Shown piece after piece: positions 1 through 64,000 of a DNA stretch of 64,000 nt. Each line of letters opens with the position of its first letter. Position 1 is the stretch's first letter. The stretch lies in the IMG/VR virus record IMGVR_UViG_3300029984_000001, positions 1 to 64,000 of that record; one strand, written 5' to 3'. The notes beneath the pieces are model-generated. The model ran no database searches and was not told the origin of the DNA. It saw only the letters and a list, made by a program, of their open reading frames with translations. The position numbers were made by a program, and so were the translations under genes.

Positions 1-2
1 GT

Positions 3-218
3 AATATCTTTTCCATCTGTTAAAATTTTAAAAGCTGAACTTTTTTCACTATAACCTGTAATCCCTTTATCATTAGTAACAGTATACCAATAATCATTTA
101 CAACTGTAACATCAACAGTTGTACCTGATGTACATACTCCTAAAAATTTAGTTCTATTATCTGAATTCATATTATTATATATATTTATATCACTTTGCAT
201 CATAGCTTGTACACTCAC
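3..218 (-). CDS. Partial CDS (runs off window start), SH3b-like domain protein, probably virion/cell-wall associated
   Basis: Not in ORF track. GTG at 218 with GGAGG RBS; open frame MSVQAMMQSDINIYNN...TSGTTVDVTVVNDYWYTVTNDKGITGYSEKS resembles the bacterial SH3 pattern (G..V.V....WY.V....GY). Confidence 0.6.
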   Translation of the reverse strand, partial: MSVQAMMQSDINIYNNMNSDNRTKFLGVCTSGTTVDVTVVNDYWYTVTNDKGITGYSEKSSAFKILTDGKDI

Positions 219-237
219 ATTAATCGCCTCCCTTATA

Positions 238-249
238 TAATAAAATGTT
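238..249 (-). promoter_or_regulatory. Late-type promoter AACA-N6-TA
   Basis: Minus strand AACAttttatTA about 20 nt upstream of GTG 218. Confidence 0.55.
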
Positions 250-281
250 CAGATGGTATAAACCACCTGAACCGTTTTATC

Positions 282-3200
282 TTAATTTCCTAATGCTAAG
301 TTTTCCATATCTTTCATTATTTCAGAAAGAGATATATCCTGATTGCTTTGAGTAGCCTTTTGAATTTTATTTAAAATGTTTTGTTTCTTCGATTGGATAT
401 CATTATTAGAACTAGTTTGTTTATTATCATTACCATTATCTGATAATAGTTTAACCATATCAGATATTGGTGTAGTATTTACACAAATATTAGTTAAAAT
501 AGTAATAACACTTTGTAAAAACTTCCCAATCTCAGGATTATCTTTAAGTGAAGATTGCGATTGGGTTTTAGTTATATTAGAATTATCTTCATTTTCTCCA
601 CCAATCCCATTATTATTTATTTCAAAAGTTCTTCTCATATAGGTATCTGGATTTACAGGAACTCCATTTTGTCTAGTTTCATAATGTAAATGTGGACCTG
701 TACTATTTCCTGTAGAACCAATATTTCCTATACCTTGACCTTCTTTTATACTATCTCCTGGTTTGAGATTGCTAGATTCATTCATGTGTCCAAAATAATG
801 TTCTCCACCAATAGCATCTTTCACAACTAATAAATTACCTAACCCGTTACTATCTTTAGTCGATTTATTTTGGACTACTGTTCCTGATATCGGAGATTTA
901 ATCGATGTGCCTTTAGCAGCTCCAATATCTATTCCAGTATGATTTTTAGGTATAGAACCAGTAGTATCTCTAAGACCAAATCCAGAAGTAACATTACCTT
1001 TTAGACTATTACTAAAGAAATTCTCTATAGCTCCTCCAACACCTTTGTAAACAGCTCCACCTACAGAAGATCCTGTTAATACTCTTCTAATATCATATAT
1101 ATCATTTCTACTTGATAAGTCTGATATTTTCACAACATCTCCTGTTTTGGGTGCATGAATATATTTATCATCTCCAATATAAATACCAACATGAGATGGT
1201 GGTGATGAACTCCCTTTGAATAATACTATATCTCCTGCTTGAATATCTTTTTGATCTACATGAAAACCAGCATTCTTTTGATCGTAAGTTGTTCTACCAA
1301 CATCTATTCCCATTTTATTAAATACATATTGAACAAATCCTGAACAATCAAAACCATTAGGAGTCGTTCCTCCCCATAAATATGGAGTGCCTAAGAAACT
1401 TTGAGCTATCTTTATAACTTCTCCTGGTTTACCTGAAACAGTTGTTCCTGAACTACTATTACCAATAGAAGAACTGTTTGCATCTTTATTAAATCCAAAT
1501 ATATTGTTCATAGAGTTACCGATAGCACCACTTAGATCACTAAAAAATCCTGCAATCCCATTAGAACTACTTGAACTACTATTAGTACTAGATGATATAC
1601 CTGTTGCAGCTGGATTATTTGGTGTAGTATCACCTGTAGCCTTTTTATATAATGAAGTTACTGTTGGAACCCAATCTTTATTTTGACCATTTGGATCATT
1701 GGCTGCTCCTATTGGTGCGTATTTTGAACCTATTTGATCAATAGTAGTTAAACCTTTCTTTATATAATTATCACCCAAATTCTTAATTGCAAAATCTAAT
1801 CCTTCATTTAATGAATCGAAATGTTTTATTGTTTTCCAATTATTATTCCAATCCATTATACCTGCTGGATTATTATCATTGTTTAAAGCAGGACTATTTC
1901 CACCAGTTTCATTTATCATGATAGATGCAGCTAATGATGGATCTACTCCATATTTTTTTCCTAAGTCTATATATGTTTGACCCATTCCTGATAACTTACC
2001 TCTTAATATAGCATTAACACCATCAGAAGTAGATTCTCCTCCAACACCATTAAATAACTTTTTAGATTCATTAGCACCACCTACATTTTGCCATGGTAAA
2101 TTTCCAGTATATTTAGCTGATACACTATTATTATTATTATTATTAGATGATTGTGAATCTGTTGCTATGACTTTATTTTTATTTATATTTTGATAATCAA
2201 TTACACCTGGAGATACAGTTTCAACCTTATTGAATGGATTTACATTTTGAGAAGTAGGTTGGTCTTGTTTATTAATATAATCTTGATATTTATCTATTTT
2301 TGTATCGGTCATAGAATTAACTATATATTTTCCTTTTCCTTTGTTTTTATTAATATAGTCTTCCATAGATATATCAACATTATTTTTCTTTTTATAATCT
2401 TCATATTCTTGTCTAGCTTTTTCACGTTGTTGTTGTAGATCAGTGTTATCTATTCCAAATATAGGTAATAATGTATCGAATATTAAATCTATCAAGAATG
2501 AATCAGGTAAAAATGATAGAATTATAGTCAATCCAGTTAAAGCTTTCATAAGACCACAACCAACTTTTTCTAAGAATGTTGGTTCTTCTGTGATACCCAA
2601 TATAGTTTGAGCATTAGAATAACCCATTACAAAGTCCACAATAGCAAGGGCTATATTTAATACTCCACCAGTAGATAAACCAGCTAATCTAGCAGATACC
2701 TTTGTTATATTCGCTGCTATTTTTTGAGTCAATCCGCTTAAGAATTTAGGAATAAATTTTTCTACAATCTTTACGGTTCTTTCTGTACCTACAAGAGCTT
2801 CGATTTCAGGATTACTAACTAAATTAAATAAGAATTTTTTTATACTTTCCATAGCTCCACTCAATGCTTTATCCATACCAATTCCTTTATATACAGAATT
2901 CATAATTCCACCAGATTTTGCTATGAAATTGGTACTTTTTTCTACTAATGAACCTGCCCCTCTTGTGATATTTCCTAATTTAGATGCAGTATTTGTCCCC
3001 ATTATAGTTTTTAAAGGATGAAGCATATTCTTTCCTAAATCAAAACCTTTACCAATAATTCTAGATGATTTATTAGCTAACCATCCAAATCCTTTTAATG
3101 CTTTGGTTCCTGTAGCTCCACCAGTTAATATATATCTACTAATAGCTTTAGTTCCATTACCAATCTCATTATATTTTTCCCCTGTTATAGAATCTGTATG

Positions 3201-6200
3201 AGATTCACCAAAAATAGAATTAGAAACAGTAGACCCAACATCACTACTATTAGATTTATATATTTTACTGTTATTCTTTAGACTATTATTATCAGAATCT
3301 TTTATAGGACTAAGTCCAGGTAAATGAGCTAATGTAGAATTATAAAATTGAGTTAAGAATCCTTTAAATCCATTTAGAATGAATCCACCTATACCAAGTA
3401 CACCTTCTTTAACAACTGCACCTATACCACTTACAACAGCAGGTATAATTGTTCCAGTAATGAATGGGACTACTTTATCTTTTAAATATGGTATTACTGT
3501 AGATTTAGCAAATCCAATTAATTGTGGAGCGAAGGCAAACCCTAACATTCCTTTCATTAATGTAGATGCTATACCAACGGTTTTTAAATCTGTAGAATTT
3601 GATATAAAATCAGCAGCTTTACCCCTAACTTTTTCAACATTTCTAGATAAAAATGTCATCATTTTATTTTTATAAACTTTATCTTGTTTATTATCTCTTT
3701 CAACTTCTTGAGTTTGTATATCACCTTTATTATAGATTTTATTATTATTACCATCTATATGATATTCCCTACCATCCTCATCTCTTTGATTCTTATTAAC
3801 ATTTCCTTTAAGATTATATTTAGAAGGCATTGATATCAGATTTGGTTTTTTATTAATTTCCTTTGTATCATATGATAATTCATTTGCATCTATCTCTTCT
3901 TTGGTTACATATTCCTTTTCACCTCTCGTATTCATATAATATAATCTATTATCAGAATCTTTCAATATTTTCTTTTTCTCTTTTGAATTATAAGAATCAA
4001 ATGCAGATAAAGCCCTATTTGAATTTGGAGATGGATGAGCTATATCATGTAATGTGGTAATAATTTCTTCCATTTTACTATTTATTTTTTCTCTAAATGT
4101 TTCACTTCTTTCTGATTCTTGTTCTTGTAATACTTCCATTCTTTCTTCTGGAGTTTTAGTTTCATTCTTTTTCTTATTTACATTAATTTCTTTATCTAAT
4201 AGATCTATATACTTCGATAATTTTTCAGGATTATTAAGTACACTATTAGGAATTTTAACACCAGATTTTTTTAATTTATCCATGAAATCCACATAAGATT
4301 CTGTTTGTTTATATCCTTTATCTACAGATGTATTATAATTATTAACTTTACTAGCAAGACTTCTTTTTAATGTTTCTTTTTCACCGTCAGACATATGTTT
4401 AGGATTAATATTATCAATCATTTTAAAGGCTATATCACTCTTGCCGTCCCTAATCAATTTCATAATCTTCTTAGATGTAAAGTATCCAACGTCTTTACTA
4501 ACATGCCCACCCATATCGTCTATCATAGATACTCTATCAGATTTATTCTTCTTATAATCTGTTCTCATATTAGAAAAACTATCTCTCATCATATTAAGTT
4601 TCTTAGAATCACCTTGAGTGAACCCGTCAATTAATTGATCAAATTCAGAGGTTTTATCTCCTAATCCCATTGCATGTTTTCTTCTAAAGTCTAATCTTTC
4701 AGAAGCAGTCATATAATCAGCAGTACCATTTTTTATTTGACGTTTTCTTAAACGATTACCAGCCATATTTATTAATCCTATAGGTGCTCCGATTAATCCC
4801 TTTAATGCCTTACTACTTATCCATGTTAATGCTTTACCTACAGGACCAGCGATTTGTGCTACTAACTTAGATAACGGTACACCTAAACTACTTTCAATTA
4901 TTTTATCAAATATTTTAAGAACACCTTTACCTAGACCTTTAGCCATTAATTCCATTTGTTTAGAGAATGGTTTTACAGATGTAGCTAATTTTTCGAACAC
5001 ATTCTTCTTAAACCACGTTACAGCTCCATCCCTTTTCTCTTTTAAAAAAGCAGACATAGGATCTACAATCTTTTCTCTAAAATGAGGTAATAGTCCACCG
5101 ATATATTTACCATGACCATCTGGTTTACCGAATATAAAGTTTTGGAATTTTTCTGATGTTGTAGCCATACCAATAGCAGAACCAAGAAAAGCATTTCCCA
5201 TAATACCAAATGGTAATGGACTTGCTATAGCAGCAACCAAAGCTCCTGCTCCAATTCTAGGCAACATTGATTTCATCTTTTCTTTCTTTTTACCTAACCA
5301 CGATTCATTATTTTTACCGAATAACCATTCTTTCATTCTACCAGTATCTTTAGCATAAGCAAAAGATGCACCTAACATAACTCCACCTATTGGACCAAAA
5401 GGCATAAATGGTAACAATCCTGCAACTCCACCCACAATTCCATAATTCTTTAAATCTGGCAATAACTTCTTCATTTTATTTACAAATTTACTACTTGTGG
5501 CTTTTGCGACGAATCCACCTTTACGTTGTTTATCCCCATTTTCATCAGTAAATTCCTCACCAAACAACCAGTTTTGCATTGTCTCAGAATGTTTAGTTAT
5601 AGATATTCCTGCTCCAATTGCAGCTCCTAATAATGGTCCACCTAACATTCCTGTGACTAAAGATACACCTGAACCTAGTAATGCTGAACCTATAGCTTCA
5701 GGAGCATAAGTTGTAATTCCTTTAGATGCTTCTGATATAAAATTAGATACTTTCTTCTTTTCTGCTAATATTTTCTCTGGAGTTAATTCTTCATTACCAT
5801 TAGTTAAACCAGAAAAGACTTTAGTAGCAGCATTCTTTAATTCACCTTTCATTTGGTCTAGATAATCTGTAAATATATTACCATCTTTAGAAGGGTTTTT
5901 TAATTCACCTAATACAGTTTTTAATATACCAGCATATTGATTATTTTTTTCTTGAGAAGAGAAAGATTCTTTTATCTTATCATGATTAATCATATTCAAC
6001 ATAGTAGACATTGTATCATTATAATCATCTGAATCTTGTTCTTTCCCTCGAAGCATATTCTTCATTTTTAAATGAGTTCTTTTTGCTATATCTTCATTAG
6101 ATACCTTATCACTATTTACATCATTAACAGAAGTCTTTATAAACTTTTTAAAGTTTCTCCATTGTTCTGCTTCTTTTACTGGAAGTACAGCCTCACCTCT

Positions 6201-9014
6201 ACTTATAACTGCTACAGTATCTTGATCTACATTATCTGTACCTGTTGCATAATGAGGAACTTCATTGTTCATATAATTATTTATAACTGTACCTATATCA
6301 CTAGAAAACGTTTCAGCAGCTCTATCTTCACCTCTATTTAATCCCGAAAATTTACCTTTTATTTTAGATGTAATTGGAGAAAATACTGTACCAAAAGCAT
6401 TTTTAGTAGAATCCCATGCTCCAGAGAATACAGATTTGATTCCTCTTCCTATTTCAGAAAATAAACCATCAACTCCATTTTCTTTACTACCAAATAAATA
6501 TTCTTTTACTTTTGCACCTAAATCTTTCAATCCAGTTCTTTCTAGAATATCATTTAGTTTATCTTTTATTCCAAGATCTTTTATTTTATCTGTTAGAGGA
6601 TCTATAACTCTTTCATCTAACCATGTAGAGAATTTATTGAAATTTTCTTTAAGTTTATCAATCATTACTGTTACAAAACTTCTATCATCAGCTTTTTCTC
6701 CAACACCGTAAATTAAACTATATAATTTATTATCTATTTTATCAAATACTCTAGACATTATTTGATTAGGTTTATCAACAATGGATTTAATTTTATCTGT
6801 CATAGTTTTAATTTTATCATAAGATGTACCCGTCTCATCTAGATCATTCATTATCTCATGTATAAAAGACGTCCTATTTTGTAATAATGAGTTTCTTCTA
6901 AACTCTTCTGTTTCCTTTACATTATAAATTTTACCAGCTACACCTCTTTGTAATTTATCAGAATCGTAATCAGTGGTATTAATAAGACCATGATTATCTT
7001 TAGCTTTTCTTTTAGTAACTTCATATGATGCTTCAGATCTTCTTCTAGTTTCTATTTCTCTTAAATCTTCAGTACTAGTTGAATTATTATCTGGAATATT
7101 ATATGTGTCTATATTTGGTGTTGTTAATGAAGTGCCTCTTCTTCTGCCAGTACTACTTGTATTATTACTTCTAATAAATCTTAACTCTCTTAATATTTGA
7201 TCCAAATACCAGAATCCACTATAACCTTTATCACTATTTACATTTAAAGGACTATTTTTATAGGTTAAAGTAGAATTTTTCTTCACATTTCCTTTTTCAT
7301 CTACTCTATAATCATCTTTACCAAATAGATTATTGTCAATAGTATTATAAACACTATTACCTTTATTCTCTATATCTGTAAGATGATTTTTCTGATCTGC
7401 TCTACTTCTCATTATATTTTGAGATAACATTTTCTTTGTATCTTGATTAGAACCTTCAAATAATCCTTTTATAATTTCATAATTATCCGAATCTTGTATA
7501 TTATAATAACTATGATCTAGATTTTTATTATTATATTCAAATAATATACCTTTATCATAAATAGTATTCAACATACTCTTCATATCTTTAAATAAAGATT
7601 CTTGTTCAGAGTAAGTTAGATTTATATACTTAGACATTTCTTTCATTTCATTTTCTATATCTCTTGTAGCTGAATCAGCATAACCTTGTTTTAGATTATC
7701 AAAATTCTTTTTGATTTGATGTTGTTCTACAAAAGTTCCTTTTTCATGATCAAATATCTGAGCAGGCATACCAGATAATAACGAAATTATTTTTGCTAAT
7801 TGTTGTGGTATTACATCATTTAAAGTTTTATCAGAAATTCCATTCCATTTCATTTCACCTCTATGGTATTTAGCAGGAGATAATGATTTTTTTAAACCAG
7901 TATCAGGAGAGAATATTTTTGTTAATTCTCTAATTTTATCAGTGAATGGATTATCTCCTCTATCTTCATCTGTAAACCCATTTAGTTTAGCTGTTAATGA
8001 TCCGAATAGAGATGACGCAGTTTTATCTATCTTCCCCATACTCTTCTTCAAACCGTTACCTATTATGAATTTACTAACAAAACCCTCCATAAGCATACCT
8101 AAAGGATTAGCTGCCAACATCTTTAATACATTTGTATCATCACCCATAGAGTTTAAAGTAGATGTAATTAGACCTAAATCTGGATTGTTCATAACGTTTT
8201 CTTTTACATGTGAAAAATATTCTTTTATATCTGGAATACCACCAATAGCAATATCAGAATAAGATTTCTTTTTCTTAGATTCTTTCTTTTCTGGACCAAT
8301 AATAGTATTCATTTTAGTAGATATTTCTCTTAATAAAGCCGTTTGATCTTGAAGTAACTTGGTAGACTCTTCATAATATTTCTTTTGATTTTCTGCCATA
8401 CTTTTTGTAATATCAACAACAGGCATCATAGAACCTATATTATCATTTATAACTCCAAGATGTTTAGAAAACATTTGATTCGATTTAGTATTTTGCACAT
8501 ATAATAAATTAGTATTTTCTTTTGATACTTGAGTAGAGTATTCTGTTGATCTAACTATTGCTGAACTTATTGCATTAGCATTTGCTTCTGATGATTGATG
8601 AATGTTACTGGATATCATATTATCATTAGAAGGACTAGGAGAATCATTAAAATCTTCATCATCAAAATTAAAATTATCTAACCCTTCAAATTCATCATCA
8701 AAATTCATTCCTGATTGTTCAGCAGATATTTGATCTATTCTTTTAGTATTATAAAAAGTACCATCTCTTAAATCTTCCATAAGAGATTTTTTTAATTGTT
8801 CACCAGCAGTATATACTTGTGATTTTTTAGTATAATCCATCATCCTTTTATATGTTTGTTTATAATTAATAATATCAGAATAGGCTGATCTGAATAAATC
8901 GGCATTAGTCTCTTTAAAATCTTTGACTGAAGACATATTTTCTGATACATGATTAACAGTAGCATATACTATAGATTTTGCAACATTAGTACTATACCCT
9001 AATAAATTAGCCAT
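282..9014 (-). CDS. Giant tail-associated/tape-measure-like protein with C-terminal glucosaminidase/lysozyme-like (approx 1638-2005), NlpC/P60 (approx 1080-1425) and M23 peptidase (approx 636-1004) domains
   Basis: GTPYLWGG..FDCSGFVQY..HVGIYIG (NlpC/P60); HTGIDIG..HYFGHM..STGPHLHYE (M23); YGVDPSLAASIMINETG..NNPAGI..IGSKYAP (glucosaminidase-like); HYATGT..GEAVLP tape-measure-type motif; GGAGG RBS. Confidence 0.85.
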   Translation of the reverse strand: MANLLGYSTNVAKSIVYATVNHVSENMSSVKDFKETNADLFRSAYSDIINYKQTYKRMMDYTKKSQVYTAGEQLKKSLMEDLRDGTFYNTKRIDQISAEQSGMNFDDEFEGLDNFNFDDEDFNDSPSPSNDNMISSNIHQSSEANANAISSAIVRSTEYSTQVSKENTNLLYVQNTKSNQMFSKHLGVINDNIGSMMPVVDITKSMAENQKKYYEESTKLLQDQTALLREISTKMNTIIGPEKKESKKKKSYSDIAIGGIPDIKEYFSHVKENVMNNPDLGLITSTLNSMGDDTNVLKMLAANPLGMLMEGFVSKFIIGNGLKKSMGKIDKTASSLFGSLTAKLNGFTDEDRGDNPFTDKIRELTKIFSPDTGLKKSLSPAKYHRGEMKWNGISDKTLNDVIPQQLAKIISLLSGMPAQIFDHEKGTFVEQHQIKKNFDNLKQGYADSATRDIENEMKEMSKYINLTYSEQESLFKDMKSMLNTIYDKGILFEYNNKNLDHSYYNIQDSDNYEIIKGLFEGSNQDTKKMLSQNIMRSRADQKNHLTDIENKGNSVYNTIDNNLFGKDDYRVDEKGNVKKNSTLTYKNSPLNVNSDKGYSGFWYLDQILRELRFIRSNNTSSTGRRRGTSLTTPNIDTYNIPDNNSTSTEDLREIETRRRSEASYEVTKRKAKDNHGLINTTDYDSDKLQRGVAGKIYNVKETEEFRRNSLLQNRTSFIHEIMNDLDETGTSYDKIKTMTDKIKSIVDKPNQIMSRVFDKIDNKLYSLIYGVGEKADDRSFVTVMIDKLKENFNKFSTWLDERVIDPLTDKIKDLGIKDKLNDILERTGLKDLGAKVKEYLFGSKENGVDGLFSEIGRGIKSVFSGAWDSTKNAFGTVFSPITSKIKGKFSGLNRGEDRAAETFSSDIGTVINNYMNNEVPHYATGTDNVDQDTVAVISRGEAVLPVKEAEQWRNFKKFIKTSVNDVNSDKVSNEDIAKRTHLKMKNMLRGKEQDSDDYNDTMSTMLNMINHDKIKESFSSQEKNNQYAGILKTVLGELKNPSKDGNIFTDYLDQMKGELKNAATKVFSGLTNGNEELTPEKILAEKKKVSNFISEASKGITTYAPEAIGSALLGSGVSLVTGMLGGPLLGAAIGAGISITKHSETMQNWLFGEEFTDENGDKQRKGGFVAKATSSKFVNKMKKLLPDLKNYGIVGGVAGLLPFMPFGPIGGVMLGASFAYAKDTGRMKEWLFGKNNESWLGKKKEKMKSMLPRIGAGALVAAIASPLPFGIMGNAFLGSAIGMATTSEKFQNFIFGKPDGHGKYIGGLLPHFREKIVDPMSAFLKEKRDGAVTWFKKNVFEKLATSVKPFSKQMELMAKGLGKGVLKIFDKIIESSLGVPLSKLVAQIAGPVGKALTWISSKALKGLIGAPIGLINMAGNRLRKRQIKNGTADYMTASERLDFRRKHAMGLGDKTSEFDQLIDGFTQGDSKKLNMMRDSFSNMRTDYKKNKSDRVSMIDDMGGHVSKDVGYFTSKKIMKLIRDGKSDIAFKMIDNINPKHMSDGEKETLKRSLASKVNNYNTSVDKGYKQTESYVDFMDKLKKSGVKIPNSVLNNPEKLSKYIDLLDKEINVNKKKNETKTPEERMEVLQEQESERSETFREKINSKMEEIITTLHDIAHPSPNSNRALSAFDSYNSKEKKKILKDSDNRLYYMNTRGEKEYVTKEEIDANELSYDTKEINKKPNLISMPSKYNLKGNVNKNQRDEDGREYHIDGNNNKIYNKGDIQTQEVERDNKQDKVYKNKMMTFLSRNVEKVRGKAADFISNSTDLKTVGIASTLMKGMLGFAFAPQLIGFAKSTVIPYLKDKVVPFITGTIIPAVVSGIGAVVKEGVLGIGGFILNGFKGFLTQFYNSTLAHLPGLSPIKDSDNNSLKNNSKIYKSNSSDVGSTVSNSIFGESHTDSITGEKYNEIGNGTKAISRYILTGGATGTKALKGFGWLANKSSRIIGKGFDLGKNMLHPLKTIMGTNTASKLGNITRGAGSLVEKSTNFIAKSGGIMNSVYKGIGMDKALSGAMESIKKFLFNLVSNPEIEALVGTERTVKIVEKFIPKFLSGLTQKIAANITKVSARLAGLSTGGVLNIALAIVDFVMGYSNAQTILGITEEPTFLEKVGCGLMKALTGLTIILSFLPDSFLIDLIFDTLLPIFGIDNTDLQQQREKARQEYEDYKKKNNVDISMEDYINKNKGKGKYIVNSMTDTKIDKYQDYINKQDQPTSQNVNPFNKVETVSPGVIDYQNINKNKVIATDSQSSNNNNNNSVSAKYTGNLPWQNVGGANESKKLFNGVGGESTSDGVNAILRGKLSGMGQTYIDLGKKYGVDPSLAASIMINETGGNSPALNNDNNPAGIMDWNNNWKTIKHFDSLNEGLDFAIKNLGDNYIKKGLTTIDQIGSKYAPIGAANDPNGQNKDWVPTVTSLYKKATGDTTPNNPAATGISSSTNSSSSSSNGIAGFFSDLSGAIGNSMNNIFGFNKDANSSSIGNSSSGTTVSGKPGEVIKIAQSFLGTPYLWGGTTPNGFDCSGFVQYVFNKMGIDVGRTTYDQKNAGFHVDQKDIQAGDIVLFKGSSSPPSHVGIYIGDDKYIHAPKTGDVVKISDLSSRNDIYDIRRVLTGSSVGGAVYKGVGGAIENFFSNSLKGNVTSGFGLRDTTGSIPKNHTGIDIGAAKGTSIKSPISGTVVQNKSTKDSNGLGNLLVVKDAIGGEHYFGHMNESSNLKPGDSIKEGQGIGNIGSTGNSTGPHLHYETRQNGVPVNPDTYMRRTFEINNNGIGGENEDNSNITKTQSQSSLKDNPEIGKFLQSVITILTNICVNTTPISDMVKLLSDNGNDNKQTSSNNDIQSKKQNILNKIQKATQSNQDISLSEIMKDMENLALGN

Positions 9015-9039
9015 CTTAGTACCTCCTTTACTATATAAT

Positions 9040-9051
9040 TATTAGGATGTT
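9040..9051 (-). promoter_or_regulatory. Late-type promoter AACA-N6-TA for the tail protein gene
   Basis: Minus strand AACAtcctaaTA 26 nt upstream of ATG 9014. Confidence 0.6.
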
Positions 9052-9066
9052 AAATTGCGTAAAATA

Positions 9067-9090
9067 TAGATACGGGAAACCCCGTATCTA
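9067..9090 (-). terminator. Intrinsic terminator
   Basis: Perfect 10-bp stem TAGATACGGG/CCCGTATCTA, followed by a T-run on the minus strand. Confidence 0.75.
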
Positions 9091-9107
9091 CAATGTTTAG
9101 AATAATA

Positions 9108-9611
9108 TTATTTAGAAATAACTCTGATACTTTTATGTTCTTTTACATCTACATAGATTGTTTCTCTGATATCTTCACCTTTTTCATCTATTCCGATTTT
9201 CTTTGATACATGTCTCATTCTTGCAGGAACTTCTTTTTGGGCAATAGAGATATCAGAATCTTTTCTTTTTCCTAATGACATTTTTCTACCTGTATCCATA
9301 TAAGTATTGACAAATTCTTTACTTACATTAATCATATGACCTGCATCATTTTTCGTATATTCATATTCGATAGCTAATTTCTCTGCTTCTGGTTGACTTA
9401 TACCTGTAGTCTTAGATATAATTCCTCCTACCATAGAATCCATTTCTTCTGCTGGACATATATAATCTTCTACTCCATCTTTTCCATATACCGCAGCTTT
9501 AAAAGAACGGTCGTTTAATAATTCTTTCATAACCAAATTTTCTTCTTTTACGTTTACAGATCTTTGTGTTCTTCTTCCTTGAACCTCTTGTATAATTTGT
9601 TCTACTGACAT
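9108..9611 (-). CDS. Hypothetical protein, possibly divergent HU/IHF-like DNA-binding protein
   Basis: GGAGG RBS; C-terminal half IISKTTGISQPEAEKL..TGRKMSLG..EVPARMRH..IYVDVKEHKSIRVIS echoes the HU pattern. Confidence 0.4.
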   Translation of the reverse strand: MSVEQIIQEVQGRRTQRSVNVKEENLVMKELLNDRSFKAAVYGKDGVEDYICPAEEMDSMVGGIISKTTGISQPEAEKLAIEYEYTKNDAGHMINVSKEFVNTYMDTGRKMSLGKRKDSDISIAQKEVPARMRHVSKKIGIDEKGEDIRETIYVDVKEHKSIRVISK

Positions 9612-9658
9612 ATTTATTCCTCCTAATTTTTATTTAATATATAGTTTTTATTTTAGAA

Positions 9659-9781
9659 TTATACTCTAAACATAAATCTTTTAAATCTGGATTTCTTTCC
9701 ATTTAGAGATATGAATTTTGCTAGTTCTTCTGGTGTACTATTAGACACAAAATTCAAAAAGTTTTCTTTATAAGAGTTCAT
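9659..9781 (-). CDS. Small 40-aa basic protein (not in ORF track)
   Basis: GAGGAGG RBS then MNSYKENFLNFVSNSTPEELAKFISLNGKKSRFKRFMFRV*; first gene after the promoter at 9807-9818. Confidence 0.7.
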   Translation of the reverse strand: MNSYKENFLNFVSNSTPEELAKFISLNGKKSRFKRFMFRV

Positions 9782-9806
9782 TTGGATACACCTCCTCAAC
9801 ATTCTA

Positions 9807-9818
9807 TACTGCAATGTT
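9807..9818 (-). promoter_or_regulatory. Late-type promoter AACA-N6-TA
   Basis: Minus strand AACAttgcagTA 26 nt upstream of ATG 9781; divergent from the promoter at 9854. Confidence 0.6.
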
Positions 9819-9853
9819 TAGGTTAAGTTAAAAAAATATTTATTGAAAATCGA

Positions 9854-9865
9854 AACATGAGAATA
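9854..9865 (+). promoter_or_regulatory. Late-type promoter AACA-N6-TA for the RNAP beta gene
   Basis: AACAtgagaaTA just upstream of the AAGGAG RBS and ATG 9888. Confidence 0.6.
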
Positions 9866-9887
9866 ATAAGAAAGGAGTGAGTAGTTT

Positions 9888-12800
9888 ATGATATTTATAG
9901 ACGAAATAAAATCTCTTAAGTTGTATAATAAACCTTTTTATCTTCCTATTAATCTAAAAGATAAGAAGAGAGGAAGTTCTGTATTTCTTTTAGGTAGAAA
10001 TACCTATCCAGATGGTAGTGGTTATGCTGCTGCTGATATATTATCATCTAATCCATTACTTAATAAAAAATATTTCGAATCTTATTATATAGAAAAAGAT
10101 GTTACTTTCTATATAAATAATGAAGGTTATGTAATGGTTGATAAAATGTCGAAAGTGTTAAATGAAGATAGTTTAGATAAGTTATCAACTGTATTTGGTA
10201 CTGCATCATCATTAAGTATGAGACATTACAAGAATAATGGGACAGATGATGATCCTAATATCGACAAAGACGATAAAGGACAACCAAAATTAAAAGAAGG
10301 CGAAATAAATCCAGATGACACTAAAGACAACAAATTAAAAGCGGATGTATCTAAATCCGAGGACGCTGAACCAACAAATCCAAATAGTACAGATAGTAGT
10401 AATGATAATATAGATACAAATGAAGATGATAAATCTAAATTAAAACAAGATTCAAGAATAAATATATGGGATGAATTAGATAAGGTAGAAGAAAAAGGTG
10501 GAAATAAACATGAATTAATATTTGAATTAACATTCAAAGATTATGATAATAATTATGAATCTCCACGTTCTAGAAATAGTTTATCTAAATATTCTTCTAT
10601 TAAAATACATGATAGTTCCCAATTTAAACATGTTAGAATAGGTAAGAATTATAACGGAAAAGCTTTTTATGATGGAGATGCTTTAGTGGGATATGTAAAT
10701 GTAAATAAAGATAATAATACTATTCAGGCTATGGAAGTGTCTAAAGAGTATCAAGGAACTGGTTTAGGTTCTCAAATATTAAATTTTGCTATAAAAAACC
10801 TCAATGCGACGAATCTTACTGTAAATAAAAAGAATAAAGTTGCTATTAATATGTACAAAAAAAGTGGTTTTGAAAGTTATGATGAGACTGAATATATGTG
10901 GTTTATGAAATTAAATAATAGTAAAGTTGTAAAAGAACAAGTTATGAATGAGTTTTCTAGTTATGAAATGATAAGTGATTTTATGGGTATGATTAAACAA
11001 GCTAAAATAGATGCTTATAATAAAGAATGTCAAGAAAGAGCTTTACAAAATAGATTGATGTTAGAAAATGGAGTTATATCTGAAGGTAATTTTGAGCAAG
11101 AATTAGTTCCAGACGAATTTATAGGTAAAATAGAAGACTCTCTTACTGGTGGTTTCATAGAGTTTGTAAAAGAAGATTGTTCTGTTGTGTTGGGAATTAA
11201 GAGTGAGTTAGAATATATGAATGAAAATATAAATTCTAGTTATAAAAATAAAATTCATAATCTATTATATAATGATAGATTTAAAACTCCTAAAGAAGTT
11301 TTAAATCAGTATGATACTGTAAAAGAAAAAAATTCTGATATAAAATATACTTATTTAAATTATGATAAATATGTTGGAAAAAACTTGTTTATAGATTTAT
11401 CTTTTTATAATGACTCTTTCTATAAAAATAATTCACTTACAAATGACAAAGCTGTAGATTTCTATATTGATTTTATAAAAAGATTAATATTAGATAAAAG
11501 ATTAGATGGTATTTATAATAAGAGAACTATACTTATACCGTTAGACCATGTTATAGAAGATAAGAGAGATTTAATTTATACTCAAAGTATAAATATATTA
11601 TCTTGTATTATAAGAATGATTAATGATAAACATCCTGATGGTTTATGGGATTTTAAAGGTATAGAATTTTTATTATTATCCAATAATGGATATATGAAAT
11701 TTGAACCTGATAAATTGACTAAAGAAGATATTCCTAAATTTGAAAGTCTATTAATAAAATTTGTCAATAAAGAACCGATAGTTGATGATAGTAACATAAA
11801 AGATTCACCGCAAGCTATAGTCGCTAATATATCGGATAAAATTGAAACTTCACAAGGTATTAAGATACATAATCTTACAGGACAAAGTGGAGATAAGAAT
11901 ATAGATGATATAATTAATAAAGTATCAGATGTAGCATCTAAATCTATGTCAGAGGATGAAACTCTGGATAAATTAAATGATAATGATACAGATGATTTCA
12001 AGAATTTAGTTTTAAAAGCAGCTGTAACAAATGGTGAGGTAAAAATCAATGCAAGTAGACAAGCTAGATTAAATAAAGTACATGAAGAATTTATGAATGT
12101 AAAGATAAAGAATAAAACAGTAAAAGAATTATTATCTAAAGAAGATGAGAATAAGGAGTTACCCACTTTATCTTTAAATAATAAAATAGATACAGTAAAT
12201 GAGGAGTGGAATGATTTAAAATTTGTGAATTTCAATACTGTGTATGATATAAATAAAGATATAGTAGATATTCTAAATTCATTATCTACTAAGAAAAATC
12301 CTATTATGGTTAGGGATATACAAATAGAAGATACATCAACTTCTGAAGATATGGTGGAGACATGGACTGTTAAAATGGAAGATGCACATGGTCAAAGATT
12401 TAGTTTCGTATTTGAATTACCTAAATTTAAAGATAAAAGTTCATTATTTCTAAGAGGTAATAAGAAAAAGATCTCTGGACAATATGTATTAATCCCTATA
12501 TCTAAAACAGATGTTTATACAGCTCAAATTGTATCTAATTATAAAAAGATATTTATTAGAAGATTTGGATTGTCTGCTCCAGGAAAATCTTATCCAACTG
12601 CTGATTTGATTTATAAAACTTTATCTAAAAACGAATTTAAAGGATTAAAAATAACTCCAGGAGATAATACTAAAATATCTAATAAGTATGATCTTCCAAT
12701 GGATTATATAGATTTAGCTACTATATATTCTACAATAGAAACACCTAATACTATTATATATTTTAATCAAGATGAAATTAATAAAAAATATAAAGATAAA

Positions 12801-15116
12801 ATAGATAATAATAAAGGTTTACCATTTGCTGTAAATAAATCTAATAATAATATTATATATTGGAATGATAATGTTGTATTATCTGATATGATTTCTACTC
12901 AAATAAGTGTAGATATAAAAGATTATAAAGAATCTTTTGATTTACAAAAAACTAGTACTAAATACCATTATTCACAAGCAAGTATACTAGCATCAAAAAT
13001 TCCATTAATTGTTGTATTAGGTTACAATGAGGGTTTAACAAAAGTATTAGATAAATCAAAGATAGTATATAATATGCAAGAAAAAAGACCTTCTATAAAT
13101 AATACATTTGAAGATTACATAAAGTTTAAAGATGGATATATCGTCTATACCTTAACTTATGATTCTTCATTATTAATGAATGGGTTGAAAGAATGTAATA
13201 CAGAGGACTATTCTTTAACTGAAATAGATAATCCTACGATGTTTTTAGATTTCTTAGATATTTATGGAGGTAGAATATTAGCCGATGGTCTGGATAACTT
13301 TTATGAGTTAATGATAGATGGGATAACAGAAGATGTATTAGAAAGATATAATTTACCGACAGATTATGTTACACTTTGCTTACTAGCAAATAAATTGTTA
13401 GTGGATAATAAGTATATAGCTCATACTAATCCTGAAAGTAATCGTTATAGAAGTAATGAATTACTAGCTGGTTATGCGTATCAATGTATAGCTACGTCTT
13501 ATGGTGATTATAAGACATTTATTAAAAAGGGTAAGACTAAACCTATGACTATGAAGAGAACAGCTATTATAGATGCTATATTATTAGACTCAACTTGTGG
13601 GGATAAATCTGTATTAAATGAAATAATGGATTGGGAAGATGAATGTGCTTTATCTCATAAAGGTCTATCTGGTATGAACAATGATAGATCATATTCTTTA
13701 GATAAGAGAACTTATAATAAAAATATGATTAATCTTGTAGCTATGTCTACTGGATTTGCTGGTAATGTTGGAGTTAATCGTTCTTGTACAATAGATTCTA
13801 ATGTTCAAGGGAAAAGGGGATATCTTAAAATAGATCATAATGAGGATCAGTATTCTATTACCAAGACATTTTGTCCTACAGAAGCATTGACTCCTTATGG
13901 AACTACTTCTGATGATCCTTTTAGATCAGCTATGACATTTATACAAACAGGTTCTCATAGTATGAGAGTTAAAAAAGGTATGCCTAATTTAGTTACTAAT
14001 GGAGCAGACCAAGCGATGCCTTACTTTACATCAAACACATTCTCTTATAATTGTAAAGCTGATGGTGAGGTTGCAGAATTAACAGATTCATATATGGTGT
14101 TGAGATATAAAGATGGTACTCATGAATTTATAAGTTTAGAAGAAAAGGTAGAAAAGAACTCTAATGGTGGTATTTATATTACTATTAAATTAGACCCTTG
14201 TGTTAAACAAGGTCAAAAAATAAAAGCTAAAGATATAGTTGCTTATGATAAATTATCATACTCTAATAAAGTTGGGGATGGACGTAATCCTGCCTACTCT
14301 GGTTATGTAATATGTAAAATGGCTGTAATGAATACTGAGGAAGGTTATGAAGATAGTACAGTCATTTCTGATTGGTTATCAGATGCAATGGCTTCTGATG
14401 TTGTAATAAAGAAAGAAGTTATAATACCTAAAGATTCTAATATTCTTTCTATGGTAAAGAAAGGTCAACCTATTAAAGAAGGAGATTCTTTAATGGTATT
14501 CCAAAATGCATATGATCAAGAGGATGTAAATATATTATTAAAGAATTTATCCGATGATGAGGATGGTATTTCTGAATTAGGAAGAATTCCAATTAAATCT
14601 CATGTTGAAGGAATTGTACAAGATATAAAGATTTCTAGAACAGTAGAAATAGATCAATTATCTGAATCATTACAAAAAATAGTTAAAGCGTATGAAAAAC
14701 CAATTAGAGATAAAAAACAAATATTAAGTAAATATGATATTCCTAATAATGGTTTATTAGATGCCGATTATAAATTAGATAGTACTGGTAAATTGAAGAA
14801 TGTAGATGAAGGTTTATTAATAGAAATATTCTGTAAGTATGAAGATAAGCTATCTACAGGTGATAAGCAGGTGGCATACTCAGCATTAAAAGGAGTAGTT
14901 AAAGGAATGTATCCAAAAGGGATGGAACCTTTCAGTGAATTTAGACCTGATGAGAAAATACATACAATTACCGCTGTGGAAGGAATTTTAGCTCGTATGA
15001 TTGGCAGCCTTGAAAAAGTAGGTAGTATAAATAAAGGTTTAATAGAATTGGATAGATTGGTTAAAGACAAACTAGGAATTAAATGGAAATATCTAGAAGA
15101 GATGATGGAAAACTAA
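9888..15116 (+). CDS. rpoB: Split multisubunit RNA polymerase beta subunit (likely virion RNAP) with a long N-terminal extension containing a GNAT domain
   Basis: FELPKF..LRGNKKKISGQ; ALTPYGTTSDDPFRSAMTFIQ (cf. [20 protein letters not shown]); VMNTEEGYEDS (cf. GYNFEDS); GDK..LKGVV (cf. GDK..NKGVI). Ends before the bacterial beta C-terminal clamp segment, as in phiKZ/AR9-type split RNAPs. Confidence 0.92.
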   Translation: MIFIDEIKSLKLYNKPFYLPINLKDKKRGSSVFLLGRNTYPDGSGYAAADILSSNPLLNKKYFESYYIEKDVTFYINNEGYVMVDKMSKVLNEDSLDKLSTVFGTASSLSMRHYKNNGTDDDPNIDKDDKGQPKLKEGEINPDDTKDNKLKADVSKSEDAEPTNPNSTDSSNDNIDTNEDDKSKLKQDSRINIWDELDKVEEKGGNKHELIFELTFKDYDNNYESPRSRNSLSKYSSIKIHDSSQFKHVRIGKNYNGKAFYDGDALVGYVNVNKDNNTIQAMEVSKEYQGTGLGSQILNFAIKNLNATNLTVNKKNKVAINMYKKSGFESYDETEYMWFMKLNNSKVVKEQVMNEFSSYEMISDFMGMIKQAKIDAYNKECQERALQNRLMLENGVISEGNFEQELVPDEFIGKIEDSLTGGFIEFVKEDCSVVLGIKSELEYMNENINSSYKNKIHNLLYNDRFKTPKEVLNQYDTVKEKNSDIKYTYLNYDKYVGKNLFIDLSFYNDSFYKNNSLTNDKAVDFYIDFIKRLILDKRLDGIYNKRTILIPLDHVIEDKRDLIYTQSINILSCIIRMINDKHPDGLWDFKGIEFLLLSNNGYMKFEPDKLTKEDIPKFESLLIKFVNKEPIVDDSNIKDSPQAIVANISDKIETSQGIKIHNLTGQSGDKNIDDIINKVSDVASKSMSEDETLDKLNDNDTDDFKNLVLKAAVTNGEVKINASRQARLNKVHEEFMNVKIKNKTVKELLSKEDENKELPTLSLNNKIDTVNEEWNDLKFVNFNTVYDINKDIVDILNSLSTKKNPIMVRDIQIEDTSTSEDMVETWTVKMEDAHGQRFSFVFELPKFKDKSSLFLRGNKKKISGQYVLIPISKTDVYTAQIVSNYKKIFIRRFGLSAPGKSYPTADLIYKTLSKNEFKGLKITPGDNTKISNKYDLPMDYIDLATIYSTIETPNTIIYFNQDEINKKYKDKIDNNKGLPFAVNKSNNNIIYWNDNVVLSDMISTQISVDIKDYKESFDLQKTSTKYHYSQASILASKIPLIVVLGYNEGLTKVLDKSKIVYNMQEKRPSINNTFEDYIKFKDGYIVYTLTYDSSLLMNGLKECNTEDYSLTEIDNPTMFLDFLDIYGGRILADGLDNFYELMIDGITEDVLERYNLPTDYVTLCLLANKLLVDNKYIAHTNPESNRYRSNELLAGYAYQCIATSYGDYKTFIKKGKTKPMTMKRTAIIDAILLDSTCGDKSVLNEIMDWEDECALSHKGLSGMNNDRSYSLDKRTYNKNMINLVAMSTGFAGNVGVNRSCTIDSNVQGKRGYLKIDHNEDQYSITKTFCPTEALTPYGTTSDDPFRSAMTFIQTGSHSMRVKKGMPNLVTNGADQAMPYFTSNTFSYNCKADGEVAELTDSYMVLRYKDGTHEFISLEEKVEKNSNGGIYITIKLDPCVKQGQKIKAKDIVAYDKLSYSNKVGDGRNPAYSGYVICKMAVMNTEEGYEDSTVISDWLSDAMASDVVIKKEVIIPKDSNILSMVKKGQPIKEGDSLMVFQNAYDQEDVNILLKNLSDDEDGISELGRIPIKSHVEGIVQDIKISRTVEIDQLSESLQKIVKAYEKPIRDKKQILSKYDIPNNGLLDADYKLDSTGKLKNVDEGLLIEIFCKYEDKLSTGDKQVAYSALKGVVKGMYPKGMEPFSEFRPDEKIHTITAVEGILARMIGSLEKVGSINKGLIELDRLVKDKLGIKWKYLEEMMEN

Positions 15117-15131
15117 TAATGCAATAACTTA

Positions 15132-15157
15132 ATATAGGAGGGAAAACCCTCCTATAT
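15132..15157 (+). terminator. Intrinsic terminator
   Basis: 11-bp stem ATATAGGAGGG/CCCTCCTATAT with AAAA loop, followed by ATTTT. Confidence 0.8.
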
Positions 15158-15174
15158 ATTTTAACTTTATCTAC

Positions 15175-15187
15175 AATTATATATTAT
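15175..15187 (+). promoter_or_regulatory. Early-type promoter motif RRYTR-TATATTAT
   Basis: AATTATATATTAT between the terminator and the RBS of 15234. Confidence 0.6.
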
Positions 15188-15233
15188 TATATTGAATACA
15201 TATATTATATTTTAGAAGGAGGACTAATATATT

Positions 15234-15464
15234 ATGAACATATTTCAAGTAACAGCTCCATATGATCAATATACAATAATAATAACAGAAGATATGATAA
15301 AAGTTTTAGAACAAGAGGTATTAGATGAATTAGGTGAAACATCTATGATAACTGTTTGGTTAGATGGTAAGGTATTAGAAAAAATTAAAATAGAAAATGA
15401 TGTAGTTTCTTATGATGAAATTTATCTTAAAATAATAAAATATGAGAATAAGAAAGGAGAATGA
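15234..15464 (+). CDS. Hypothetical protein
   Basis: AAGGAGG RBS, 76 aa. Confidence 0.7.
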   Translation: MNIFQVTAPYDQYTIIITEDMIKVLEQEVLDELGETSMITVWLDGKVLEKIKIENDVVSYDEIYLKIIKYENKKGE

Positions 15465-15889
15465 TTAATATGATAAAAGAGGTATTTCCACACAAATTTG
15501 AAATTATAAAAGGTGAGGAGGGTAATTTAAAAATTAAAATTGAAGATAGACATGGTAAAAGAGGAGTATCTAAAATAAAAATGAAAGATGGTACAGATGC
15601 TAATATATTTATTATTAATGAAGATGTTGGAGTACTCAAAAATTTTATAATATGTAAATTAGAAGATGATAATAAAACATGTAATATTATATACAGAATA
15701 AATGTAGATGTAGATAAATTGGTTGAAGATAAAAAAGTTATATACGATTACATAAAAGAAATAAAAGATGATGGTCAAACTGAATTACTCACATTTATGT
15801 TTCATGTTTTAAAACAACATAGAAAATATGAAATGTTTCGTACTGATAGGATTAAAGGAGAATCAGATCACCCTAAATCAAATAAATAA
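15461..15889 (+). CDS. Hypothetical protein, paralog of 16893-17219
   Basis: NIFII..IICKLEDDNKTCNIIYRINV shared with the 16893 ORF. Confidence 0.7.
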   Translation: MINMIKEVFPHKFEIIKGEEGNLKIKIEDRHGKRGVSKIKMKDGTDANIFIINEDVGVLKNFIICKLEDDNKTCNIIYRINVDVDKLVEDKKVIYDYIKEIKDDGQTELLTFMFHVLKQHRKYEMFRTDRIKGESDHPKSNK

Positions 15890-15965
15890 TTTATAATAGA
15901 GGGGAATAGATTCCCTTCTTTATTTTTTGTGTAAAAGCATTAATATATGATTATATATTATATAG

Positions 15966-16703
15966 ATGAGTAAATATATAATATTTAATTTGAAGGGGAG
16001 ATTTAAAATGATAGAAAATAATTTTAAACAAAGTAGAGAAGAAATATTAAAAAGAATTTCAAAAGAACTTAGAGTTCCATTAATACCAATAAAAAGATTA
16101 AAAGTAATTGAAGATGATAATGTATTGGCTAGATTTAAATTAACTATATCTAAGGAATATGTATCTCAAGTAATAGGTGATTTATATAACCTTACATATA
16201 AAGGTTTAAATGATGATATTATAATTGCTTCAAAGAATATAGATAAAGCCTATATAATATTTATCATGAAATATAAACTGAAAGGTAAATTAAAAGAAAT
16301 ATTAAAATCAAAAGTAGGGAGTTATAATTTATCTAATAGTAAATTAGATAGATTAGCTAAAGATAATATTCCAACTAATACAATAGATAGAGTAAGTACT
16401 AAAGAAAAGTATTTAAACAAGATATCTTCTATGATACCAGTTGAGGGTTTAGAAAAAATTTCTAATTTAATAGATGAATTGGGTGAAGGTGAATATTTCC
16501 ATTATAAGGAGATGTTTAATAATTTTTGTAGAATGAAATTACCAGAATTAGAATATTCATGTTTAAGATGTAATGGTAGGGATGTAATTGGATGTAATTG
16601 GAATCGTGATTTTACGATACAAATGATAAGAATTATGATAGATTCATCTGATCTCAGAAAAGAGACTAAAACATTATATTTAAAATTTGTAAATTTATTA
16701 TAA
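15966..16703 (+). CDS. Hypothetical protein (likely start ATG 16008)
   Basis: Long ORF; AAGGGGAG RBS before MIENN. Confidence 0.65.
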   Translation: MSKYIIFNLKGRFKMIENNFKQSREEILKRISKELRVPLIPIKRLKVIEDDNVLARFKLTISKEYVSQVIGDLYNLTYKGLNDDIIIASKNIDKAYIIFIMKYKLKGKLKEILKSKVGSYNLSNSKLDRLAKDNIPTNTIDRVSTKEKYLNKISSMIPVEGLEKISNLIDELGEGEYFHYKEMFNNFCRMKLPELEYSCLRCNGRDVIGCNWNRDFTIQMIRIMIDSSDLRKETKTLYLKFVNLL

Positions 16704-16892
16704 TATTATTACATAGGAGGATTTTATTCTTCCTAATTTTTTTATGATTATATATTATATATATGAGTAGTATATAGAAATTATTATAAAGGAGTGTTTA
16801 TAAATGATTTGCGAGAGACTATTAAAAGATATAAAAAGACAAGATATAGGTATAGGTAAGGTAGTAAACCAGAAGGAGCGTTATTCCACTCT

Positions 16893-17219
16893 ATGATTTT
16901 AGTTGATGGTAAACGAACTGGATTGTTTACTGTTAATATGAATAATCAAACAGATAAAGTTAATATTTTTATAATACCAGAGATAGGAAATAAATTTGAT
17001 GGTAATATCTTGATATGCAAGTTAGAAGAAGACAACCGTTGTTACATATTATATAAAATACATATTTCAATTTTTGATTTATTAGAAAGTGATTACTATA
17101 GATTTTTATACTCTACAGAAATATTAAAAGATAATGAAAAAGGAATAGGAGTTGTATTTTTATCTACATTAAGAGTGAGAAAAAGAATACTTACTAGGTT
17201 TTATAAAGGAGAGATTTAA
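16893..17219 (+). CDS. Hypothetical protein, paralog of 15461; possibly the 3-prime part of a frameshifted gene starting at 16804
   Basis: NIFII..ILICKLEEDNRCYILYKIHI; a 30-codon ORF 16804-16896 with a strong RBS overlaps it by ATGA. Confidence 0.6.
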   Translation: MILVDGKRTGLFTVNMNNQTDKVNIFIIPEIGNKFDGNILICKLEEDNRCYILYKIHISIFDLLESDYYRFLYSTEILKDNEKGIGVVFLSTLRVRKRILTRFYKGEI

Positions 17220-17220
17220 T

Positions 17221-17820
17221 ATGAAAAATAATAAAGAAATTATGACATCAATGACTTTAAGATTATCTTTAGAAACAAAGAATAAATTTTCTAAATGGTG
17301 TAGAGTTGGAAATATAACTCAGGGTGATGGTTTAACTAAGTTGTTTAATAATTATAAGGGAGATAATTCAATTGATGGTATTAATGAAGATACAAATAAT
17401 ATCACTTTATTATTAAGATATCAAGATTATATAAATGATAAACATTTAGAATCAAAAAGATATATATGTAATGATGGTGAGGTTTTATATAAATCTAAAA
17501 TAAATAAAATTTATATAAATAATATTGAGGATAAATGGAAGCATACGTTATCTGAATCTGGTTATGAATTTATGTCTTATGATTTTAAATTAATAAAAGA
17601 GAATGATAAGGATAGATATTTAATTCATCAAAATTTTTATATAGGAAATGAATATAAAGCGGTATTTAATATAATGAATATACATATAGTGAAAGATTAT
17701 ATTGATATTATAAAGATAATAGAAAAATATACTAGAGAAGAAGATAAAGATAAAATTGAAATGTTGCTTGCTAAAGAAATGACCGACGAAGAATTTGAAG
17801 ATTATCTTAATAAAAATTAA
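17221..17820 (+). CDS. Hypothetical protein, possible N-terminal ribbon-helix-helix DNA-binding motif
   Basis: SMTLRLSLETKNKFSKWCRVGNITQGDGLTKL pattern; AAGGAG RBS. Confidence 0.45.
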   Translation: MKNNKEIMTSMTLRLSLETKNKFSKWCRVGNITQGDGLTKLFNNYKGDNSIDGINEDTNNITLLLRYQDYINDKHLESKRYICNDGEVLYKSKINKIYINNIEDKWKHTLSESGYEFMSYDFKLIKENDKDRYLIHQNFYIGNEYKAVFNIMNIHIVKDYIDIIKIIEKYTREEDKDKIEMLLAKEMTDEEFEDYLNKN

Positions 17821-17841
17821 ATTTAAAGGAGAGATTTAAAC

Positions 17842-18063
17842 ATGACTTTATCAACAAACAGATTAAAACTAATCAGAAGTTTTAAACAATTAACACCAGA
17901 TGTTTGTAAAAATGAAACAGATAATATTATCAAAGAAAGAAGATTAAAATGTATAAAGTATTTAGAATCTTTAGATACTGAAAGGATATTGGAAAATGAA
18001 ATAGATAAAGCTTTTGATATAGATAATGGTAAAATCGAATATGAAATTGAGGAGGATGAATAA
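17842..18063 (+). CDS. Hypothetical protein
   Basis: AAGGAG RBS. Confidence 0.65.
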   Translation: MTLSTNRLKLIRSFKQLTPDVCKNETDNIIKERRLKCIKYLESLDTERILENEIDKAFDIDNGKIEYEIEEDE

Positions 18064-18065
18064 AA

Positions 18066-18379
18066 TGGATAAAGATTTATCTATTAAATCTATTTTCGAT
18101 AAATTAAAAATAGTGAAATTACACTCACCATTTGAAGATTATTTGATTAAGAACAATTTACATTATACTAAATATCTTGATACTTATAGTATAAGTAATT
18201 CAAATTCTGATATTAATAAAATAATATTAAATAAATCTTGTGTTAGTATTAATATTATTTCAGATATAAATGATATGGCAGAGGAGATGAAAAGGTTAAA
18301 TGATATAGTGAAATTATTAGAGTATTATTTTAAAGTAGAAATGTATAAGAGTATTAGACCAGAATTTTGGAAAGGATAA
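18066..18379 (+). CDS. Hypothetical protein
   Basis: GAGGAGG RBS before ATG 18066 (track starts at 18026). Confidence 0.6.
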
Positions 18380-18393
18380 AATAAATAAGGAGT

Positions 18394-18927
18394 TTGATTG
18401 GAGAGATGAATAAGAAAAAGTTTATATCGTATCTTAAACATAATGGTTTTAAAGTAATAGATAAAGATAAAGAAATATTTATAGGAACAAATAATCCAGC
18501 TAATATTACTAATGTAGGAGTTACTTATAATTATATTACTCATAAAATATTTATAGAGGAATTTAGAGATATATCTATAGAGGATTTATTAAACATATGT
18601 ATTGTAATAGATGAATATAATCATGTAGAACAATTCTTTGATACTGAAGGAGTAACAGAAAAGTTTAAGAATCCTTTAAGTATATTTATGTGTAAGAAAA
18701 ATAAATATGAGGAGTATGAACAAGAGTTTCAAAAGTTTGTATTGGAATTGGAGTGTTGTAATAATAAATATAGAGAAAGTAATATAAAATTGATTGATGG
18801 GTTATTTATAGATACTAGAGGTTTATCTATAAAGAATAAAATAAAATTTCAAATAAAAAAGTCAGAAGAAATAGATGATAAGACTAAAGAAATTTATGTA
18901 ACTTTAGCAGAAAAGAAATGTAAATAA
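18394..18927 (+). CDS. Hypothetical protein
   Basis: 177-aa ORF within the operon. Confidence 0.6.
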   Translation: MIGEMNKKKFISYLKHNGFKVIDKDKEIFIGTNNPANITNVGVTYNYITHKIFIEEFRDISIEDLLNICIVIDEYNHVEQFFDTEGVTEKFKNPLSIFMCKKNKYEEYEQEFQKFVLELECCNNKYRESNIKLIDGLFIDTRGLSIKNKIKFQIKKSEEIDDKTKEIYVTLAEKKCK

Positions 18928-18944
18928 GAGGGGATGAATTAAAT

Positions 18945-19487
18945 ATGAGTAAAAATTTATGTATATTCTGTGTAAATCAAAAAGAATGTAAATCTTGTAA
19001 AGATGAAGATAAACTTATTCCTAATGATAATATTATTAGTTATTTTAAAATGAGCCATGATTATGTAGATGGAACAGTAGTATATGAATATTATTACGAT
19101 TCTTTGAATAGTAATTTAAAATCCACTAAGTCTGTAATTATGAATGATACTGAGAGATGTCCATATTGTGGTAACATTAAACTTACTATTCAATCTAAAG
19201 AAGATATATACACAACAATAGGATCTTGTTGTTTATGTGAAGGAGCTATCAATGAAATAAAATATAATGAAGATTTGAAGAAGTTGAATGATGAATATAA
19301 TAATAATAAAAATGATTTATTAAATAAATACAAAGACTTATTAAAGTATGATTTACAAACGTTATTTGAGATTAAACAAAGAGTTGAATTAAAAAGATTT
19401 AATTTCTTCAATAAAGATTCAACTTATAATACTTTGAATACATTCGGAGGAAAAGATTCAATGAAAATAGAAGATATATTATTTTAA
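18945..19487 (+). CDS. Cys-rich putative zinc-binding protein
   Basis: CIFC..CKSC, CPYC, CCLC motifs; GAGGGG RBS. Confidence 0.6.
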   Translation: MSKNLCIFCVNQKECKSCKDEDKLIPNDNIISYFKMSHDYVDGTVVYEYYYDSLNSNLKSTKSVIMNDTERCPYCGNIKLTIQSKEDIYTTIGSCCLCEGAINEIKYNEDLKKLNDEYNNNKNDLLNKYKDLLKYDLQTLFEIKQRVELKRFNFFNKDSTYNTLNTFGGKDSMKIEDILF

Positions 19488-19490
19488 CTT

Positions 19491-19513
19491 AATAGGGGAG
19501 TTGTTCCCCTATT
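19491..19513 (+). terminator. Intrinsic terminator
   Basis: AATAGGGGA/TCCCCTATT stem followed by ATTTTTT. Confidence 0.75.
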
Positions 19514-19567
19514 ATTTTTTATATTACATAGACATAAACTTTGTATTAGGGAGAGGAGGGATTTAAT

Positions 19568-20085
19568 ATGTTAATAAATAGAGTTTGGAATATGCCATCT
19601 AAAAATACTTTTGAAATTCTACCTATAAAACAATTAATTTCAAAATATATAATTGGTAAAGAGGTGGTTATAGATCCTTTTGCTAATAAAAATACTATAG
19701 CAAATATAACAAACGATCTAGATCCTCAATATGATACTATATTTAATAAAGATGCTGTAGATTTCTTAAAAATAATACCATCAGATTCAGTTGATATGGT
19801 ACTATACGATCCACCTTATTCATCTAGGCAAGTGTCTGAATCTTACAAGAAATTAGGAATGAGTGTAGATAAAACTACAACTCAATCTAGTTATTGGAGT
19901 GAGCAGAAAAAAGAGATAGCAAGAGTTACAACAAAAGGTGCTATAGTTATTTCTTTTGGTTGGAATAGTTGTGGTGTGGGAAAGGTCAGAGGTTTTGAAA
20001 TTATAGAAATATTAATGGTCAGTCATGGTGTCATGGTGGGAATCATTATGATACAATATGTACAGTAGAACAAAAAATAATATAA
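19568..20085 (+). pseudogene. Compact DNA adenine methyltransferase, frameshifted near its C-terminus by an 8-bp tandem duplication
   Basis: IDPFAN and DPPY motifs; TCATGGTG duplicated at 20023-20038; removing one copy restores [18 protein letters not shown] (stop 20083-20085), like the family C-terminus HGG.HNDTI.TVE. Confidence 0.85.
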
Positions 20086-20102
20086 GAAATGAGGAATTAA
20101 AA

Positions 20103-20894
20103 ATGAAATCATATGAAGAACAATATTTAGAACTATCAGAAAACATTTTAAAAGATGGATATTATGATAATAATAGAACTGGGGTCTCTACATATAAATT
20201 ACCACATCAAATTATACAAGTTAATTTAGAAAATGAATTTCCTATATTAACATCTAAATTCGTTGCATTTAAAACTGCTGTTAAAGAGCTTCTATGGATT
20301 TTTAAAGATCAATCTAATATAGTACAAGAACTAAAAGATCAAAATGTTAATATATGGAATGAGTGGGAAATGGAAGATGGTACTATAGGAGAAAGTTATG
20401 GATGGATTGTTAAGAAATATAATCAAATAGATACACTTATAGATGCTTTAAAAAATAATCCACAAGATAGAAGAATGATGATAAATTTATGGCAAATACC
20501 ACACTTAGATAAAGGTGCTCTATATCCATGCTGTTTCCAAACCTTATGGGATGTTACTGATGGAAGATTAAACTGTATGCTAATACAACGTAGTGCAGAT
20601 ACACCATTAGGTTTACCATTTAACACAACTCAATATGCTGTACTTGTACATATGTTAGCTCAAGTAACAGGTCTAAAAGTTGGATTGTTTACTCACGTAA
20701 TAAATAATGCTCACATTTATGAAAATCAAATAGATGGAATGAATGAGCAATTATCTAGAAAGAATGATTTATATAATAGTCCTACATTTTGGATAAATCC
20801 AGAAATAAAAGATTTTTATGATTTTACATCAGACGATGTAAAACTTATAGATTATAAACATCATAGTGCAATAAAAATGCCAGTATCAGTATAA
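20103..20894 (+). CDS. thyA: Thymidylate synthase ThyA
   Basis: GAGGA RBS before ATG 20103; NRTGV, ELLWIF, LYPCCF (catalytic Cys), QRSAD..LGLPFN, HIYENQ. Confidence 0.97.
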
Positions 20895-20912
20895 AGAAAG
20901 AGGTGTAAAATT

Positions 20913-21368
20913 TTGATAAGAATTGTAGAGGATTCTATATTCAATGCAAAGGAAAATATAATTTGCCATCAAGTAAATACGCAAGCAAAAATGGGTAGTG
21001 GGTTGGCATTAGAAATGAAAGATAGGTATCCAGTGGTGTATAATGATTATATGAGACTATGTGAAAAGCATTATAAAGAGAATAAACCATTATTAGGTAT
21101 ATGTCAATTAGTATCTGTTAATAATACTAAATTTGTAGCTAATTTATTTGGTTAAGATTTTTATGGTAATGATAAAAAATATACTAATTATAATGCATTA
21201 ATAAGAGGTTTTACAAGATTATTTCTAAATGCTAATTGTGATATAGCAATACCTTATCTAATTGGATGTGATAATGGTGGAGGAGATTGGAAGAAGCTAT
21301 ATAATATAATTGAAATATTAGCAGAGGATTTTCCATATAATGTAGTAATATATAAATACCATCCATAA
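20913..21368 (+). pseudogene. Macro domain (Poa1p/DarG-like ADP-ribose hydrolase) with an internal TAA at 21153-21155
   Basis: ICHQVN...MGSGLA; reading through TAA (expected Gln in ANLFGQ) continues in frame DFYGNDKKYTNY..IAIPYLIGCDNGGGDW to stop 21366-21368, 151 codons. Confidence 0.88.
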
Positions 21369-21372
21369 ATAC

Positions 21373-21398
21373 AATATAAGGGATTAATCCCTTATATT
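21373..21398. terminator. 26-bp perfect palindrome, probable terminator of the MTase-thyA-macro operon
   Basis: AATATAAGGGATTAATCCCTTATATT. Confidence 0.65.
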
Positions 21399-21567
21399 TC
21401 ATAAACTGGTTAAATATAATAAAAAATAATTACGTAATTCACATTAATTTAAAAGAAATAAATCCATAATTAGATTCGTAATTATAAATAAGAACTAATA
21501 ATCGTAGATAACTGATAAGAACAGACAAGAAGGGAGTATCAATATAAAATGTAAATGGGGTATATAA

Positions 21568-21981
21568 ATGAATAAAAATGATTTATTAAAATCCATATCA
21601 GAACAAAACAGAATATTACATAAAGTATCAGAAAACAATACTCATGAAATAAAATCTACAAGTAGATTAAAAACATTATCACTTACATTAAAAGTAGAAG
21701 AAACAAGATTACCTAAACCTAATGGAGTAATGCCTATAATAAAAACATTACAAAATATATCAGAAGAACTATATATAAGTACTAAAGAATTAGTAAATAA
21801 GGATAGATATAATCTAAGAAGAGTAACTAAAGAAATACAAGATTACTCATTAGAGATGGTAGAATTAATACAATCTTATAATAATTACATAAGATTTATC
21901 ATGGATAATGATATGAAGATTGAAAAAACAATAGATGAATTTACAGAAGAAGATATAAAAGAATGGTCTAAACCCAAATAA
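21568..21981 (+). CDS. Hypothetical helical protein
   Basis: 137-aa ORF with GGGG RBS and a downstream hairpin. Confidence 0.6.
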   Translation: MNKNDLLKSISEQNRILHKVSENNTHEIKSTSRLKTLSLTLKVEETRLPKPNGVMPIIKTLQNISEELYISTKELVNKDRYNLRRVTKEIQDYSLEMVELIQSYNNYIRFIMDNDMKIEKTIDEFTEEDIKEWSKPK

Positions 21982-22032
21982 CTATATAAAGGAGTATTTA
22001 ACTCCTTTATATTTTATATCAAATTTATTTAT

Positions 22033-22045
22033 AATTGTATATTAT
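22033..22045 (+). promoter_or_regulatory. Early-type promoter motif
   Basis: AATTGTATATTAT upstream of the 22104 operon. Confidence 0.6.
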
Positions 22046-22103
22046 AGTATTGTAAACAGTATATTGTATATAAATAAATTATAATGAAGAGGAGACGATT
22101 AAA

Positions 22104-22706
22104 ATGACAGTAATTTTAGGAGTAGTAGACAAGAGAAGCAAAACGGTACATATCATGGGTGATTCAATGGTTAGTAGAGGCGAAAGTATTGCATATGAAA
22201 TTAATAAAATTTGGACTTCTAATGATTTTGTAATTGGAAGTGCTGGTTCATTAACTATGATACAATCATTAAAAAGACAATTACATTTTCCATCACAAAA
22301 AGATATTGAAGATAATAATTTGACTATTGATATTGATTTTATGGTAAATCAATTATGTCCAGCAATCAAACAATTAGTCAAAAATAATAATTTATCTGAA
22401 AATGATTTAGCTGATATTCTAGTAGGATATAAAGAAGACTTATATTACATAACATCATATTTTAACGTAATAAAAATAAGAGAGTATCAATCTATAGGTT
22501 CTGGTTGTACAAGAGCAGAAGCAGCATTTCAAAATTCAAATATACAAGATATAGAAAAAGCATTATTCCATTCAATATTATATGCTACAAAAAATATAAG
22601 ATCTTGTAGTATGCCTGCTTATTGCATAAACACTAAAGATAAACAATTTAAGAAATACGATTCAAATGGACATTGGACATTAAGTAAGGTTGATGAACAA
22701 TGGTAG
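22104..22706 (+). CDS. Proteasome-beta/HslV-like Ntn threonine protease
   Basis: M-T-V-I start (Thr1 after Met removal), GDS, NKI, IGSAGS, SIGSG motifs. Confidence 0.75.
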   Translation: MTVILGVVDKRSKTVHIMGDSMVSRGESIAYEINKIWTSNDFVIGSAGSLTMIQSLKRQLHFPSQKDIEDNNLTIDIDFMVNQLCPAIKQLVKNNNLSENDLADILVGYKEDLYYITSYFNVIKIREYQSIGSGCTRAEAAFQNSNIQDIEKALFHSILYATKNIRSCSMPAYCINTKDKQFKKYDSNGHWTLSKVDEQW

Positions 22707-23284
22707 GCAATTATATATTCTTAGACATAGATGGAGTACTTAGTACCTTTAGATTTATAGATTATCAAGTAAAAAATCATGAATGTGCTCATGAAGATGC
22801 AGACTTAAATTTTGATCCTATATGTATGAAAAACTTAAAACTATTAATGTCATATATGAATAATCCTAAGATATGTATATCTTCATCATGGAGAAATAGT
22901 AATACTGGTTTAAAAGATATAGAATTAAATTTAGAATTATATAATATCATATTTGATAAACTATATGAAACTCCAGACTTAAGTAAATCATCAAGAGCTG
23001 ATGAGATACATAAATTTATAACAGATAATTATATTGATATTAGATTATCTAATATAATTATACTAGATGACGAAGATATTATTGGACATGACTTAGAAAA
23101 GTTTCATATTAAATGTGATGATTATAATGGTTTTAATAAGGAATGTTTAAAAAAAGCTGCTGAATTAATAGATAAAAATAGAAGATTAATTAAATCAAAT
23201 ATAGAAAAATTAGCACCACCAAAACCTAAAGCACCAGAACCAAAAGCTATTAAAGAAAGTATATTTAAATTAAAATGGAGGTAG
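22700..23284 (+). CDS. HAD-superfamily phosphatase (HAD_SAK_2-like)
   Basis: IFLDIDGVL, ISSSWR, IILDD. Confidence 0.85.
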   Translation: MVGNYIFLDIDGVLSTFRFIDYQVKNHECAHEDADLNFDPICMKNLKLLMSYMNNPKICISSSWRNSNTGLKDIELNLELYNIIFDKLYETPDLSKSSRADEIHKFITDNYIDIRLSNIIILDDEDIIGHDLEKFHIKCDDYNGFNKECLKKAAELIDKNRRLIKSNIEKLAPPKPKAPEPKAIKESIFKLKWR

Positions 23285-23290
23285 ATTATA

Positions 23291-23605
23291 ATGACATTTT
23301 ATGAATTTGGAATTAAAGATTTAGTAAGTAAAGGTATGTTTGATATTCAAGCAACAGAAGTTATGAATAGAGTAGTTATAGATAGTAAAAATAAAGATAG
23401 TGCTAATAATGCAATGAATGGTAGATGGGATGATAAAGTCGAAGATTATCCACCTACAATGTCAGTGGTATTATCTATAGCAATAGAACCAATCGCATTA
23501 GAATGGATAAAAGATACATTACCTGAAGCTTGGTTCAGACCAATGTTTGATAAAGATCATCCTGTAAGAAAACAATTCGAAGAAAATAAGAAGGGGGACA
23601 AATAA
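23291..23605 (+). CDS. Hypothetical protein
   Basis: GGAGG RBS. Confidence 0.65.
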   Translation: MTFYEFGIKDLVSKGMFDIQATEVMNRVVIDSKNKDSANNAMNGRWDDKVEDYPPTMSVVLSIAIEPIALEWIKDTLPEAWFRPMFDKDHPVRKQFEENKKGDK

Positions 23606-23606
23606 T

Positions 23607-24692
23607 ATGTCAGAAGTAAAACAAGTTATGAATCCTGTAGTTAGATATCAATTAGAAGATAGAGAAAACTCAGAATTTTTAACAGATGTAGGTACACCTA
23701 AAGATATATATGAACAATTGTTTACCGAAGAAGAGATAAAAGATCTAAGTTTATCATATTTGTCAATGGACGATGCTATGAGTATTGCAGTTGAAAAGAA
23801 GAATGTAAAATTTATACCTATTCATGAAATAGAAACATGTATTCATGGAAGTACTAGTAATTTATATAATTTCACTTCAACTGAGGTTACTCTAAATAGT
23901 CCAACAAGTGTAAATACAACTAATATATCACCTTTACATATAAATGGTCAATTGATTACTCATATAGAATTCATTGGACCTGATTTAATTACAACACATA
24001 AATATTTCTACAATACTGGAGATGAGTATACACCTAGTGGGTTAGATATATCATTCATACCTAACTGGTATAATTTGGTTGTTAAAGAAAAATTTATCCC
24101 AGAAGACAAAGGTCATATTCAATATGATATTAATGATCGAATAATGAAAATAATATTGGATGGAAAAGAATACGTAGTTCAATATATTATGCATGGAATT
24201 AGAATATTAGATGAATGTAGAGAGATACTTTCTATATCTAAAAGAATATCTAATGAAGATATGTATATTCATTTAAAAGTATTTCTAAAGAATATACAAG
24301 AAAATAATATAGTTGAAGATGAACCTGATCCACAAATAACTAATATACCTTTAATATGTCTTGATGATATGAATGATATAGACTCATCTGTTATAAATTC
24401 AGCTATAAAATTATATTCAGAAAATCGTAATAAATTATGTACTTTTAATAGTAGATATATTTCTGATAACAGAGGCTTTGCTAGTCTAGAAAATAACAGA
24501 ATATTATGTGATATAAATTCATATCATTTTCATAAAGATCAATCTGATGAAGATAATATGATTACTATTACTTTAGAAGATGCTAATAAATTGAATTTTG
24601 ATATAACAGCTTATTCTGCTTATTTTAAATTGAAAAATACAAACGATTCAAAAAAATGGATTGAAGCTATATTCTTGTTAGAGAATAATTAA
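23607..24692 (+). CDS. Hypothetical protein
   Basis: 361-aa ORF with AAGGGGG RBS. Confidence 0.7.
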   Translation: MSEVKQVMNPVVRYQLEDRENSEFLTDVGTPKDIYEQLFTEEEIKDLSLSYLSMDDAMSIAVEKKNVKFIPIHEIETCIHGSTSNLYNFTSTEVTLNSPTSVNTTNISPLHINGQLITHIEFIGPDLITTHKYFYNTGDEYTPSGLDISFIPNWYNLVVKEKFIPEDKGHIQYDINDRIMKIILDGKEYVVQYIMHGIRILDECREILSISKRISNEDMYIHLKVFLKNIQENNIVEDEPDPQITNIPLICLDDMNDIDSSVINSAIKLYSENRNKLCTFNSRYISDNRGFASLENNRILCDINSYHFHKDQSDEDNMITITLEDANKLNFDITAYSAYFKLKNTNDSKKWIEAIFLLENN

Positions 24693-24707
24693 TTGGAGGA
24701 ATGAATT

Positions 24708-24881
24708 ATGAAAAATTTAAATAAAGACAACTTATCATTTTTAGCTGGAGGTATTTTATTAGGGCTAGCTATATCGAAAGGTATTGAAAAAGTCAAAGAG
24801 ATGATTGTTAAAGAGAAAATAGAAGAGGTTAAAGAAGATTTAGATAAATTAGAAAAGCATATAGAAGAAGTAACAAACTAA
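24708..24881 (+). CDS. Small membrane-anchored coiled-coil protein (not in ORF track)
   Basis: GGAGG RBS; MKNLNKDNLSFLAGGILLGLAISKGIEKVKEMIVKEKIEEVKEDLDKLEKHIEEVTN*. Confidence 0.7.
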   Translation: MKNLNKDNLSFLAGGILLGLAISKGIEKVKEMIVKEKIEEVKEDLDKLEKHIEEVTN

Positions 24882-24932
24882 ATATAAAAGAGGACTCTTT
24901 TGTCCTCTTTATTTTTTGAGGAGGAATTTAAT

Positions 24933-25829
24933 ATGAATATTATAAATAAAATAAAAGGTATGTTTAAAAAGGAAAATAATAAGGAAGGTGAAGTTTATTC
25001 TGAAATTATATATATGAACGATCATATATATAATATATCTACAGCTTTAGGGATGGATATAAAATCTACATATGAAGACAGAGTCCAATATATGATCAAT
25101 AATATAAAAGATGAATCTTTATTTTATTTGTCCAATATCATAATGTATGTAAAAGCTTCTTATAATAATACTAATCTTTTAGAATTCATACCATTATGTA
25201 GTAATATGAAATATATATCAGCACAAGCTATAGATATAGAAAAAGGGGAAATTCACTTTTTAATGTGCGGAGATATTTCTCATTATAAAAATTTATTTAG
25301 AAATTCCGATAATGTGAATAATAAAATATTATTATCTGTAAAAGAACAATTATATCAAGTAGAATCAGTTTATTTTAATGACTTTATAAAAGATGGATTA
25401 ATGAAATATGATTCGTTCTTAAATTATAACCCTACAGAAAAAATAAACATGACATTTAGACAAAATGGGTTTACTATCTTAGATATAGACAACTATGATA
25501 AGATTCAATATATATTGAGACAAAAAGAAATATTTAAAGATATACAATTCAGATCAATATTAGACCTACTAACCATAACATTCAAAAGTCAATCTGAGGT
25601 TCTTAATATTCCTTATAAGGAGATATATAAAGAGTTTAATGAAGATCTACTTGATACTATTAAGGATAGTGTTTTAGATTATATTAATCATCCTGATAAT
25701 AGCACAAGGGAGACTATAGAAACAATATTACAACCATCATATAAAAAAATGATAGAATATGCTGATAAAAATGTAGAGCAAAAAGAATTTTATGAAGATG
25801 TAGATGAAGTAGTAAACTATATAGATTAA
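24933..25829 (+). CDS. Hypothetical protein
   Basis: GAGGAGG RBS before ATG 24933. Confidence 0.7.
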   Translation: MNIINKIKGMFKKENNKEGEVYSEIIYMNDHIYNISTALGMDIKSTYEDRVQYMINNIKDESLFYLSNIIMYVKASYNNTNLLEFIPLCSNMKYISAQAIDIEKGEIHFLMCGDISHYKNLFRNSDNVNNKILLSVKEQLYQVESVYFNDFIKDGLMKYDSFLNYNPTEKINMTFRQNGFTILDIDNYDKIQYILRQKEIFKDIQFRSILDLLTITFKSQSEVLNIPYKEIYKEFNEDLLDTIKDSVLDYINHPDNSTRETIETILQPSYKKMIEYADKNVEQKEFYEDVDEVVNYID

Positions 25830-25877
25830 AATATAAATATAATTGTATATTATAATAATGTAAAGGAGAACCATAAT

Positions 25878-26174
25878 ATGAAAAAGTTTATGAATAGAGA
25901 ACCAAATATAATAAAGGAGGATATATTAACAAATTTAGAATTAAGAAAAAACATAATAAGTTTAAATGAAATTAAACCTGTTGAAATACCATTAAATTCT
26001 ATTAATAGTGAATATATTGGGTCTGATTTTTATAATATAATGTCACTACTAGGTCCATATATTAAACTCATGATAAATACTAACAATATAACAAAAGAAA
26101 CTTTATTGGAATTAAAAGATACTGGAAAATTAACTCAATATGATTATGATAAATTAATTTATTATGTAAAATAA
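25878..26174 (+). CDS. Hypothetical protein
   Basis: Early motif at 25841-25853 and AAGGAG RBS. Confidence 0.65.
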   Translation: MKKFMNREPNIIKEDILTNLELRKNIISLNEIKPVEIPLNSINSEYIGSDFYNIMSLLGPYIKLMINTNNITKETLLELKDTGKLTQYDYDKLIYYVK

Positions 26175-26191
26175 ATTTATGGGGGATTTAT

Positions 26192-26437
26192 ATGAATAAA
26201 CGGTTAAATAATTTAAAGGTTTTTAGGTCCTGTATAGGAGTTTGGTTTATAGCAGGATGTATCGCATTGATTATGGTTATTATAATATCAATAATAAGTA
26301 AACCTACCATAAACAGAGGTTTAATTAAATTTTACAGTCTATACATAGCAAATATAATATTTGCATCTCTATCACTTATACTTATAAATAAAAAGATACA
26401 TAATTTTTATAAAAATTTATTTAAGGAGGTAAGTTAA
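26192..26437 (+). CDS. Small membrane protein with two hydrophobic segments
   Basis: CIGVWFIAGCIALIMVIIISII and YIANIIFASLSLILI. Confidence 0.65.
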   Translation: MNKRLNNLKVFRSCIGVWFIAGCIALIMVIIISIISKPTINRGLIKFYSLYIANIIFASLSLILINKKIHNFYKNLFKEVS

Positions 26438-26439
26438 GG

Positions 26440-27216
26440 TTGGATTATATTTACTTATATCACAACTTTATACAAGAAGTTTTTACATATCTGAAGAAAA
26501 CCATATTAGTAGACTTTCCATCAATGAAATTGGATATTAATTATGATACGGTGTTTGAAAGTAAATATGCTGGTAATATATTTAATAAAATAACAGTTTA
26601 TATGGGAGTAAGAATGAAAGACCAAAACTTTTATAATGTAATATATATGAAGAATCAAATATTATATAGTCTATTTCATGAATCCATACATCAATTAGAA
26701 TTTACAGATCCTCAAAGATATGTAAGTGATAGAAAATATAAAATGAATGTGGAACGAAATGTTGACTATACCACGATGCATTATATAAATGATAACAATC
26801 TAGAATTACAAAGAATATTTAATATAATAGTGTATGAATATAATATTGATACTTTATCTAATCATTATGATAAAGGTGGAGTGATTATCAATAGAAACAA
26901 TATTGATATGAAGTATTTTAATAAGCTTATTAACAAATTTATAGATATATCTAATATTCAAATATATAACATGTTTATGAAATACGGTAGGATAAGGATA
27001 CATTTTGTATTAAATAATGAATCTCTAGTAGATCAATATACAATTAGAGATGACTTTGTATTGGATTTTGAAAAAATGAATACTATTATGGTCAAATATA
27101 TGTATCAGGGTTATGTGCAAAGAATATACAGAGGCACATTATTAGAAAAGAAAGATGAAGTTATATTTAGTATATTCATGAATAATGATAATATAAAATT
27201 TATGGAAAGAGGTTGA
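26440..27216 (+). CDS. Putative zinc metallopeptidase-like protein (HExxH)
   Basis: SLFHESIHQLE; TTG start with AAGGAGG RBS. Confidence 0.55.
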   Translation: MDYIYLYHNFIQEVFTYLKKTILVDFPSMKLDINYDTVFESKYAGNIFNKITVYMGVRMKDQNFYNVIYMKNQILYSLFHESIHQLEFTDPQRYVSDRKYKMNVERNVDYTTMHYINDNNLELQRIFNIIVYEYNIDTLSNHYDKGGVIINRNNIDMKYFNKLINKFIDISNIQIYNMFMKYGRIRIHFVLNNESLVDQYTIRDDFVLDFEKMNTIMVKYMYQGYVQRIYRGTLLEKKDEVIFSIFMNNDNIKFMERG

Positions 27217-27575
27217 TTAAAATGAAATTTTTAGAATGGAGTGAAAAGGTAAAAATTGATATTAAAAAAGAAATAAGATTAATGTTTATAAGTAATAATA
27301 TGGGATATTATTTAGAGAATGAATTAGATATGATAATGACGTCTAATATATATTCTATACATTCTAGTTGTTTATTTGGAATAAAAGAAAGTGATATTGG
27401 TGTACAAATATCCATCCCAGAGATAAAGAATATAAGAATAATAAAAGATTATGTTCAAAATTATATAATATCAGAATTGATACTTATAGATATTCCTATA
27501 ACTACTATTGAGCTTAGAGAATTAACTAAAAATATAAGAGTAATAATAGAAAAAACAAATTTAGAATTAATTTAA
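27213..27575 (+). CDS. Hypothetical protein
   Basis: Overlaps the previous stop; GAGG RBS. Confidence 0.6.
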   Translation: MIKMKFLEWSEKVKIDIKKEIRLMFISNNMGYYLENELDMIMTSNIYSIHSSCLFGIKESDIGVQISIPEIKNIRIIKDYVQNYIISELILIDIPITTIELRELTKNIRVIIEKTNLELI

Positions 27576-27580
27576 TAGTA

Positions 27581-27610
27581 AAGAGAGGATTAGTTTCCTC
27601 TCTTTATTTT
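27581..27610 (+). repeat. 30-bp direct repeat copy 1 (terminator hairpin)
   Basis: AAGAGAGGATTAGTTTCCTCTCTTTATTTT, identical to 28608-28637. Confidence 0.9.
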
Positions 27611-27623
27611 AAAGGAGATTATT

Positions 27624-28620
27624 ATGATAAAAATTGATGAAAAACACACTAGTTTAGATTATATGAAATTTATATATAATATTATAACTACATTTAAAAT
27701 GAATGATAAATCTATAAAACATTTTAGAATAAATGTTCAGTTAGGTGAAGATGTAGATATGAGAGTATCTTATGTATATGGAGATTATATGTTATTTGAT
27801 GTGATAGATATAATAATAGATAAGGATATAAATAAACTTGTAGAAAATATAGAAAAATCATCTCCTGATTTTATAAAATTTATAAGTTCTTTAATTAAAG
27901 AACCTACAGTTTTTGATTTATTGATTATTACTATTTTACATGAAATCGGACATTTAAAATTATCATTAAAATTATCTAATAACGACAAATGAGATTATAT
28001 GAACAAGATTAACCATACCTTAGAAGTTTCTATAGAAAATATATTCAATTCATCAGAAAAAAAATATAGATTATTGGTACAGACTATTACCAAAAGAGGT
28101 ATACAGTGATATGTATGCTTATTCTAATTTTATAAAAGTACATAAGATGTTAAATAAAGAAAAAATAGTAGATAGTATAATAGAATTACCACACTTATTA
28201 GAAGACAGATCTGATGTTAATATAGTAAATAAAATAATATCACAAAAATTAAATTTTAATAAATATATTATTACATATGGTAAAGAAAATATAATAAACA
28301 CAAAAGAAAAATCTATTAAGATAAATTTGAAAGGAAATTTAAAATATAAAAAAGAATTAGATAATTTTATAAATAGTTTTGGTAATCAAAAAAGAGTAAT
28401 TCAAAGTCTTATATATAAATTATCAATATTACAAGAATATATATTCCTTGAAAGTGATTTATATTATATTTATAGAAATTTATTAAACAATATTGGAACA
28501 TGTTTTGATTTGGAAGTAATTGATATGAATAGATATGCTGAATTGATGGCAGTAATAAATTTATTTGAGTATATTGATAAAATAAACAAAGTAGATATAT
28601 CTGATTTAAGAGAGGATTAG
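27624..28620 (+). pseudogene. HExxH metallopeptidase gene broken by TGA (27990-27992) and a +1 frameshift in an A8 run (28057-28064)
   Basis: ILHEIGHL in the first ORF; repair gives ..DK*DYMNKINH..SEKNIDYWYRLLPKEVYSDMYAY.. joining the 28111 ORF, with the YRxxPxE..D..A third-ligand pattern; 331 aa repaired. Confidence 0.7.
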
Positions 28621-28637
28621 TTTCCTCTCTTTATTTT
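28608..28637 (+). repeat. 30-bp direct repeat copy 2 (terminator hairpin)
   Basis: Identical to 27581-27610. Confidence 0.9.
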
Positions 28638-29336
28638 TTACATTTAATATAAAATAATTATAGTTATCTGTTTAGAAAATAACAATATAGGTATATACAT
28701 ATCATTTGGTATATGGTTTATATGTTTTCACAGCTATCCCAAATAGGTACTAAAAAGTAGTTGTAACTTTCTATTGTTAGATTCACATAAATGTAAAAGA
28801 TAAAACACAAATAGAAAAGTAAATAGATTAATAAATAAATCATTAGAAAAATATATTATTAGATAATAAAATTCATTATTATAGATACAAATAAATAAGA
28901 AAATCATAAACCACATTTATTAATCAGAATGATTAATAAATAAAATTGAACTTGAATATAGCATAATACAACAGTTCAACTGAAATACAAGCAAAGATAC
29001 TGACTTGGTCTTCAGACCAAGTAAAATGAAGAACGATACTGATATTCCATAGAAAGTTTTAGTATAGATAATAAGAATGAGAAAACAATAACTTATCATA
29101 TTGTATTGGCTTATGACGATTTCAATATAGAAGAATATTTAAATAAAAAGATGAAAACTGAAGGAATAACATCATTTGAGATATCTAGAATAGTATCTAA
29201 CAAAGAACAATAATTATACTATTACGAATAATTGATAAGGGTTTACACTCTTATCTTTTATTTTTTATATATTTAGTATATTATCTATACTTATCAAATA
29301 GATAAGCTGAATAATATATTTATATACATAAGGACA

Positions 29337-29348
29337 AACATTAGATTA
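29337..29348 (+). promoter_or_regulatory. Late-type promoter AACA-N6-TA for nrdD
   Basis: AACAttagatTA upstream of the AAGGGAG RBS. Confidence 0.55.
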
Positions 29349-29379
29349 CAATATATAGAAGAAAAGGGAGATGTGTATT

Positions 29380-30012
29380 ATGAATATTATAAAAAGAGAT
29401 GGAAGAAAAGAAGTAGCAGTATCGCATAAAATAATAAATGCAATGATAATGTCTACTAATGGTCAAAAAGGATATGATCATTATAAATTAACATGTTTGG
29501 GAATGAGTTGTTTAGATGAAATAATAGAAAAGTATGGAAATGATTCTACAATAGAAGTAGACACAATTCATGATGAAGTAATAGATTTTTTAAAGAAAAA
29601 TCATTTATATGAATTAGCAATAAACTATTCTGAATATAGAGATGATAGATCTAAATGTAGGATGAAGAATAGTGAATTAATGAAAATGGTATCAGGTTTA
29701 TCAAAAGAAACTAATCGTGGAAATGCAAATGTGGGTAATAATTTTAGTTCGAAATTATTAATGATTGCATCTGGTGCAAATAAATGTAGTGTACTAGGAG
29801 AAATGCCAAAAGAAATAGCAAGACTTCATGAAGTAGGAGATCTATATTATCACGATTTAGATAGTTTTAACCTTACCACAAATTGTTTACATATACCAGC
29901 AGCTAAGACACTTAGTAAAGGCTTTAACACTGGTTATGGATACATTAAACCTCCCCAAAGGATAGAATCAGCATCAGATTTAATCTGTATACTAATACAA
30001 TCCGTACAGAAT
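29380..30012 (+). CDS. nrdD: Anaerobic ribonucleoside-triphosphate reductase, exon 1 (ATP cone)
   Basis: MNIIKRDGRKE ATP cone; GDLYYHDLD..NCLHIP; ends IQSVQN. Confidence 0.92.
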
Positions 30013-30508
30013 AATTGAATTGTTCCCTCATATGGTAACATATGTTGAATAACCCTGTGAACCTAGATATCTAGGGTGTGTATATAAGTCTAGAGATATA
30101 TGCTAACGGTAGAAGTGAAATAAGATTGATTGCACGACAATTGTAATCCTTTGAGAAATAAGCGAATAAGCTTCGTAAGAGAGCCTGAAGATCCTTTGAT
30201 AACTTCTAAGGATAGCTGGTAATAGCCGTGCTAAATTACATAATTAATATTATGTATAAATGTGAAACGAGTATCTGAAATCTATACACTAAGAGTTGTC
30301 TTAGTTGAAAATAAGGTATTAGAAATAATACACGAAGAAAGTAAGAGTAGGGATAAGTTTAGAGACTTATATGGTATATAATAATTGGTTTTATTATATG
30401 TCACCGAAGTGCAGGGTATCCTATAACAAATACTTATAGGATAATGATATAGTCTAGTCCGATAATTTTAAATTATGTTAAAGTATCACGAAAGTGACGG
30501 TATAATAG
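30013..30508 (+). mobile_element. Group I intron 1 in nrdD (496 nt, no ORF)
   Basis: Splicing joins QSVQN to DQYGGVSIPDLD in frame; exon ends in U with U-G at G30022 (P1 GAAU/GUUC); terminal G30508; ATGATATAGTCT S element; GAAA-capped P9. Confidence 0.9.
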
Positions 30509-31018
30509 GATCAATACGGTGGAGTAAGTATTCCTGATCTAGATAATACGTTAGGATTCTTTGTAAATCTAACAAAAGCAGAAATTCTAGAAGAAATGAA
30601 TGAAGATGAAACAGAAGTAACAAAAGACAAATTAGATAGAAAAGTAAGAAAGAAAACTAGACAAGCTATGCAAGGTATTTGTTATAATCTTAATACAATG
30701 CATTCAAGAGCTGGTTCACAAGTTCCTTTCTCTTCAGTTAATTTAGGATTACCTTTAGATGATGACGCTGCATTAGTGTGTGAGTTATTTTTAGAAGAAT
30801 TTGATAAAGGAATGGGAAAAGGAAGTCCTCTAATTTTTCCTAATGTTGTCTTTACTGTTAAAGATGGTGTAAATAGGAAAGAAGGAGACCCTTATTATTA
30901 TCTATATAAATTAGCATGTAAAGTTGCATCTAAGAAGATGAATCCAACTTTCTTAAATATAGATGCTGATTTTAATTTAGAATATTATAATAAAGGTATT
31001 GTTGCACAAACTATGGGT
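30509..31018 (+). CDS. nrdD: NrdD exon 2
   Basis: DQYGG..NLNTMHSRAGSQVPFSS..IFPN..AQTMG. Confidence 0.92.
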
Positions 31019-31464
31019 TAGGTTACGAGCAGCCCATATAAAACCTCATGAACCTAGAAATCTAGGGTGTATATACGAGTCTAGAAGTATATGCTAACGG
31101 TAGAAGTTGAATAAGATTGGTTATAGAAAAGTGATTATAACCCTACTAGAAATAGTAGTCCATAAACGAAGTAGCTTCGTAAGAGAGCCTAAGGTCCTTT
31201 TTTAATAAGGATAGCTAGGGAATACCGTGTCTGTTAATATAATTTTTATTATAAAAATGAGATGTAACGACTAGTTGAAATCTATATATCAGAGAGAAAT
31301 ACTTTGATTGAAAATAAGGTATAATTAACATTATACACGAAGAAAGTAGACGTAGCAAGAAACTCGGTGAAAGTCCGTAATGCGAAGTATGAGGCTTATT
31401 ATATATGGTAACAGTATATAATAATGAAGAGATAGTCTGTTTAATATTAAAATATTATTAAGCG
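31019..31464 (+). mobile_element. Group I intron 2 in nrdD (446 nt, no ORF)
   Basis: Splicing joins TMG to CRTQVLS; perfect P1 AUGGGU/GCCCAU (G31032); P7 AACGACUA/UAGUCU; terminal G31464. Confidence 0.93.
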
Positions 31465-32433
31465 TGTCGTACTCAAGTATTGTCGAATATAAACGGGTCT
31501 GCTGGACCTACAGGTAGGGGGAATATTGGAAATACAACGATGAATCTACCAAGATTAGGAATCTTATCTAATAATGATATAGATAAATTCTTTGAATTAT
31601 TAACAAATTTATTAGAAGAATGTAAGAATTCCTTACTATATAGAAAAGATGTATTATCAAATCTAAAAGTAAAAGATCTACCATTTATAGCAGGGCAAGA
31701 ATTATTCTTAGGATCTGAAGGATTAAAAGAAACAGATTCTATATTACCTATATTAGAACAAGGAACTTATGGTATGGGATTTGTAGGGTTAGCAGAAACT
31801 CTAGTAGCTTTATTAGGAGTGCATCATGGACAAACATTAGAAGCTAGAGAATTAGGTGAAAAAATAAATGGTTTTATAAGAGAGAAAGCAGATTATTATA
31901 CTACTAAATACTCCTTAAATTTCAGTGCATATGCTTCTCCAGCTGAGGAAGTATCTGGGAAACTTTGTAAAAGTGATATAAAGAAATTTGGTATTATAGA
32001 GGGTGTAAATGATAAAGAATTCTATACAAATGGATTTCATATACCTGTAGATTTCCCTATATCAATTATGAATAAAATACAAATAGAAGCACCTTATCAT
32101 AAAATGTGTAATGGTGGTCATATATCATATATAGAGGTAGATGATTATCCAACTCCAAAATTAGTTGAAAAGGTTGTAACAAAATCATTCACTGAAACTA
32201 ATATAGCTTATATAGGAATCAACTTTCATATAAGATATTGTAAAGAATGTGGAACTCTTTTACATGGAGAATCAAAATGTGATTGTGGGTCTACTAGTAT
32301 TCAAGGTATTTCTAGACTTACAGGATATTTAGGTCTTGATGAAAGATTTGGAGAGACAAAATCAAAAGAAAGATCTTTAAGAATTAATCATAATTCAGAT
32401 CATGCAAAAGTATATAATAATGTAAAGAAATAA
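31465..32433 (+). CDS. nrdD: NrdD exon 3 (spliced product about 703 aa)
   Basis: CRT thiyl Cys, GRGN, GFVGLAE, YTNGFH, GGHISY, CKEC..CDC zinc site, SRLTGYLG glycyl-radical loop. Confidence 0.93.
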   Translation, partial: CRTQVLSNINGSAGPTGRGNIGNTTMNLPRLGILSNNDIDKFFELLTNLLEECKNSLLYRKDVLSNLKVKDLPFIAGQELFLGSEGLKETDSILPILEQGTYGMGFVGLAETLVALLGVHHGQTLEARELGEKINGFIREKADYYTTKYSLNFSAYASPAEEVSGKLCKSDIKKFGIIEGVNDKEFYTNGFHIPVDFPISIMNKIQIEAPYHKMCNGGHISYIEVDDYPTPKLVEKVVTKSFTETNIAYIGINFHIRYCKECGTLLHGESKCDCGSTSIQGISRLTGYLGLDERFGETKSKERSLRINHNSDHAKVYNNVKK

Positions 32434-32487
32434 TCTAATAGAAACAGGAGAAATCCTGTTTCCTTTTTTGTAAATAAAAAATATTAT

Positions 32488-32500
32488 AGTTATATATTAT
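32488..32500 (+). promoter_or_regulatory. Early-type promoter motif
   Basis: AGTTATATATTAT downstream of the nrdD terminator. Confidence 0.6.
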
Positions 32501-32532
32501 ATCTATGAAGAAAGGGGATTAAAAGAAATAAA

Positions 32533-32835
32533 ATGATAGAAGAAATTATAAACGGAGATTCAGACCCCAGAGATTTATCATTAAATAATTTAAAGGAGGA
32601 TTTAGTATTAGAAATAAATTATGAATTTTATAGTGAAAAATTAAATAAACTTAAACTTATAATTGGATATGAAAAATTATTTATTAATAAAAATCTATCT
32701 AATACTAATAACGATTTGTTATCTATTAGAAGAAAACAAAATATGATAAACGGGTTGAATTTTGTTATAGACAAAATCGACAGTAGATTACGACGTCTTA
32801 AATACATACAATACGAATATGTAGAAGAAAATTAA
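32533..32835 (+). CDS. Hypothetical protein, paralog of 32917
   Basis: 100 aa; D..DLS and RKQ..LN..I.KID..L..L.YI shared. Confidence 0.65.
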   Translation: MIEEIINGDSDPRDLSLNNLKEDLVLEINYEFYSEKLNKLKLIIGYEKLFINKNLSNTNNDLLSIRRKQNMINGLNFVIDKIDSRLRRLKYIQYEYVEEN

Positions 32836-32916
32836 AATAAAAGGGCAATTATTGCCCTTTTATTTTTAATGAGATAAACAAAGGAGGGTAATAAAATTAT
32901 AAAAGAGGTGTGAAGA

Positions 32917-33219
32917 ATGCTTGAAAAATTATTAAAAAACAAAATTGATATTCATGATTTATCAGATAAGCAAATGAAAATACTTGTAGAGGATATATGT
33001 AAAGTAGATTGCATATTAACTCTAATACATATCAAATGTATATTTACTTTTGAGAAAAATAATATTAAGAAAAGGTTAGATTATTTATCTAATTATATTG
33101 GATATGATGGTTTTTTAGAAGAGAAGAGAAAACAAAAAAGATTTATATTATTAAATCAAATCATACATAAAATTGATTTAAGTTTAGATAACTTAGAATA
33201 CATAGAAGAATTAAATTAA
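32917..33219 (+). CDS. Hypothetical protein, paralog of 32533
   Basis: 100 aa; GAGGTG RBS. Confidence 0.65.
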   Translation: MLEKLLKNKIDIHDLSDKQMKILVEDICKVDCILTLIHIKCIFTFEKNNIKKRLDYLSNYIGYDGFLEEKRKQKRFILLNQIIHKIDLSLDNLEYIEELN

Positions 33220-33222
33220 AAA

Positions 33223-34518
33223 ATGAGGGAGAGATTTATTATGTGTAAACAAAAAGACTTAGTACAACAATCAATTGAGGATAAAACATATTCAAATTTT
33301 CATGAGGCTATTAGAAAAATATTTACAAAAGAATACTTCTATAAAGATTATGTTGATAATTTTACTGAACATGAAAAAACTTTTTTAATTAATCTTAAAG
33401 ATTTAAGAGTAAGACTTAGAGAATTCAATTATCCAGTACATAATATAAGTAGGCTTGGTGAATATAATGATTATAAAGATATTTTTGTAGTATATCATGA
33501 AGCTGATATAGATGGTCATAGTGTAAAAATAATCAACGGTCTATTAAATAATGGTGATATGTCTAATACTTTTGGTTGTGATGTAAGAGCTGATGAAGCT
33601 TTTGATATTATAAAAGAAAAATTAGATGAAGGTATGTTTGTAATAGTTGCAGATTTAAACTTTACAGAAGAATATGCTGAAAGAGTAGAAAATGAATTAG
33701 ATACTTCAAGATTTATATTATTAGATCATCATGGACATGCTATGTATTTAAATCAATATGATTGGGCTTTTGTGTTATCTCATGATGAAGAAAGTTTATA
33801 TTTATCTTCTGGTACTTTATTGTATTCTATGTTTTGTGTTGCTAACTTTAATTGCAATTTAATATTAGATACAATAATAGATTTAGCAATGAATACTGCT
33901 TTGTATGATACTTGGTTCTGGTCTTCTAATTTTGATTATACTAGAGAATTATCTGAAAAGTATTTTGGTAATAGACCAGAAGATATATGTATGTTATTTA
34001 AATCTATGAGTAAAGATAAATATGCTCAACATGTTTTAAATAATATTAATAATTTTCATGATATATTTGATAATGATGATAAATTAAAAATAAAATTTAT
34101 GAGAGATATGACTAGAAAAACTATTTATAGATATTACCATAATATGAGAATAGTAAACATTGATGATAAAAAGATTGGAATAGTATTTGGAGATAATGAA
34201 GTTTCTGCTGTTGGTAATTTTATTTTAAGAGCTAATAGAGAATTATCTTATTTTGCTATGGTAAATTTAAATAGTAATCAAATATATCTTAGATGTAGAA
34301 ATGATTATGATGTAAAAGAAATTGCTATTAGGAATGGTGGAGGAGGTCATACTCAAGCTGCTGGATTCCCTATGATTGATATATTATTTAATGATAAATT
34401 CTTAATAGATTTATTATCAAAAACACATCAAGTAGAAGAAGATTGTTTAGCATCTATTAAAATGATAAAAGATTGTGCAGAATTTGATGAAGATACTAAA
34501 GTATATAGATTAAGATAA
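33223..34518 (+). CDS. DHH/DHHA1 phosphoesterase (nanoRNase/NrnB-like)
   Basis: YHEADIDG, ADLNF, LDHH, GGGHTQAAG. Confidence 0.88.
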   Translation: MRERFIMCKQKDLVQQSIEDKTYSNFHEAIRKIFTKEYFYKDYVDNFTEHEKTFLINLKDLRVRLREFNYPVHNISRLGEYNDYKDIFVVYHEADIDGHSVKIINGLLNNGDMSNTFGCDVRADEAFDIIKEKLDEGMFVIVADLNFTEEYAERVENELDTSRFILLDHHGHAMYLNQYDWAFVLSHDEESLYLSSGTLLYSMFCVANFNCNLILDTIIDLAMNTALYDTWFWSSNFDYTRELSEKYFGNRPEDICMLFKSMSKDKYAQHVLNNINNFHDIFDNDDKLKIKFMRDMTRKTIYRYYHNMRIVNIDDKKIGIVFGDNEVSAVGNFILRANRELSYFAMVNLNSNQIYLRCRNDYDVKEIAIRNGGGGHTQAAGFPMIDILFNDKFLIDLLSKTHQVEEDCLASIKMIKDCAEFDEDTKVYRLR

Positions 34519-34593
34519 TTAGTTATTTATTCTAGGAGGATTTCTATCTTCCTAGATTTTATATGAATAAATTTTTAAGAAGAGGTGTATTAA

Positions 34594-35692
34594 ATGAAAA
34601 AATTATTAAAAAATATTAACAAACAAGAAATTAAAAAGAAAGCTATTATGGGTGCAAAAGCAATGATTGTTAGAACAGTAGTAAGAGCTGTTACTAATAA
34701 ACAAAATAGAAAGAGATTATATGAACTATGTATTAGATAATACAGCCGAAGGTCTATATATAAATCAATATAATCATAGAGAAGATTATAATAATATCAT
34801 TGTATGGTTATATAGTTTAAATAATAAAAATCTAAATAATAATATAAATACAACTGTAACTTCATATGGAAATAATAGTACTATTAAAGATGGTACTTAT
34901 AAAATAATACATAATAAATGTTTGATAATAGTAGAGGCAGGTCATCTTGGTCTTGATCAAGAGACTTCTATATATAAAGAAATTAAAATAAATATATTAG
35001 GTTCTAATAATAAAACCATTATAAAAGATGCTTATAAAACTATTAAAATAGATAGTGAATCTTGTATCCAATTAGAAAGAAGAAATGGACAACCTGTATC
35101 CATTGCTAAAAGAAAATTAGATACTATATTTAGTGATCAATTTGATGAAATAAATAATCTAATAATAAAATGGAAGGATCAACAAGATGTATTTAGAGAA
35201 CATGGTATGGCATTTAAAACAGGTATATTGTTACATGGGGTTCCAGGAACAGGAAAGACTTCTATAGTTAGAGCTATAGCTACAGAATTTAATATGAATA
35301 TAATGTATGTTAATGTAGCTACAATAAAAGCTCAAGATATAGACTATATCAATATTAGAAATAACAGTATTTTACTATTAGAAGAAATAGATTTAATGAA
35401 AGATGACGAAGATTATAAAAAGAAAGTAAGTTCTTTATTATCTTTATTAGATGGAATTACAAGTCCTAATAATTGTATCATAATAGCAACAAGTAATTAC
35501 ATAGATGCAATTGATGAAAGACTAGTGAGAAAAGGTAGATTTGATAATATAATAGAGGTTACTAATATTTGTAGACATACCGCTATTAGAATGTGTGAAA
35601 GTTTCAATATAGATCCTGTACTTGTATTAGAAGAGGGTAAAAAATCTTTTAATCCTAGTGAATTACAAGATAAAATATTAAAAATAATATAA
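34594..35692 (+). pseudogene. BCS1-like AAA+ ATPase copy 1; probable +1 frameshift near 34721 (ORF 34721-35692 retains the whole AAA domain)
   Basis: GILLHGVPGTGKTS, LLEEID, LLDG, ATSN..D..L.RKGRFD; strong AAGAGGTG RBS lies before ATG 34594 (48-codon ORF), weak before 34721. Confidence 0.7.
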
Positions 35693-35710
35693 TCATAATG
35701 GGGTGTTAAA

Positions 35711-37064
35711 ATGAATAAAACTGTAATAAAAGAATTTTTAATTAAAGAAGCGAAGAAAGAAATCAAAAAACAATTAGTGAATACTATATTTAGTAATAAT
35801 AATAAAAAGAAAGTAAAAGATTTAATATTCTCGAAAATATCATCATCTTATAAAGTATCTACAGTTAAAAATACTATATCATTAGAATATAAATTCTTAA
35901 TACACTGGATTAGAGATATAAAAAATAAAGAACTTTATAAAAATTTAAAACAATTCGAAAATAATGATGTCATGTTATTAGAAAATGGGGAATATAAAAT
36001 ATTATATGAAAATAATTTAATATTAATAAAATCATATACAGATGATATGTACATATAATATAATAATAGATGTTATTGGTAAAACAGGTAAAGAAATTGT
36101 TGAAGACATCATAGAATACATAGTTTCTAGTATTAAGAATGTTAGAAACACTAAAAAAGATCCAGACAGTATATACATAGATTATAAAAGATTTCCTACA
36201 GACGATTATTATATTTCAATATTAGGAAGAAAATTAGAAACTATATATTCTGAACAAATTGATGATATAATAAATATTATATGCAATTGGTCTAATGATA
36301 GTGATATATATCATAAACATGGACTAGCATTTAAAACTGGTATTATATTACATGGTGTTCCAGGAACAGGAAAAACCTCGATAGTTAAAGCCTTATCAAC
36401 ATATTTCGCCATGAATATGATTACATTAAATATAGCTTCTATATCTGCTAAAGATTTAATAAAATTTTCTCAACAAATAAGAACAGATGAAAATAAGATA
36501 GTATTATTAGAAGAAATAGATTTAAGAGATTCTGATGAAAAAGATAAAAAAATGCAAGAACTACTAACTCTATTAGATGGGGTTGATGGAGTAAATAATA
36601 TAATATTTATAGCTACTACTAATGATATTGATGGGGTTGATGTACGATTAAAAAGACCAGGAAGGTTTGATAATATAATCGAGATTACAAATATAAATAT
36701 AGATTTAGCTACTAAAATGTGTGAAAGTTTTAAAGTTGATTCTAATATAGTATTAGAAAATTATAATATTAAATTTCCTAATTCAGAAAAATACAATCCA
36801 GCTACATTGCAAGCAGAAATATTAAATGAATATCATAAACAAAAATCAAATATAAATAATATTGTAAATATAGACAATATTAACCTTAAAAATAAATCTA
36901 ATAATAAAACTTCATGTAAAGCTGAATATACACCATCATCTTATATAGGGGAGGTAAATTCGTTTAATATAAATAAGGGAGTAGATAATAAGTGGAATTC
37001 AAACGGACACCGTATTTATGGTTCTGAACCAATATATGATGAAAAGATAATAGCAACTAATTAA
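35711..37064 (+). pseudogene. BCS1-like AAA+ ATPase copy 2, split by a frameshift at about 36050-36060
   Basis: ORF 35711-36058 aligns with the N-domains of copies 1 and 3 (W..GEYKILYENNLILI); ORF 36042-37064 has no RBS but carries GVPGTGKTS/LEEID/RPGRFD. Confidence 0.8.
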
Positions 37065-37091
37065 TTTTAATTTATAGGAGTGTGTATTAAA

Positions 37092-38252
37092 ATGAATAAT
37101 AAAATATTAAATGTTTTGGTAAAAGAATCTAAACAAATGGCTATCCGTATAATAAGAGATAAAACATCAAAATTAATATCAGATAATAAATACAGAAATT
37201 GTGTGAAAAATGATATACTTTCTAAATTTAGTAGAAATTTAAAATTGATGGGTCATGAAGACAAATTTAAAATTAAATATGTTAGGATTATAAGATGGTT
37301 AATAAAAACTTTTAATATAGAGGATGTGTATATGCTGGATAGATTCAAATCCATTCCATACAAATGTTACACTTTCAAATATAATGGCTCTGTGTTGTAT
37401 ATAGATCATAGCAAAGAAGGGGATAATATATTATTAGATATAAAAATAATAACTATCAAAAAAGAAATAGGTGATAATATATATAAAGAATTAGTAGATA
37501 TATCAGCAGGGTCTCTAGAATGTATTTCGGATTCATCAAATAATTTTATAGCTATGTATAAATGTGATGGTGAAGATATATGTGATAGAATGTTGGTACC
37601 AAAAAGATCATTGGATACTATATTCTCTAATGAATTACCATTAATAATTTCCGATTTAGAAAACTTTATGAGTAAAAAATCTATATTCAAAAAACATCAA
37701 CTTCCATTTAAAACTGGTATATTTTTATATGGGGAACCAGGAACAGGTAAGTCTTCTATCGTAAAAGCCATTGCATCTAATTTTAATATGGATATATTTT
37801 ATATCAATTTAACTGAATTGAATTATGGTCAATTAAAGAATACTGTTAATGATATTAACGGTAGAACTCGCAGAATAAGAACTTCAATAATATTATTAGA
37901 AGAAATTGATCTATCAGAAAATGAAGATAACTCATTCAATGAAAAGAATAAAAAATTAAGTTTATTATTGAATTGGTTAGACGGACAAGAATCACCATCA
38001 GATATAATATTTATAGCTACTACCAATTATATAGATAAAGTTGATGAAAGAATAAAAAGATCTGGTAGATTTGATTATAAATATGAAATAAGTCAATTAG
38101 ACGAAGATCAAGCTTCTAAGATGTGTATGAGTTTTGACATAAATCCTAAAGAGATATTAGAATTAGATGAGTTTAAAGATTGTGTTACATATAGTCCCGC
38201 AAAAGTTCAAGAATATATTTTAAAGAAAATAGTGGTGGGTATAAATGAGTAG
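37092..38252 (+). CDS. BCS1-like AAA+ ATPase copy 3 (intact, 386 aa)
   Basis: GIFLYGEPGTGKSS, LLEEID, WLDG, ATTNY.DKVDERIKRSGRFD; AGGAG RBS. Confidence 0.9.
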   Translation: MNNKILNVLVKESKQMAIRIIRDKTSKLISDNKYRNCVKNDILSKFSRNLKLMGHEDKFKIKYVRIIRWLIKTFNIEDVYMLDRFKSIPYKCYTFKYNGSVLYIDHSKEGDNILLDIKIITIKKEIGDNIYKELVDISAGSLECISDSSNNFIAMYKCDGEDICDRMLVPKRSLDTIFSNELPLIISDLENFMSKKSIFKKHQLPFKTGIFLYGEPGTGKSSIVKAIASNFNMDIFYINLTELNYGQLKNTVNDINGRTRRIRTSIILLEEIDLSENEDNSFNEKNKKLSLLLNWLDGQESPSDIIFIATTNYIDKVDERIKRSGRFDYKYEISQLDEDQASKMCMSFDINPKEILELDEFKDCVTYSPAKVQEYILKKIVVGINE

Positions 38253-38565
38253 ATTTGAATCACAAGGAATACATACTAGATTATATTACATAATAGAAAG
38301 AAGTGGAGATGTAGATTATAAACTTAGAATAGAATATCTTATGAAAGAATATAATCTAACTCAAGAACAATCGGAGTTTGTTTCTCCAATAAAATATAAC
38401 TTTGAGAAACTTATCAAATCAAATTCAATAGAAGAAATAATGAATCTTTTAGAAAATGAAATAATAGATGAACTCAAAGCAAAAGAAGCATCTCGTATTA
38501 GGGTGCATAATCTTATGTATAATTTAAGAACTATGAATAGAAATAGTAGATTAGGGATGTTTTAA
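38245..38565 (+). CDS. Hypothetical protein
   Basis: Overlaps the AAA3 stop. Confidence 0.6.
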   Translation: MSRFESQGIHTRLYYIIERSGDVDYKLRIEYLMKEYNLTQEQSEFVSPIKYNFEKLIKSNSIEEIMNLLENEIIDELKAKEASRIRVHNLMYNLRTMNRNSRLGMF

Positions 38566-38623
38566 TTAGAGAGGGACTTAGTTCCCTCTTTTTATTTTAT
38601 ATTTTTAATAAGGGGAGATTAAA

Positions 38624-38887
38624 ATGAATATATTAAAATATAAAAGATTATTAAATCTTAGGAAAAGTGAAGAAACAATGTTATTTTACATGATATTAAC
38701 ACGTGGAGATAAAAGTGTAAGAGAAATAATAAAAATATCTGGAATTAATTATAAAAGAGCATGGTATATATTAGAAAAATGGATTGGTAGAGGGATATAT
38801 AATTGTGGTGTATCCTTGGATATGGGATGGTTAGAATTAGAAAAATTGCCTGCTGATTTTAATATAATAAAGGAGAAAATGATATGA
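38624..38887 (+). CDS. Small putative winged-helix DNA-binding protein
   Basis: SVREIIKISGINYKRAWYILEKWIGRGIY pattern. Confidence 0.45.
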   Translation: MNILKYKRLLNLRKSEETMLFYMILTRGDKSVREIIKISGINYKRAWYILEKWIGRGIYNCGVSLDMGWLELEKLPADFNIIKEKMI

Positions 38888-39753
38888 AATTTAATTTAAA
38901 TTTTGATAATATAATAAAGATTGAAAACTTAAGAGGAGAATTTGAAATTAAACATACTAAATATTTAAGGGATGACAGAAAATTTGAGTATAATGAAGAC
39001 AATGGTGAAGAATCAATATTATTAAATTATGAGGAATATAAAGAAATAACAAAAGATAATAATAAGATTAAAAATATTAAGAAATATAAGACAATAATAG
39101 ATAAATTTGAATTAATTGGCTTTAATAATAATTATATAATAAATATACCAGTTACAAAAGATAAAGAATTATTAATCATTACCATATGGAAATATCCTTT
39201 AAAAAATAATAAAGATGAAATATTTTGTGATAGTCTTATAGTTAAATATTATAATTATAATGGAAAATTTATAATATATATTAAGGATAAATATTTTATG
39301 GATGATAAATCTGAATTTATTATAAAAGATTCTTTAGGGAGAATATATGAATTAAAAATATCTAAAGAAATGGAATATAATAAGAACTCTATATGTAAAA
39401 CAGTAAATGATAATTATGATCCTATATATCTAATATCATCTAACGGTGAACTAGAAGTAGTATCAGTTGATGTATTACATAAAGAAAATAATTTTGTTGA
39501 ATTATATATGATAAATCCAGATCTACCAATGTTTTTATCCCTTATATATACAAATAATGATAAATTATTCTCTAGTTTAATATCATTGAAAATTAAAGAT
39601 ATAACCATAAATTTACCAGATGAATATGAATTAGAAAATGGAGTTAAATATTATTATATAGAATCAGATATCATGTTTGATGATATCTATGTAAATAATT
39701 TACTGAATGAAGAGTTTGTAATATTTAATAAAAATAAACCTAGATTAATATAA
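38884..39753 (+). CDS. Hypothetical protein
   Basis: 289-aa ORF with AAGGAG RBS. Confidence 0.65.
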   Translation: MKFNLNFDNIIKIENLRGEFEIKHTKYLRDDRKFEYNEDNGEESILLNYEEYKEITKDNNKIKNIKKYKTIIDKFELIGFNNNYIINIPVTKDKELLIITIWKYPLKNNKDEIFCDSLIVKYYNYNGKFIIYIKDKYFMDDKSEFIIKDSLGRIYELKISKEMEYNKNSICKTVNDNYDPIYLISSNGELEVVSVDVLHKENNFVELYMINPDLPMFLSLIYTNNDKLFSSLISLKIKDITINLPDEYELENGVKYYYIESDIMFDDIYVNNLLNEEFVIFNKNKPRLI

Positions 39754-39777
39754 CAAAATTAAAAGGAGAATGATAAT

Positions 39778-40587
39778 ATGAAAAACTTTATGAAAAGAGA
39801 TAAAGAAATAAATATTGAAATATCAAATCAATTAGAAAGCAATTCTAACCAATATTTTAACACTCAACCAGTTCAATTTCCAATAACAAATAATCCTTAT
39901 GAATTATGTATGAGTAATATTATATCAACTGAAGATGATATATTAACTGATGTATCTACCAGAAATAGAATGTTAAATAATGATTTTGTAATGACAAAAG
40001 TTAAAAATATTATGACGCTATCACATTTAAATTATTGTAATGTAAAAATGGTTGCAGAATACTTTGAAGTCCCAGAGGATACTATAAATACTGTTATAAA
40101 AAGAAATAGAGATGAACTTCTACAAAATGGAATGAAAATATTATCTGGTTCTGATATTAAAAATATGATTAATTCTGTGTATGAAGATATGGAACCTTTA
40201 GTAGAGTTCGAAATGAACTCTACTAAAATAATTAATATGAAAGGATATTTCATATACAATAATCAAAGATTTGCAAATAATAGCAACATACTTTTAAACA
40301 AAAGATCTATATTAAATATAGCGATGTTGTTAAGAGACTCTATAATAGCTCAACGAATTAGAAAAGAATTATTAGATATAGAAGAAAATCAAAATGATAG
40401 AAGAATAGAACAGGAACAACATGATTATAATAATTATAACAATAAGAGATTATATGATGAGCTTATAGAAAATAGAAAACAAATAAAAGAAATTAGCCTA
40501 GCTCAATCTTATTTAGATTATTTATTTTCTATAAATAAATTAGATATTTCAGATTATGAAAAATATAAAAATAATTATAACAAATAA
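39778..40587 (+). CDS. Phage antirepressor-like DNA-binding protein
   Basis: VAEYFEV..TINTVIKRNRDEL and RSILNIAMLLRDS..AQRIR..LLDIE resemble a widespread Firmicute phage DNA-binding family. Confidence 0.55.
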   Translation: MKNFMKRDKEINIEISNQLESNSNQYFNTQPVQFPITNNPYELCMSNIISTEDDILTDVSTRNRMLNNDFVMTKVKNIMTLSHLNYCNVKMVAEYFEVPEDTINTVIKRNRDELLQNGMKILSGSDIKNMINSVYEDMEPLVEFEMNSTKIINMKGYFIYNNQRFANNSNILLNKRSILNIAMLLRDSIIAQRIRKELLDIEENQNDRRIEQEQHDYNNYNNKRLYDELIENRKQIKEISLAQSYLDYLFSINKLDISDYEKYKNNYNK

Positions 40588-40640
40588 TCAAAGAGAGGGG
40601 ATAATTCTCCTCTTTCTTTTTTGTAAAAATACTTTATTAT

Positions 40641-40653
40641 AATTGTATATTAT
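40641..40653 (+). promoter_or_regulatory. Early-type promoter motif
   Basis: AATTGTATATTAT. Confidence 0.6.
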
Positions 40654-40698
40654 ATTTATGAATAAACAATATAAATTATTTTAAAGGAGCGTATTAAT

Positions 40699-41208
40699 AT
40701 GGTATTTATAAAAACATTAAAACATTATATGAGTAAAAAACCAATAGTAGTAGATGAGAAAGTTACAGAAGATTGTATAGAATTTATAGGTCTTGTACTA
40801 CCAAAGATTAAAGAATATTTAAATATAGAATCAGCCCCATTTATCCAATTATGTACATCATTTGACTTACCTACTGTTTATGGGTTATATAAATTCGATA
40901 CAAAAGAATTGTTTATATGTCCTTATGAATTAGCTAAACTTTTTAAACTCAAAAACTATGGTGAATTATTCCTTAATATTACTGCTGCGATAGTGCATGA
41001 ATTAACCCATTATAAACAAGATATAGAAGGTAGATATTCACAAGAGAAATTCTTAAATGAATATACAACTATAACCAATTTAGAAGGTTACATGGACCAA
41101 GATATAGAGAAAGAAGCCTATAGTAATCAATTTGATTTTACTAAAATTAATAGGATGTATATCTATACATTAGCTGGTATAGTTCTTAATAGAAGATTAA
41201 AAAAGTAA
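40699..41208 (+). CDS. Putative zinc metallopeptidase (HExxH)
   Basis: IVHELTHYKQ..QDIEKEAY. Confidence 0.7.
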   Translation: MVFIKTLKHYMSKKPIVVDEKVTEDCIEFIGLVLPKIKEYLNIESAPFIQLCTSFDLPTVYGLYKFDTKELFICPYELAKLFKLKNYGELFLNITAAIVHELTHYKQDIEGRYSQEKFLNEYTTITNLEGYMDQDIEKEAYSNQFDFTKINRMYIYTLAGIVLNRRLKK

Positions 41209-41221
41209 GGAGTGAAAATAA

Positions 41222-41776
41222 ATGAAAAAATATAAATCAAAAAAGGAATTTAAATCTGATTTATTAAATCTTTCTGCTATAGAAATATATAAAAATGTAT
41301 TAGCAGGTAAATATATAAAAAGATTTCCAACAGATTTTTGGAAAAAACCAGAAGCTTTAGATAACGCTAATAAAATTATTATATATTTAATAGAAGAAAA
41401 ATTAAAACTTACAGATGATGAATTGAAAAAAGAATTATCAGCTGAAATGTTTAAAGATACAAGATTATATAGCATGTTGCATGATAAATTTAATAATTCT
41501 CCATATGATGCTATAAATTCAGCTTATCCAAATAAATTTAAACGATGGGAATTTAATAGAGTAGCTAATAACTATTGGGACAAAGAAACTTCTAAAGAAG
41601 CTGTGATATGGTTAATAGAAGAAAAATTAAAACTTAATATTAAGGATATAAAAAATATTAGCAATTTAGCTAATTTATTTATAGACAATGGTTTAATAGG
41701 AATGGTTTCTTCGGTTTTCAATGGATCTACATATGATGCAATTAATAATGCATATCCAAATACATTTAAAAAATAG
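41222..41776 (+). CDS. DUF4046-like repeat protein
   Basis: EIYKNVLAGK..RFP..FW; FNNSPYDAINSAYP repeated as FNGSTYDAINNAYP. Confidence 0.7.
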   Translation: MKKYKSKKEFKSDLLNLSAIEIYKNVLAGKYIKRFPTDFWKKPEALDNANKIIIYLIEEKLKLTDDELKKELSAEMFKDTRLYSMLHDKFNNSPYDAINSAYPNKFKRWEFNRVANNYWDKETSKEAVIWLIEEKLKLNIKDIKNISNLANLFIDNGLIGMVSSVFNGSTYDAINNAYPNTFKK

Positions 41777-41808
41777 AGGGCTTTAATTAGCCTTTTATTT
41801 TTTATCAA

Positions 41809-41820
41809 AACATATCAATA
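41809..41820 (+). promoter_or_regulatory. Late-type promoter AACA-N6-TA
   Basis: AACAtatcaaTA immediately before the AAGGAG RBS of 41838. Confidence 0.6.
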
Positions 41821-41837
41821 AAAGGAGTTGATATGTT

Positions 41838-42662
41838 ATGCGAGACCCGTATGAAATTAAGGAGATTTTATTTGACAATGATCCTAATCCTTCACATGTT
41901 CATAAAATACCATCTGTACCTAAATTTGACGTAGATGATTATGATTTAATGAATGAAAAAGAATTCTCAAAATACATGGGTAACATAGAAAAAATATGCC
42001 GTGGTTCATTTGAGTATAGACAACTAACTAATTATCTAAGAGATAATATGGATATGAATAAATGTGCTTTCATGCAAAATGTTTCCAATGAGAATAATTA
42101 TAAGATCAAAATCCATATTCATCATGAACCTTTTACTTTATATGATATTACTAGAACAATCTATAATAAACGTGTTAGAATGAGACATTCTATAAATGAG
42201 AATTTAGTAGCAGAAGAAGTAATGTATCTACATTATTCTTTATTAGTGGGATTAGTCCCATTATCAGAAACTGTTCATGAATTGGTACATGGTAATTATT
42301 TATTTGTGCCTATGGATAAAGTATTTGGGAATATAGAAAGATTTATAGGAATGTATGAACCTTATTTTGAACCAGAAACCAGACTACTATTAGATAAAAT
42401 AAGAAAATATACTTCTGTATATAATTCAGACTTAGCAAAGAATATAAGATTAATTGAAAGAAATTATTTATATTTAGATATGACAGATGTGTACCAATTA
42501 CCAACTTATGATTCTATTGTAGAAAAAATGAATCAAAGAATTGATACTTTGAGACAACAAGAATCATCTCCTGTTATAGAATTAAAATTAGGAGATAGAG
42601 ATTTATATGATAGAAAAGTATTTATGGTAAGAGATAAACCAAAGAACTTACAAGTAATTTAA
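41838..42662 (+). CDS. Late protein with HNH-like His pattern; paralog of 52460-53170
   Basis: NKCAFM..IHIHH..TLYDI..LVPLSETVHELVH..VFGN. Confidence 0.6.
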   Translation: MRDPYEIKEILFDNDPNPSHVHKIPSVPKFDVDDYDLMNEKEFSKYMGNIEKICRGSFEYRQLTNYLRDNMDMNKCAFMQNVSNENNYKIKIHIHHEPFTLYDITRTIYNKRVRMRHSINENLVAEEVMYLHYSLLVGLVPLSETVHELVHGNYLFVPMDKVFGNIERFIGMYEPYFEPETRLLLDKIRKYTSVYNSDLAKNIRLIERNYLYLDMTDVYQLPTYDSIVEKMNQRIDTLRQQESSPVIELKLGDRDLYDRKVFMVRDKPKNLQVI

Positions 42663-42681
42663 AATATAAGGAGGACTAAGA

Positions 42682-43191
42682 ATGTTAAATGATAAGACTT
42701 TAAGTATTATGCAAGAATGTGCTAGTATTGATACAAATAACTATAAACATATGTCAGAACAAAGTATTGATTCTGATATAGAACAATTCTTTTCTGAATG
42801 TACAGAAATGCCAGAGGAATTTATATATAGAGTAGAGGATATTCCTGTACAAGAGAGAGTAACTTCAATTGGTACAGAAAATTATGTAGATTATAATGAT
42901 ATATATAATCTATCAGAATATTGTGATTGTACTATTAAAGAAGCTCTAGATAAAGTTTGTCAACTTGAGGAAAATGTATCAGTAGGAATGAATTTGTCTA
43001 ATACTTATCTGGTATTTGATGAAAAAGCTTCTATACTTAAATCTTTAAAGAAAAAAGGTAAAGAAGAAAAAGAGAAGATAAAGAAAACTATTGATGATAT
43101 AAAAGAAAAAGGTATTAAAGTAACAACAAAGAATTCTACATCAAAAACTAAGTGTAAGAAATGTGGTAAGAAGAAATGTGAATGTAAATAA
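42682..43191 (+). CDS. Probable virion head/inner protein with basic Cys-rich C-terminus
   Basis: Acidic N-terminus, C-terminal KCKKCGKKKCECK; co-transcribed with 41838. Confidence 0.45.
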   Translation: MLNDKTLSIMQECASIDTNNYKHMSEQSIDSDIEQFFSECTEMPEEFIYRVEDIPVQERVTSIGTENYVDYNDIYNLSEYCDCTIKEALDKVCQLEENVSVGMNLSNTYLVFDEKASILKSLKKKGKEEKEKIKKTIDDIKEKGIKVTTKNSTSKTKCKKCGKKKCECK

Positions 43192-43313
43192 ATACAACAA
43201 ATATAACTATAAATTGATAAAAAACATCTTAATTTAATACACACTCAATTTGAGATAGCTTAGGCTATCTCTATTTTTTAATGAGAAAGGGATAGGTATA
43301 TAATTATATTTAT

Positions 43314-43326
43314 AGTTATATATTAT
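43314..43326 (+). promoter_or_regulatory. Early-type promoter motif
   Basis: AGTTATATATTAT. Confidence 0.6.
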
Positions 43327-43354
43327 ATAGATGTACAAAGGGGGAATGTATTAT

Positions 43355-44071
43355 ATGAAGGATTTAATTGTAGATGAAATTTTTAATCCTTATACTTTAA
43401 ATGTGTTTACAGATGCTTCTGTAAAAATGGTAGGAAACTATTTTATAGCATGCCCAGGTGCAGTCGCAGTCACCACGTTCAATGGTTTGCCTTATATTTG
43501 TAATCAACAAGCATATTTATCTTATGATTCTACTAATAACTCTGGAGAAATACAAGCAGTAAGATTAGGAATTTTTCTTGCTAATATGTATAAATATAGA
43601 TTTAGAGTTATAAATCTATTTGCCGATTCTAATATATGTATATCAGGATTAAATGTATGGTTAGATTCATGGATAAAGAATGCTAAAAATGGATCATTTG
43701 TAAATAGTTCTAGAAAACCTGTAGAAAATCAAGATACATTTAAAAACATAATCGATGACATAATTACCAATCAACTCTACATAAATTTCTATCATCAAAA
43801 AGGACATGTTGATGTAAAGAATAAAGATTCAGTAGACAACGCTATTAATGTATTTAGAACAATAAACAATATAAACCCTTCTACTAATTTAATAGAAAAT
43901 CTATCTAAGTATAACAATGAAGTAGATATAATGACAAAAGTTTATTTAGATAATGTAGAGAAAAGTTTAATAGGTATGAAAACTGAAAAAATGGTTTATA
44001 GAGACTTCTATAATAATAAACAAGGTTTAGAACAATTTAGAAATATAACAAATCAATTTAAGAAAGGATGA
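43355..44071 (+). CDS. rnhA: Ribonuclease HI
   Basis: VFTDAS, NNSGEIQA, ADS, W..W.KN..KPVENQD, HQKGH, NNEVD; RBS favours ATG 43355. Confidence 0.88.
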   Translation: MKDLIVDEIFNPYTLNVFTDASVKMVGNYFIACPGAVAVTTFNGLPYICNQQAYLSYDSTNNSGEIQAVRLGIFLANMYKYRFRVINLFADSNICISGLNVWLDSWIKNAKNGSFVNSSRKPVENQDTFKNIIDDIITNQLYINFYHQKGHVDVKNKDSVDNAINVFRTINNINPSTNLIENLSKYNNEVDIMTKVYLDNVEKSLIGMKTEKMVYRDFYNNKQGLEQFRNITNQFKKG

Positions 44072-44078
44072 ATAAACA

Positions 44079-44522
44079 ATGTATAATGATAATAATTATC
44101 TACCATCACAATATGACATTGGAATACAACAACCAAATCTAATAAGATTACCATGGCAAGAGGAACAAAACTTACAAGGATTATCTCCAAAATATAATAA
44201 TCATCTAGATGATAATGATTATGTTCCTAGTAAACAAAGATCTGTTAATGTTACAAATTATTCTAATACATATCTAAAGAGATTAAACTTTAGAAAAGAA
44301 CTTACAGATTTTATATCAGCTTTAAATAATTTACCTTCGATTCAATCTAATAATATAATAGAAATAACTGATAAGGTTTTAACTAATATTTACTTTGAAG
44401 AGCAGTTAGACAAATCTAATTCAGATATTTTATCAGAATCAATAAAAATAGAATTGAATAGGTTGAATATAATTGTAGATATTAATTCTATAAAAAACTT
44501 AGTTACTAAATATTTTCAATAA
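44079..44522 (+). CDS. Hypothetical protein
   Basis: AAAGGA RBS. Confidence 0.65.
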   Translation: MYNDNNYLPSQYDIGIQQPNLIRLPWQEEQNLQGLSPKYNNHLDDNDYVPSKQRSVNVTNYSNTYLKRLNFRKELTDFISALNNLPSIQSNNIIEITDKVLTNIYFEEQLDKSNSDILSESIKIELNRLNIIVDINSIKNLVTKYFQ

Positions 44523-44549
44523 AAATTTTATAATAGAGGAGAATGAAAA

Positions 44550-45272
44550 ATGGAAAAAATGATAACATCAGAATTAAAAACATTTATGAGAAGAGACGAC
44601 ATGTTCCCAGGAGCACCAAATGTGAGGACTATATATCAAACTATGAATGATAATTTATGTAGGCAACAGTTCATAGCTGATAGAGTAAACTCACGTAATA
44701 TCGCTGATTTATTTAGAAATAGAACAGAATATTTATTAACAACAACCACAAGACAATTATGTAATTATATCAATTCTGATATTACTAATATTGATAAAAG
44801 AGAAGTTTTAGGTGAAATGTTATTTAATTCACTCTTAAGATCAAATTCAGATGATAGTTCATGTCGCTATAATTGCGAGAAATTATTCCGTATAACCTCA
44901 ATACATATATATAATACATTCTTTGGTGATTTTATAATAGATGGAAAGTTAAAAGATATTAATATAATTTATCAAAATTTCTTTTTAGAAGGAATGACAA
45001 AAGCTGAAACTTTATTTAATATTTACATGCTAGGTGAAGTTAACAACGACCCAATAGATTCTAATCGAATGATACATGTGGTAGGAAGAATAGCTGATGT
45101 GTACACATATACTTTAATGAAACTATTTGTAGAATTAATATGTTTTTATCTTGGACATGTTAAACCAGAGATAGAAATAACTGGTGAATATTTCTTAAGA
45201 ATGATGAAAATATATAATGAAAAATGTGCAACTGTAGAAAAACTTTATGATGAATACGAATTTAAATTATAG
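44550..45272 (+). CDS. Hypothetical protein
   Basis: GAGGAG RBS. Confidence 0.7.
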   Translation: MEKMITSELKTFMRRDDMFPGAPNVRTIYQTMNDNLCRQQFIADRVNSRNIADLFRNRTEYLLTTTTRQLCNYINSDITNIDKREVLGEMLFNSLLRSNSDDSSCRYNCEKLFRITSIHIYNTFFGDFIIDGKLKDINIIYQNFFLEGMTKAETLFNIYMLGEVNNDPIDSNRMIHVVGRIADVYTYTLMKLFVELICFYLGHVKPEIEITGEYFLRMMKIYNEKCATVEKLYDEYEFKL

Positions 45273-45283
45273 TTATATATTAT
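45271..45283 (+). promoter_or_regulatory. Early-type promoter motif
   Basis: AGTTATATATTAT. Confidence 0.55.
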
Positions 45284-45316
45284 AGAACTGATAGATCTTA
45301 GAAGGGAGATAACATT

Positions 45317-46108
45317 ATGCAGTTTTTTAATAACAATAACTATATCCCTCCCAATCCAATTGGTGGTCCATCTTCCGAACCTGCTGGATATAATCATTTA
45401 GGTGAACCAATATCTTCTGCTGGATATAATAATATGGGAGGATATTATACTAACAATTATAATTATTACAATCCATATCTAGAAGAAGAAAAGAAAAAAC
45501 AAGAACAAATACATATGAAAGAACAAATGAGACAACAAGGTGACGTTATGAAAGCTATCAGTATGTCTGCTAGTAAATGTAGTAATGAGACAGTAAACGA
45601 ATCTTTAATGGGAGAATTATATGATCCAGTGTTTGAAGAAGATGTATCTAAAGAAGTAAAAAATCAGATGATGTTATTAAATACATTCTATAACATACCA
45701 GAAAATCAAACATCATCTGCTATATTTGAGGCACAGTCTAAAGTGTATGATTATAGACAAACATTAGTTCCTAAAGATTGTACTTTCAACGAATTCATGG
45801 ATAAGTCTGCCAATCTGGTAGATGATATAATAAGAGATGAAGAGAAACAAAGAAACACAGAGAACTTGGCTAGATTATATAATAAAGATAGTTATAAAAG
45901 TTTAGTAGGAGTACACAAAGGTGATTCATCTGATTATTTCAACAGTATGTATGACAACAATGGACCTATGAATGTATCTATAGATGATTTAGAATCTAAT
46001 CTTCCTCACTATGAAGAAAAATCTGAAAATGTTGCTGCAAGAAAGGATTTTATGAATAGAATCTTGATCGAAATAGAAAAAAGAAATGCAGGAGGATATG
46101 GGGTGTGA
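45317..46108 (+). CDS. Hypothetical protein with N/Y/P/G-rich N-terminus
   Basis: AAGGGAG RBS; GTGA overlap with the next gene. Confidence 0.7.
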   Translation: MQFFNNNNYIPPNPIGGPSSEPAGYNHLGEPISSAGYNNMGGYYTNNYNYYNPYLEEEKKKQEQIHMKEQMRQQGDVMKAISMSASKCSNETVNESLMGELYDPVFEEDVSKEVKNQMMLLNTFYNIPENQTSSAIFEAQSKVYDYRQTLVPKDCTFNEFMDKSANLVDDIIRDEEKQRNTENLARLYNKDSYKSLVGVHKGDSSDYFNSMYDNNGPMNVSIDDLESNLPHYEEKSENVAARKDFMNRILIEIEKRNAGGYGV

Positions 46109-47355
46109 GTAAAGTTAATGTGCTAGATATTCTTTATAATGAAGAACGAAGCCCATTAGAATTCCATTTTGATGCTTTAATGGGTCCAAATGTTTCTAAT
46201 TTCTTTATAGAATCTGAAATATATGAATTATATAATATCGCAAAATCAAATAAGTTAGCAGGAAATGTTAAGGAAAAGAAAAGGTTAATTAATGAAATAG
46301 TATACTCTAAGGGATTTAGAAGATGGTTTTCTGGGACAAATAGGGTCATATATAGATATTTAGAAGACAATTCATTTTGTCTTAAGATAGCATTTGATTC
46401 TGTAGGATTATCTGATTCTTTAAGAGAATATGAAAATCAATTCTATCTAAAACCATTCTGTACAAAAATATTCGATGTACATTCATGTGGTGTAGTATCC
46501 ACTACAGAGGTAGTACAACCAATTAGATTATTTGAAGAATTTGCACAAGTAGCAGAAGATGTTTTTGATTTAATAGTAAATAGAATAATAGGTAAATATG
46601 TTCTAGATGATATTGGTTGTATAGAATTCTTTCAAAATTATGGTGTAAGGAAAGGTTTTGGTCCTGTACTATTAGACTTTCCTTACATGTATAAATTAGA
46701 TGGTAATAAGTTATATTGCACATTAAAGGACAAAGCATCTGGGGTTAATTGTTCTGGTCTTATAGATTATGATAAGACTTTTGATAATATAATATGTACT
46801 AAATGTGGAAAAAGATACTTCGCAAAAGATTTACAATCAAGTATTGATAATAATATAATATATGTAAAAGGAGTGAATGACGTTATGTCAAAAGTATATT
46901 TATATCAAGGAGAAAATTTAGAATCAATTATAGGTGGTAATGAAAGTGATTTTATAGATAGATCATCTAATAGAATAACTCCATCTACTAAGGATCAACA
47001 AATCTATGATGATTTTGTTCCTAATGGAAGAAGAAATAGAATTAAAGAGCAATCTAAATCTGAAACTAATATTCCTAATATCATAGAACAAAAAGTAAGA
47101 GTTAGATCTACTACAGAAATACATAAAGATAAATTAGAAATTCCTTCTAATCTTGGAGAGATAATAAATCAAAATATATTAGACGAAGAAGATGATGAAG
47201 AAAATATACTTAATAAATTTAATTTAAAAGATTCGGATTTTGAAGAAAATAGTCAAATCAATACAGAATACAATCAAGAAGATGATGTAGAATATGTAGA
47301 GAAGATCAGAAAGATGAAACAAAAAGTAGATCAAGATAACGATCATTTATATTAA
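46105..47355 (+). CDS. Protein kinase-like fold protein with Cys cluster and acidic tail
   Basis: SGTNRVIY (Gly loop), CLKIA, LREYEN, DDIG..NYG, VLLDFP; C..C..CTKC downstream. Confidence 0.65.
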   Translation: MSKVNVLDILYNEERSPLEFHFDALMGPNVSNFFIESEIYELYNIAKSNKLAGNVKEKKRLINEIVYSKGFRRWFSGTNRVIYRYLEDNSFCLKIAFDSVGLSDSLREYENQFYLKPFCTKIFDVHSCGVVSTTEVVQPIRLFEEFAQVAEDVFDLIVNRIIGKYVLDDIGCIEFFQNYGVRKGFGPVLLDFPYMYKLDGNKLYCTLKDKASGVNCSGLIDYDKTFDNIICTKCGKRYFAKDLQSSIDNNIIYVKGVNDVMSKVYLYQGENLESIIGGNESDFIDRSSNRITPSTKDQQIYDDFVPNGRRNRIKEQSKSETNIPNIIEQKVRVRSTTEIHKDKLEIPSNLGEIINQNILDEEDDEENILNKFNLKDSDFEENSQINTEYNQEDDVEYVEKIRKMKQKVDQDNDHLY

Positions 47356-47368
47356 GAAAGGAGAATAT

Positions 47369-47710
47369 ATGAGTACTAATTTAATATTATGTAAAGGGAA
47401 TAAAAAAATAGATAATAAATATTGTGATGAATTTGTATCAAGACAATCAAATATATGGTTTAGTGATATTATAGCTTACTTTTTAGACAAAGTACAAGAT
47501 TCTTGTATTTCATTAGAATTATATGATGATGAAAAAGATAAAGAGATAATCAATTATCAAATATTAAATAAAGAAAAGTATGAACAATTAAAACAAATGA
47601 TAGCTTCATATGATCTAAAATCATTATCTAAAGAATATAGACAAAGTTTATTCGATTTTGTAAATATATTAAATGATCCATTTCATGATTTCATATTATT
47701 GGATTATTAA
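47369..47710 (+). CDS. Hypothetical protein
   Basis: AAGGAG RBS. Confidence 0.65.
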   Translation: MSTNLILCKGNKKIDNKYCDEFVSRQSNIWFSDIIAYFLDKVQDSCISLELYDDEKDKEIINYQILNKEKYEQLKQMIASYDLKSLSKEYRQSLFDFVNILNDPFHDFILLDY

Positions 47711-47728
47711 GAAAGGGGAATATATTAT

Positions 47729-48412
47729 ATGATTACTGGTGATATATATTTAACGACTGATCCTAATATTGTTGTACATCAATGCATAGCACCTAATACA
47801 ATTGTTATGTTTTTACAAGATGGTCAAGATATAGATCAGAATCTATTTAGAACAATCAGAGCACAACAAGGGAATATTGCCAGTTCCCTACTTCCAGATT
47901 ATCAATCATTTATGTCTCAAATAGAAGAAGGTAACGAAGCTTTTGAAACTAATTATTTTAGGTATCTTCAAAGTCAAGAACCATTGACTACTTTTATGCT
48001 TATAATAGCATCTCTATGTAAAGGAAACAATATCATATTGTATACCTCAAAAGATCATGCAGATACTTTTGTACCACAATTGATGAAGTTTGCAGGGATC
48101 ACGTTTGGATTGATTATAGGAATTATAGGAACTAATATGGATAGACCTTGTAGTTTTGATTTGAATTATACTAAGAATATAATAGAATTATTATATCTAT
48201 TTAATTTCTATACAATAGAAGATTTATTTATGGATTTCCCTAAATCAGAATGGTTTTCTGATAATGTTATAATTAAATTAAGTATGGATATGAAACCATA
48301 TTTAAAGAATCCTAATCCAACATTAGAAGATTATGCACTATACTTCTATAATTATAAAGAACAAGTGAAAACTATAGGTAAATTTTTAAAACCTATGGTT
48401 CACAGAGGTTAG
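47729..48412 (+). CDS. Hypothetical protein
   Basis: AAGGGGA RBS. Confidence 0.7.
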   Translation: MITGDIYLTTDPNIVVHQCIAPNTIVMFLQDGQDIDQNLFRTIRAQQGNIASSLLPDYQSFMSQIEEGNEAFETNYFRYLQSQEPLTTFMLIIASLCKGNNIILYTSKDHADTFVPQLMKFAGITFGLIIGIIGTNMDRPCSFDLNYTKNIIELLYLFNFYTIEDLFMDFPKSEWFSDNVIIKLSMDMKPYLKNPNPTLEDYALYFYNYKEQVKTIGKFLKPMVHRG

Positions 48413-48417
48413 TTAAT

Positions 48418-48927
48418 ATGGTTACATTTATGACATCAGATACATTGAGTAAATTGTATATAACAAAAGATACATATTTTCTAAATTTAAGTTCTTTTAA
48501 AATGGGATTCCAAAGAGTAAACTTAGCACCTCCATATGAGTGTACATCATTAGAACCAAAGTTATTTGATATGATGTATGCCAAATTTATTCTAGAGAAT
48601 AATATAGTGTTTATGGAATTGATGAATATAATAGTTCCAGTATTTGAAGGTAAAAGTATAGTCATATTAATTACTATGGGAGATGGTTGGGATGTAATTA
48701 CAGAATCATTACAAAAATTTTTACAACAAAGATATAATATTATCTCCACTATTTGTTATAATCCTGAAGACTATGAATATGGTCAAGAAGTTATAATGAA
48801 TAAAAGTTCATTATATAATTTTGAACAAGATAGAAAGAGATTCTTAAATCTATTTGTAATGGAAAATGGTGAGGATATTGTCAAAAAATCAATAATCACA
48901 AATGATAATATTTCAAAATATTTCTAA
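48418..48927 (+). CDS. Hypothetical protein
   Basis: GAGG RBS. Confidence 0.65.
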   Translation: MVTFMTSDTLSKLYITKDTYFLNLSSFKMGFQRVNLAPPYECTSLEPKLFDMMYAKFILENNIVFMELMNIIVPVFEGKSIVILITMGDGWDVITESLQKFLQQRYNIISTICYNPEDYEYGQEVIMNKSSLYNFEQDRKRFLNLFVMENGEDIVKKSIITNDNISKYF

Positions 48928-49024
48928 CATATTACTGATGTTATCATTACCCCTAATTATAAAATTATAGAGTAGGGTTTCCTACTCTATTTTTTAACAA
49001 AAAATATTAAGGAAGTGTTAATTT

Positions 49025-49828
49025 ATGAGCAGTAAATTATACAAACATATAAGATACAAAGCTGAAATACCATTTATAATTTCTCAATTAATAAGAGAGT
49101 ATGATATATCTAAAGCTAATATTAATATATTATTTAAATATGGAATTTTATCAGAGAGTCAATATCAATACTTTTTAAAATGTCCTAGAATGGAAAGACA
49201 AATTACTATAGGTAAAATGGAAAAGAACAATCCTAAGATAATAAAAATAAAACAACAAGGTATTGAGGAATCTAGAAAGTTATTTTTTGAAGCTAATGAT
49301 ATATCAGATACAGATGTATTGTCAATAAGAAATGATGCTATATTCTTGATAAATAAAACAGCCAAAATTACTAAGTTTGAGAATATAGAATTTCTCAATA
49401 ATAACACTTTTTCTTCATTTTATAGTCTAGATCATAAAGATTTAGAAGCATATTATATGTACGATTCATTCTCTCAAAAAGAGAAGATAACAATAAAAGG
49501 AATGAAACCTGAAGAGTTAGTTAAACATGAGAATTTCTTCTTAGATTTTTTATTAGCTGTATTTCAGTCTGCTGAATTGGAAGGTGTAGAAGAGACCATT
49601 AAATTAATAGCATCATTTAATCAACTATACGTAGGATTAGAGTTAGATGTTGAATATTATCGTAATTTCGATAATATGTCTAGATATATTATAAATACCA
49701 AGAATCATTCAAACTATTTACCATATATAGAAAGGGATGATTTAAAACATATAAATACTATATGTAATCTAAATATAATAAGAGAATTGTGGGGATACAT
49801 AGGATCAATAAAATTTAGATATAAATAA
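49025..49828 (+). CDS. Hypothetical protein with possible minimal DNA polymerase palm motifs
   Basis: IREYDISKANINIL and LSIRNDAIFLI. Confidence 0.4.
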   Translation: MSSKLYKHIRYKAEIPFIISQLIREYDISKANINILFKYGILSESQYQYFLKCPRMERQITIGKMEKNNPKIIKIKQQGIEESRKLFFEANDISDTDVLSIRNDAIFLINKTAKITKFENIEFLNNNTFSSFYSLDHKDLEAYYMYDSFSQKEKITIKGMKPEELVKHENFFLDFLLAVFQSAELEGVEETIKLIASFNQLYVGLELDVEYYRNFDNMSRYIINTKNHSNYLPYIERDDLKHINTICNLNIIRELWGYIGSIKFRYK

Positions 49829-49857
49829 AGGATATGGGGTTGACCCATATCCATATT

Positions 49858-50337
49858 TTATCTATCTTCGTCTGCTTCAAAACTAAAATTAAACTCTTTA
49901 GCTTCATCATCTGATTTATATTTTTGTCCATTTATTTCTCTAGCCCATTCTAATACTTTTAAATAACATCTTTCAGCCAATACATCCGTCATACAATTCT
50001 TATTATATACTGTTGACAATCTATTGATTAAAGATGGTGAAATTCTTTCTGATACTGTATTAGATACTAGATTAAGTATTTCTATTTGATTATCTCTGGA
50101 TACAGATTGTAATTTAGCATAATCTATATTTTTAGATATTACATTTATCATACAGTCCTCTACAAATATATCCAACATTGGGATTACATCCATATTATTT
50201 ACAAATTGTCTATCTAATGCGACAACTTCAGCATTAGTCATAATGACATCACATTTATTTTTTACCTGTATACGTCTAGCTAGTAGACTTAATATAATAA
50301 CCGTAACTATAATTATATATCCGTAATAAAATTCCAT
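49858..50337 (-). CDS. Membrane-anchored protein
   Basis: AAGGAG RBS before ATG 50337; N-terminal TM YYGYIIIVTVIILSLLA. Confidence 0.65.
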   Translation of the reverse strand: MEFYYGYIIIVTVIILSLLARRIQVKNKCDVIMTNAEVVALDRQFVNNMDVIPMLDIFVEDCMINVISKNIDYAKLQSVSRDNQIEILNLVSNTVSERISPSLINRLSTVYNKNCMTDVLAERCYLKVLEWAREINGQKYKSDDEAKEFNFSFEADEDR

Positions 50338-50417
50338 AATCAACACTCCTTAATATTTTTTATTATTTAAAAGTTTAAGATATAAAAAATAAGAGTGGAA
50401 TAACCACTCTTATAATT

Positions 50418-51437
50418 TTAATGATCGGAATTATAAACTCCATTTAAACACATTTCAACCCTAGATTCACATCTCTTAGTTAACCCTGAACTTACTACAC
50501 CATTAGCCTTATTCCAACTCATCAATTTAGTTGTTATTAAATCTGAATCACCTGATATAATAGCTTTCCAAGTATTACCTCCTATTACAGCTCCAGTACC
50601 AGCATTATATCCAATATCACATAAACAATCAAATGCTTGTTGTGAGATAGAATTATAATTATCACCTAAAGCAGATTTAATAGTATTTGCTACTAAATTT
50701 ATTTCTTGTTTTAACCAACCTAAGGCTTGGTCTTGTGTACATGTAGAACTCAATCCGTTAGGGAAAGCTTCAGGGATTGCACAATAACATGTACCATAAC
50801 CAATAGTCCAATATCTTTGATCTCCTGGATAATATGGATCTTCATATGCATTCTCTGATTCTGAACTCCATTCTCCCGATTCCCAACCAGCTACATAAGA
50901 AACTAATGAATCGGATACTAACGAATCGCTTGATCTTGAATAATCCAATTGCCACACACCATTCTTATCAAAAGAATAATTTTGACCATTAATTTCTAAT
51001 ATAGTGTTACATACACATGAACCTTTAGAATAAGTCATTCCATTATAATATGTATCTTTCTCTAAAAGATAATACCATTTTTGTTTATCTCCAAGTTTCA
51101 CCCAATTAGTAGCCATAGCTCCTTCTTGATATTTAATTCCATAATTGCCAGTTTCTTGAGGATATAAATAATACCAACTTCCTTTATATTCAATCCATCC
51201 TGTAGACATTTCACCAACATAATGAGTATCTCCATCTTTTTCAGTTTTTTCCGAATAAGAAAAAAACCAATGGTCTTGATTAGTTGCTGTTTGGAAAAAT
51301 CCAGTATCCAATGAACCATCTTTATCATTTAAATGATACCATTTTTCATTATCTTTTTTCCATCCTAGAATATTTACATTATCTTCCGAAGCAAACCATT
51401 TTTTACTATTATCATCCTGTATCCAATTTAATGACAT
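50418..51437 (-). CDS. Endolysin: N-terminal WYY-type cell-wall-binding repeats plus C-terminal GH24 lysozyme
   Basis: GWKKDNEKWYHL, GWIEYKGSWYYL, KWYYL repeats; WES..ED..WTIGYGT, FDCLCDIGYNAG, WNKANG..GLTKR. Confidence 0.88.
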   Translation of the reverse strand: MSLNWIQDDNSKKWFASEDNVNILGWKKDNEKWYHLNDKDGSLDTGFFQTATNQDHWFFSYSEKTEKDGDTHYVGEMSTGWIEYKGSWYYLYPQETGNYGIKYQEGAMATNWVKLGDKQKWYYLLEKDTYYNGMTYSKGSCVCNTILEINGQNYSFDKNGVWQLDYSRSSDSLVSDSLVSYVAGWESGEWSSESENAYEDPYYPGDQRYWTIGYGTCYCAIPEAFPNGLSSTCTQDQALGWLKQEINLVANTIKSALGDNYNSISQQAFDCLCDIGYNAGTGAVIGGNTWKAIISGDSDLITTKLMSWNKANGVVSSGLTKRCESRVEMCLNGVYNSDH

Positions 51438-51464
51438 AAAAACACATCCTTTCTTTATTTTAAT

Positions 51465-51476
51465 TACTTATATGTT
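51465..51476 (-). promoter_or_regulatory. Late-type promoter AACA-N6-TA for endolysin
   Basis: Minus strand AACAtataagTA 28 nt upstream of ATG 51437. Confidence 0.6.
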
Positions 51477-51499
51477 TTTTAGTAAAAGTTCAATATTAT

Positions 51500-51512
51500 A
51501 ACTGTATATTAT
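51500..51512 (+). promoter_or_regulatory. Early-type promoter motif
   Basis: AACTGTATATTAT. Confidence 0.55.
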
Positions 51513-51544
51513 AATAGTGAAATATAATATTATTATTTAGGAGA

Positions 51545-51919
51545 GTGTTGAATATGATGAAAGAAATTATTAATGTAATACAAAGATTAAATAGAGGGAG
51601 TGTTGAATTATTAAAAGAACATGATGTAGTATATGTATTTACTAAAGTAGATAATGAAATGATAAAACATCTATATTCAAATAGAAACCAATTAATAGAA
51701 ACATTAATAAATGACATAAATGAATTAGAAGTATTTACTCAAGAAATAAAAGATATAAATACTTACATATTACAAATGGACAAAATTTATGAAATATATA
51801 ATCTAGAAAAAGGTACAAGTGTGGGCGAAATAAAATGTTTCATTTACACATTAAATGCTTATTATAGATTCTTAAAAAGAATAGATATAAGATTCAAAGA
51901 AAAATTAGGAATAGCTTGA
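51545..51919 (+). CDS. Hypothetical protein
   Basis: AGGAG RBS. Confidence 0.6.
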   Translation: MLNMMKEIINVIQRLNRGSVELLKEHDVVYVFTKVDNEMIKHLYSNRNQLIETLINDINELEVFTQEIKDINTYILQMDKIYEIYNLEKGTSVGEIKCFIYTLNAYYRFLKRIDIRFKEKLGIA

Positions 51920-51944
51920 TACATAAAATAGAGGAGAGATTTAA

Positions 51945-52424
51945 ATGAATAAAGAATTAATTAAAGAAAAAGTTTTAACAGCATTAAAAATTAGAAAAGA
52001 TATTCAAGAAATATATGAGAAGCACAAAGTACTGACAGTGTTGTGTAATGAAAGTCCAAATCAATATTATAATCAGGTAGATGAAAATTCAGAAGGAATA
52101 ATGGTTGAATATTATTATAACACTCCATCAAAAATATATACCCCATTAGGATACATCTCAATTACATCTGGGTATTTATCTCTTGATGAGAATTATTTAG
52201 AAGCTGAAAAAGAAATAAAAGAAAAATTCGGTTTTCAATTAGGCAAAGATTCGTATCAAAATTCTATGGGATGTTTTGGTCCATGGTATTATATAACCAA
52301 ATTACCATGGGGTGATAAAATAGAATTAAAACCATATGTTACAAATAGAGATAAATATATAGAATATAATGAAGCTGGAAAACTTTATGATGAAATATTG
52401 ACTGAATTTAATTTAAAACAATAA
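51945..52424 (+). CDS. Hypothetical protein
   Basis: GAGGAG RBS. Confidence 0.65.
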   Translation: MNKELIKEKVLTALKIRKDIQEIYEKHKVLTVLCNESPNQYYNQVDENSEGIMVEYYYNTPSKIYTPLGYISITSGYLSLDENYLEAEKEIKEKFGFQLGKDSYQNSMGCFGPWYYITKLPWGDKIELKPYVTNRDKYIEYNEAGKLYDEILTEFNLKQ

Positions 52425-52459
52425 AAACAAGGTGGACAATTGTCCACCTTTTATTTTTT

Positions 52460-53170
52460 CTAAAAATTAACTACTGCACCACAATTAGACCAATCCATTA
52501 TTTTATTTCTTAAATCTAACAGTTTATTATCATTAGACAATCCATCTTCATCCATACATCTTTTAAGATAGAATATAATCTTAAATGCAATATCTTGACT
52601 TATTCCCATATAATATTTATTTATAAAATCATACCAATTACCAAATACCATTTTAGGTGATATATAAAAATTATCATCATTATGATATAATTGGTGAGGA
52701 GTTAATGATAAGAAACATAAGGGAACATTATGAAGTATATGTTCTTGTCTAATTAATTCTGATAGTTTAAATGAATTGATTTTACCTTGAGTCTTTAGAG
52801 TATGCTCACAGATCATATAACCTATATCATATATAGTTAATATAGAATGATGCATCTCTAATGTTATAGCATCTCGCTTTGATTTTGAATCAGCATTCAA
52901 ATCTGTTGTTATATTACTCATAAATTGACACCTATTCAAACCCATTTCCATTAAGAATCCTTTGTAATGTTTGTATGTTACTGAGTGTCTGAATCTTTGT
53001 ATAGAATTTTTAAGAAATTGTTTATAGACCTCCGTATCCATAAGAGATTCTTGAGTTTGATAGAAAGCTATCTGATAACAACTATTAGGGCTAGATATTG
53101 TGGGGTTTCCTTCCATATCCAAGAAAAAATCAACCTCTGGGAAAGCATTAAAATCATTCAATTCAATCAC
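52460..53170 (-). CDS. Late protein with HNH-like His pattern; paralog of 41838
   Basis: NRCQFM..LEMHH..TIYDI..LCFLSLTPHQLYH..VFGN; AACA-N6-TG at 53178-53189. Confidence 0.6.
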   Translation of the reverse strand: MIELNDFNAFPEVDFFLDMEGNPTISSPNSCYQIAFYQTQESLMDTEVYKQFLKNSIQRFRHSVTYKHYKGFLMEMGLNRCQFMSNITTDLNADSKSKRDAITLEMHHSILTIYDIGYMICEHTLKTQGKINSFKLSELIRQEHILHNVPLCFLSLTPHQLYHNDDNFYISPKMVFGNWYDFINKYYMGISQDIAFKIIFYLKRCMDEDGLSNDNKLLDLRNKIMDWSNCGAVVNF

Positions 53171-53227
53171 ATCCTTTCATTAAAATGTTTCAACTGTATA
53201 ATAACTATAGATGAAAGGAGAAATATT

Positions 53228-53479
53228 ATGGATTTAATGAATTATATAAATGATAAAACAATTATACTAATACCTGTATTATATTATATAGGTACATTAT
53301 TTAAATCTACTGAAAAGATAGATGATAAATTTATTCCTATTTTATTATTACCTATAGGAATTATAATGTCTATGCTTTTAATGAAAGACTTATCTATCAA
53401 TTCTTTTATACAAGGAATATTAACTGTAGCTTGTTCTACTTATGCCAATCAAATTTATAAACAATTTAAAAATAAATAA
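53228..53479 (+). CDS. Holin (Clostridium-phage type, 83 aa)
   Basis: AAAGGAG RBS before ATG 53228 (track start 52985 is spurious); ILIPVLYYIG..IDDKFIPILL..IQGIL..YANQIYKQ. Confidence 0.88.
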   Translation: MDLMNYINDKTIILIPVLYYIGTLFKSTEKIDDKFIPILLLPIGIIMSMLLMKDLSINSFIQGILTVACSTYANQIYKQFKNK

Positions 53480-53564
53480 TTGGACAAACATAATTATAAT
53501 CTCTTGTCATGAATATGTATAGAGATGGCTAAGGTCATCTCTATATTTTAACAAAAAAGATTAT

Positions 53565-53577
53565 AGTTATATATTAT
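53565..53577 (+). promoter_or_regulatory. Early-type promoter motif
   Basis: AGTTATATATTAT. Confidence 0.6.
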
Positions 53578-53595
53578 ATTATTGAATAAATTTAA

Positions 53596-54435
53596 ATGGG
53601 GGGAATGTTTAAAATGTTACCAATATCAGAAAGTGATAAAAGAAAAATACAAGCATTAAAAAATAGAACTATATCTAATGGAAATACTTTGGAAGAAGTA
53701 AAAGAAGCTCAATTTAAAATTAAAAAGATTATGTTTAAATATGAAGAACCACCAAATCAATCTTCACAATACTCTAATCCAGTAAAAAATAATCCTTATA
53801 CAAATTACAATCCATATACACAACAAACTTCACCTCCACCAGTACAACCACAACGACCACCACAAACTCCACCTTTTAATTCAGCAAATAGTGATATTGT
53901 TGATGAATTTATAAAATATAGAGAAACTAATGATTCTTTTGATATATTTATGAATATTAAAAGAAATGAAAAAAGACATGAAGAAGAAAAGCAAAAGGAA
54001 AAAAGACATGAAGAAGAAAAGCAAAAGGAAAAAAGACATGAAGAAGAAAAGCAAAAGGAAAAAAGACATGAAGAAGAAAAGCAAAAAAGTTATATAACTT
54101 GTCCTAATTGTGGAGGTACTAAATTTTATACTAATAAATATGCTACTAAAATTAATGAAACTCCATTATGTACTGGATGTCTTAAGATTGTAGATGTAGA
54201 TTGTTCAAGCTATATATTCGACAATGGAATTTATGAGTACCGATATTTTACAAGAAATACTACTGTGAAAGAAATAATGGATAATTATGATGTAAATTTT
54301 TGGTTATTACATGCAGTAAATAAGAGTTTAGTAAAAGTTGTATTAAAGAATGAACCTATAAAATCAAGGATAAAATTTTACATAAGACTTACATTACATA
54401 GATTAAATGGTATACTAATAGCTTTAGGTATATAA
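53596..54435 (+). CDS. Modular protein: DUF2786-like N-terminus, P/Q/N-rich linker, EKRHEEEKQK repeats, zinc ribbon
   Basis: KIQALKNR..EEVKEAQFKIKKIMFKY; CPNCG..CTGC. Confidence 0.55.
   Translation: MGGMFKMLPISESDKRKIQALKNRTISNGNTLEEVKEAQFKIKKIMFKYEEPPNQSSQYSNPVKNNPYTNYNPYTQQTSPPPVQPQRPPQTPPFNSANSDIVDEFIKYRETNDSFDIFMNIKRNEKRHEEEKQKEKRHEEEKQKEKRHEEEKQKEKRHEEEKQKSYITCPNCGGTKFYTNKYATKINETPLCTGCLKIVDVDCSSYIFDNGIYEYRYFTRNTTVKEIMDNYDVNFWLLHAVNKSLVKVVLKNEPIKSRIKFYIRLTLHRLNGILIALGI
53968..54087 (+). repeat. Coding tandem repeat, 4 x 30 bp
   Basis: GAAAAAAGACATGAAGAAGAAAAGCAAAAG x4 (last copy ends AAA). Confidence 0.95.
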
Positions 54436-54507
54436 AATAGAGAGTTTTAATACTCTCTTTATTTTTTATCTTTTCACATATAAATAAGATAGAGGAGGTA
54501 TTATATA

Positions 54508-56973
54508 ATGAGTGATATAAAGAAAATTACAAACAGTAATACAATACCATTAGTAGATGAATTGGTTTATTATTCAAAAATTATATGTAGAGATATAGAG
54601 ATAAAAGATCAAACAAGTGCTAATAAATACGAATCATTAGACTCAATCAAAAATTCAGATTTATATATAAAATGTCTAGATTCCAAAGCCAACATATCTA
54701 ATTTTTCATATAGTCGTGATGAATTATTATCATATGGATTAGATTCAATATATATAGATGGTTATTTAGAAAGCCCATTGACTATACCATCGACTATACA
54801 AAAAACAATAATAAACAATAGAACTAATATATATTTAAAATCATATAATGAATTAAATAATTATTATCGAATGCTTAATGGTCTTCCAGATATAGGAGAT
54901 ATAGGTATAACATTGAATGAAAGTTATATAGATACTACTTTATATACTATAAATCTAAATAATAAAATACATGAAATGAGTAAAGATGAACAAGATATTT
55001 TACAAGTATTAGGTATTATTGATATATTAATATTGGAATACCCTAATTCTAAATACCTGAAACATATTGGTTCTAATAAGGTTTCTATATATAAAGCTAG
55101 AAAAGCTTTAGAATTTCAATTGTTATATTTACCTACAGATATCCCAGTAGAAATATCTAAGAGATTTGAATCTAGTTATGAAATAAATAGACAATATACT
55201 ATGAAAAGAGTTTATTCTGATGCATATAAATATAAATCAGATAATTATGATGCCTTTATATCTATATTTATTATTATAACTACTTTATCTGATATATTTG
55301 CTAAAATTCCTGACTTCTTTATAAAAGGAGATATATTTGATTTAAAAACTATAGAATTGATATTTGAATCTAATGGTATAGATTATTTTCCTGATATTCC
55401 AAAGAAGTATCAACTAGCAATGGTACGAAATCTAAATAGATTAAAAAAGTATAGAGCTAGTCATCAGAGTATAGTTGATATTAGTTCTTTATTTGGATTT
55501 GACAATATAGAAGTATTTAAATATTATATATTAAAAGAAAGATTACAAGATTCAGATGGAAATTATACTTTTAATGAAGATGACTCTACGAATTACGATT
55601 TAAAATTTATCAAAGTTCCTATTGATAAAATACCTGATAATTATATAAATCAACCTATTAATCAATTTTCTTATGACGAAATTGTTTCTCAGGATAAATA
55701 TTGGGATGGAGATCAAGACCATGAATATATAAGAAAAAAAATAATCGATTATGAATTTAACATTCTTAGATCTCAGTATATGTCAATAGATAGTGTATAT
55801 TCAATGACTCAATTATCATTTCAAACTACATATTTTTATAATATGCTTTTTGATGATGTATTTATAGAAGATCAATTATTATTAAAAATACCTACAATAA
55901 GTACAATAACATCTTTTAAATTTACCGATATATTAGTATACTTATTTGCTTTAGGTTATATGTATATAGGAGTCACTGATAATATATTATATAAACCAAC
56001 AGAAGTTCTTACTATAAATGGTTTTAATTTTAAAGCTAATTTAGAATTATTGGGAAACTATGTAGCTAATAAAGGTTATACTTTAGAAGAATTAGGAGTA
56101 GCAGATTTTCAAATACCAGATTCATCTATATTGACATATAATCAATTGATGTATATATTCACACAAAATACTAAAGTATATGATCACATATGTAAAGAAA
56201 TGAGAACGGCTGATAATAAAGATATATACGATATTTATAAATCATTATACGATGCATTATTAACAACTGAAGTTAATATGGAATTCTTTAAAAAATCGGA
56301 TGGTACTACTGCAACAGGATATACTGATTTTATAAAAGATAAAAATCCTATTTTATATAAATCTATTCAGGATATAAGAGATATAAAAGATAAAGATGAA
56401 AGGACTTCTAAAATTAGTAATACTATTAATGATATTGTATATATAATAGAATCTTATATGGACTCTGACGATTTTAAATTCTTATGGTATAGAATTCCTA
56501 CAGTATCTTCAGAATCTATAAAAATGTATATGTATGAAGTTATAAATTTCTTTAAATCATATAAGAGTACAATACTTAATATTAATACTATATATAAATT
56601 TGATGATAAATTAGATAACGCTGTTGGTATCATAGATAGAATTAGAATTAATTATGAATTGCATAAAAGTGATATGATTGGAATATTAGATAATATAATT
56701 TTGAATATTTATTTAAATAAAAAAGATAGTATAGATATTAGAGAACAAATATATATTCATGGTTATAATAATAAACCTAGAAATTGTTCAGACCTAATAG
56801 ATATAGTAGATAAAATATCATCAACATATGTTTATCTAAATAAAAAATCAGAAGTTGGTATAAAAGATGTAATAAGAATATATGGTACTTTGACTAAGAG
56901 AACCAATATAGGAATTACTGAAAGATTATTTATAAATGATACTAAGATAGATTTAGAAGAGGAAAACATATAA
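54508..56973 (+). CDS. Putative virion structural protein (baseplate-like), 821 aa
   Basis: CACA-N6-TA late-like site at 54475; NNYYRMLNGLP and LKKYRASHQSIVDISSLFGF recall jumbo-phage structural proteins. Confidence 0.5.
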   Translation: MSDIKKITNSNTIPLVDELVYYSKIICRDIEIKDQTSANKYESLDSIKNSDLYIKCLDSKANISNFSYSRDELLSYGLDSIYIDGYLESPLTIPSTIQKTIINNRTNIYLKSYNELNNYYRMLNGLPDIGDIGITLNESYIDTTLYTINLNNKIHEMSKDEQDILQVLGIIDILILEYPNSKYLKHIGSNKVSIYKARKALEFQLLYLPTDIPVEISKRFESSYEINRQYTMKRVYSDAYKYKSDNYDAFISIFIIITTLSDIFAKIPDFFIKGDIFDLKTIELIFESNGIDYFPDIPKKYQLAMVRNLNRLKKYRASHQSIVDISSLFGFDNIEVFKYYILKERLQDSDGNYTFNEDDSTNYDLKFIKVPIDKIPDNYINQPINQFSYDEIVSQDKYWDGDQDHEYIRKKIIDYEFNILRSQYMSIDSVYSMTQLSFQTTYFYNMLFDDVFIEDQLLLKIPTISTITSFKFTDILVYLFALGYMYIGVTDNILYKPTEVLTINGFNFKANLELLGNYVANKGYTLEELGVADFQIPDSSILTYNQLMYIFTQNTKVYDHICKEMRTADNKDIYDIYKSLYDALLTTEVNMEFFKKSDGTTATGYTDFIKDKNPILYKSIQDIRDIKDKDERTSKISNTINDIVYIIESYMDSDDFKFLWYRIPTVSSESIKMYMYEVINFFKSYKSTILNINTIYKFDDKLDNAVGIIDRIRINYELHKSDMIGILDNIILNIYLNKKDSIDIREQIYIHGYNNKPRNCSDLIDIVDKISSTYVYLNKKSEVGIKDVIRIYGTLTKRTNIGITERLFINDTKIDLEEENI

Positions 56974-56976
56974 ATA
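56965..56976 (+). promoter_or_regulatory. Late-type promoter AACA-N6-TA
   Basis: AACAtataaaTA 24 nt upstream of ATG 57000. Confidence 0.6.
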
Positions 56977-56999
56977 AAGAAAAAGAGGAGGAATAAATA

Positions 57000-57848
57000 A
57001 TGATTATACTTAAAAATGAAATAGTAAAAGTAAGTGATAGGATAAATATAACAGACAAAAATCAAATTGATGAGTTTAGTAGAAAGAATCGTATATTTAT
57101 CAAAGATCATGCAACTGGTAAAGATATTTTTGGTTCAGATCCATTACATAATAAAGTTGTACTCGCAGGTTCTACTTATAATGCTCAAAGAATATGTCCT
57201 GTAATAAAACCTAAGATTTGGACTCCTACATATAATACTGATTTAGTATTAGATAATAGTGTTAATGAACCATATACAGGAGAAGGTGGTAGACCTGGTG
57301 AATACGTATTCTTAATTGCTGTTGGTAAGAATGGTAGTGGTCCAGATTTATCTCAAAAGAAGTTAGTTAAATATGCTTCAAGAATTGAACCTGAAGATCT
57401 AGTGCCATTTAAATATGTACCAGTTGCTAATGATATTACAGTAGCACAAAGAGCTAAATATTTTGGTAGAAAAAAAGGTGATGCTAGAATAGCTTATAAT
57501 TTCAAAACATGGGAAGGTACTCCTGAATATAAACAACAATTCTTAGATGGAACTCCTATAGATGAAAATATATATAGTTCTGAAAGAGCAAAGAAAGAAG
57601 AAGTAGAATCATTTATTCAATACTACTTTAAAATAACAACAGATGATTGTAGAGATTGGTTTAGATATACAACATCTATGGCTGATGCTAGAATATCCCA
57701 AATATCATTATTAACTGCATGGAAGAAGACAATAAATGGTTTTGATTATTTCCAAGATATAAGACCATATACAGTATTAAATCTTACTACAGAATTATTA
57801 ATAGATGAAGATAAAGCATTTGATATAATATATCAAGTACTTCCATAA
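57000..57848 (+). CDS. Putative virion structural protein
   Basis: GAGGAGG RBS, late-type promoter, next to 54508. Confidence 0.5.
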   Translation: MIILKNEIVKVSDRINITDKNQIDEFSRKNRIFIKDHATGKDIFGSDPLHNKVVLAGSTYNAQRICPVIKPKIWTPTYNTDLVLDNSVNEPYTGEGGRPGEYVFLIAVGKNGSGPDLSQKKLVKYASRIEPEDLVPFKYVPVANDITVAQRAKYFGRKKGDARIAYNFKTWEGTPEYKQQFLDGTPIDENIYSSERAKKEEVESFIQYYFKITTDDCRDWFRYTTSMADARISQISLLTAWKKTINGFDYFQDIRPYTVLNLTTELLIDEDKAFDIIYQVLP

Positions 57849-57919
57849 TATTATCTAATACAAATTATGATTATATATTAATGAATACATAATTAATAAT
57901 TTGAAAGAAGGTAATATAA

Positions 57920-58303
57920 ATGGAAAAGAAATTATATGAAGGTGATTTAAAAGTATTAGTATATAATAATATAAATAATGTTGATATACCTTATATATTA
58001 GTAAAATTAAATAATAATTTTTTAAGAAAACCTATATGGACTTTAGAAAAAGATAATTTAAATGGAATATGTATTATATTTGATCATATAAATATAATGA
58101 ATGAAAAACATTTACATAAAGTATGTCAGATTATAGATAATAAAGCATATATATTATATGAGATAGAGATTAATGTAAATTTAGCTTTAAAAGACAAATC
58201 ATATGTATATGGAAAAATGCTTGATATACAAGAAGATGGTTATGAAGAATTATATAGTTTAGTTTCTAATTATATAATGAAATATGCTGAAATATGTAGG
58301 TGA
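57920..58303 (+). CDS. Hypothetical protein
   Basis: Early-like motif at 57869-57881; AAGG RBS. Confidence 0.6.
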   Translation: MEKKLYEGDLKVLVYNNINNVDIPYILVKLNNNFLRKPIWTLEKDNLNGICIIFDHINIMNEKHLHKVCQIIDNKAYILYEIEINVNLALKDKSYVYGKMLDIQEDGYEELYSLVSNYIMKYAEICR

Positions 58304-58364
58304 TTTTAAACATAAAGAGTTATTTAGGTAGCTCTTTATTTTTTTCTGAAAGGAGGTATTATAA

Positions 58365-59588
58365 TTGAGATATCCTAAAATGATTGATAAAGAAGAAGAT
58401 GTAAAATATATATTAAATCTTAAACCTTCTGATGTTACTAAATCAACAGTAATAAAAATGTTTGGAGAGTTTAATGGTAAAGCAAGATTTAATCCTTATG
58501 ATGAAATAATGATTCCTAAGGATGCTTATGGTGAATCTCCTTGGAAGAATAAAAAACCTTTCTTAACAACTGTTGGATTATGGATGTTTAATATCCATTT
58601 TATATCAGAGAAATTTACACATGTATTCGATGGTTATATAAATAAAACTATAAATGGTAAAGAGTTTGGTAAAATGAATTCCAGATTATCTTATGCTTTA
58701 ATGGAAGATGATATTACTACAGATGACATGGATTATTTTTTTATGAGATGTGAAAAGTTCATGCCATTTGTTTCTATAATTTCTCCAACCATGAGTGAAA
58801 AAATGTTAACCTGTGGTACAGTAGCAGCTAAGAAATTAAATGAATTATATAAGAAGAAATATAAAGAGAGAATAGATGCTAAAGATCCTTTTGCTGCTGA
58901 TCAAATGGAACAAGAAGTATTAGATTACATGAGAGTGTATTTAGATGGTGATGAGTCTATGGATTTATTTGATTCTGGTGCAAGAGGAAGCTTTGGTAAT
59001 AACTTTAAAAACATGTTTGTTAGTAAAGGTGCTACAAGAGACCCAGACACTGGTGAATATAATATAATTATGAGTAATTATATGAATGGTATATCTAAAA
59101 AAGACTATGCTCCTATGTCTAATTCATTGGCTAGTGGACCTTATGGTAGAAGCCGTTTAACGGCACTTGGAGGTTACAAAGAGAAGCAAATATCGTCCGC
59201 GTATCAACATGTCGTACTCATGGACGGAGGATCTGATTGTTTAACTAAAAGATATATTGAGGTTTTCTTAACGGATAAAAATGTAGAAGAATATATGTAT
59301 AATTATATAATTGATGGTCCAGATTTAATTGAAATGACAAGTAAAAATATGAAAAAATATATAAATAAAGTTGTTAAAATGAGATTCTCTAATATGTGTG
59401 AATCGAAAAATGGATATTGTAATAAATGTGCTGGAAACATGTTCTTTAGATTAGGATTTAAGAATATAGGTCTAGCCTTATCTATTATAGCAGCAACTCA
59501 AAAACAAAAAACGATGAAGGGTTTCCACGATTCTACAATTAAATTTACTGAGATGAATCCACTTAAAGCTTTTACAGGACATTTTTAA
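58365..59588 (+). CDS. rpoC: Split RNA polymerase beta-prime subunit, C-terminal part (bridge helix and trigger loop)
   Basis: SGARGS, SNYMNGI, TALGGY..SAYQ..SDC, MC..GYCNKCAG zinc site, NIG..QKTMKGFH (cf. QLTMRTFH); TTG start with AAGGAGG RBS. Confidence 0.9.
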   Translation: MRYPKMIDKEEDVKYILNLKPSDVTKSTVIKMFGEFNGKARFNPYDEIMIPKDAYGESPWKNKKPFLTTVGLWMFNIHFISEKFTHVFDGYINKTINGKEFGKMNSRLSYALMEDDITTDDMDYFFMRCEKFMPFVSIISPTMSEKMLTCGTVAAKKLNELYKKKYKERIDAKDPFAADQMEQEVLDYMRVYLDGDESMDLFDSGARGSFGNNFKNMFVSKGATRDPDTGEYNIIMSNYMNGISKKDYAPMSNSLASGPYGRSRLTALGGYKEKQISSAYQHVVLMDGGSDCLTKRYIEVFLTDKNVEEYMYNYIIDGPDLIEMTSKNMKKYINKVVKMRFSNMCESKNGYCNKCAGNMFFRLGFKNIGLALSIIAATQKQKTMKGFHDSTIKFTEMNPLKAFTGHF

Positions 59589-59596
59589 TTATTCAT

Positions 59597-59622
59597 TATA
59601 GAGAGGATAATTCCTCTCTATA
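59597..59622 (+). terminator. Intrinsic terminator
   Basis: TATAGAGAGGA/TCCTCTCTATA stem, T-run. Confidence 0.75.
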
Positions 59623-59672
59623 TTTTATTTTTTTACTATAGGTCGTACATACTGTTAGAGGTGATGATTTAA

Positions 59673-60464
59673 ATGAAAACGTTTATGACTAGAATACCAA
59701 TAATACCCGAATCAACGGAAAGAATAGCTGATTATTTTCCAGAAATTCAAGATATATACACAATAACTAATAAAGGGAAAATATATAGTGAAGTTGCAAA
59801 TAGAAATCTAAAACCAAAAATAAGTAAGAAAGGTTATGAAGAGTTAAAATTAAGATTAAAACCAGAATTTCATGTTGGTAATAGAGAAGAAAAACATTTC
59901 TCTGTTCATAGGGGAGTAAAGTTATGTTTTGACCCAATACCAAACCCAGAAAAATATCAAGTAAATCATGTATTGGGTATTAAAACAATAAATGAAATAG
60001 AAGTATTAGAATATTGTACTAATAGAGAAAATATGGATCACGCAATGAGAATGAATTTGGTCTCTAAATGTGAAACTAAATATAATGCTACTCTGACAAA
60101 TGAACAAGTCCATCAAATATGCAAATACTTACAAATAGGGATGCCGTATAAAGATATATCTAGAATTATGTTGAATAGAGATGTAGATAAAAGTATAAGC
60201 GATATTCTTAGTTCAATTAAACATAATCGTAGTTGGTCTGATATATCCTTACAATATAATTTTGATATCAGTAAACCTCATTATCAAATTTTTAATGATA
60301 ATCAAATAGAAATTATATTAAATCATATCTCTGACGGATTGGATAATAATAACATTTTAAAATCTATGAATTATGATTTAGAAAACATACCATCAGAAGT
60401 TATAAATAAATTAAATAATGATATGAATGCTATTAGAAATGGTGCTAAATCTTCAAGAGGATGA
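59673..60464 (+). CDS. Free-standing NUMOD4/HNH homing endonuclease, possibly degenerate
   Basis: YTITNKGKIYS..LKP..KGY..L; VHR; VNHVLGIKTINEIEVLEYCTNRENMDHA. Confidence 0.8.
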   Translation: MKTFMTRIPIIPESTERIADYFPEIQDIYTITNKGKIYSEVANRNLKPKISKKGYEELKLRLKPEFHVGNREEKHFSVHRGVKLCFDPIPNPEKYQVNHVLGIKTINEIEVLEYCTNRENMDHAMRMNLVSKCETKYNATLTNEQVHQICKYLQIGMPYKDISRIMLNRDVDKSISDILSSIKHNRSWSDISLQYNFDISKPHYQIFNDNQIEIILNHISDGLDNNNILKSMNYDLENIPSEVINKLNNDMNAIRNGAKSSRG

Positions 60465-60488
60465 TAGAGAGGGATTATCCCTCTCTAT
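60464..60488 (+). terminator. Intrinsic terminator
   Basis: ATAGAGAGGGA/TCCCTCTCTAT stem, T-run. Confidence 0.75.
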
Positions 60489-60512
60489 ATTTTAACGAAT
60501 AACATCTCCTAC

Positions 60513-60525
60513 AACTATATATTAT
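60513..60525 (+). promoter_or_regulatory. Early-type promoter motif
   Basis: AACTATATATTAT. Confidence 0.6.
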
Positions 60526-60565
60526 ATAAGTGTATATAAATCAAATTTTAAGGAGATGTTTATAA

Positions 60566-61954
60566 ATGGAAGAGAAAATCAAAGAAAACCAAGTACATAT
60601 TGTAGTATTTGATCAGAATGGATTACCTACGGTAAGAGTTTTTACAGACCTAGACAAATGTTCTGATTATGTTAAATTTATATCATTAAAGACTAATATA
60701 TTCACAAAAGGTATGTTTACAGAAACTCTTGATAGAGGATCGAACGAAATAAAATACACCGATAATAATTTTATAAAAGTATGGAAAGATTCACATCCAG
60801 AACCTACTGAAGAAAACCAATTACATGTAGTATTATTTTCATTGGATGGAAAACCTTTAGTACGAGTTTTTACTGATTTAAGTAAAGGTGCTGAATATCA
60901 AAACTATATATCATTAAATCGTCATATTACGGTTTATATGTTTACAGAAACTATTGATATAGGATTAGAAGAGATGAAATCTATGACTCCTCTTATGTTT
61001 CCTGAAGTATGGGGAAATGCATATCTGGATTCTGATCAAAATTATAAACAAATGAAAGAACTCGATATAGATCAAGAATGTAACAAAATGAATTTAAAAG
61101 ACGATATTAAAGCTAGGGGATTTATTCAAACTAAGAATGAATCTGACATTTCTGAAGAAAAAGAAGAAAGTTCTTTTATAACAATGAAAGTCCCAGAATT
61201 CTTAGGGATAGGTTCGGCATTTAATACAGACTTAGGTAATACTTCTTGTTATTTTATAGAGCTAGATACATTAATATTAATTGATTGTGGTAGTGATGTA
61301 TTTCCTAAAGTAAAGAAAATATTGAATAAATATGATTATATAAAACACGTTAATATATTAATAACACACATGCATTCAGATCATACAGGTTCATTACCTA
61401 CCCTAATAGAATATTGTTATCATACTAAAAAGATAATACCTGAAATAATATATCCTGAACAATCAAAAATGAGAGATATGCTAAATGATCATTTAATTGG
61501 AGAAGAATTATATAGTACGGATTTTCATTCTTCACCAATAAGAGGTGAAAAAGGATATTGTGTAACGTCTACTAATAGTGCTGTTAAATTCAAAATAAAT
61601 ACTATAAAATTAGTACATAATATATATAATGATTGGTATTCGTATGGATATATAATAAATCGTTCTGATAAAACTTTTATATTTGTATGGGATACTTGTG
61701 ATGTACATCCAGAAATACATAGTATCTTTAGATCTGAATGTAATAGATTAGGAAGTGAAAATGTATATTTATTTCATGATGTTTATTTTGAAGATTTTGC
61801 GGGATGTCCACATACCAATTTTAATAAAATTAAAAGTGTTATAACCAAAAATAAAGATAGAGTTTTCTTTGTACATTTAGATAATAAAGAAGAGTTAGAT
61901 AAGATTGCTAAAGAAAGTGGATTTGGTGATATAAATTTATTCTATAAAAAATAA
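60566..61954 (+). CDS. Metallo-beta-lactamase-fold hydrolase fused to a duplicated N-terminal domain
   Basis: FLGIGSAF, LIDCG, ITHMHSDH (THxHxDH), HT, FVHLD; two N-terminal repeats of about 75 aa. Confidence 0.85.
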   Translation: MEEKIKENQVHIVVFDQNGLPTVRVFTDLDKCSDYVKFISLKTNIFTKGMFTETLDRGSNEIKYTDNNFIKVWKDSHPEPTEENQLHVVLFSLDGKPLVRVFTDLSKGAEYQNYISLNRHITVYMFTETIDIGLEEMKSMTPLMFPEVWGNAYLDSDQNYKQMKELDIDQECNKMNLKDDIKARGFIQTKNESDISEEKEESSFITMKVPEFLGIGSAFNTDLGNTSCYFIELDTLILIDCGSDVFPKVKKILNKYDYIKHVNILITHMHSDHTGSLPTLIEYCYHTKKIIPEIIYPEQSKMRDMLNDHLIGEELYSTDFHSSPIRGEKGYCVTSTNSAVKFKINTIKLVHNIYNDWYSYGYIINRSDKTFIFVWDTCDVHPEIHSIFRSECNRLGSENVYLFHDVYFEDFAGCPHTNFNKIKSVITKNKDRVFFVHLDNKEELDKIAKESGFGDINLFYKK

Positions 61955-61966
61955 GGAGGAAATAAT

Positions 61967-62269
61967 GTGACTAATAAAAAAGCTATCCCTAGAGCAGCCA
62001 GATCCTTAAGAGTAGTTCTTGGATTTAAAAATTCTATTAAAGTAGTTAAAAAGTTAATTAATCATGATAGTGAAGAAGAAATATTAAAATTCATTTCAAA
62101 TTGTGATGTATTTATTGAAACTAAAATAACGGGAATATGTGACAGAGATGGAGGTTTAGAAGGATATCATACTCTTAATAAAAATAATAAATCTTGCCGT
62201 ATTTCTTTTTGTTGCACTGGTATGTATATACCAAATTCTGATAATACTAAGGCTGACCCCTTGGTATGA
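61967..62269 (+). CDS. Hypothetical protein
   Basis: GTG start with AAGGAGG RBS. Confidence 0.6.
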   Translation: MTNKKAIPRAARSLRVVLGFKNSIKVVKKLINHDSEEEILKFISNCDVFIETKITGICDRDGGLEGYHTLNKNNKSCRISFCCTGMYIPNSDNTKADPLV

Positions 62270-62294
62270 ATCAATAAATTAGGAGGAATTATAA

Positions 62295-62897
62295 ATGGAT
62301 AAAAAAGGACATATTTGGTATATAAATGAAGAGGGAAAATATTGTAGATTATTTGAGTTTATGGTTTATATAATTAAACCCGTGACAATATCTGATATAA
62401 TTAAATTTGAATTAGATTTTGATAATGGTCAAAAATTAATAAGAGAAGTGAATGAATGTAAAATAGAAGGACCTTATATTTTAGATCAACATTGTTTTGG
62501 TGACAATGAATCTATTGTAATGAAACATCATAAATTAGGTAATTTGCAAGAGATAAATAAAGAAGAAATAATATCTGGTATAAAAGAAAAAATAAATGAA
62601 ATAGAAAGATTAAAAGAACTTATAACATTATCAGAAGAAATCAATATGGGTAATATTTGTACTAATAATATAATTGTTGATTTTGGAATAACTAAATGTG
62701 TATTCACAGATAGCGAAATTTATTATTTACACTCAATTAATAAAATAGGAATTTCTACAGATATAGATTGTACTGGTACAAGTTTTGAATTTGATGATAT
62801 TAAAGAAGGTTATAAAATCATAGTATCATATAAAGATTCAGGTAATGAATCAATATATGATGAACCTCATTTATTAGTAGAATTTATAGAAAAATAA
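62295..62897 (+). CDS. Hypothetical protein
   Basis: AGGAGG RBS. Confidence 0.65.
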   Translation: MDKKGHIWYINEEGKYCRLFEFMVYIIKPVTISDIIKFELDFDNGQKLIREVNECKIEGPYILDQHCFGDNESIVMKHHKLGNLQEINKEEIISGIKEKINEIERLKELITLSEEINMGNICTNNIIVDFGITKCVFTDSEIYYLHSINKIGISTDIDCTGTSFEFDDIKEGYKIIVSYKDSGNESIYDEPHLLVEFIEK

Positions 62898-62993
62898 ATA
62901 TACACAAACTATATAATGTTGAGAGGTTTTCTATATATAATTTATTATTTATAAAGAGGTGTAAAAACCTCTTTATTTTTTAATATCCGTTAT

Positions 62994-63006
62994 AATTATA
63001 TATTAT
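62994..63006 (+). promoter_or_regulatory. Early-type promoter motif for the beta-prime N gene
   Basis: AATTATATATTAT after a terminator hairpin. Confidence 0.6.
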
Positions 63007-63084
63007 AATATTGAGAGGGGATGATTGTATTGTGATAGTTTTATTAAATAAAATATACTTTATACTGGAGGGAGAAAAATATAA

Positions 63085-64000
63085 ATGGGAAATTTTGAGG
63101 TAAAATGCTCGTATCCTAATAATCCGAATTTTACATATGAACCCACACTAGAAGTTATTAATATGGATGAGGACAAGAAATATAATATATTATATGAGGA
63201 TGGTTTTGTTCTTAGTGGAATTCAAAGTTCATTCAAGAAAGATCTGAAGAATCCATCAGGTATTTTCTCTACTAAATTTGGACAAGGTCTAGGAGATATA
63301 AATGCGTTTGATAATAGATACAAATGTACATGTGGTAATGTTAATCAAAGAATTCATAACGGAGCTATATGTCCAGATTGTGGGACTAAAGTAAAATATG
63401 TAGATGATAATTTAAATATATTTGGTTGGATGACTGTTCAAAATTATTGGATTATACATCCTAATCTATTTAAAGCAATAGCATCATATATTTCTCCTAA
63501 GAAATTTGAAAAGATTATAGGATATGAAGAGAAGAAAGATCAAAATGGGCATAAAATAATTGTAGAATATCAACCAGATAAGGAAAAGAAAGAAGAAAGA
63601 TATTTTGGTTTAGGGTTAATAGATTTTAAAGAGAAATTTGACGAGATCATGCAGTTCTATTATACTCCTAAGAAGAAAGAAAAATATGACCACATCATGA
63701 AGAATAGAGATAAAGTATTTACACAATCTATTGCCGTGTTCTCTAGTCTCCTCAGACCTACCGAAACGACGTCTGACAAATTTATATTCGAAAGTTCTAA
63801 TGCTCAGTATCATATGATGACTAAATTAGTTACTTTATTAAACGACAAGTACATAAGGAGTTCTTACGGTAAGAAAACAAAAAATCAATTACTATATGAT
63901 TTGTGTTTAAAATATCAAGAATTATATGGAGAGATTGAAAACATATTATCTTCTAAGAAAGGACAACTAAGACAATGCTTTGGTGGTAGATCTTCTTTTT
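63085..64000 (+). CDS. rpoC: Partial CDS: RNA polymerase beta-prime N-terminal subunit (likely non-virion RNAP); absent from ORF track
   Basis: GGAGGGAG RBS; open frame to window end: GIFSTKFG..YKCTCG..GAICPDCGTKV..GWM..IIHP..SIAVFSSLLRP..SKKGQLRQCFGGRS (cf. GLFC.RIFG, CxC..CxxC, PV.PP.LRP, GK.GR.R.NLLGKR). Confidence 0.93.
   Translation, partial: MGNFEVKCSYPNNPNFTYEPTLEVINMDEDKKYNILYEDGFVLSGIQSSFKKDLKNPSGIFSTKFGQGLGDINAFDNRYKCTCGNVNQRIHNGAICPDCGTKVKYVDDNLNIFGWMTVQNYWIIHPNLFKAIASYISPKKFEKIIGYEEKKDQNGHKIIVEYQPDKEKKEERYFGLGLIDFKEKFDEIMQFYYTPKKKEKYDHIMKNRDKVFTQSIAVFSSLLRPTETTSDKFIFESSNAQYHMMTKLVTLLNDKYIRSSYGKKTKNQLLYDLCLKYQELYGEIENILSSKKGQLRQCFGGRSSF

What the first reader, a model, noticed from the sequence alone, without database searches (positions are those of the whole stretch)
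60566..61954. MBL-fold hydrolase (anti-Pycsar Apyc1-like candidate) fused to a novel duplicated domain
Seen: two repeats, ENQVHIVVFDQNGLPTVRVFTDLDKCSDY..MFTETLDRG..FIKVW and ENQLHVVLFSLDGKPLVRVFTDLSKGAEY..MFTETIDIG..FPEVW, precede an MBL domain starting FLGIGSAF with THxHxDH. Known: phage Apyc1 proteins are MBL-fold cyclic-NMP phosphodiesterases. Inference: an early anti-defence nuclease with an uncharacterised sensor or targeting module. An RNase Z-like role is the alternative.
Basis: partly seen in the sequence, partly recalled or inferred. Interest (0 to 1): 0.6.

Follow-up and report, generated by a model that had tools for sequence, protein, structure and literature searches.

The report
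Phage metallo-phosphodiesterase with duplicated orphan domain
A jumbo phage gene fuses two copies of a small, unannotated phage domain to a metal-dependent phosphodiesterase that is a cousin of the anti-Pycsar enzyme Apyc1 but lacks the parts that make Apyc1 cut cyclic mononucleotides, so its real substrate is open.

Summary
Window 60566..61954 (+) is one 462-aa ORF. It has two N-terminal repeats (47% identical, E 4e-21), an acidic linker and a complete metallo-beta-lactamase (MBL) phosphodiesterase domain with HMHSDH and all metal ligands.

- **Apyc1:** the MBL domain sits in a well-supported clade of phage-type MBLs that contains Apyc1, far from RNase Z. It is in a sister group, not in Apyc1 proper. 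PF23023 scores 17.5 bits against a cut-off of 50. The catalytic E74 and the Y112 nucleotide-binding loop are missing.
- **Tested relative:** the only assayed member of that loop-less group I found (Staphylococcus phage Madawaska) cut cNMPs weakly or not at all.
- **RNase Z:** it lacks the RNase Z flexible arm, and the 263.6-kb phage genome has no tRNA genes.
- **Nucleotide-signal link:** bacterial members of the loop-less group are fused to GAF-GGDEF domains.
- **N-domain:** it has no Pfam or PHROG family and no clear fold match. It does occur as free-standing 58-87-aa proteins in metagenomic phages, and as a single copy in a related jumbo phage.
- **Expression:** the gene has its own terminator, RBS and a copy of the genome's dominant, AR9-early-like promoter motif.

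Verdict: a new variant of a known kind, substrate unknown.

The parts
60465..60490 (+). Terminator-like hairpin (AGAGGGATTATCCCTCTCT plus a T-rich tail). It closes the upstream HNH gene and isolates the MBL gene as its own transcription unit.
   Evidence: stem 60468-60486; sequence. It is nearly identical to the hairpin at 59597-59622.
60511..60525 (+). Promoter-like motif ACAACTATATATTAT, 55 nt upstream of the ATG. It is one of 29 genome copies of AYARYTRTATATTAT.
   Evidence: 29 copies against 0.4 in shuffles, 27 of them on the + strand, most 20-90 nt upstream of gene starts. Its core resembles AR9's annotated early promoter AAATTTATATTAT. Promoter function and timing are inferred.
60550..60556 (+). 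Ribosome-binding site AAGGAGA
   Evidence: AGGAG-type words are the most enriched upstream 9-mers in this genome.
60566..61954 (+). Whole coding sequence, 462 aa plus stop (P0001)
60566..60799 (+). N-domain copy 1 (aa 1-78): beta-beta-alpha-beta core with the signature V-x-V-V-x-F-x-x-D/N-G ... R-V-F-T ... F-x-E-T-x-D-R-G
   Evidence: (model pLDDT 76, about 90 over aa 10-40)
60800..61045 (+). N-domain copy 2 (aa 79-160), 47% identical to copy 1
61046..61180 (+). Acidic, low-confidence linker (aa 161-205)
   Evidence: pLDDT below 50, almost no secondary structure. It is not conserved among relatives.
61181..61951 (+). MBL-fold binuclear metallo-phosphodiesterase domain (aa 206-462), Apyc1-sister 'loop-less' type
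61367..61384 (+). Motif II HxHxDH (H268 M H270 S D272 H273), the metal-binding core

Best explanation
**What the gene encodes.** It is a two-part enzyme of a roughly 264-kb AT-rich jumbo phage that is a distant relative of AR9 and the Staphylococcus jumbo phages.

**C-terminal half (shown).** It is a complete MBL-fold, two-metal phosphodiesterase of the class that includes Apyc1, YhfI and RNase Z. It belongs to a phage-borne sister group of Apyc1. That group also holds AR9 g022, MBLBt2 (PDB 7FCT) and the Madawaska 'RNaseZ-like' protein. It keeps every metal ligand but lacks both the Apyc1 nucleotide-binding loop and the RNase Z tRNA arm.

**How it most likely works (inferred).** It probably acts as a dimer, as its solved relatives do. 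It would hydrolyse one phosphodiester bond of a nucleotide-type substrate between the two metal ions. The most likely substrate class is a nucleotide second messenger other than the small cNMPs that Apyc1 takes. A cyclic di- or oligonucleotide is one candidate, because the pocket is not narrowed by the Apyc1 loop. That would make it a counter-defence or signal-quenching enzyme.

**N-terminal half (shown).** It is a tandem pair of a roughly 60-70-aa beta-beta-alpha-beta domain. This domain is otherwise found as free-standing small proteins in metagenomic phages.

**Role of the N-domains (inferred).** The two copies probably pack into a pseudo-dimer and act as a binding module for a partner or ligand, tethered to the hydrolase by a flexible acidic linker.

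**Expression (features shown, function inferred).** The gene has its own terminator-like hairpin, promoter-like motif and RBS. The motif is of the class that precedes replication and nucleotide-metabolism genes.

**How sure.** About 0.85 for the anatomy and family placement. About 0.4 for the function as a phosphodiesterase for a nucleotide signal other than cNMPs.
For: - **Anatomy:**
- **Intact catalytic motifs:**
- **Nearest solved structure:** 7FCT, MBLBt2 of Bacillus phage BMBsp2, at E 1e-23 by sequence and TM 0.83 by fold. It ranks ahead of the Apyc1 structures 7U2R, 7T28 and 7U2S (TM 0.65-0.72), then the YhfI-like proteins, then RNase Z.
- **Tree of 52 MBLs:** a 41-row clade (support 97/98) holds the validated-type Apyc1 subclade and the window subclade, both at 100/99. 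RNase Z lies outside. With long branches removed, the Apyc1 group (7 rows) and the loop-less group (34 rows, SH-aLRT 84) separate, and the window falls in the latter.
- **Link to nucleotide signalling:** three Lachnospiraceae or Oscillospiraceae proteins of the loop-less group have the architecture MBL-GAF-GGDEF. This parallels the well-known cyclase-phosphodiesterase fusions of c-di-GMP signalling, which I cite from general knowledge.
- **No phage tRNAs to process:**
- **Conserved gene and position:** a related jumbo phage (L001, about 75% nt identity) has the gene in the same place between RNAP subunit genes.
- **Own expression signals:**. Genes behind other copies of the motif include topoisomerase II, a polymerase, an RNAP subunit and dCTP deaminase.
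- **N-domain as an independent unit:** seven free-standing homologues of 58-87 aa, and a single copy in P0003.
- **Repeat-repeat packing:** weak support only. Score 0.52 against a best control of 0.02. The mark was reached by 51 of 78 solved complexes and 2 of 108 mismatched pairs, but scores of 0.60 or under are more often wrong than right unless the guess was likely beforehand. The runs agree in at least 71% of contacts, and the partner's pLDDT is at least 63.
Against: - No substrate was tested, and none can be with these tools.
- The GAF-GGDEF fusions lie in a different subclade of the loop-less group, so the transfer of function is indirect.
- In PMC11724313 the assayed loop-less relative (Madawaska) was tried only on four cNMPs, so nothing is known about larger cyclic nucleotides.
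- The neighbouring genes encode RNAP subunits whose best AR9 match is a virion RNAP subunit, and a virion structural protein. These are not a typical anti-defence island.
- The promoter class is assigned as early-like only by its resemblance to AR9.
- The N-domain has no fold match above noise (best Z 4.5), so its binding role is a guess.
Confidence: 0.42

Rival explanations
1. It is a true Apyc1-type anti-Pycsar enzyme. It hydrolyses cCMP and cUMP (and cAMP and cGMP) to 5'-NMPs and so blocks Pycsar effectors. The N-domains are only an accessory.
For: It shares a supported clade with validated-type Apyc1. Apyc1 structures are the second-best structural neighbours. It shares the GSAF...N-x-S and F-H-D motifs with Apyc1. 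Weak PF23023 and NF041851 hits exist.
Against: PF23023 scores 17.5 bits against a cut-off of 50. The E74 position is Pro (GSLPT instead of GGLEE). The segment carrying Y112 and the Apyc1-specific loop is deleted. Both residues were required for cCMP hydrolysis (PMC9117128). Homologues with altered loops, including the Madawaska protein that groups with the window here, cleaved cNMPs weakly or not at all (PMC11724313).
Confidence: 0.15
2. It is an RNA (or DNA) nuclease of the RNase Z / RNase BN kind. It would trim or degrade host or phage RNA 3' ends, or degrade host nucleic acid. The N-domains would bind nucleic acid or a host RNA-processing protein.
For: The best NCBIfam hit is RNase Z (46 bits). 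Relatives are often annotated RNase Z or RNase BN. The gene lies between RNA polymerase subunit genes in two related phages. The H-T at H416 resembles the RNase Z H-S-T motif.
Against: The RNase Z score is 46 bits against a cut-off of 293 and covers only the N-terminal half of the model. The flexible arm that holds tRNA is absent, and the HEAT motif reads FHD. RNase Z is the outgroup of the tree. The phage has no tRNA genes. The N-domain shows no match to known nucleic-acid-binding folds.
Confidence: 0.22
3. The MBL domain acts on a non-nucleotide small molecule (lactone, thioester, beta-lactam or similar), or is a structural or virion-associated protein whose catalysis is incidental.
For: The MBL fold is chemically versatile. 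The closest solved protein was deposited as a 'metallo-beta-lactamase' (7FCT) with no publication found. The neighbours include a virion structural protein and a homologue of a virion RNAP subunit.
Against: All close structural neighbours with known chemistry are phosphodiesterases. The motif set is the class II phosphodiesterase / RNase Z set, not that of the B1-B3 lactamases. True beta-lactamase and glyoxalase models score at noise level.
Confidence: 0.08

Closest known systems
MBLBt2 of Bacillus phage vB_BtM_BMBsp2 (PDB 7FCT), with AR9 g022, BpSp gp142 and the Herelleviridae 'metal-dependent hydrolases' (PHROG 392)
   Same: Same loop-less, roughly 240-250-aa MBL phosphodiesterase-type domain. 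About 30% identity over the whole domain and TM 0.83. Carried by large virulent phages of Bacillota. AR9 g022 lies in a block whose nearest upstream annotated promoter is an early one.
   Different: These proteins are single-domain, with no N-terminal repeats. They form a different subclade. Their PF23023 scores are about 50 bits, against 17.5 here. I found no published function for them.
Apyc1 (SBSphiJ gene 147; PDB 7T28, 7U2R, 7U2S; Pfam PF23023)
   Same: Same larger clade, same fold, same metal ligands, and the same GSAF and FHD motifs. Phage-borne.
   Different: The window protein lacks E74 and the Y112-bearing loop that reaches into the partner's pocket. It falls below the family threshold. 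It carries an extra 205-aa N-terminal region.
Staphylococcus jumbo phage Madawaska QQO92874.1 ('RNaseZ-like protein')
   Same: It belongs to a jumbo phage of the AR9-like RNAP group. Its MBL is 29% identical and falls in the same loop-less group. I found no other member of that group that has been assayed.
   Different: It is single-domain. It reads Y-T-D where the window and Apyc1 read F-H-D. It is reported to cleave cNMPs weakly or not at all (PMC11724313).
RNase Z (TIGR02651) and YhfI-type class II phosphodiesterases
   Same: MBL fold, HxHxDH, and the general two-metal phosphodiesterase mechanism.
   Different: The window protein has no flexible arm or exosite, a different N-terminal loop motif, and a score far below the family cut-off. 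RNase Z is the outgroup in the tree.
MBL-GAF-GGDEF proteins of Lachnospiraceae and Oscillospiraceae MAGs (L025, L035, L044)
   Same: Their MBL domain belongs to the same loop-less group. They are another example of this MBL type fused to accessory domains.
   Different: Their fusion partners are C-terminal, known signalling domains. They are bacterial, not phage, and sit in a different subclade.

Membership tests
Metallo-beta-lactamase superfamily (PF12706 / PF00753) | Family score over the gathering threshold, and motifs I-V (D, HxHxDH, H, D, H) | tested here: met
   33.2 bits against 27, and 30.9 against 22.7. D240, H268/H270/D272/H273, H351, D376 and H437 are conserved.
Apyc1 (PF23023; Hobbs 2022) | Pfam gathering score of 50 bits | tested here: not met
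   17.5 bits, covering only profile positions 7-71 of 250. SBSphiJ3 Apyc1 scores 201.6 and AR9 g022 scores 50.0 in the same test.
Apyc1 (PF23023; Hobbs 2022) | Placement inside the clade of experimentally validated Apyc1 proteins | tested here: not met
   The window subclade (100/99) is separate from the Apyc1 subclade (100/99) within a shared 41-row clade. It falls in the loop-less sister group.
Apyc1 (PF23023; Hobbs 2022) | Catalytic E74 and Y112 supplied by the opposing protomer, and the Apyc1-specific nucleotide-binding loop | tested here: not met
   GGLEE becomes GSLPT (Pro at the E74 position), and the LKGGLRYPDED... segment is deleted in the alignment. The requirement is stated in PMC9117128.
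Apyc1 (PF23023; Hobbs 2022) | Hydrolysis of cCMP and cUMP to 5'-NMP, and protection from Pycsar | not testable with these tools
   This needs biochemistry and plaque assays. Indirect evidence against it comes from the loop-altered homologue assayed in PMC11724313.
RNase Z (TIGR02651 / NF000801) | Equivalog score cut-off (293 or 252 bits) over the full model | tested here: not met
   46.0 and 45.4 bits, over model positions 4-153 of 302 only. True RNase Z proteins score 306-365 bits in the same test.
RNase Z (TIGR02651 / NF000801) | Flexible arm (exosite) inserted before motif IV, and HEAT / HST motifs | tested here: not met
   The roughly 25-residue insertion present in all five RNase Z rows is absent here. 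The HEAT position reads FHD. H-T-N stands where RNase Z has H-S-T.
Loop-less phage MBL group (PHROG 392; 7FCT-like) | Full-length similarity to PHROG 392 and 7FCT, and a domain of about 250 aa without the Apyc1 loop or the RNase Z arm | tested here: met
   PHROG 392 at 2e-20 over aa 211-453. 7FCT at E 1e-23 and TM 0.83. Tree placement. This group is defined here, not curated elsewhere.
N-domain family (defined here, no database entry) | A core of about 60 aa with V-x-V-V-x-F-x-x-D/N-G-(4)-R-V-F-T ... F-x-E-T-x-D-R, and beta-beta-alpha-beta secondary structure | tested here: met
   Both copies match the profile, with domain E-values of 1e-25 to 1e-29 depending on the database searched. There are 12 aligned members with invariant G19, V25, F26, F51 and D56. 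No Pfam or PHROG family matches at E below 0.01.

The most novel reading that the evidence does not exclude
The N-domain is a new family of small phage counter-defence proteins, either a ligand 'sponge' or an inhibitor that binds a host immune component. This jumbo-phage lineage would then have welded two copies of it to a loop-less Apyc1 cousin. The result would be a 'bind-and-cleave' enzyme that destroys a nucleotide immune signal other than the Pycsar cNMPs, for example a CBASS, Thoeris or type III CRISPR signal. That would also give the large, uncharacterised Herelleviridae and AR9-like MBL group its first function.
Probability: 0.13. Interest if true: 0.75.

Novelty: new variant of a known kind. 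Interest (0 to 1): 0.45.

Why it matters
Hundreds of large Bacillota phages carry an MBL hydrolase (228 GenBank phage records matched here). These proteins are variously annotated as RNase Z, beta-lactamase, metal-dependent hydrolase or Apyc1.

This case shows that the group splits into Apyc1 proper and a loop-less sister group whose substrate is unknown. The one assayed member of the sister group I found did not behave like Apyc1. So automatic 'anti-Pycsar' calls on such genes are probably over-reaching.

The fusion to a duplicated orphan domain that also circulates as a free-standing small phage protein gives a handle on both unknowns: the substrate of the loop-less MBLs and the role of the small domain. 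If the enzyme turns out to degrade another immune signal, it would be a new counter-defence family. If it is an RNA-processing enzyme, it would bear on jumbo-phage transcription biology.

Tried and rejected
- **Word search with the N-part alone (aa 1-165):** nothing found. The exhaustive profile search was needed to find the relatives.
- **Spurious profile hits:** three hits were discarded. P0006 and P0015 are low-complexity tandem repeats. P0011 is an OmpA-family protein with CarboxypepD_reg-like repeats. They match only the beta-hairpin.
- **Fold searches with the N-domain model (pLDDT 76):**
  - VIA-align best Z was 4.5, with no chain at Z 5 or above. The list mixed PsaD, T7 Gp2, phi29 p56, a PII-like protein and BMC proteins.
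  - Foldseek gave no E-value below 0.3.
  - The ESM Atlas returned only unnamed small viral proteins.
  - I do not treat any of these as a relationship.
- **DUF7336 (PF24024) lead:** one family member hit it at E 0.046, and an Atlas feature match scored 0.80. There was no hit in the phage genome or in 201 genomes of the class of G001 (Lysinibacillus), so I could get no sequences for a profile comparison. The lead is unresolved and weak.
- **N-domain in GenBank phages:** no match by tblastn with P0001, P0012 or P0014.
- **Paralogues and adjacent genes:** there is no paralogue in the phage's own genome. No free-standing N-domain gene lies next to the domain-less sister MBLs, so there is no fission or fusion evidence.
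- **Second repeat in P0002 and P0004:** only noise-level matches (E 0.14 and 2.1).
- **Literature on 7FCT / MBLBt2:** none found.
- **The look-up of sequencing runs:** I did not try another route.
- **Rfam on 54.6-66.8 kb:** no match.
- **Plain TATATTAT as a promoter mark:** too common (147 + 144 copies). Only the 15-nt extended motif is informative.
- **Complex prediction for repeat 1 with repeat 2:** weak support only. Score 0.52, best control 0.02; the mark was reached by 51 of 78 solved complexes and 2 of 108 mismatches, but passes at 0.60 or under are more often wrong than right unless the guess was likely beforehand. I use it only as a hint.
Full report
**1. What is there**

Window 60566..61954 (+) is a single open frame of 462 aa (P0001). 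It has an ATG start and an AAGGAGA ribosome-binding site at 60550-60556. Nothing of 40 aa or more is open on the opposite strand inside it.

The window is the first 64 kb of a 263,571-bp single-contig virus record of about 25% G+C. Two IMG/VR contigs are 100% identical to this stretch. A Logan contig (L001) is a relative at about 75% nucleotide identity.

The RNA polymerase fragments that flank the gene resemble those of Staphylococcus jumbo phages, AR9/PBS1 and phiR1-37 at about 31% amino-acid identity. So this is a distant member of the jumbo phages that carry their own multisubunit RNA polymerases.

**2. The repeats are real**

Residues 1-78 and 79-160 align at 47% identity over 76 positions, E 4e-21. 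A profile of the domain hits aa 1-73 and 81-147, with domain E-values of 1e-25 to 1e-29 depending on the database searched. After them comes an acidic stretch (aa 161-205). It is modelled without structure and is not conserved among relatives.

**3. The MBL domain is real and looks catalytically complete**

- Pfam Lactamase_B_2 and Lactamase_B pass their thresholds.
- PHROG 392 'metal-dependent hydrolase' scores 2e-20 over aa 211-453.
- H268-x-H270-x-D272-H273, D240, D376, D405, H416 and H437 are invariant, and H351 nearly so, in the alignments with relatives.

**4. Which MBL?**

*Sequence against solved structures.* The best match is 7FCT (E 1e-23, whole domain). This is MBLBt2 of Bacillus phage vB_BtM_BMBsp2. 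Bsp38 Apyc1 (7T28) follows at 1.6e-4 over the whole domain. ELAC2 matches only the first 70 residues.

*Fold.* 7FCT has TM 0.83. The three Apyc1 structures have TM 0.65-0.72. After them come the YhfI-like proteins and then RNase Z.

*Family models.* PF23023 (Apyc1) scores 17.5 bits against a cut-off of 50. RNase Z scores 46 bits against 293.

*Tree.* A careful maximum-likelihood tree of 52 MBL domains was rooted on five true RNase Z proteins, which score 306-365 bits. It shows a long-stemmed 41-row clade (support 97/98). That clade contains:
- a subclade with SBSphiJ3 and Grass Apyc1 and Paenibacillus proteins scoring 235-254 bits on PF23023 (100/99);
- a separate subclade with the window protein, its three fusion relatives and two domain-less proteins, P0018 and P0019 (100/99).

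With four long-branch rows removed and the Madawaska protein added, the clade splits in two. One part is Apyc1 proper (7 rows, SH-aLRT 95). The other is a 34-row group (SH-aLRT 84) holding the window subclade, AR9 g022, BpSp gp142, MBLBt2, the Staphylococcus phage proteins and many MAG or prophage proteins.

*Alignment.* Apyc1 proper has GGLEE after motif II and an inserted segment, LKGGLRYPDED and following residues. The window protein and the whole 34-row group have GSL-x-x and lack the segment. Hobbs et al. showed that E74 and Y112, contributed by the opposing protomer, are needed for cCMP hydrolysis. They also described the Apyc1-specific loop that reaches into the pocket (PMC9117128).

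*RNase Z.* RNase Z rows carry a roughly 25-residue arm before motif IV, and an H-E motif where the window reads F-H-D. The window has neither.

*Assay data from the literature.* Tesson et al. purified QQO92874.1 of Staphylococcus phage Madawaska. Like other homologues with shortened or lengthened loops, it cleaved cNMPs weakly or not at all (PMC11724313). I confirmed that this protein is the Madawaska MBL that matches the window domain (29% identity). It falls in the same loop-less group.

*Conclusion.* The domain is a cousin of Apyc1, not a member of Apyc1 proper, and not an RNase Z.

**5. Other evidence on function**

- The phage genome has no tRNA genes. This removes the obvious substrate for a phage RNase Z.
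- Three bacterial proteins of the loop-less group (L025, L035, L044; Oscillospiraceae and Lachnospiraceae MAGs) are MBL-GAF-GGDEF fusions. GGDEF cyclases are classically fused to the phosphodiesterases that destroy their product (general knowledge). This links the MBL type to cyclic-nucleotide signalling, but it is an inference from a different subclade.
- Without the loop that narrows the Apyc1 pocket, a larger nucleotide is a reasonable guess, and it is only a guess.

**6. The N-domain**

*Relatives.* The full-length word search found three relatives with the same layout:
- P0002 (497 aa) and P0004 (464 aa), each with one clear N-domain followed by about 140 aa of other sequence;
- P0003 (351 aa), with exactly one N-domain.

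An exhaustive profile search of 1.84 billion representatives found 12 proteins. Seven are genuine free-standing proteins of 58-87 aa (P0007-10 and P0012-14). Three are spurious repeats. The other two are P0003 and P0004.

*Signature.* The family signature is V-x-V-V-x-F-x-x-D/N-G-(4)-R-V-F-T ... F-x-E-T-x-D-R, with invariant G19, V25, F26, F51 and D56.

*Genomic context.* The free-standing genes sit in phage contexts among small accessory genes:
- next to YopX;
- next to Bro-N;
- between terminase and portal genes;
- on a contig with holin and amidase genes;
- near a methyltransferase and a DHH phosphoesterase.

None lies beside an MBL gene.

*Family and fold.* No Pfam or PHROG family matches. 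An AlphaFold model built on the 12-sequence alignment has pLDDT 76, about 90 in the core. Its order is beta-beta-alpha-beta-alpha. It has no solved neighbour above noise.

*Packing of the two copies.* A complex test of repeat 1 against repeat 2 gave weak support. The score was 0.52 and the best control 0.02. The mark was reached by 51 of 78 solved complexes and 2 of 108 mismatches, but passes at 0.60 or under are more often wrong than right unless the guess was likely beforehand. The runs agree in at least 71% of contacts, and the partner's pLDDT is at least 63.

*History.* In the tree the four fusion proteins form one group (95/92) nested beside domain-less P0018 and P0019. So the domain was probably acquired once in this lineage. 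The clean tandem duplication is seen only in the window phage.

**7. Expression signals and neighbourhood**

*Layout.* The gene order is RNAP fragment (58365..59588), then the HNH endonuclease (59673..60464), then the MBL gene. The HNH gene is absent from L001. Nearly identical terminator-like hairpins follow both upstream genes, at 59597-59622 and 60465-60490.

*Promoter-like motif.* Fifty-five nt upstream of the ATG lies ACAACTATATATTAT. It is one of 29 copies of AYARYTRTATATTAT, against 0.4 expected. Of these, 27 are on the + strand, and most lie 20-90 nt upstream of gene starts. They are often followed by TGAATAA.

*Timing.* AR9's two annotated early promoters in the fetched region both read AAATTTATATTAT. 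Genes behind other copies of the motif include topoisomerase II, a polymerase, a second RNAP subunit and dCTP deaminase. This fits an early or middle class. However, the flanking RNAP fragment is most like AR9's virion RNAP subunit g264, and a virion structural protein lies upstream. Timing is therefore inferred, not shown.

*Conservation.* The position between RNAP genes is the same in L001.

**8. Verdict**

The best-supported mechanism is a dimeric two-metal phosphodiesterase acting on a nucleotide-type substrate other than the Pycsar cNMPs, tethered to a tandem binding module. I put about 0.4 on that function, 0.15 on true Apyc1 activity, about 0.2 on an RNA or DNA nuclease role, and the rest on other chemistry.

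It is a new variant of a known kind. Its value is that it marks the boundary of Apyc1 annotation and pairs two unknowns in one protein.

Noticed in passing
window 59597-59622 and 60465-60490, flanking 59673..60464: An HNH endonuclease gene (PHROG 959/59) sits between two nearly identical terminator-like hairpins. It is absent from the related phage L001. It looks like a mobile cassette that inserted just after a terminator and duplicated it, or brought its own copy.
   Followed up: partly
window 63085..63999, continuing to G000 64275; insert at G000 64276-65567; second part at G000 65568-65918: The RNAP beta' N-terminal gene is uninterrupted in L001 (499 aa). Here it is cut after about residue 389 by a roughly 1.3-kb insert carrying a second HNH gene, 40% identical to the first. 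The two halves match L001 residues 4-387 and 387-499. No Rfam intron family matches, so whether this is a split gene or an intron is open.
   Followed up: partly
whole genome G000; in the window at 15173, 22031, 25839, 32486, 40639, 43312, 45269, 51498, 53563, 60511 and 62992: A promoter-like motif AYARYTRTATATTAT, often followed by N4-5 TGAATAA. There are 29 copies against 0.4 expected, 27 of them on the + strand, most 20-90 nt upstream of gene starts. It resembles AR9's annotated early promoter AAATTTATATTAT.
   Followed up: partly
window 9888..15116 (+): A 1742-aa RNA polymerase beta-like protein (PHROG 3148, 4.6e-132 over aa 640-1727). Its N-terminal part (aa 240-337) matches acetyltransferase families, which is an unusual fusion.
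   Followed up: no
window 33223..34518 (+): A DHH-family phosphoesterase (PHROG 4771, 2.7e-16). It is a second candidate nucleotide or oligonucleotide phosphodiesterase in the same phage. A free-standing N-domain gene in another contig (L084) also lies near a DHH/DHHA1 gene.
   Followed up: no
G000 239248-240639 (outside the window): A dCTP deaminase homologue (PHROG 1663, 4e-42). Its RNAP is akin to those of AR9 and the Staphylococcus jumbo phages, and AR9/PBS1-type phages are known (general knowledge, not tested here) to use uracil in place of thymine. The two together hint that this phage may do the same.
   Followed up: no
whole genome G000: ARAGORN finds no tRNA or tmRNA gene in 263.6 kb, which is unusual for a jumbo phage.
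   Followed up: yes
L025:1495-3231, L035:1495-3213, L044:1258-3102: Oscillospiraceae and Lachnospiraceae MAG proteins with the architecture MBL (Apyc1-cousin type)-GAF-GGDEF. I did not look for a published description of this architecture.
   Followed up: partly
P0005 (metagenomic, 319 aa): A relative of the MBL domain carries a roughly 95-aa, Lys/Glu-rich, coiled-coil-like extension at the C-terminus instead of an N-terminal domain. It is another accessory fusion on this MBL type.
   Followed up: no
window 282..9014 (-): A giant 2910-aa ORF on the minus strand at the start of the window. It was not examined.
   Followed up: no
window 36042..37064 and 37080..38252 (+): Two adjacent paralogous AAA-type ATPase or clamp-loader-like genes. 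Both match PHROG 7485.
   Followed up: no
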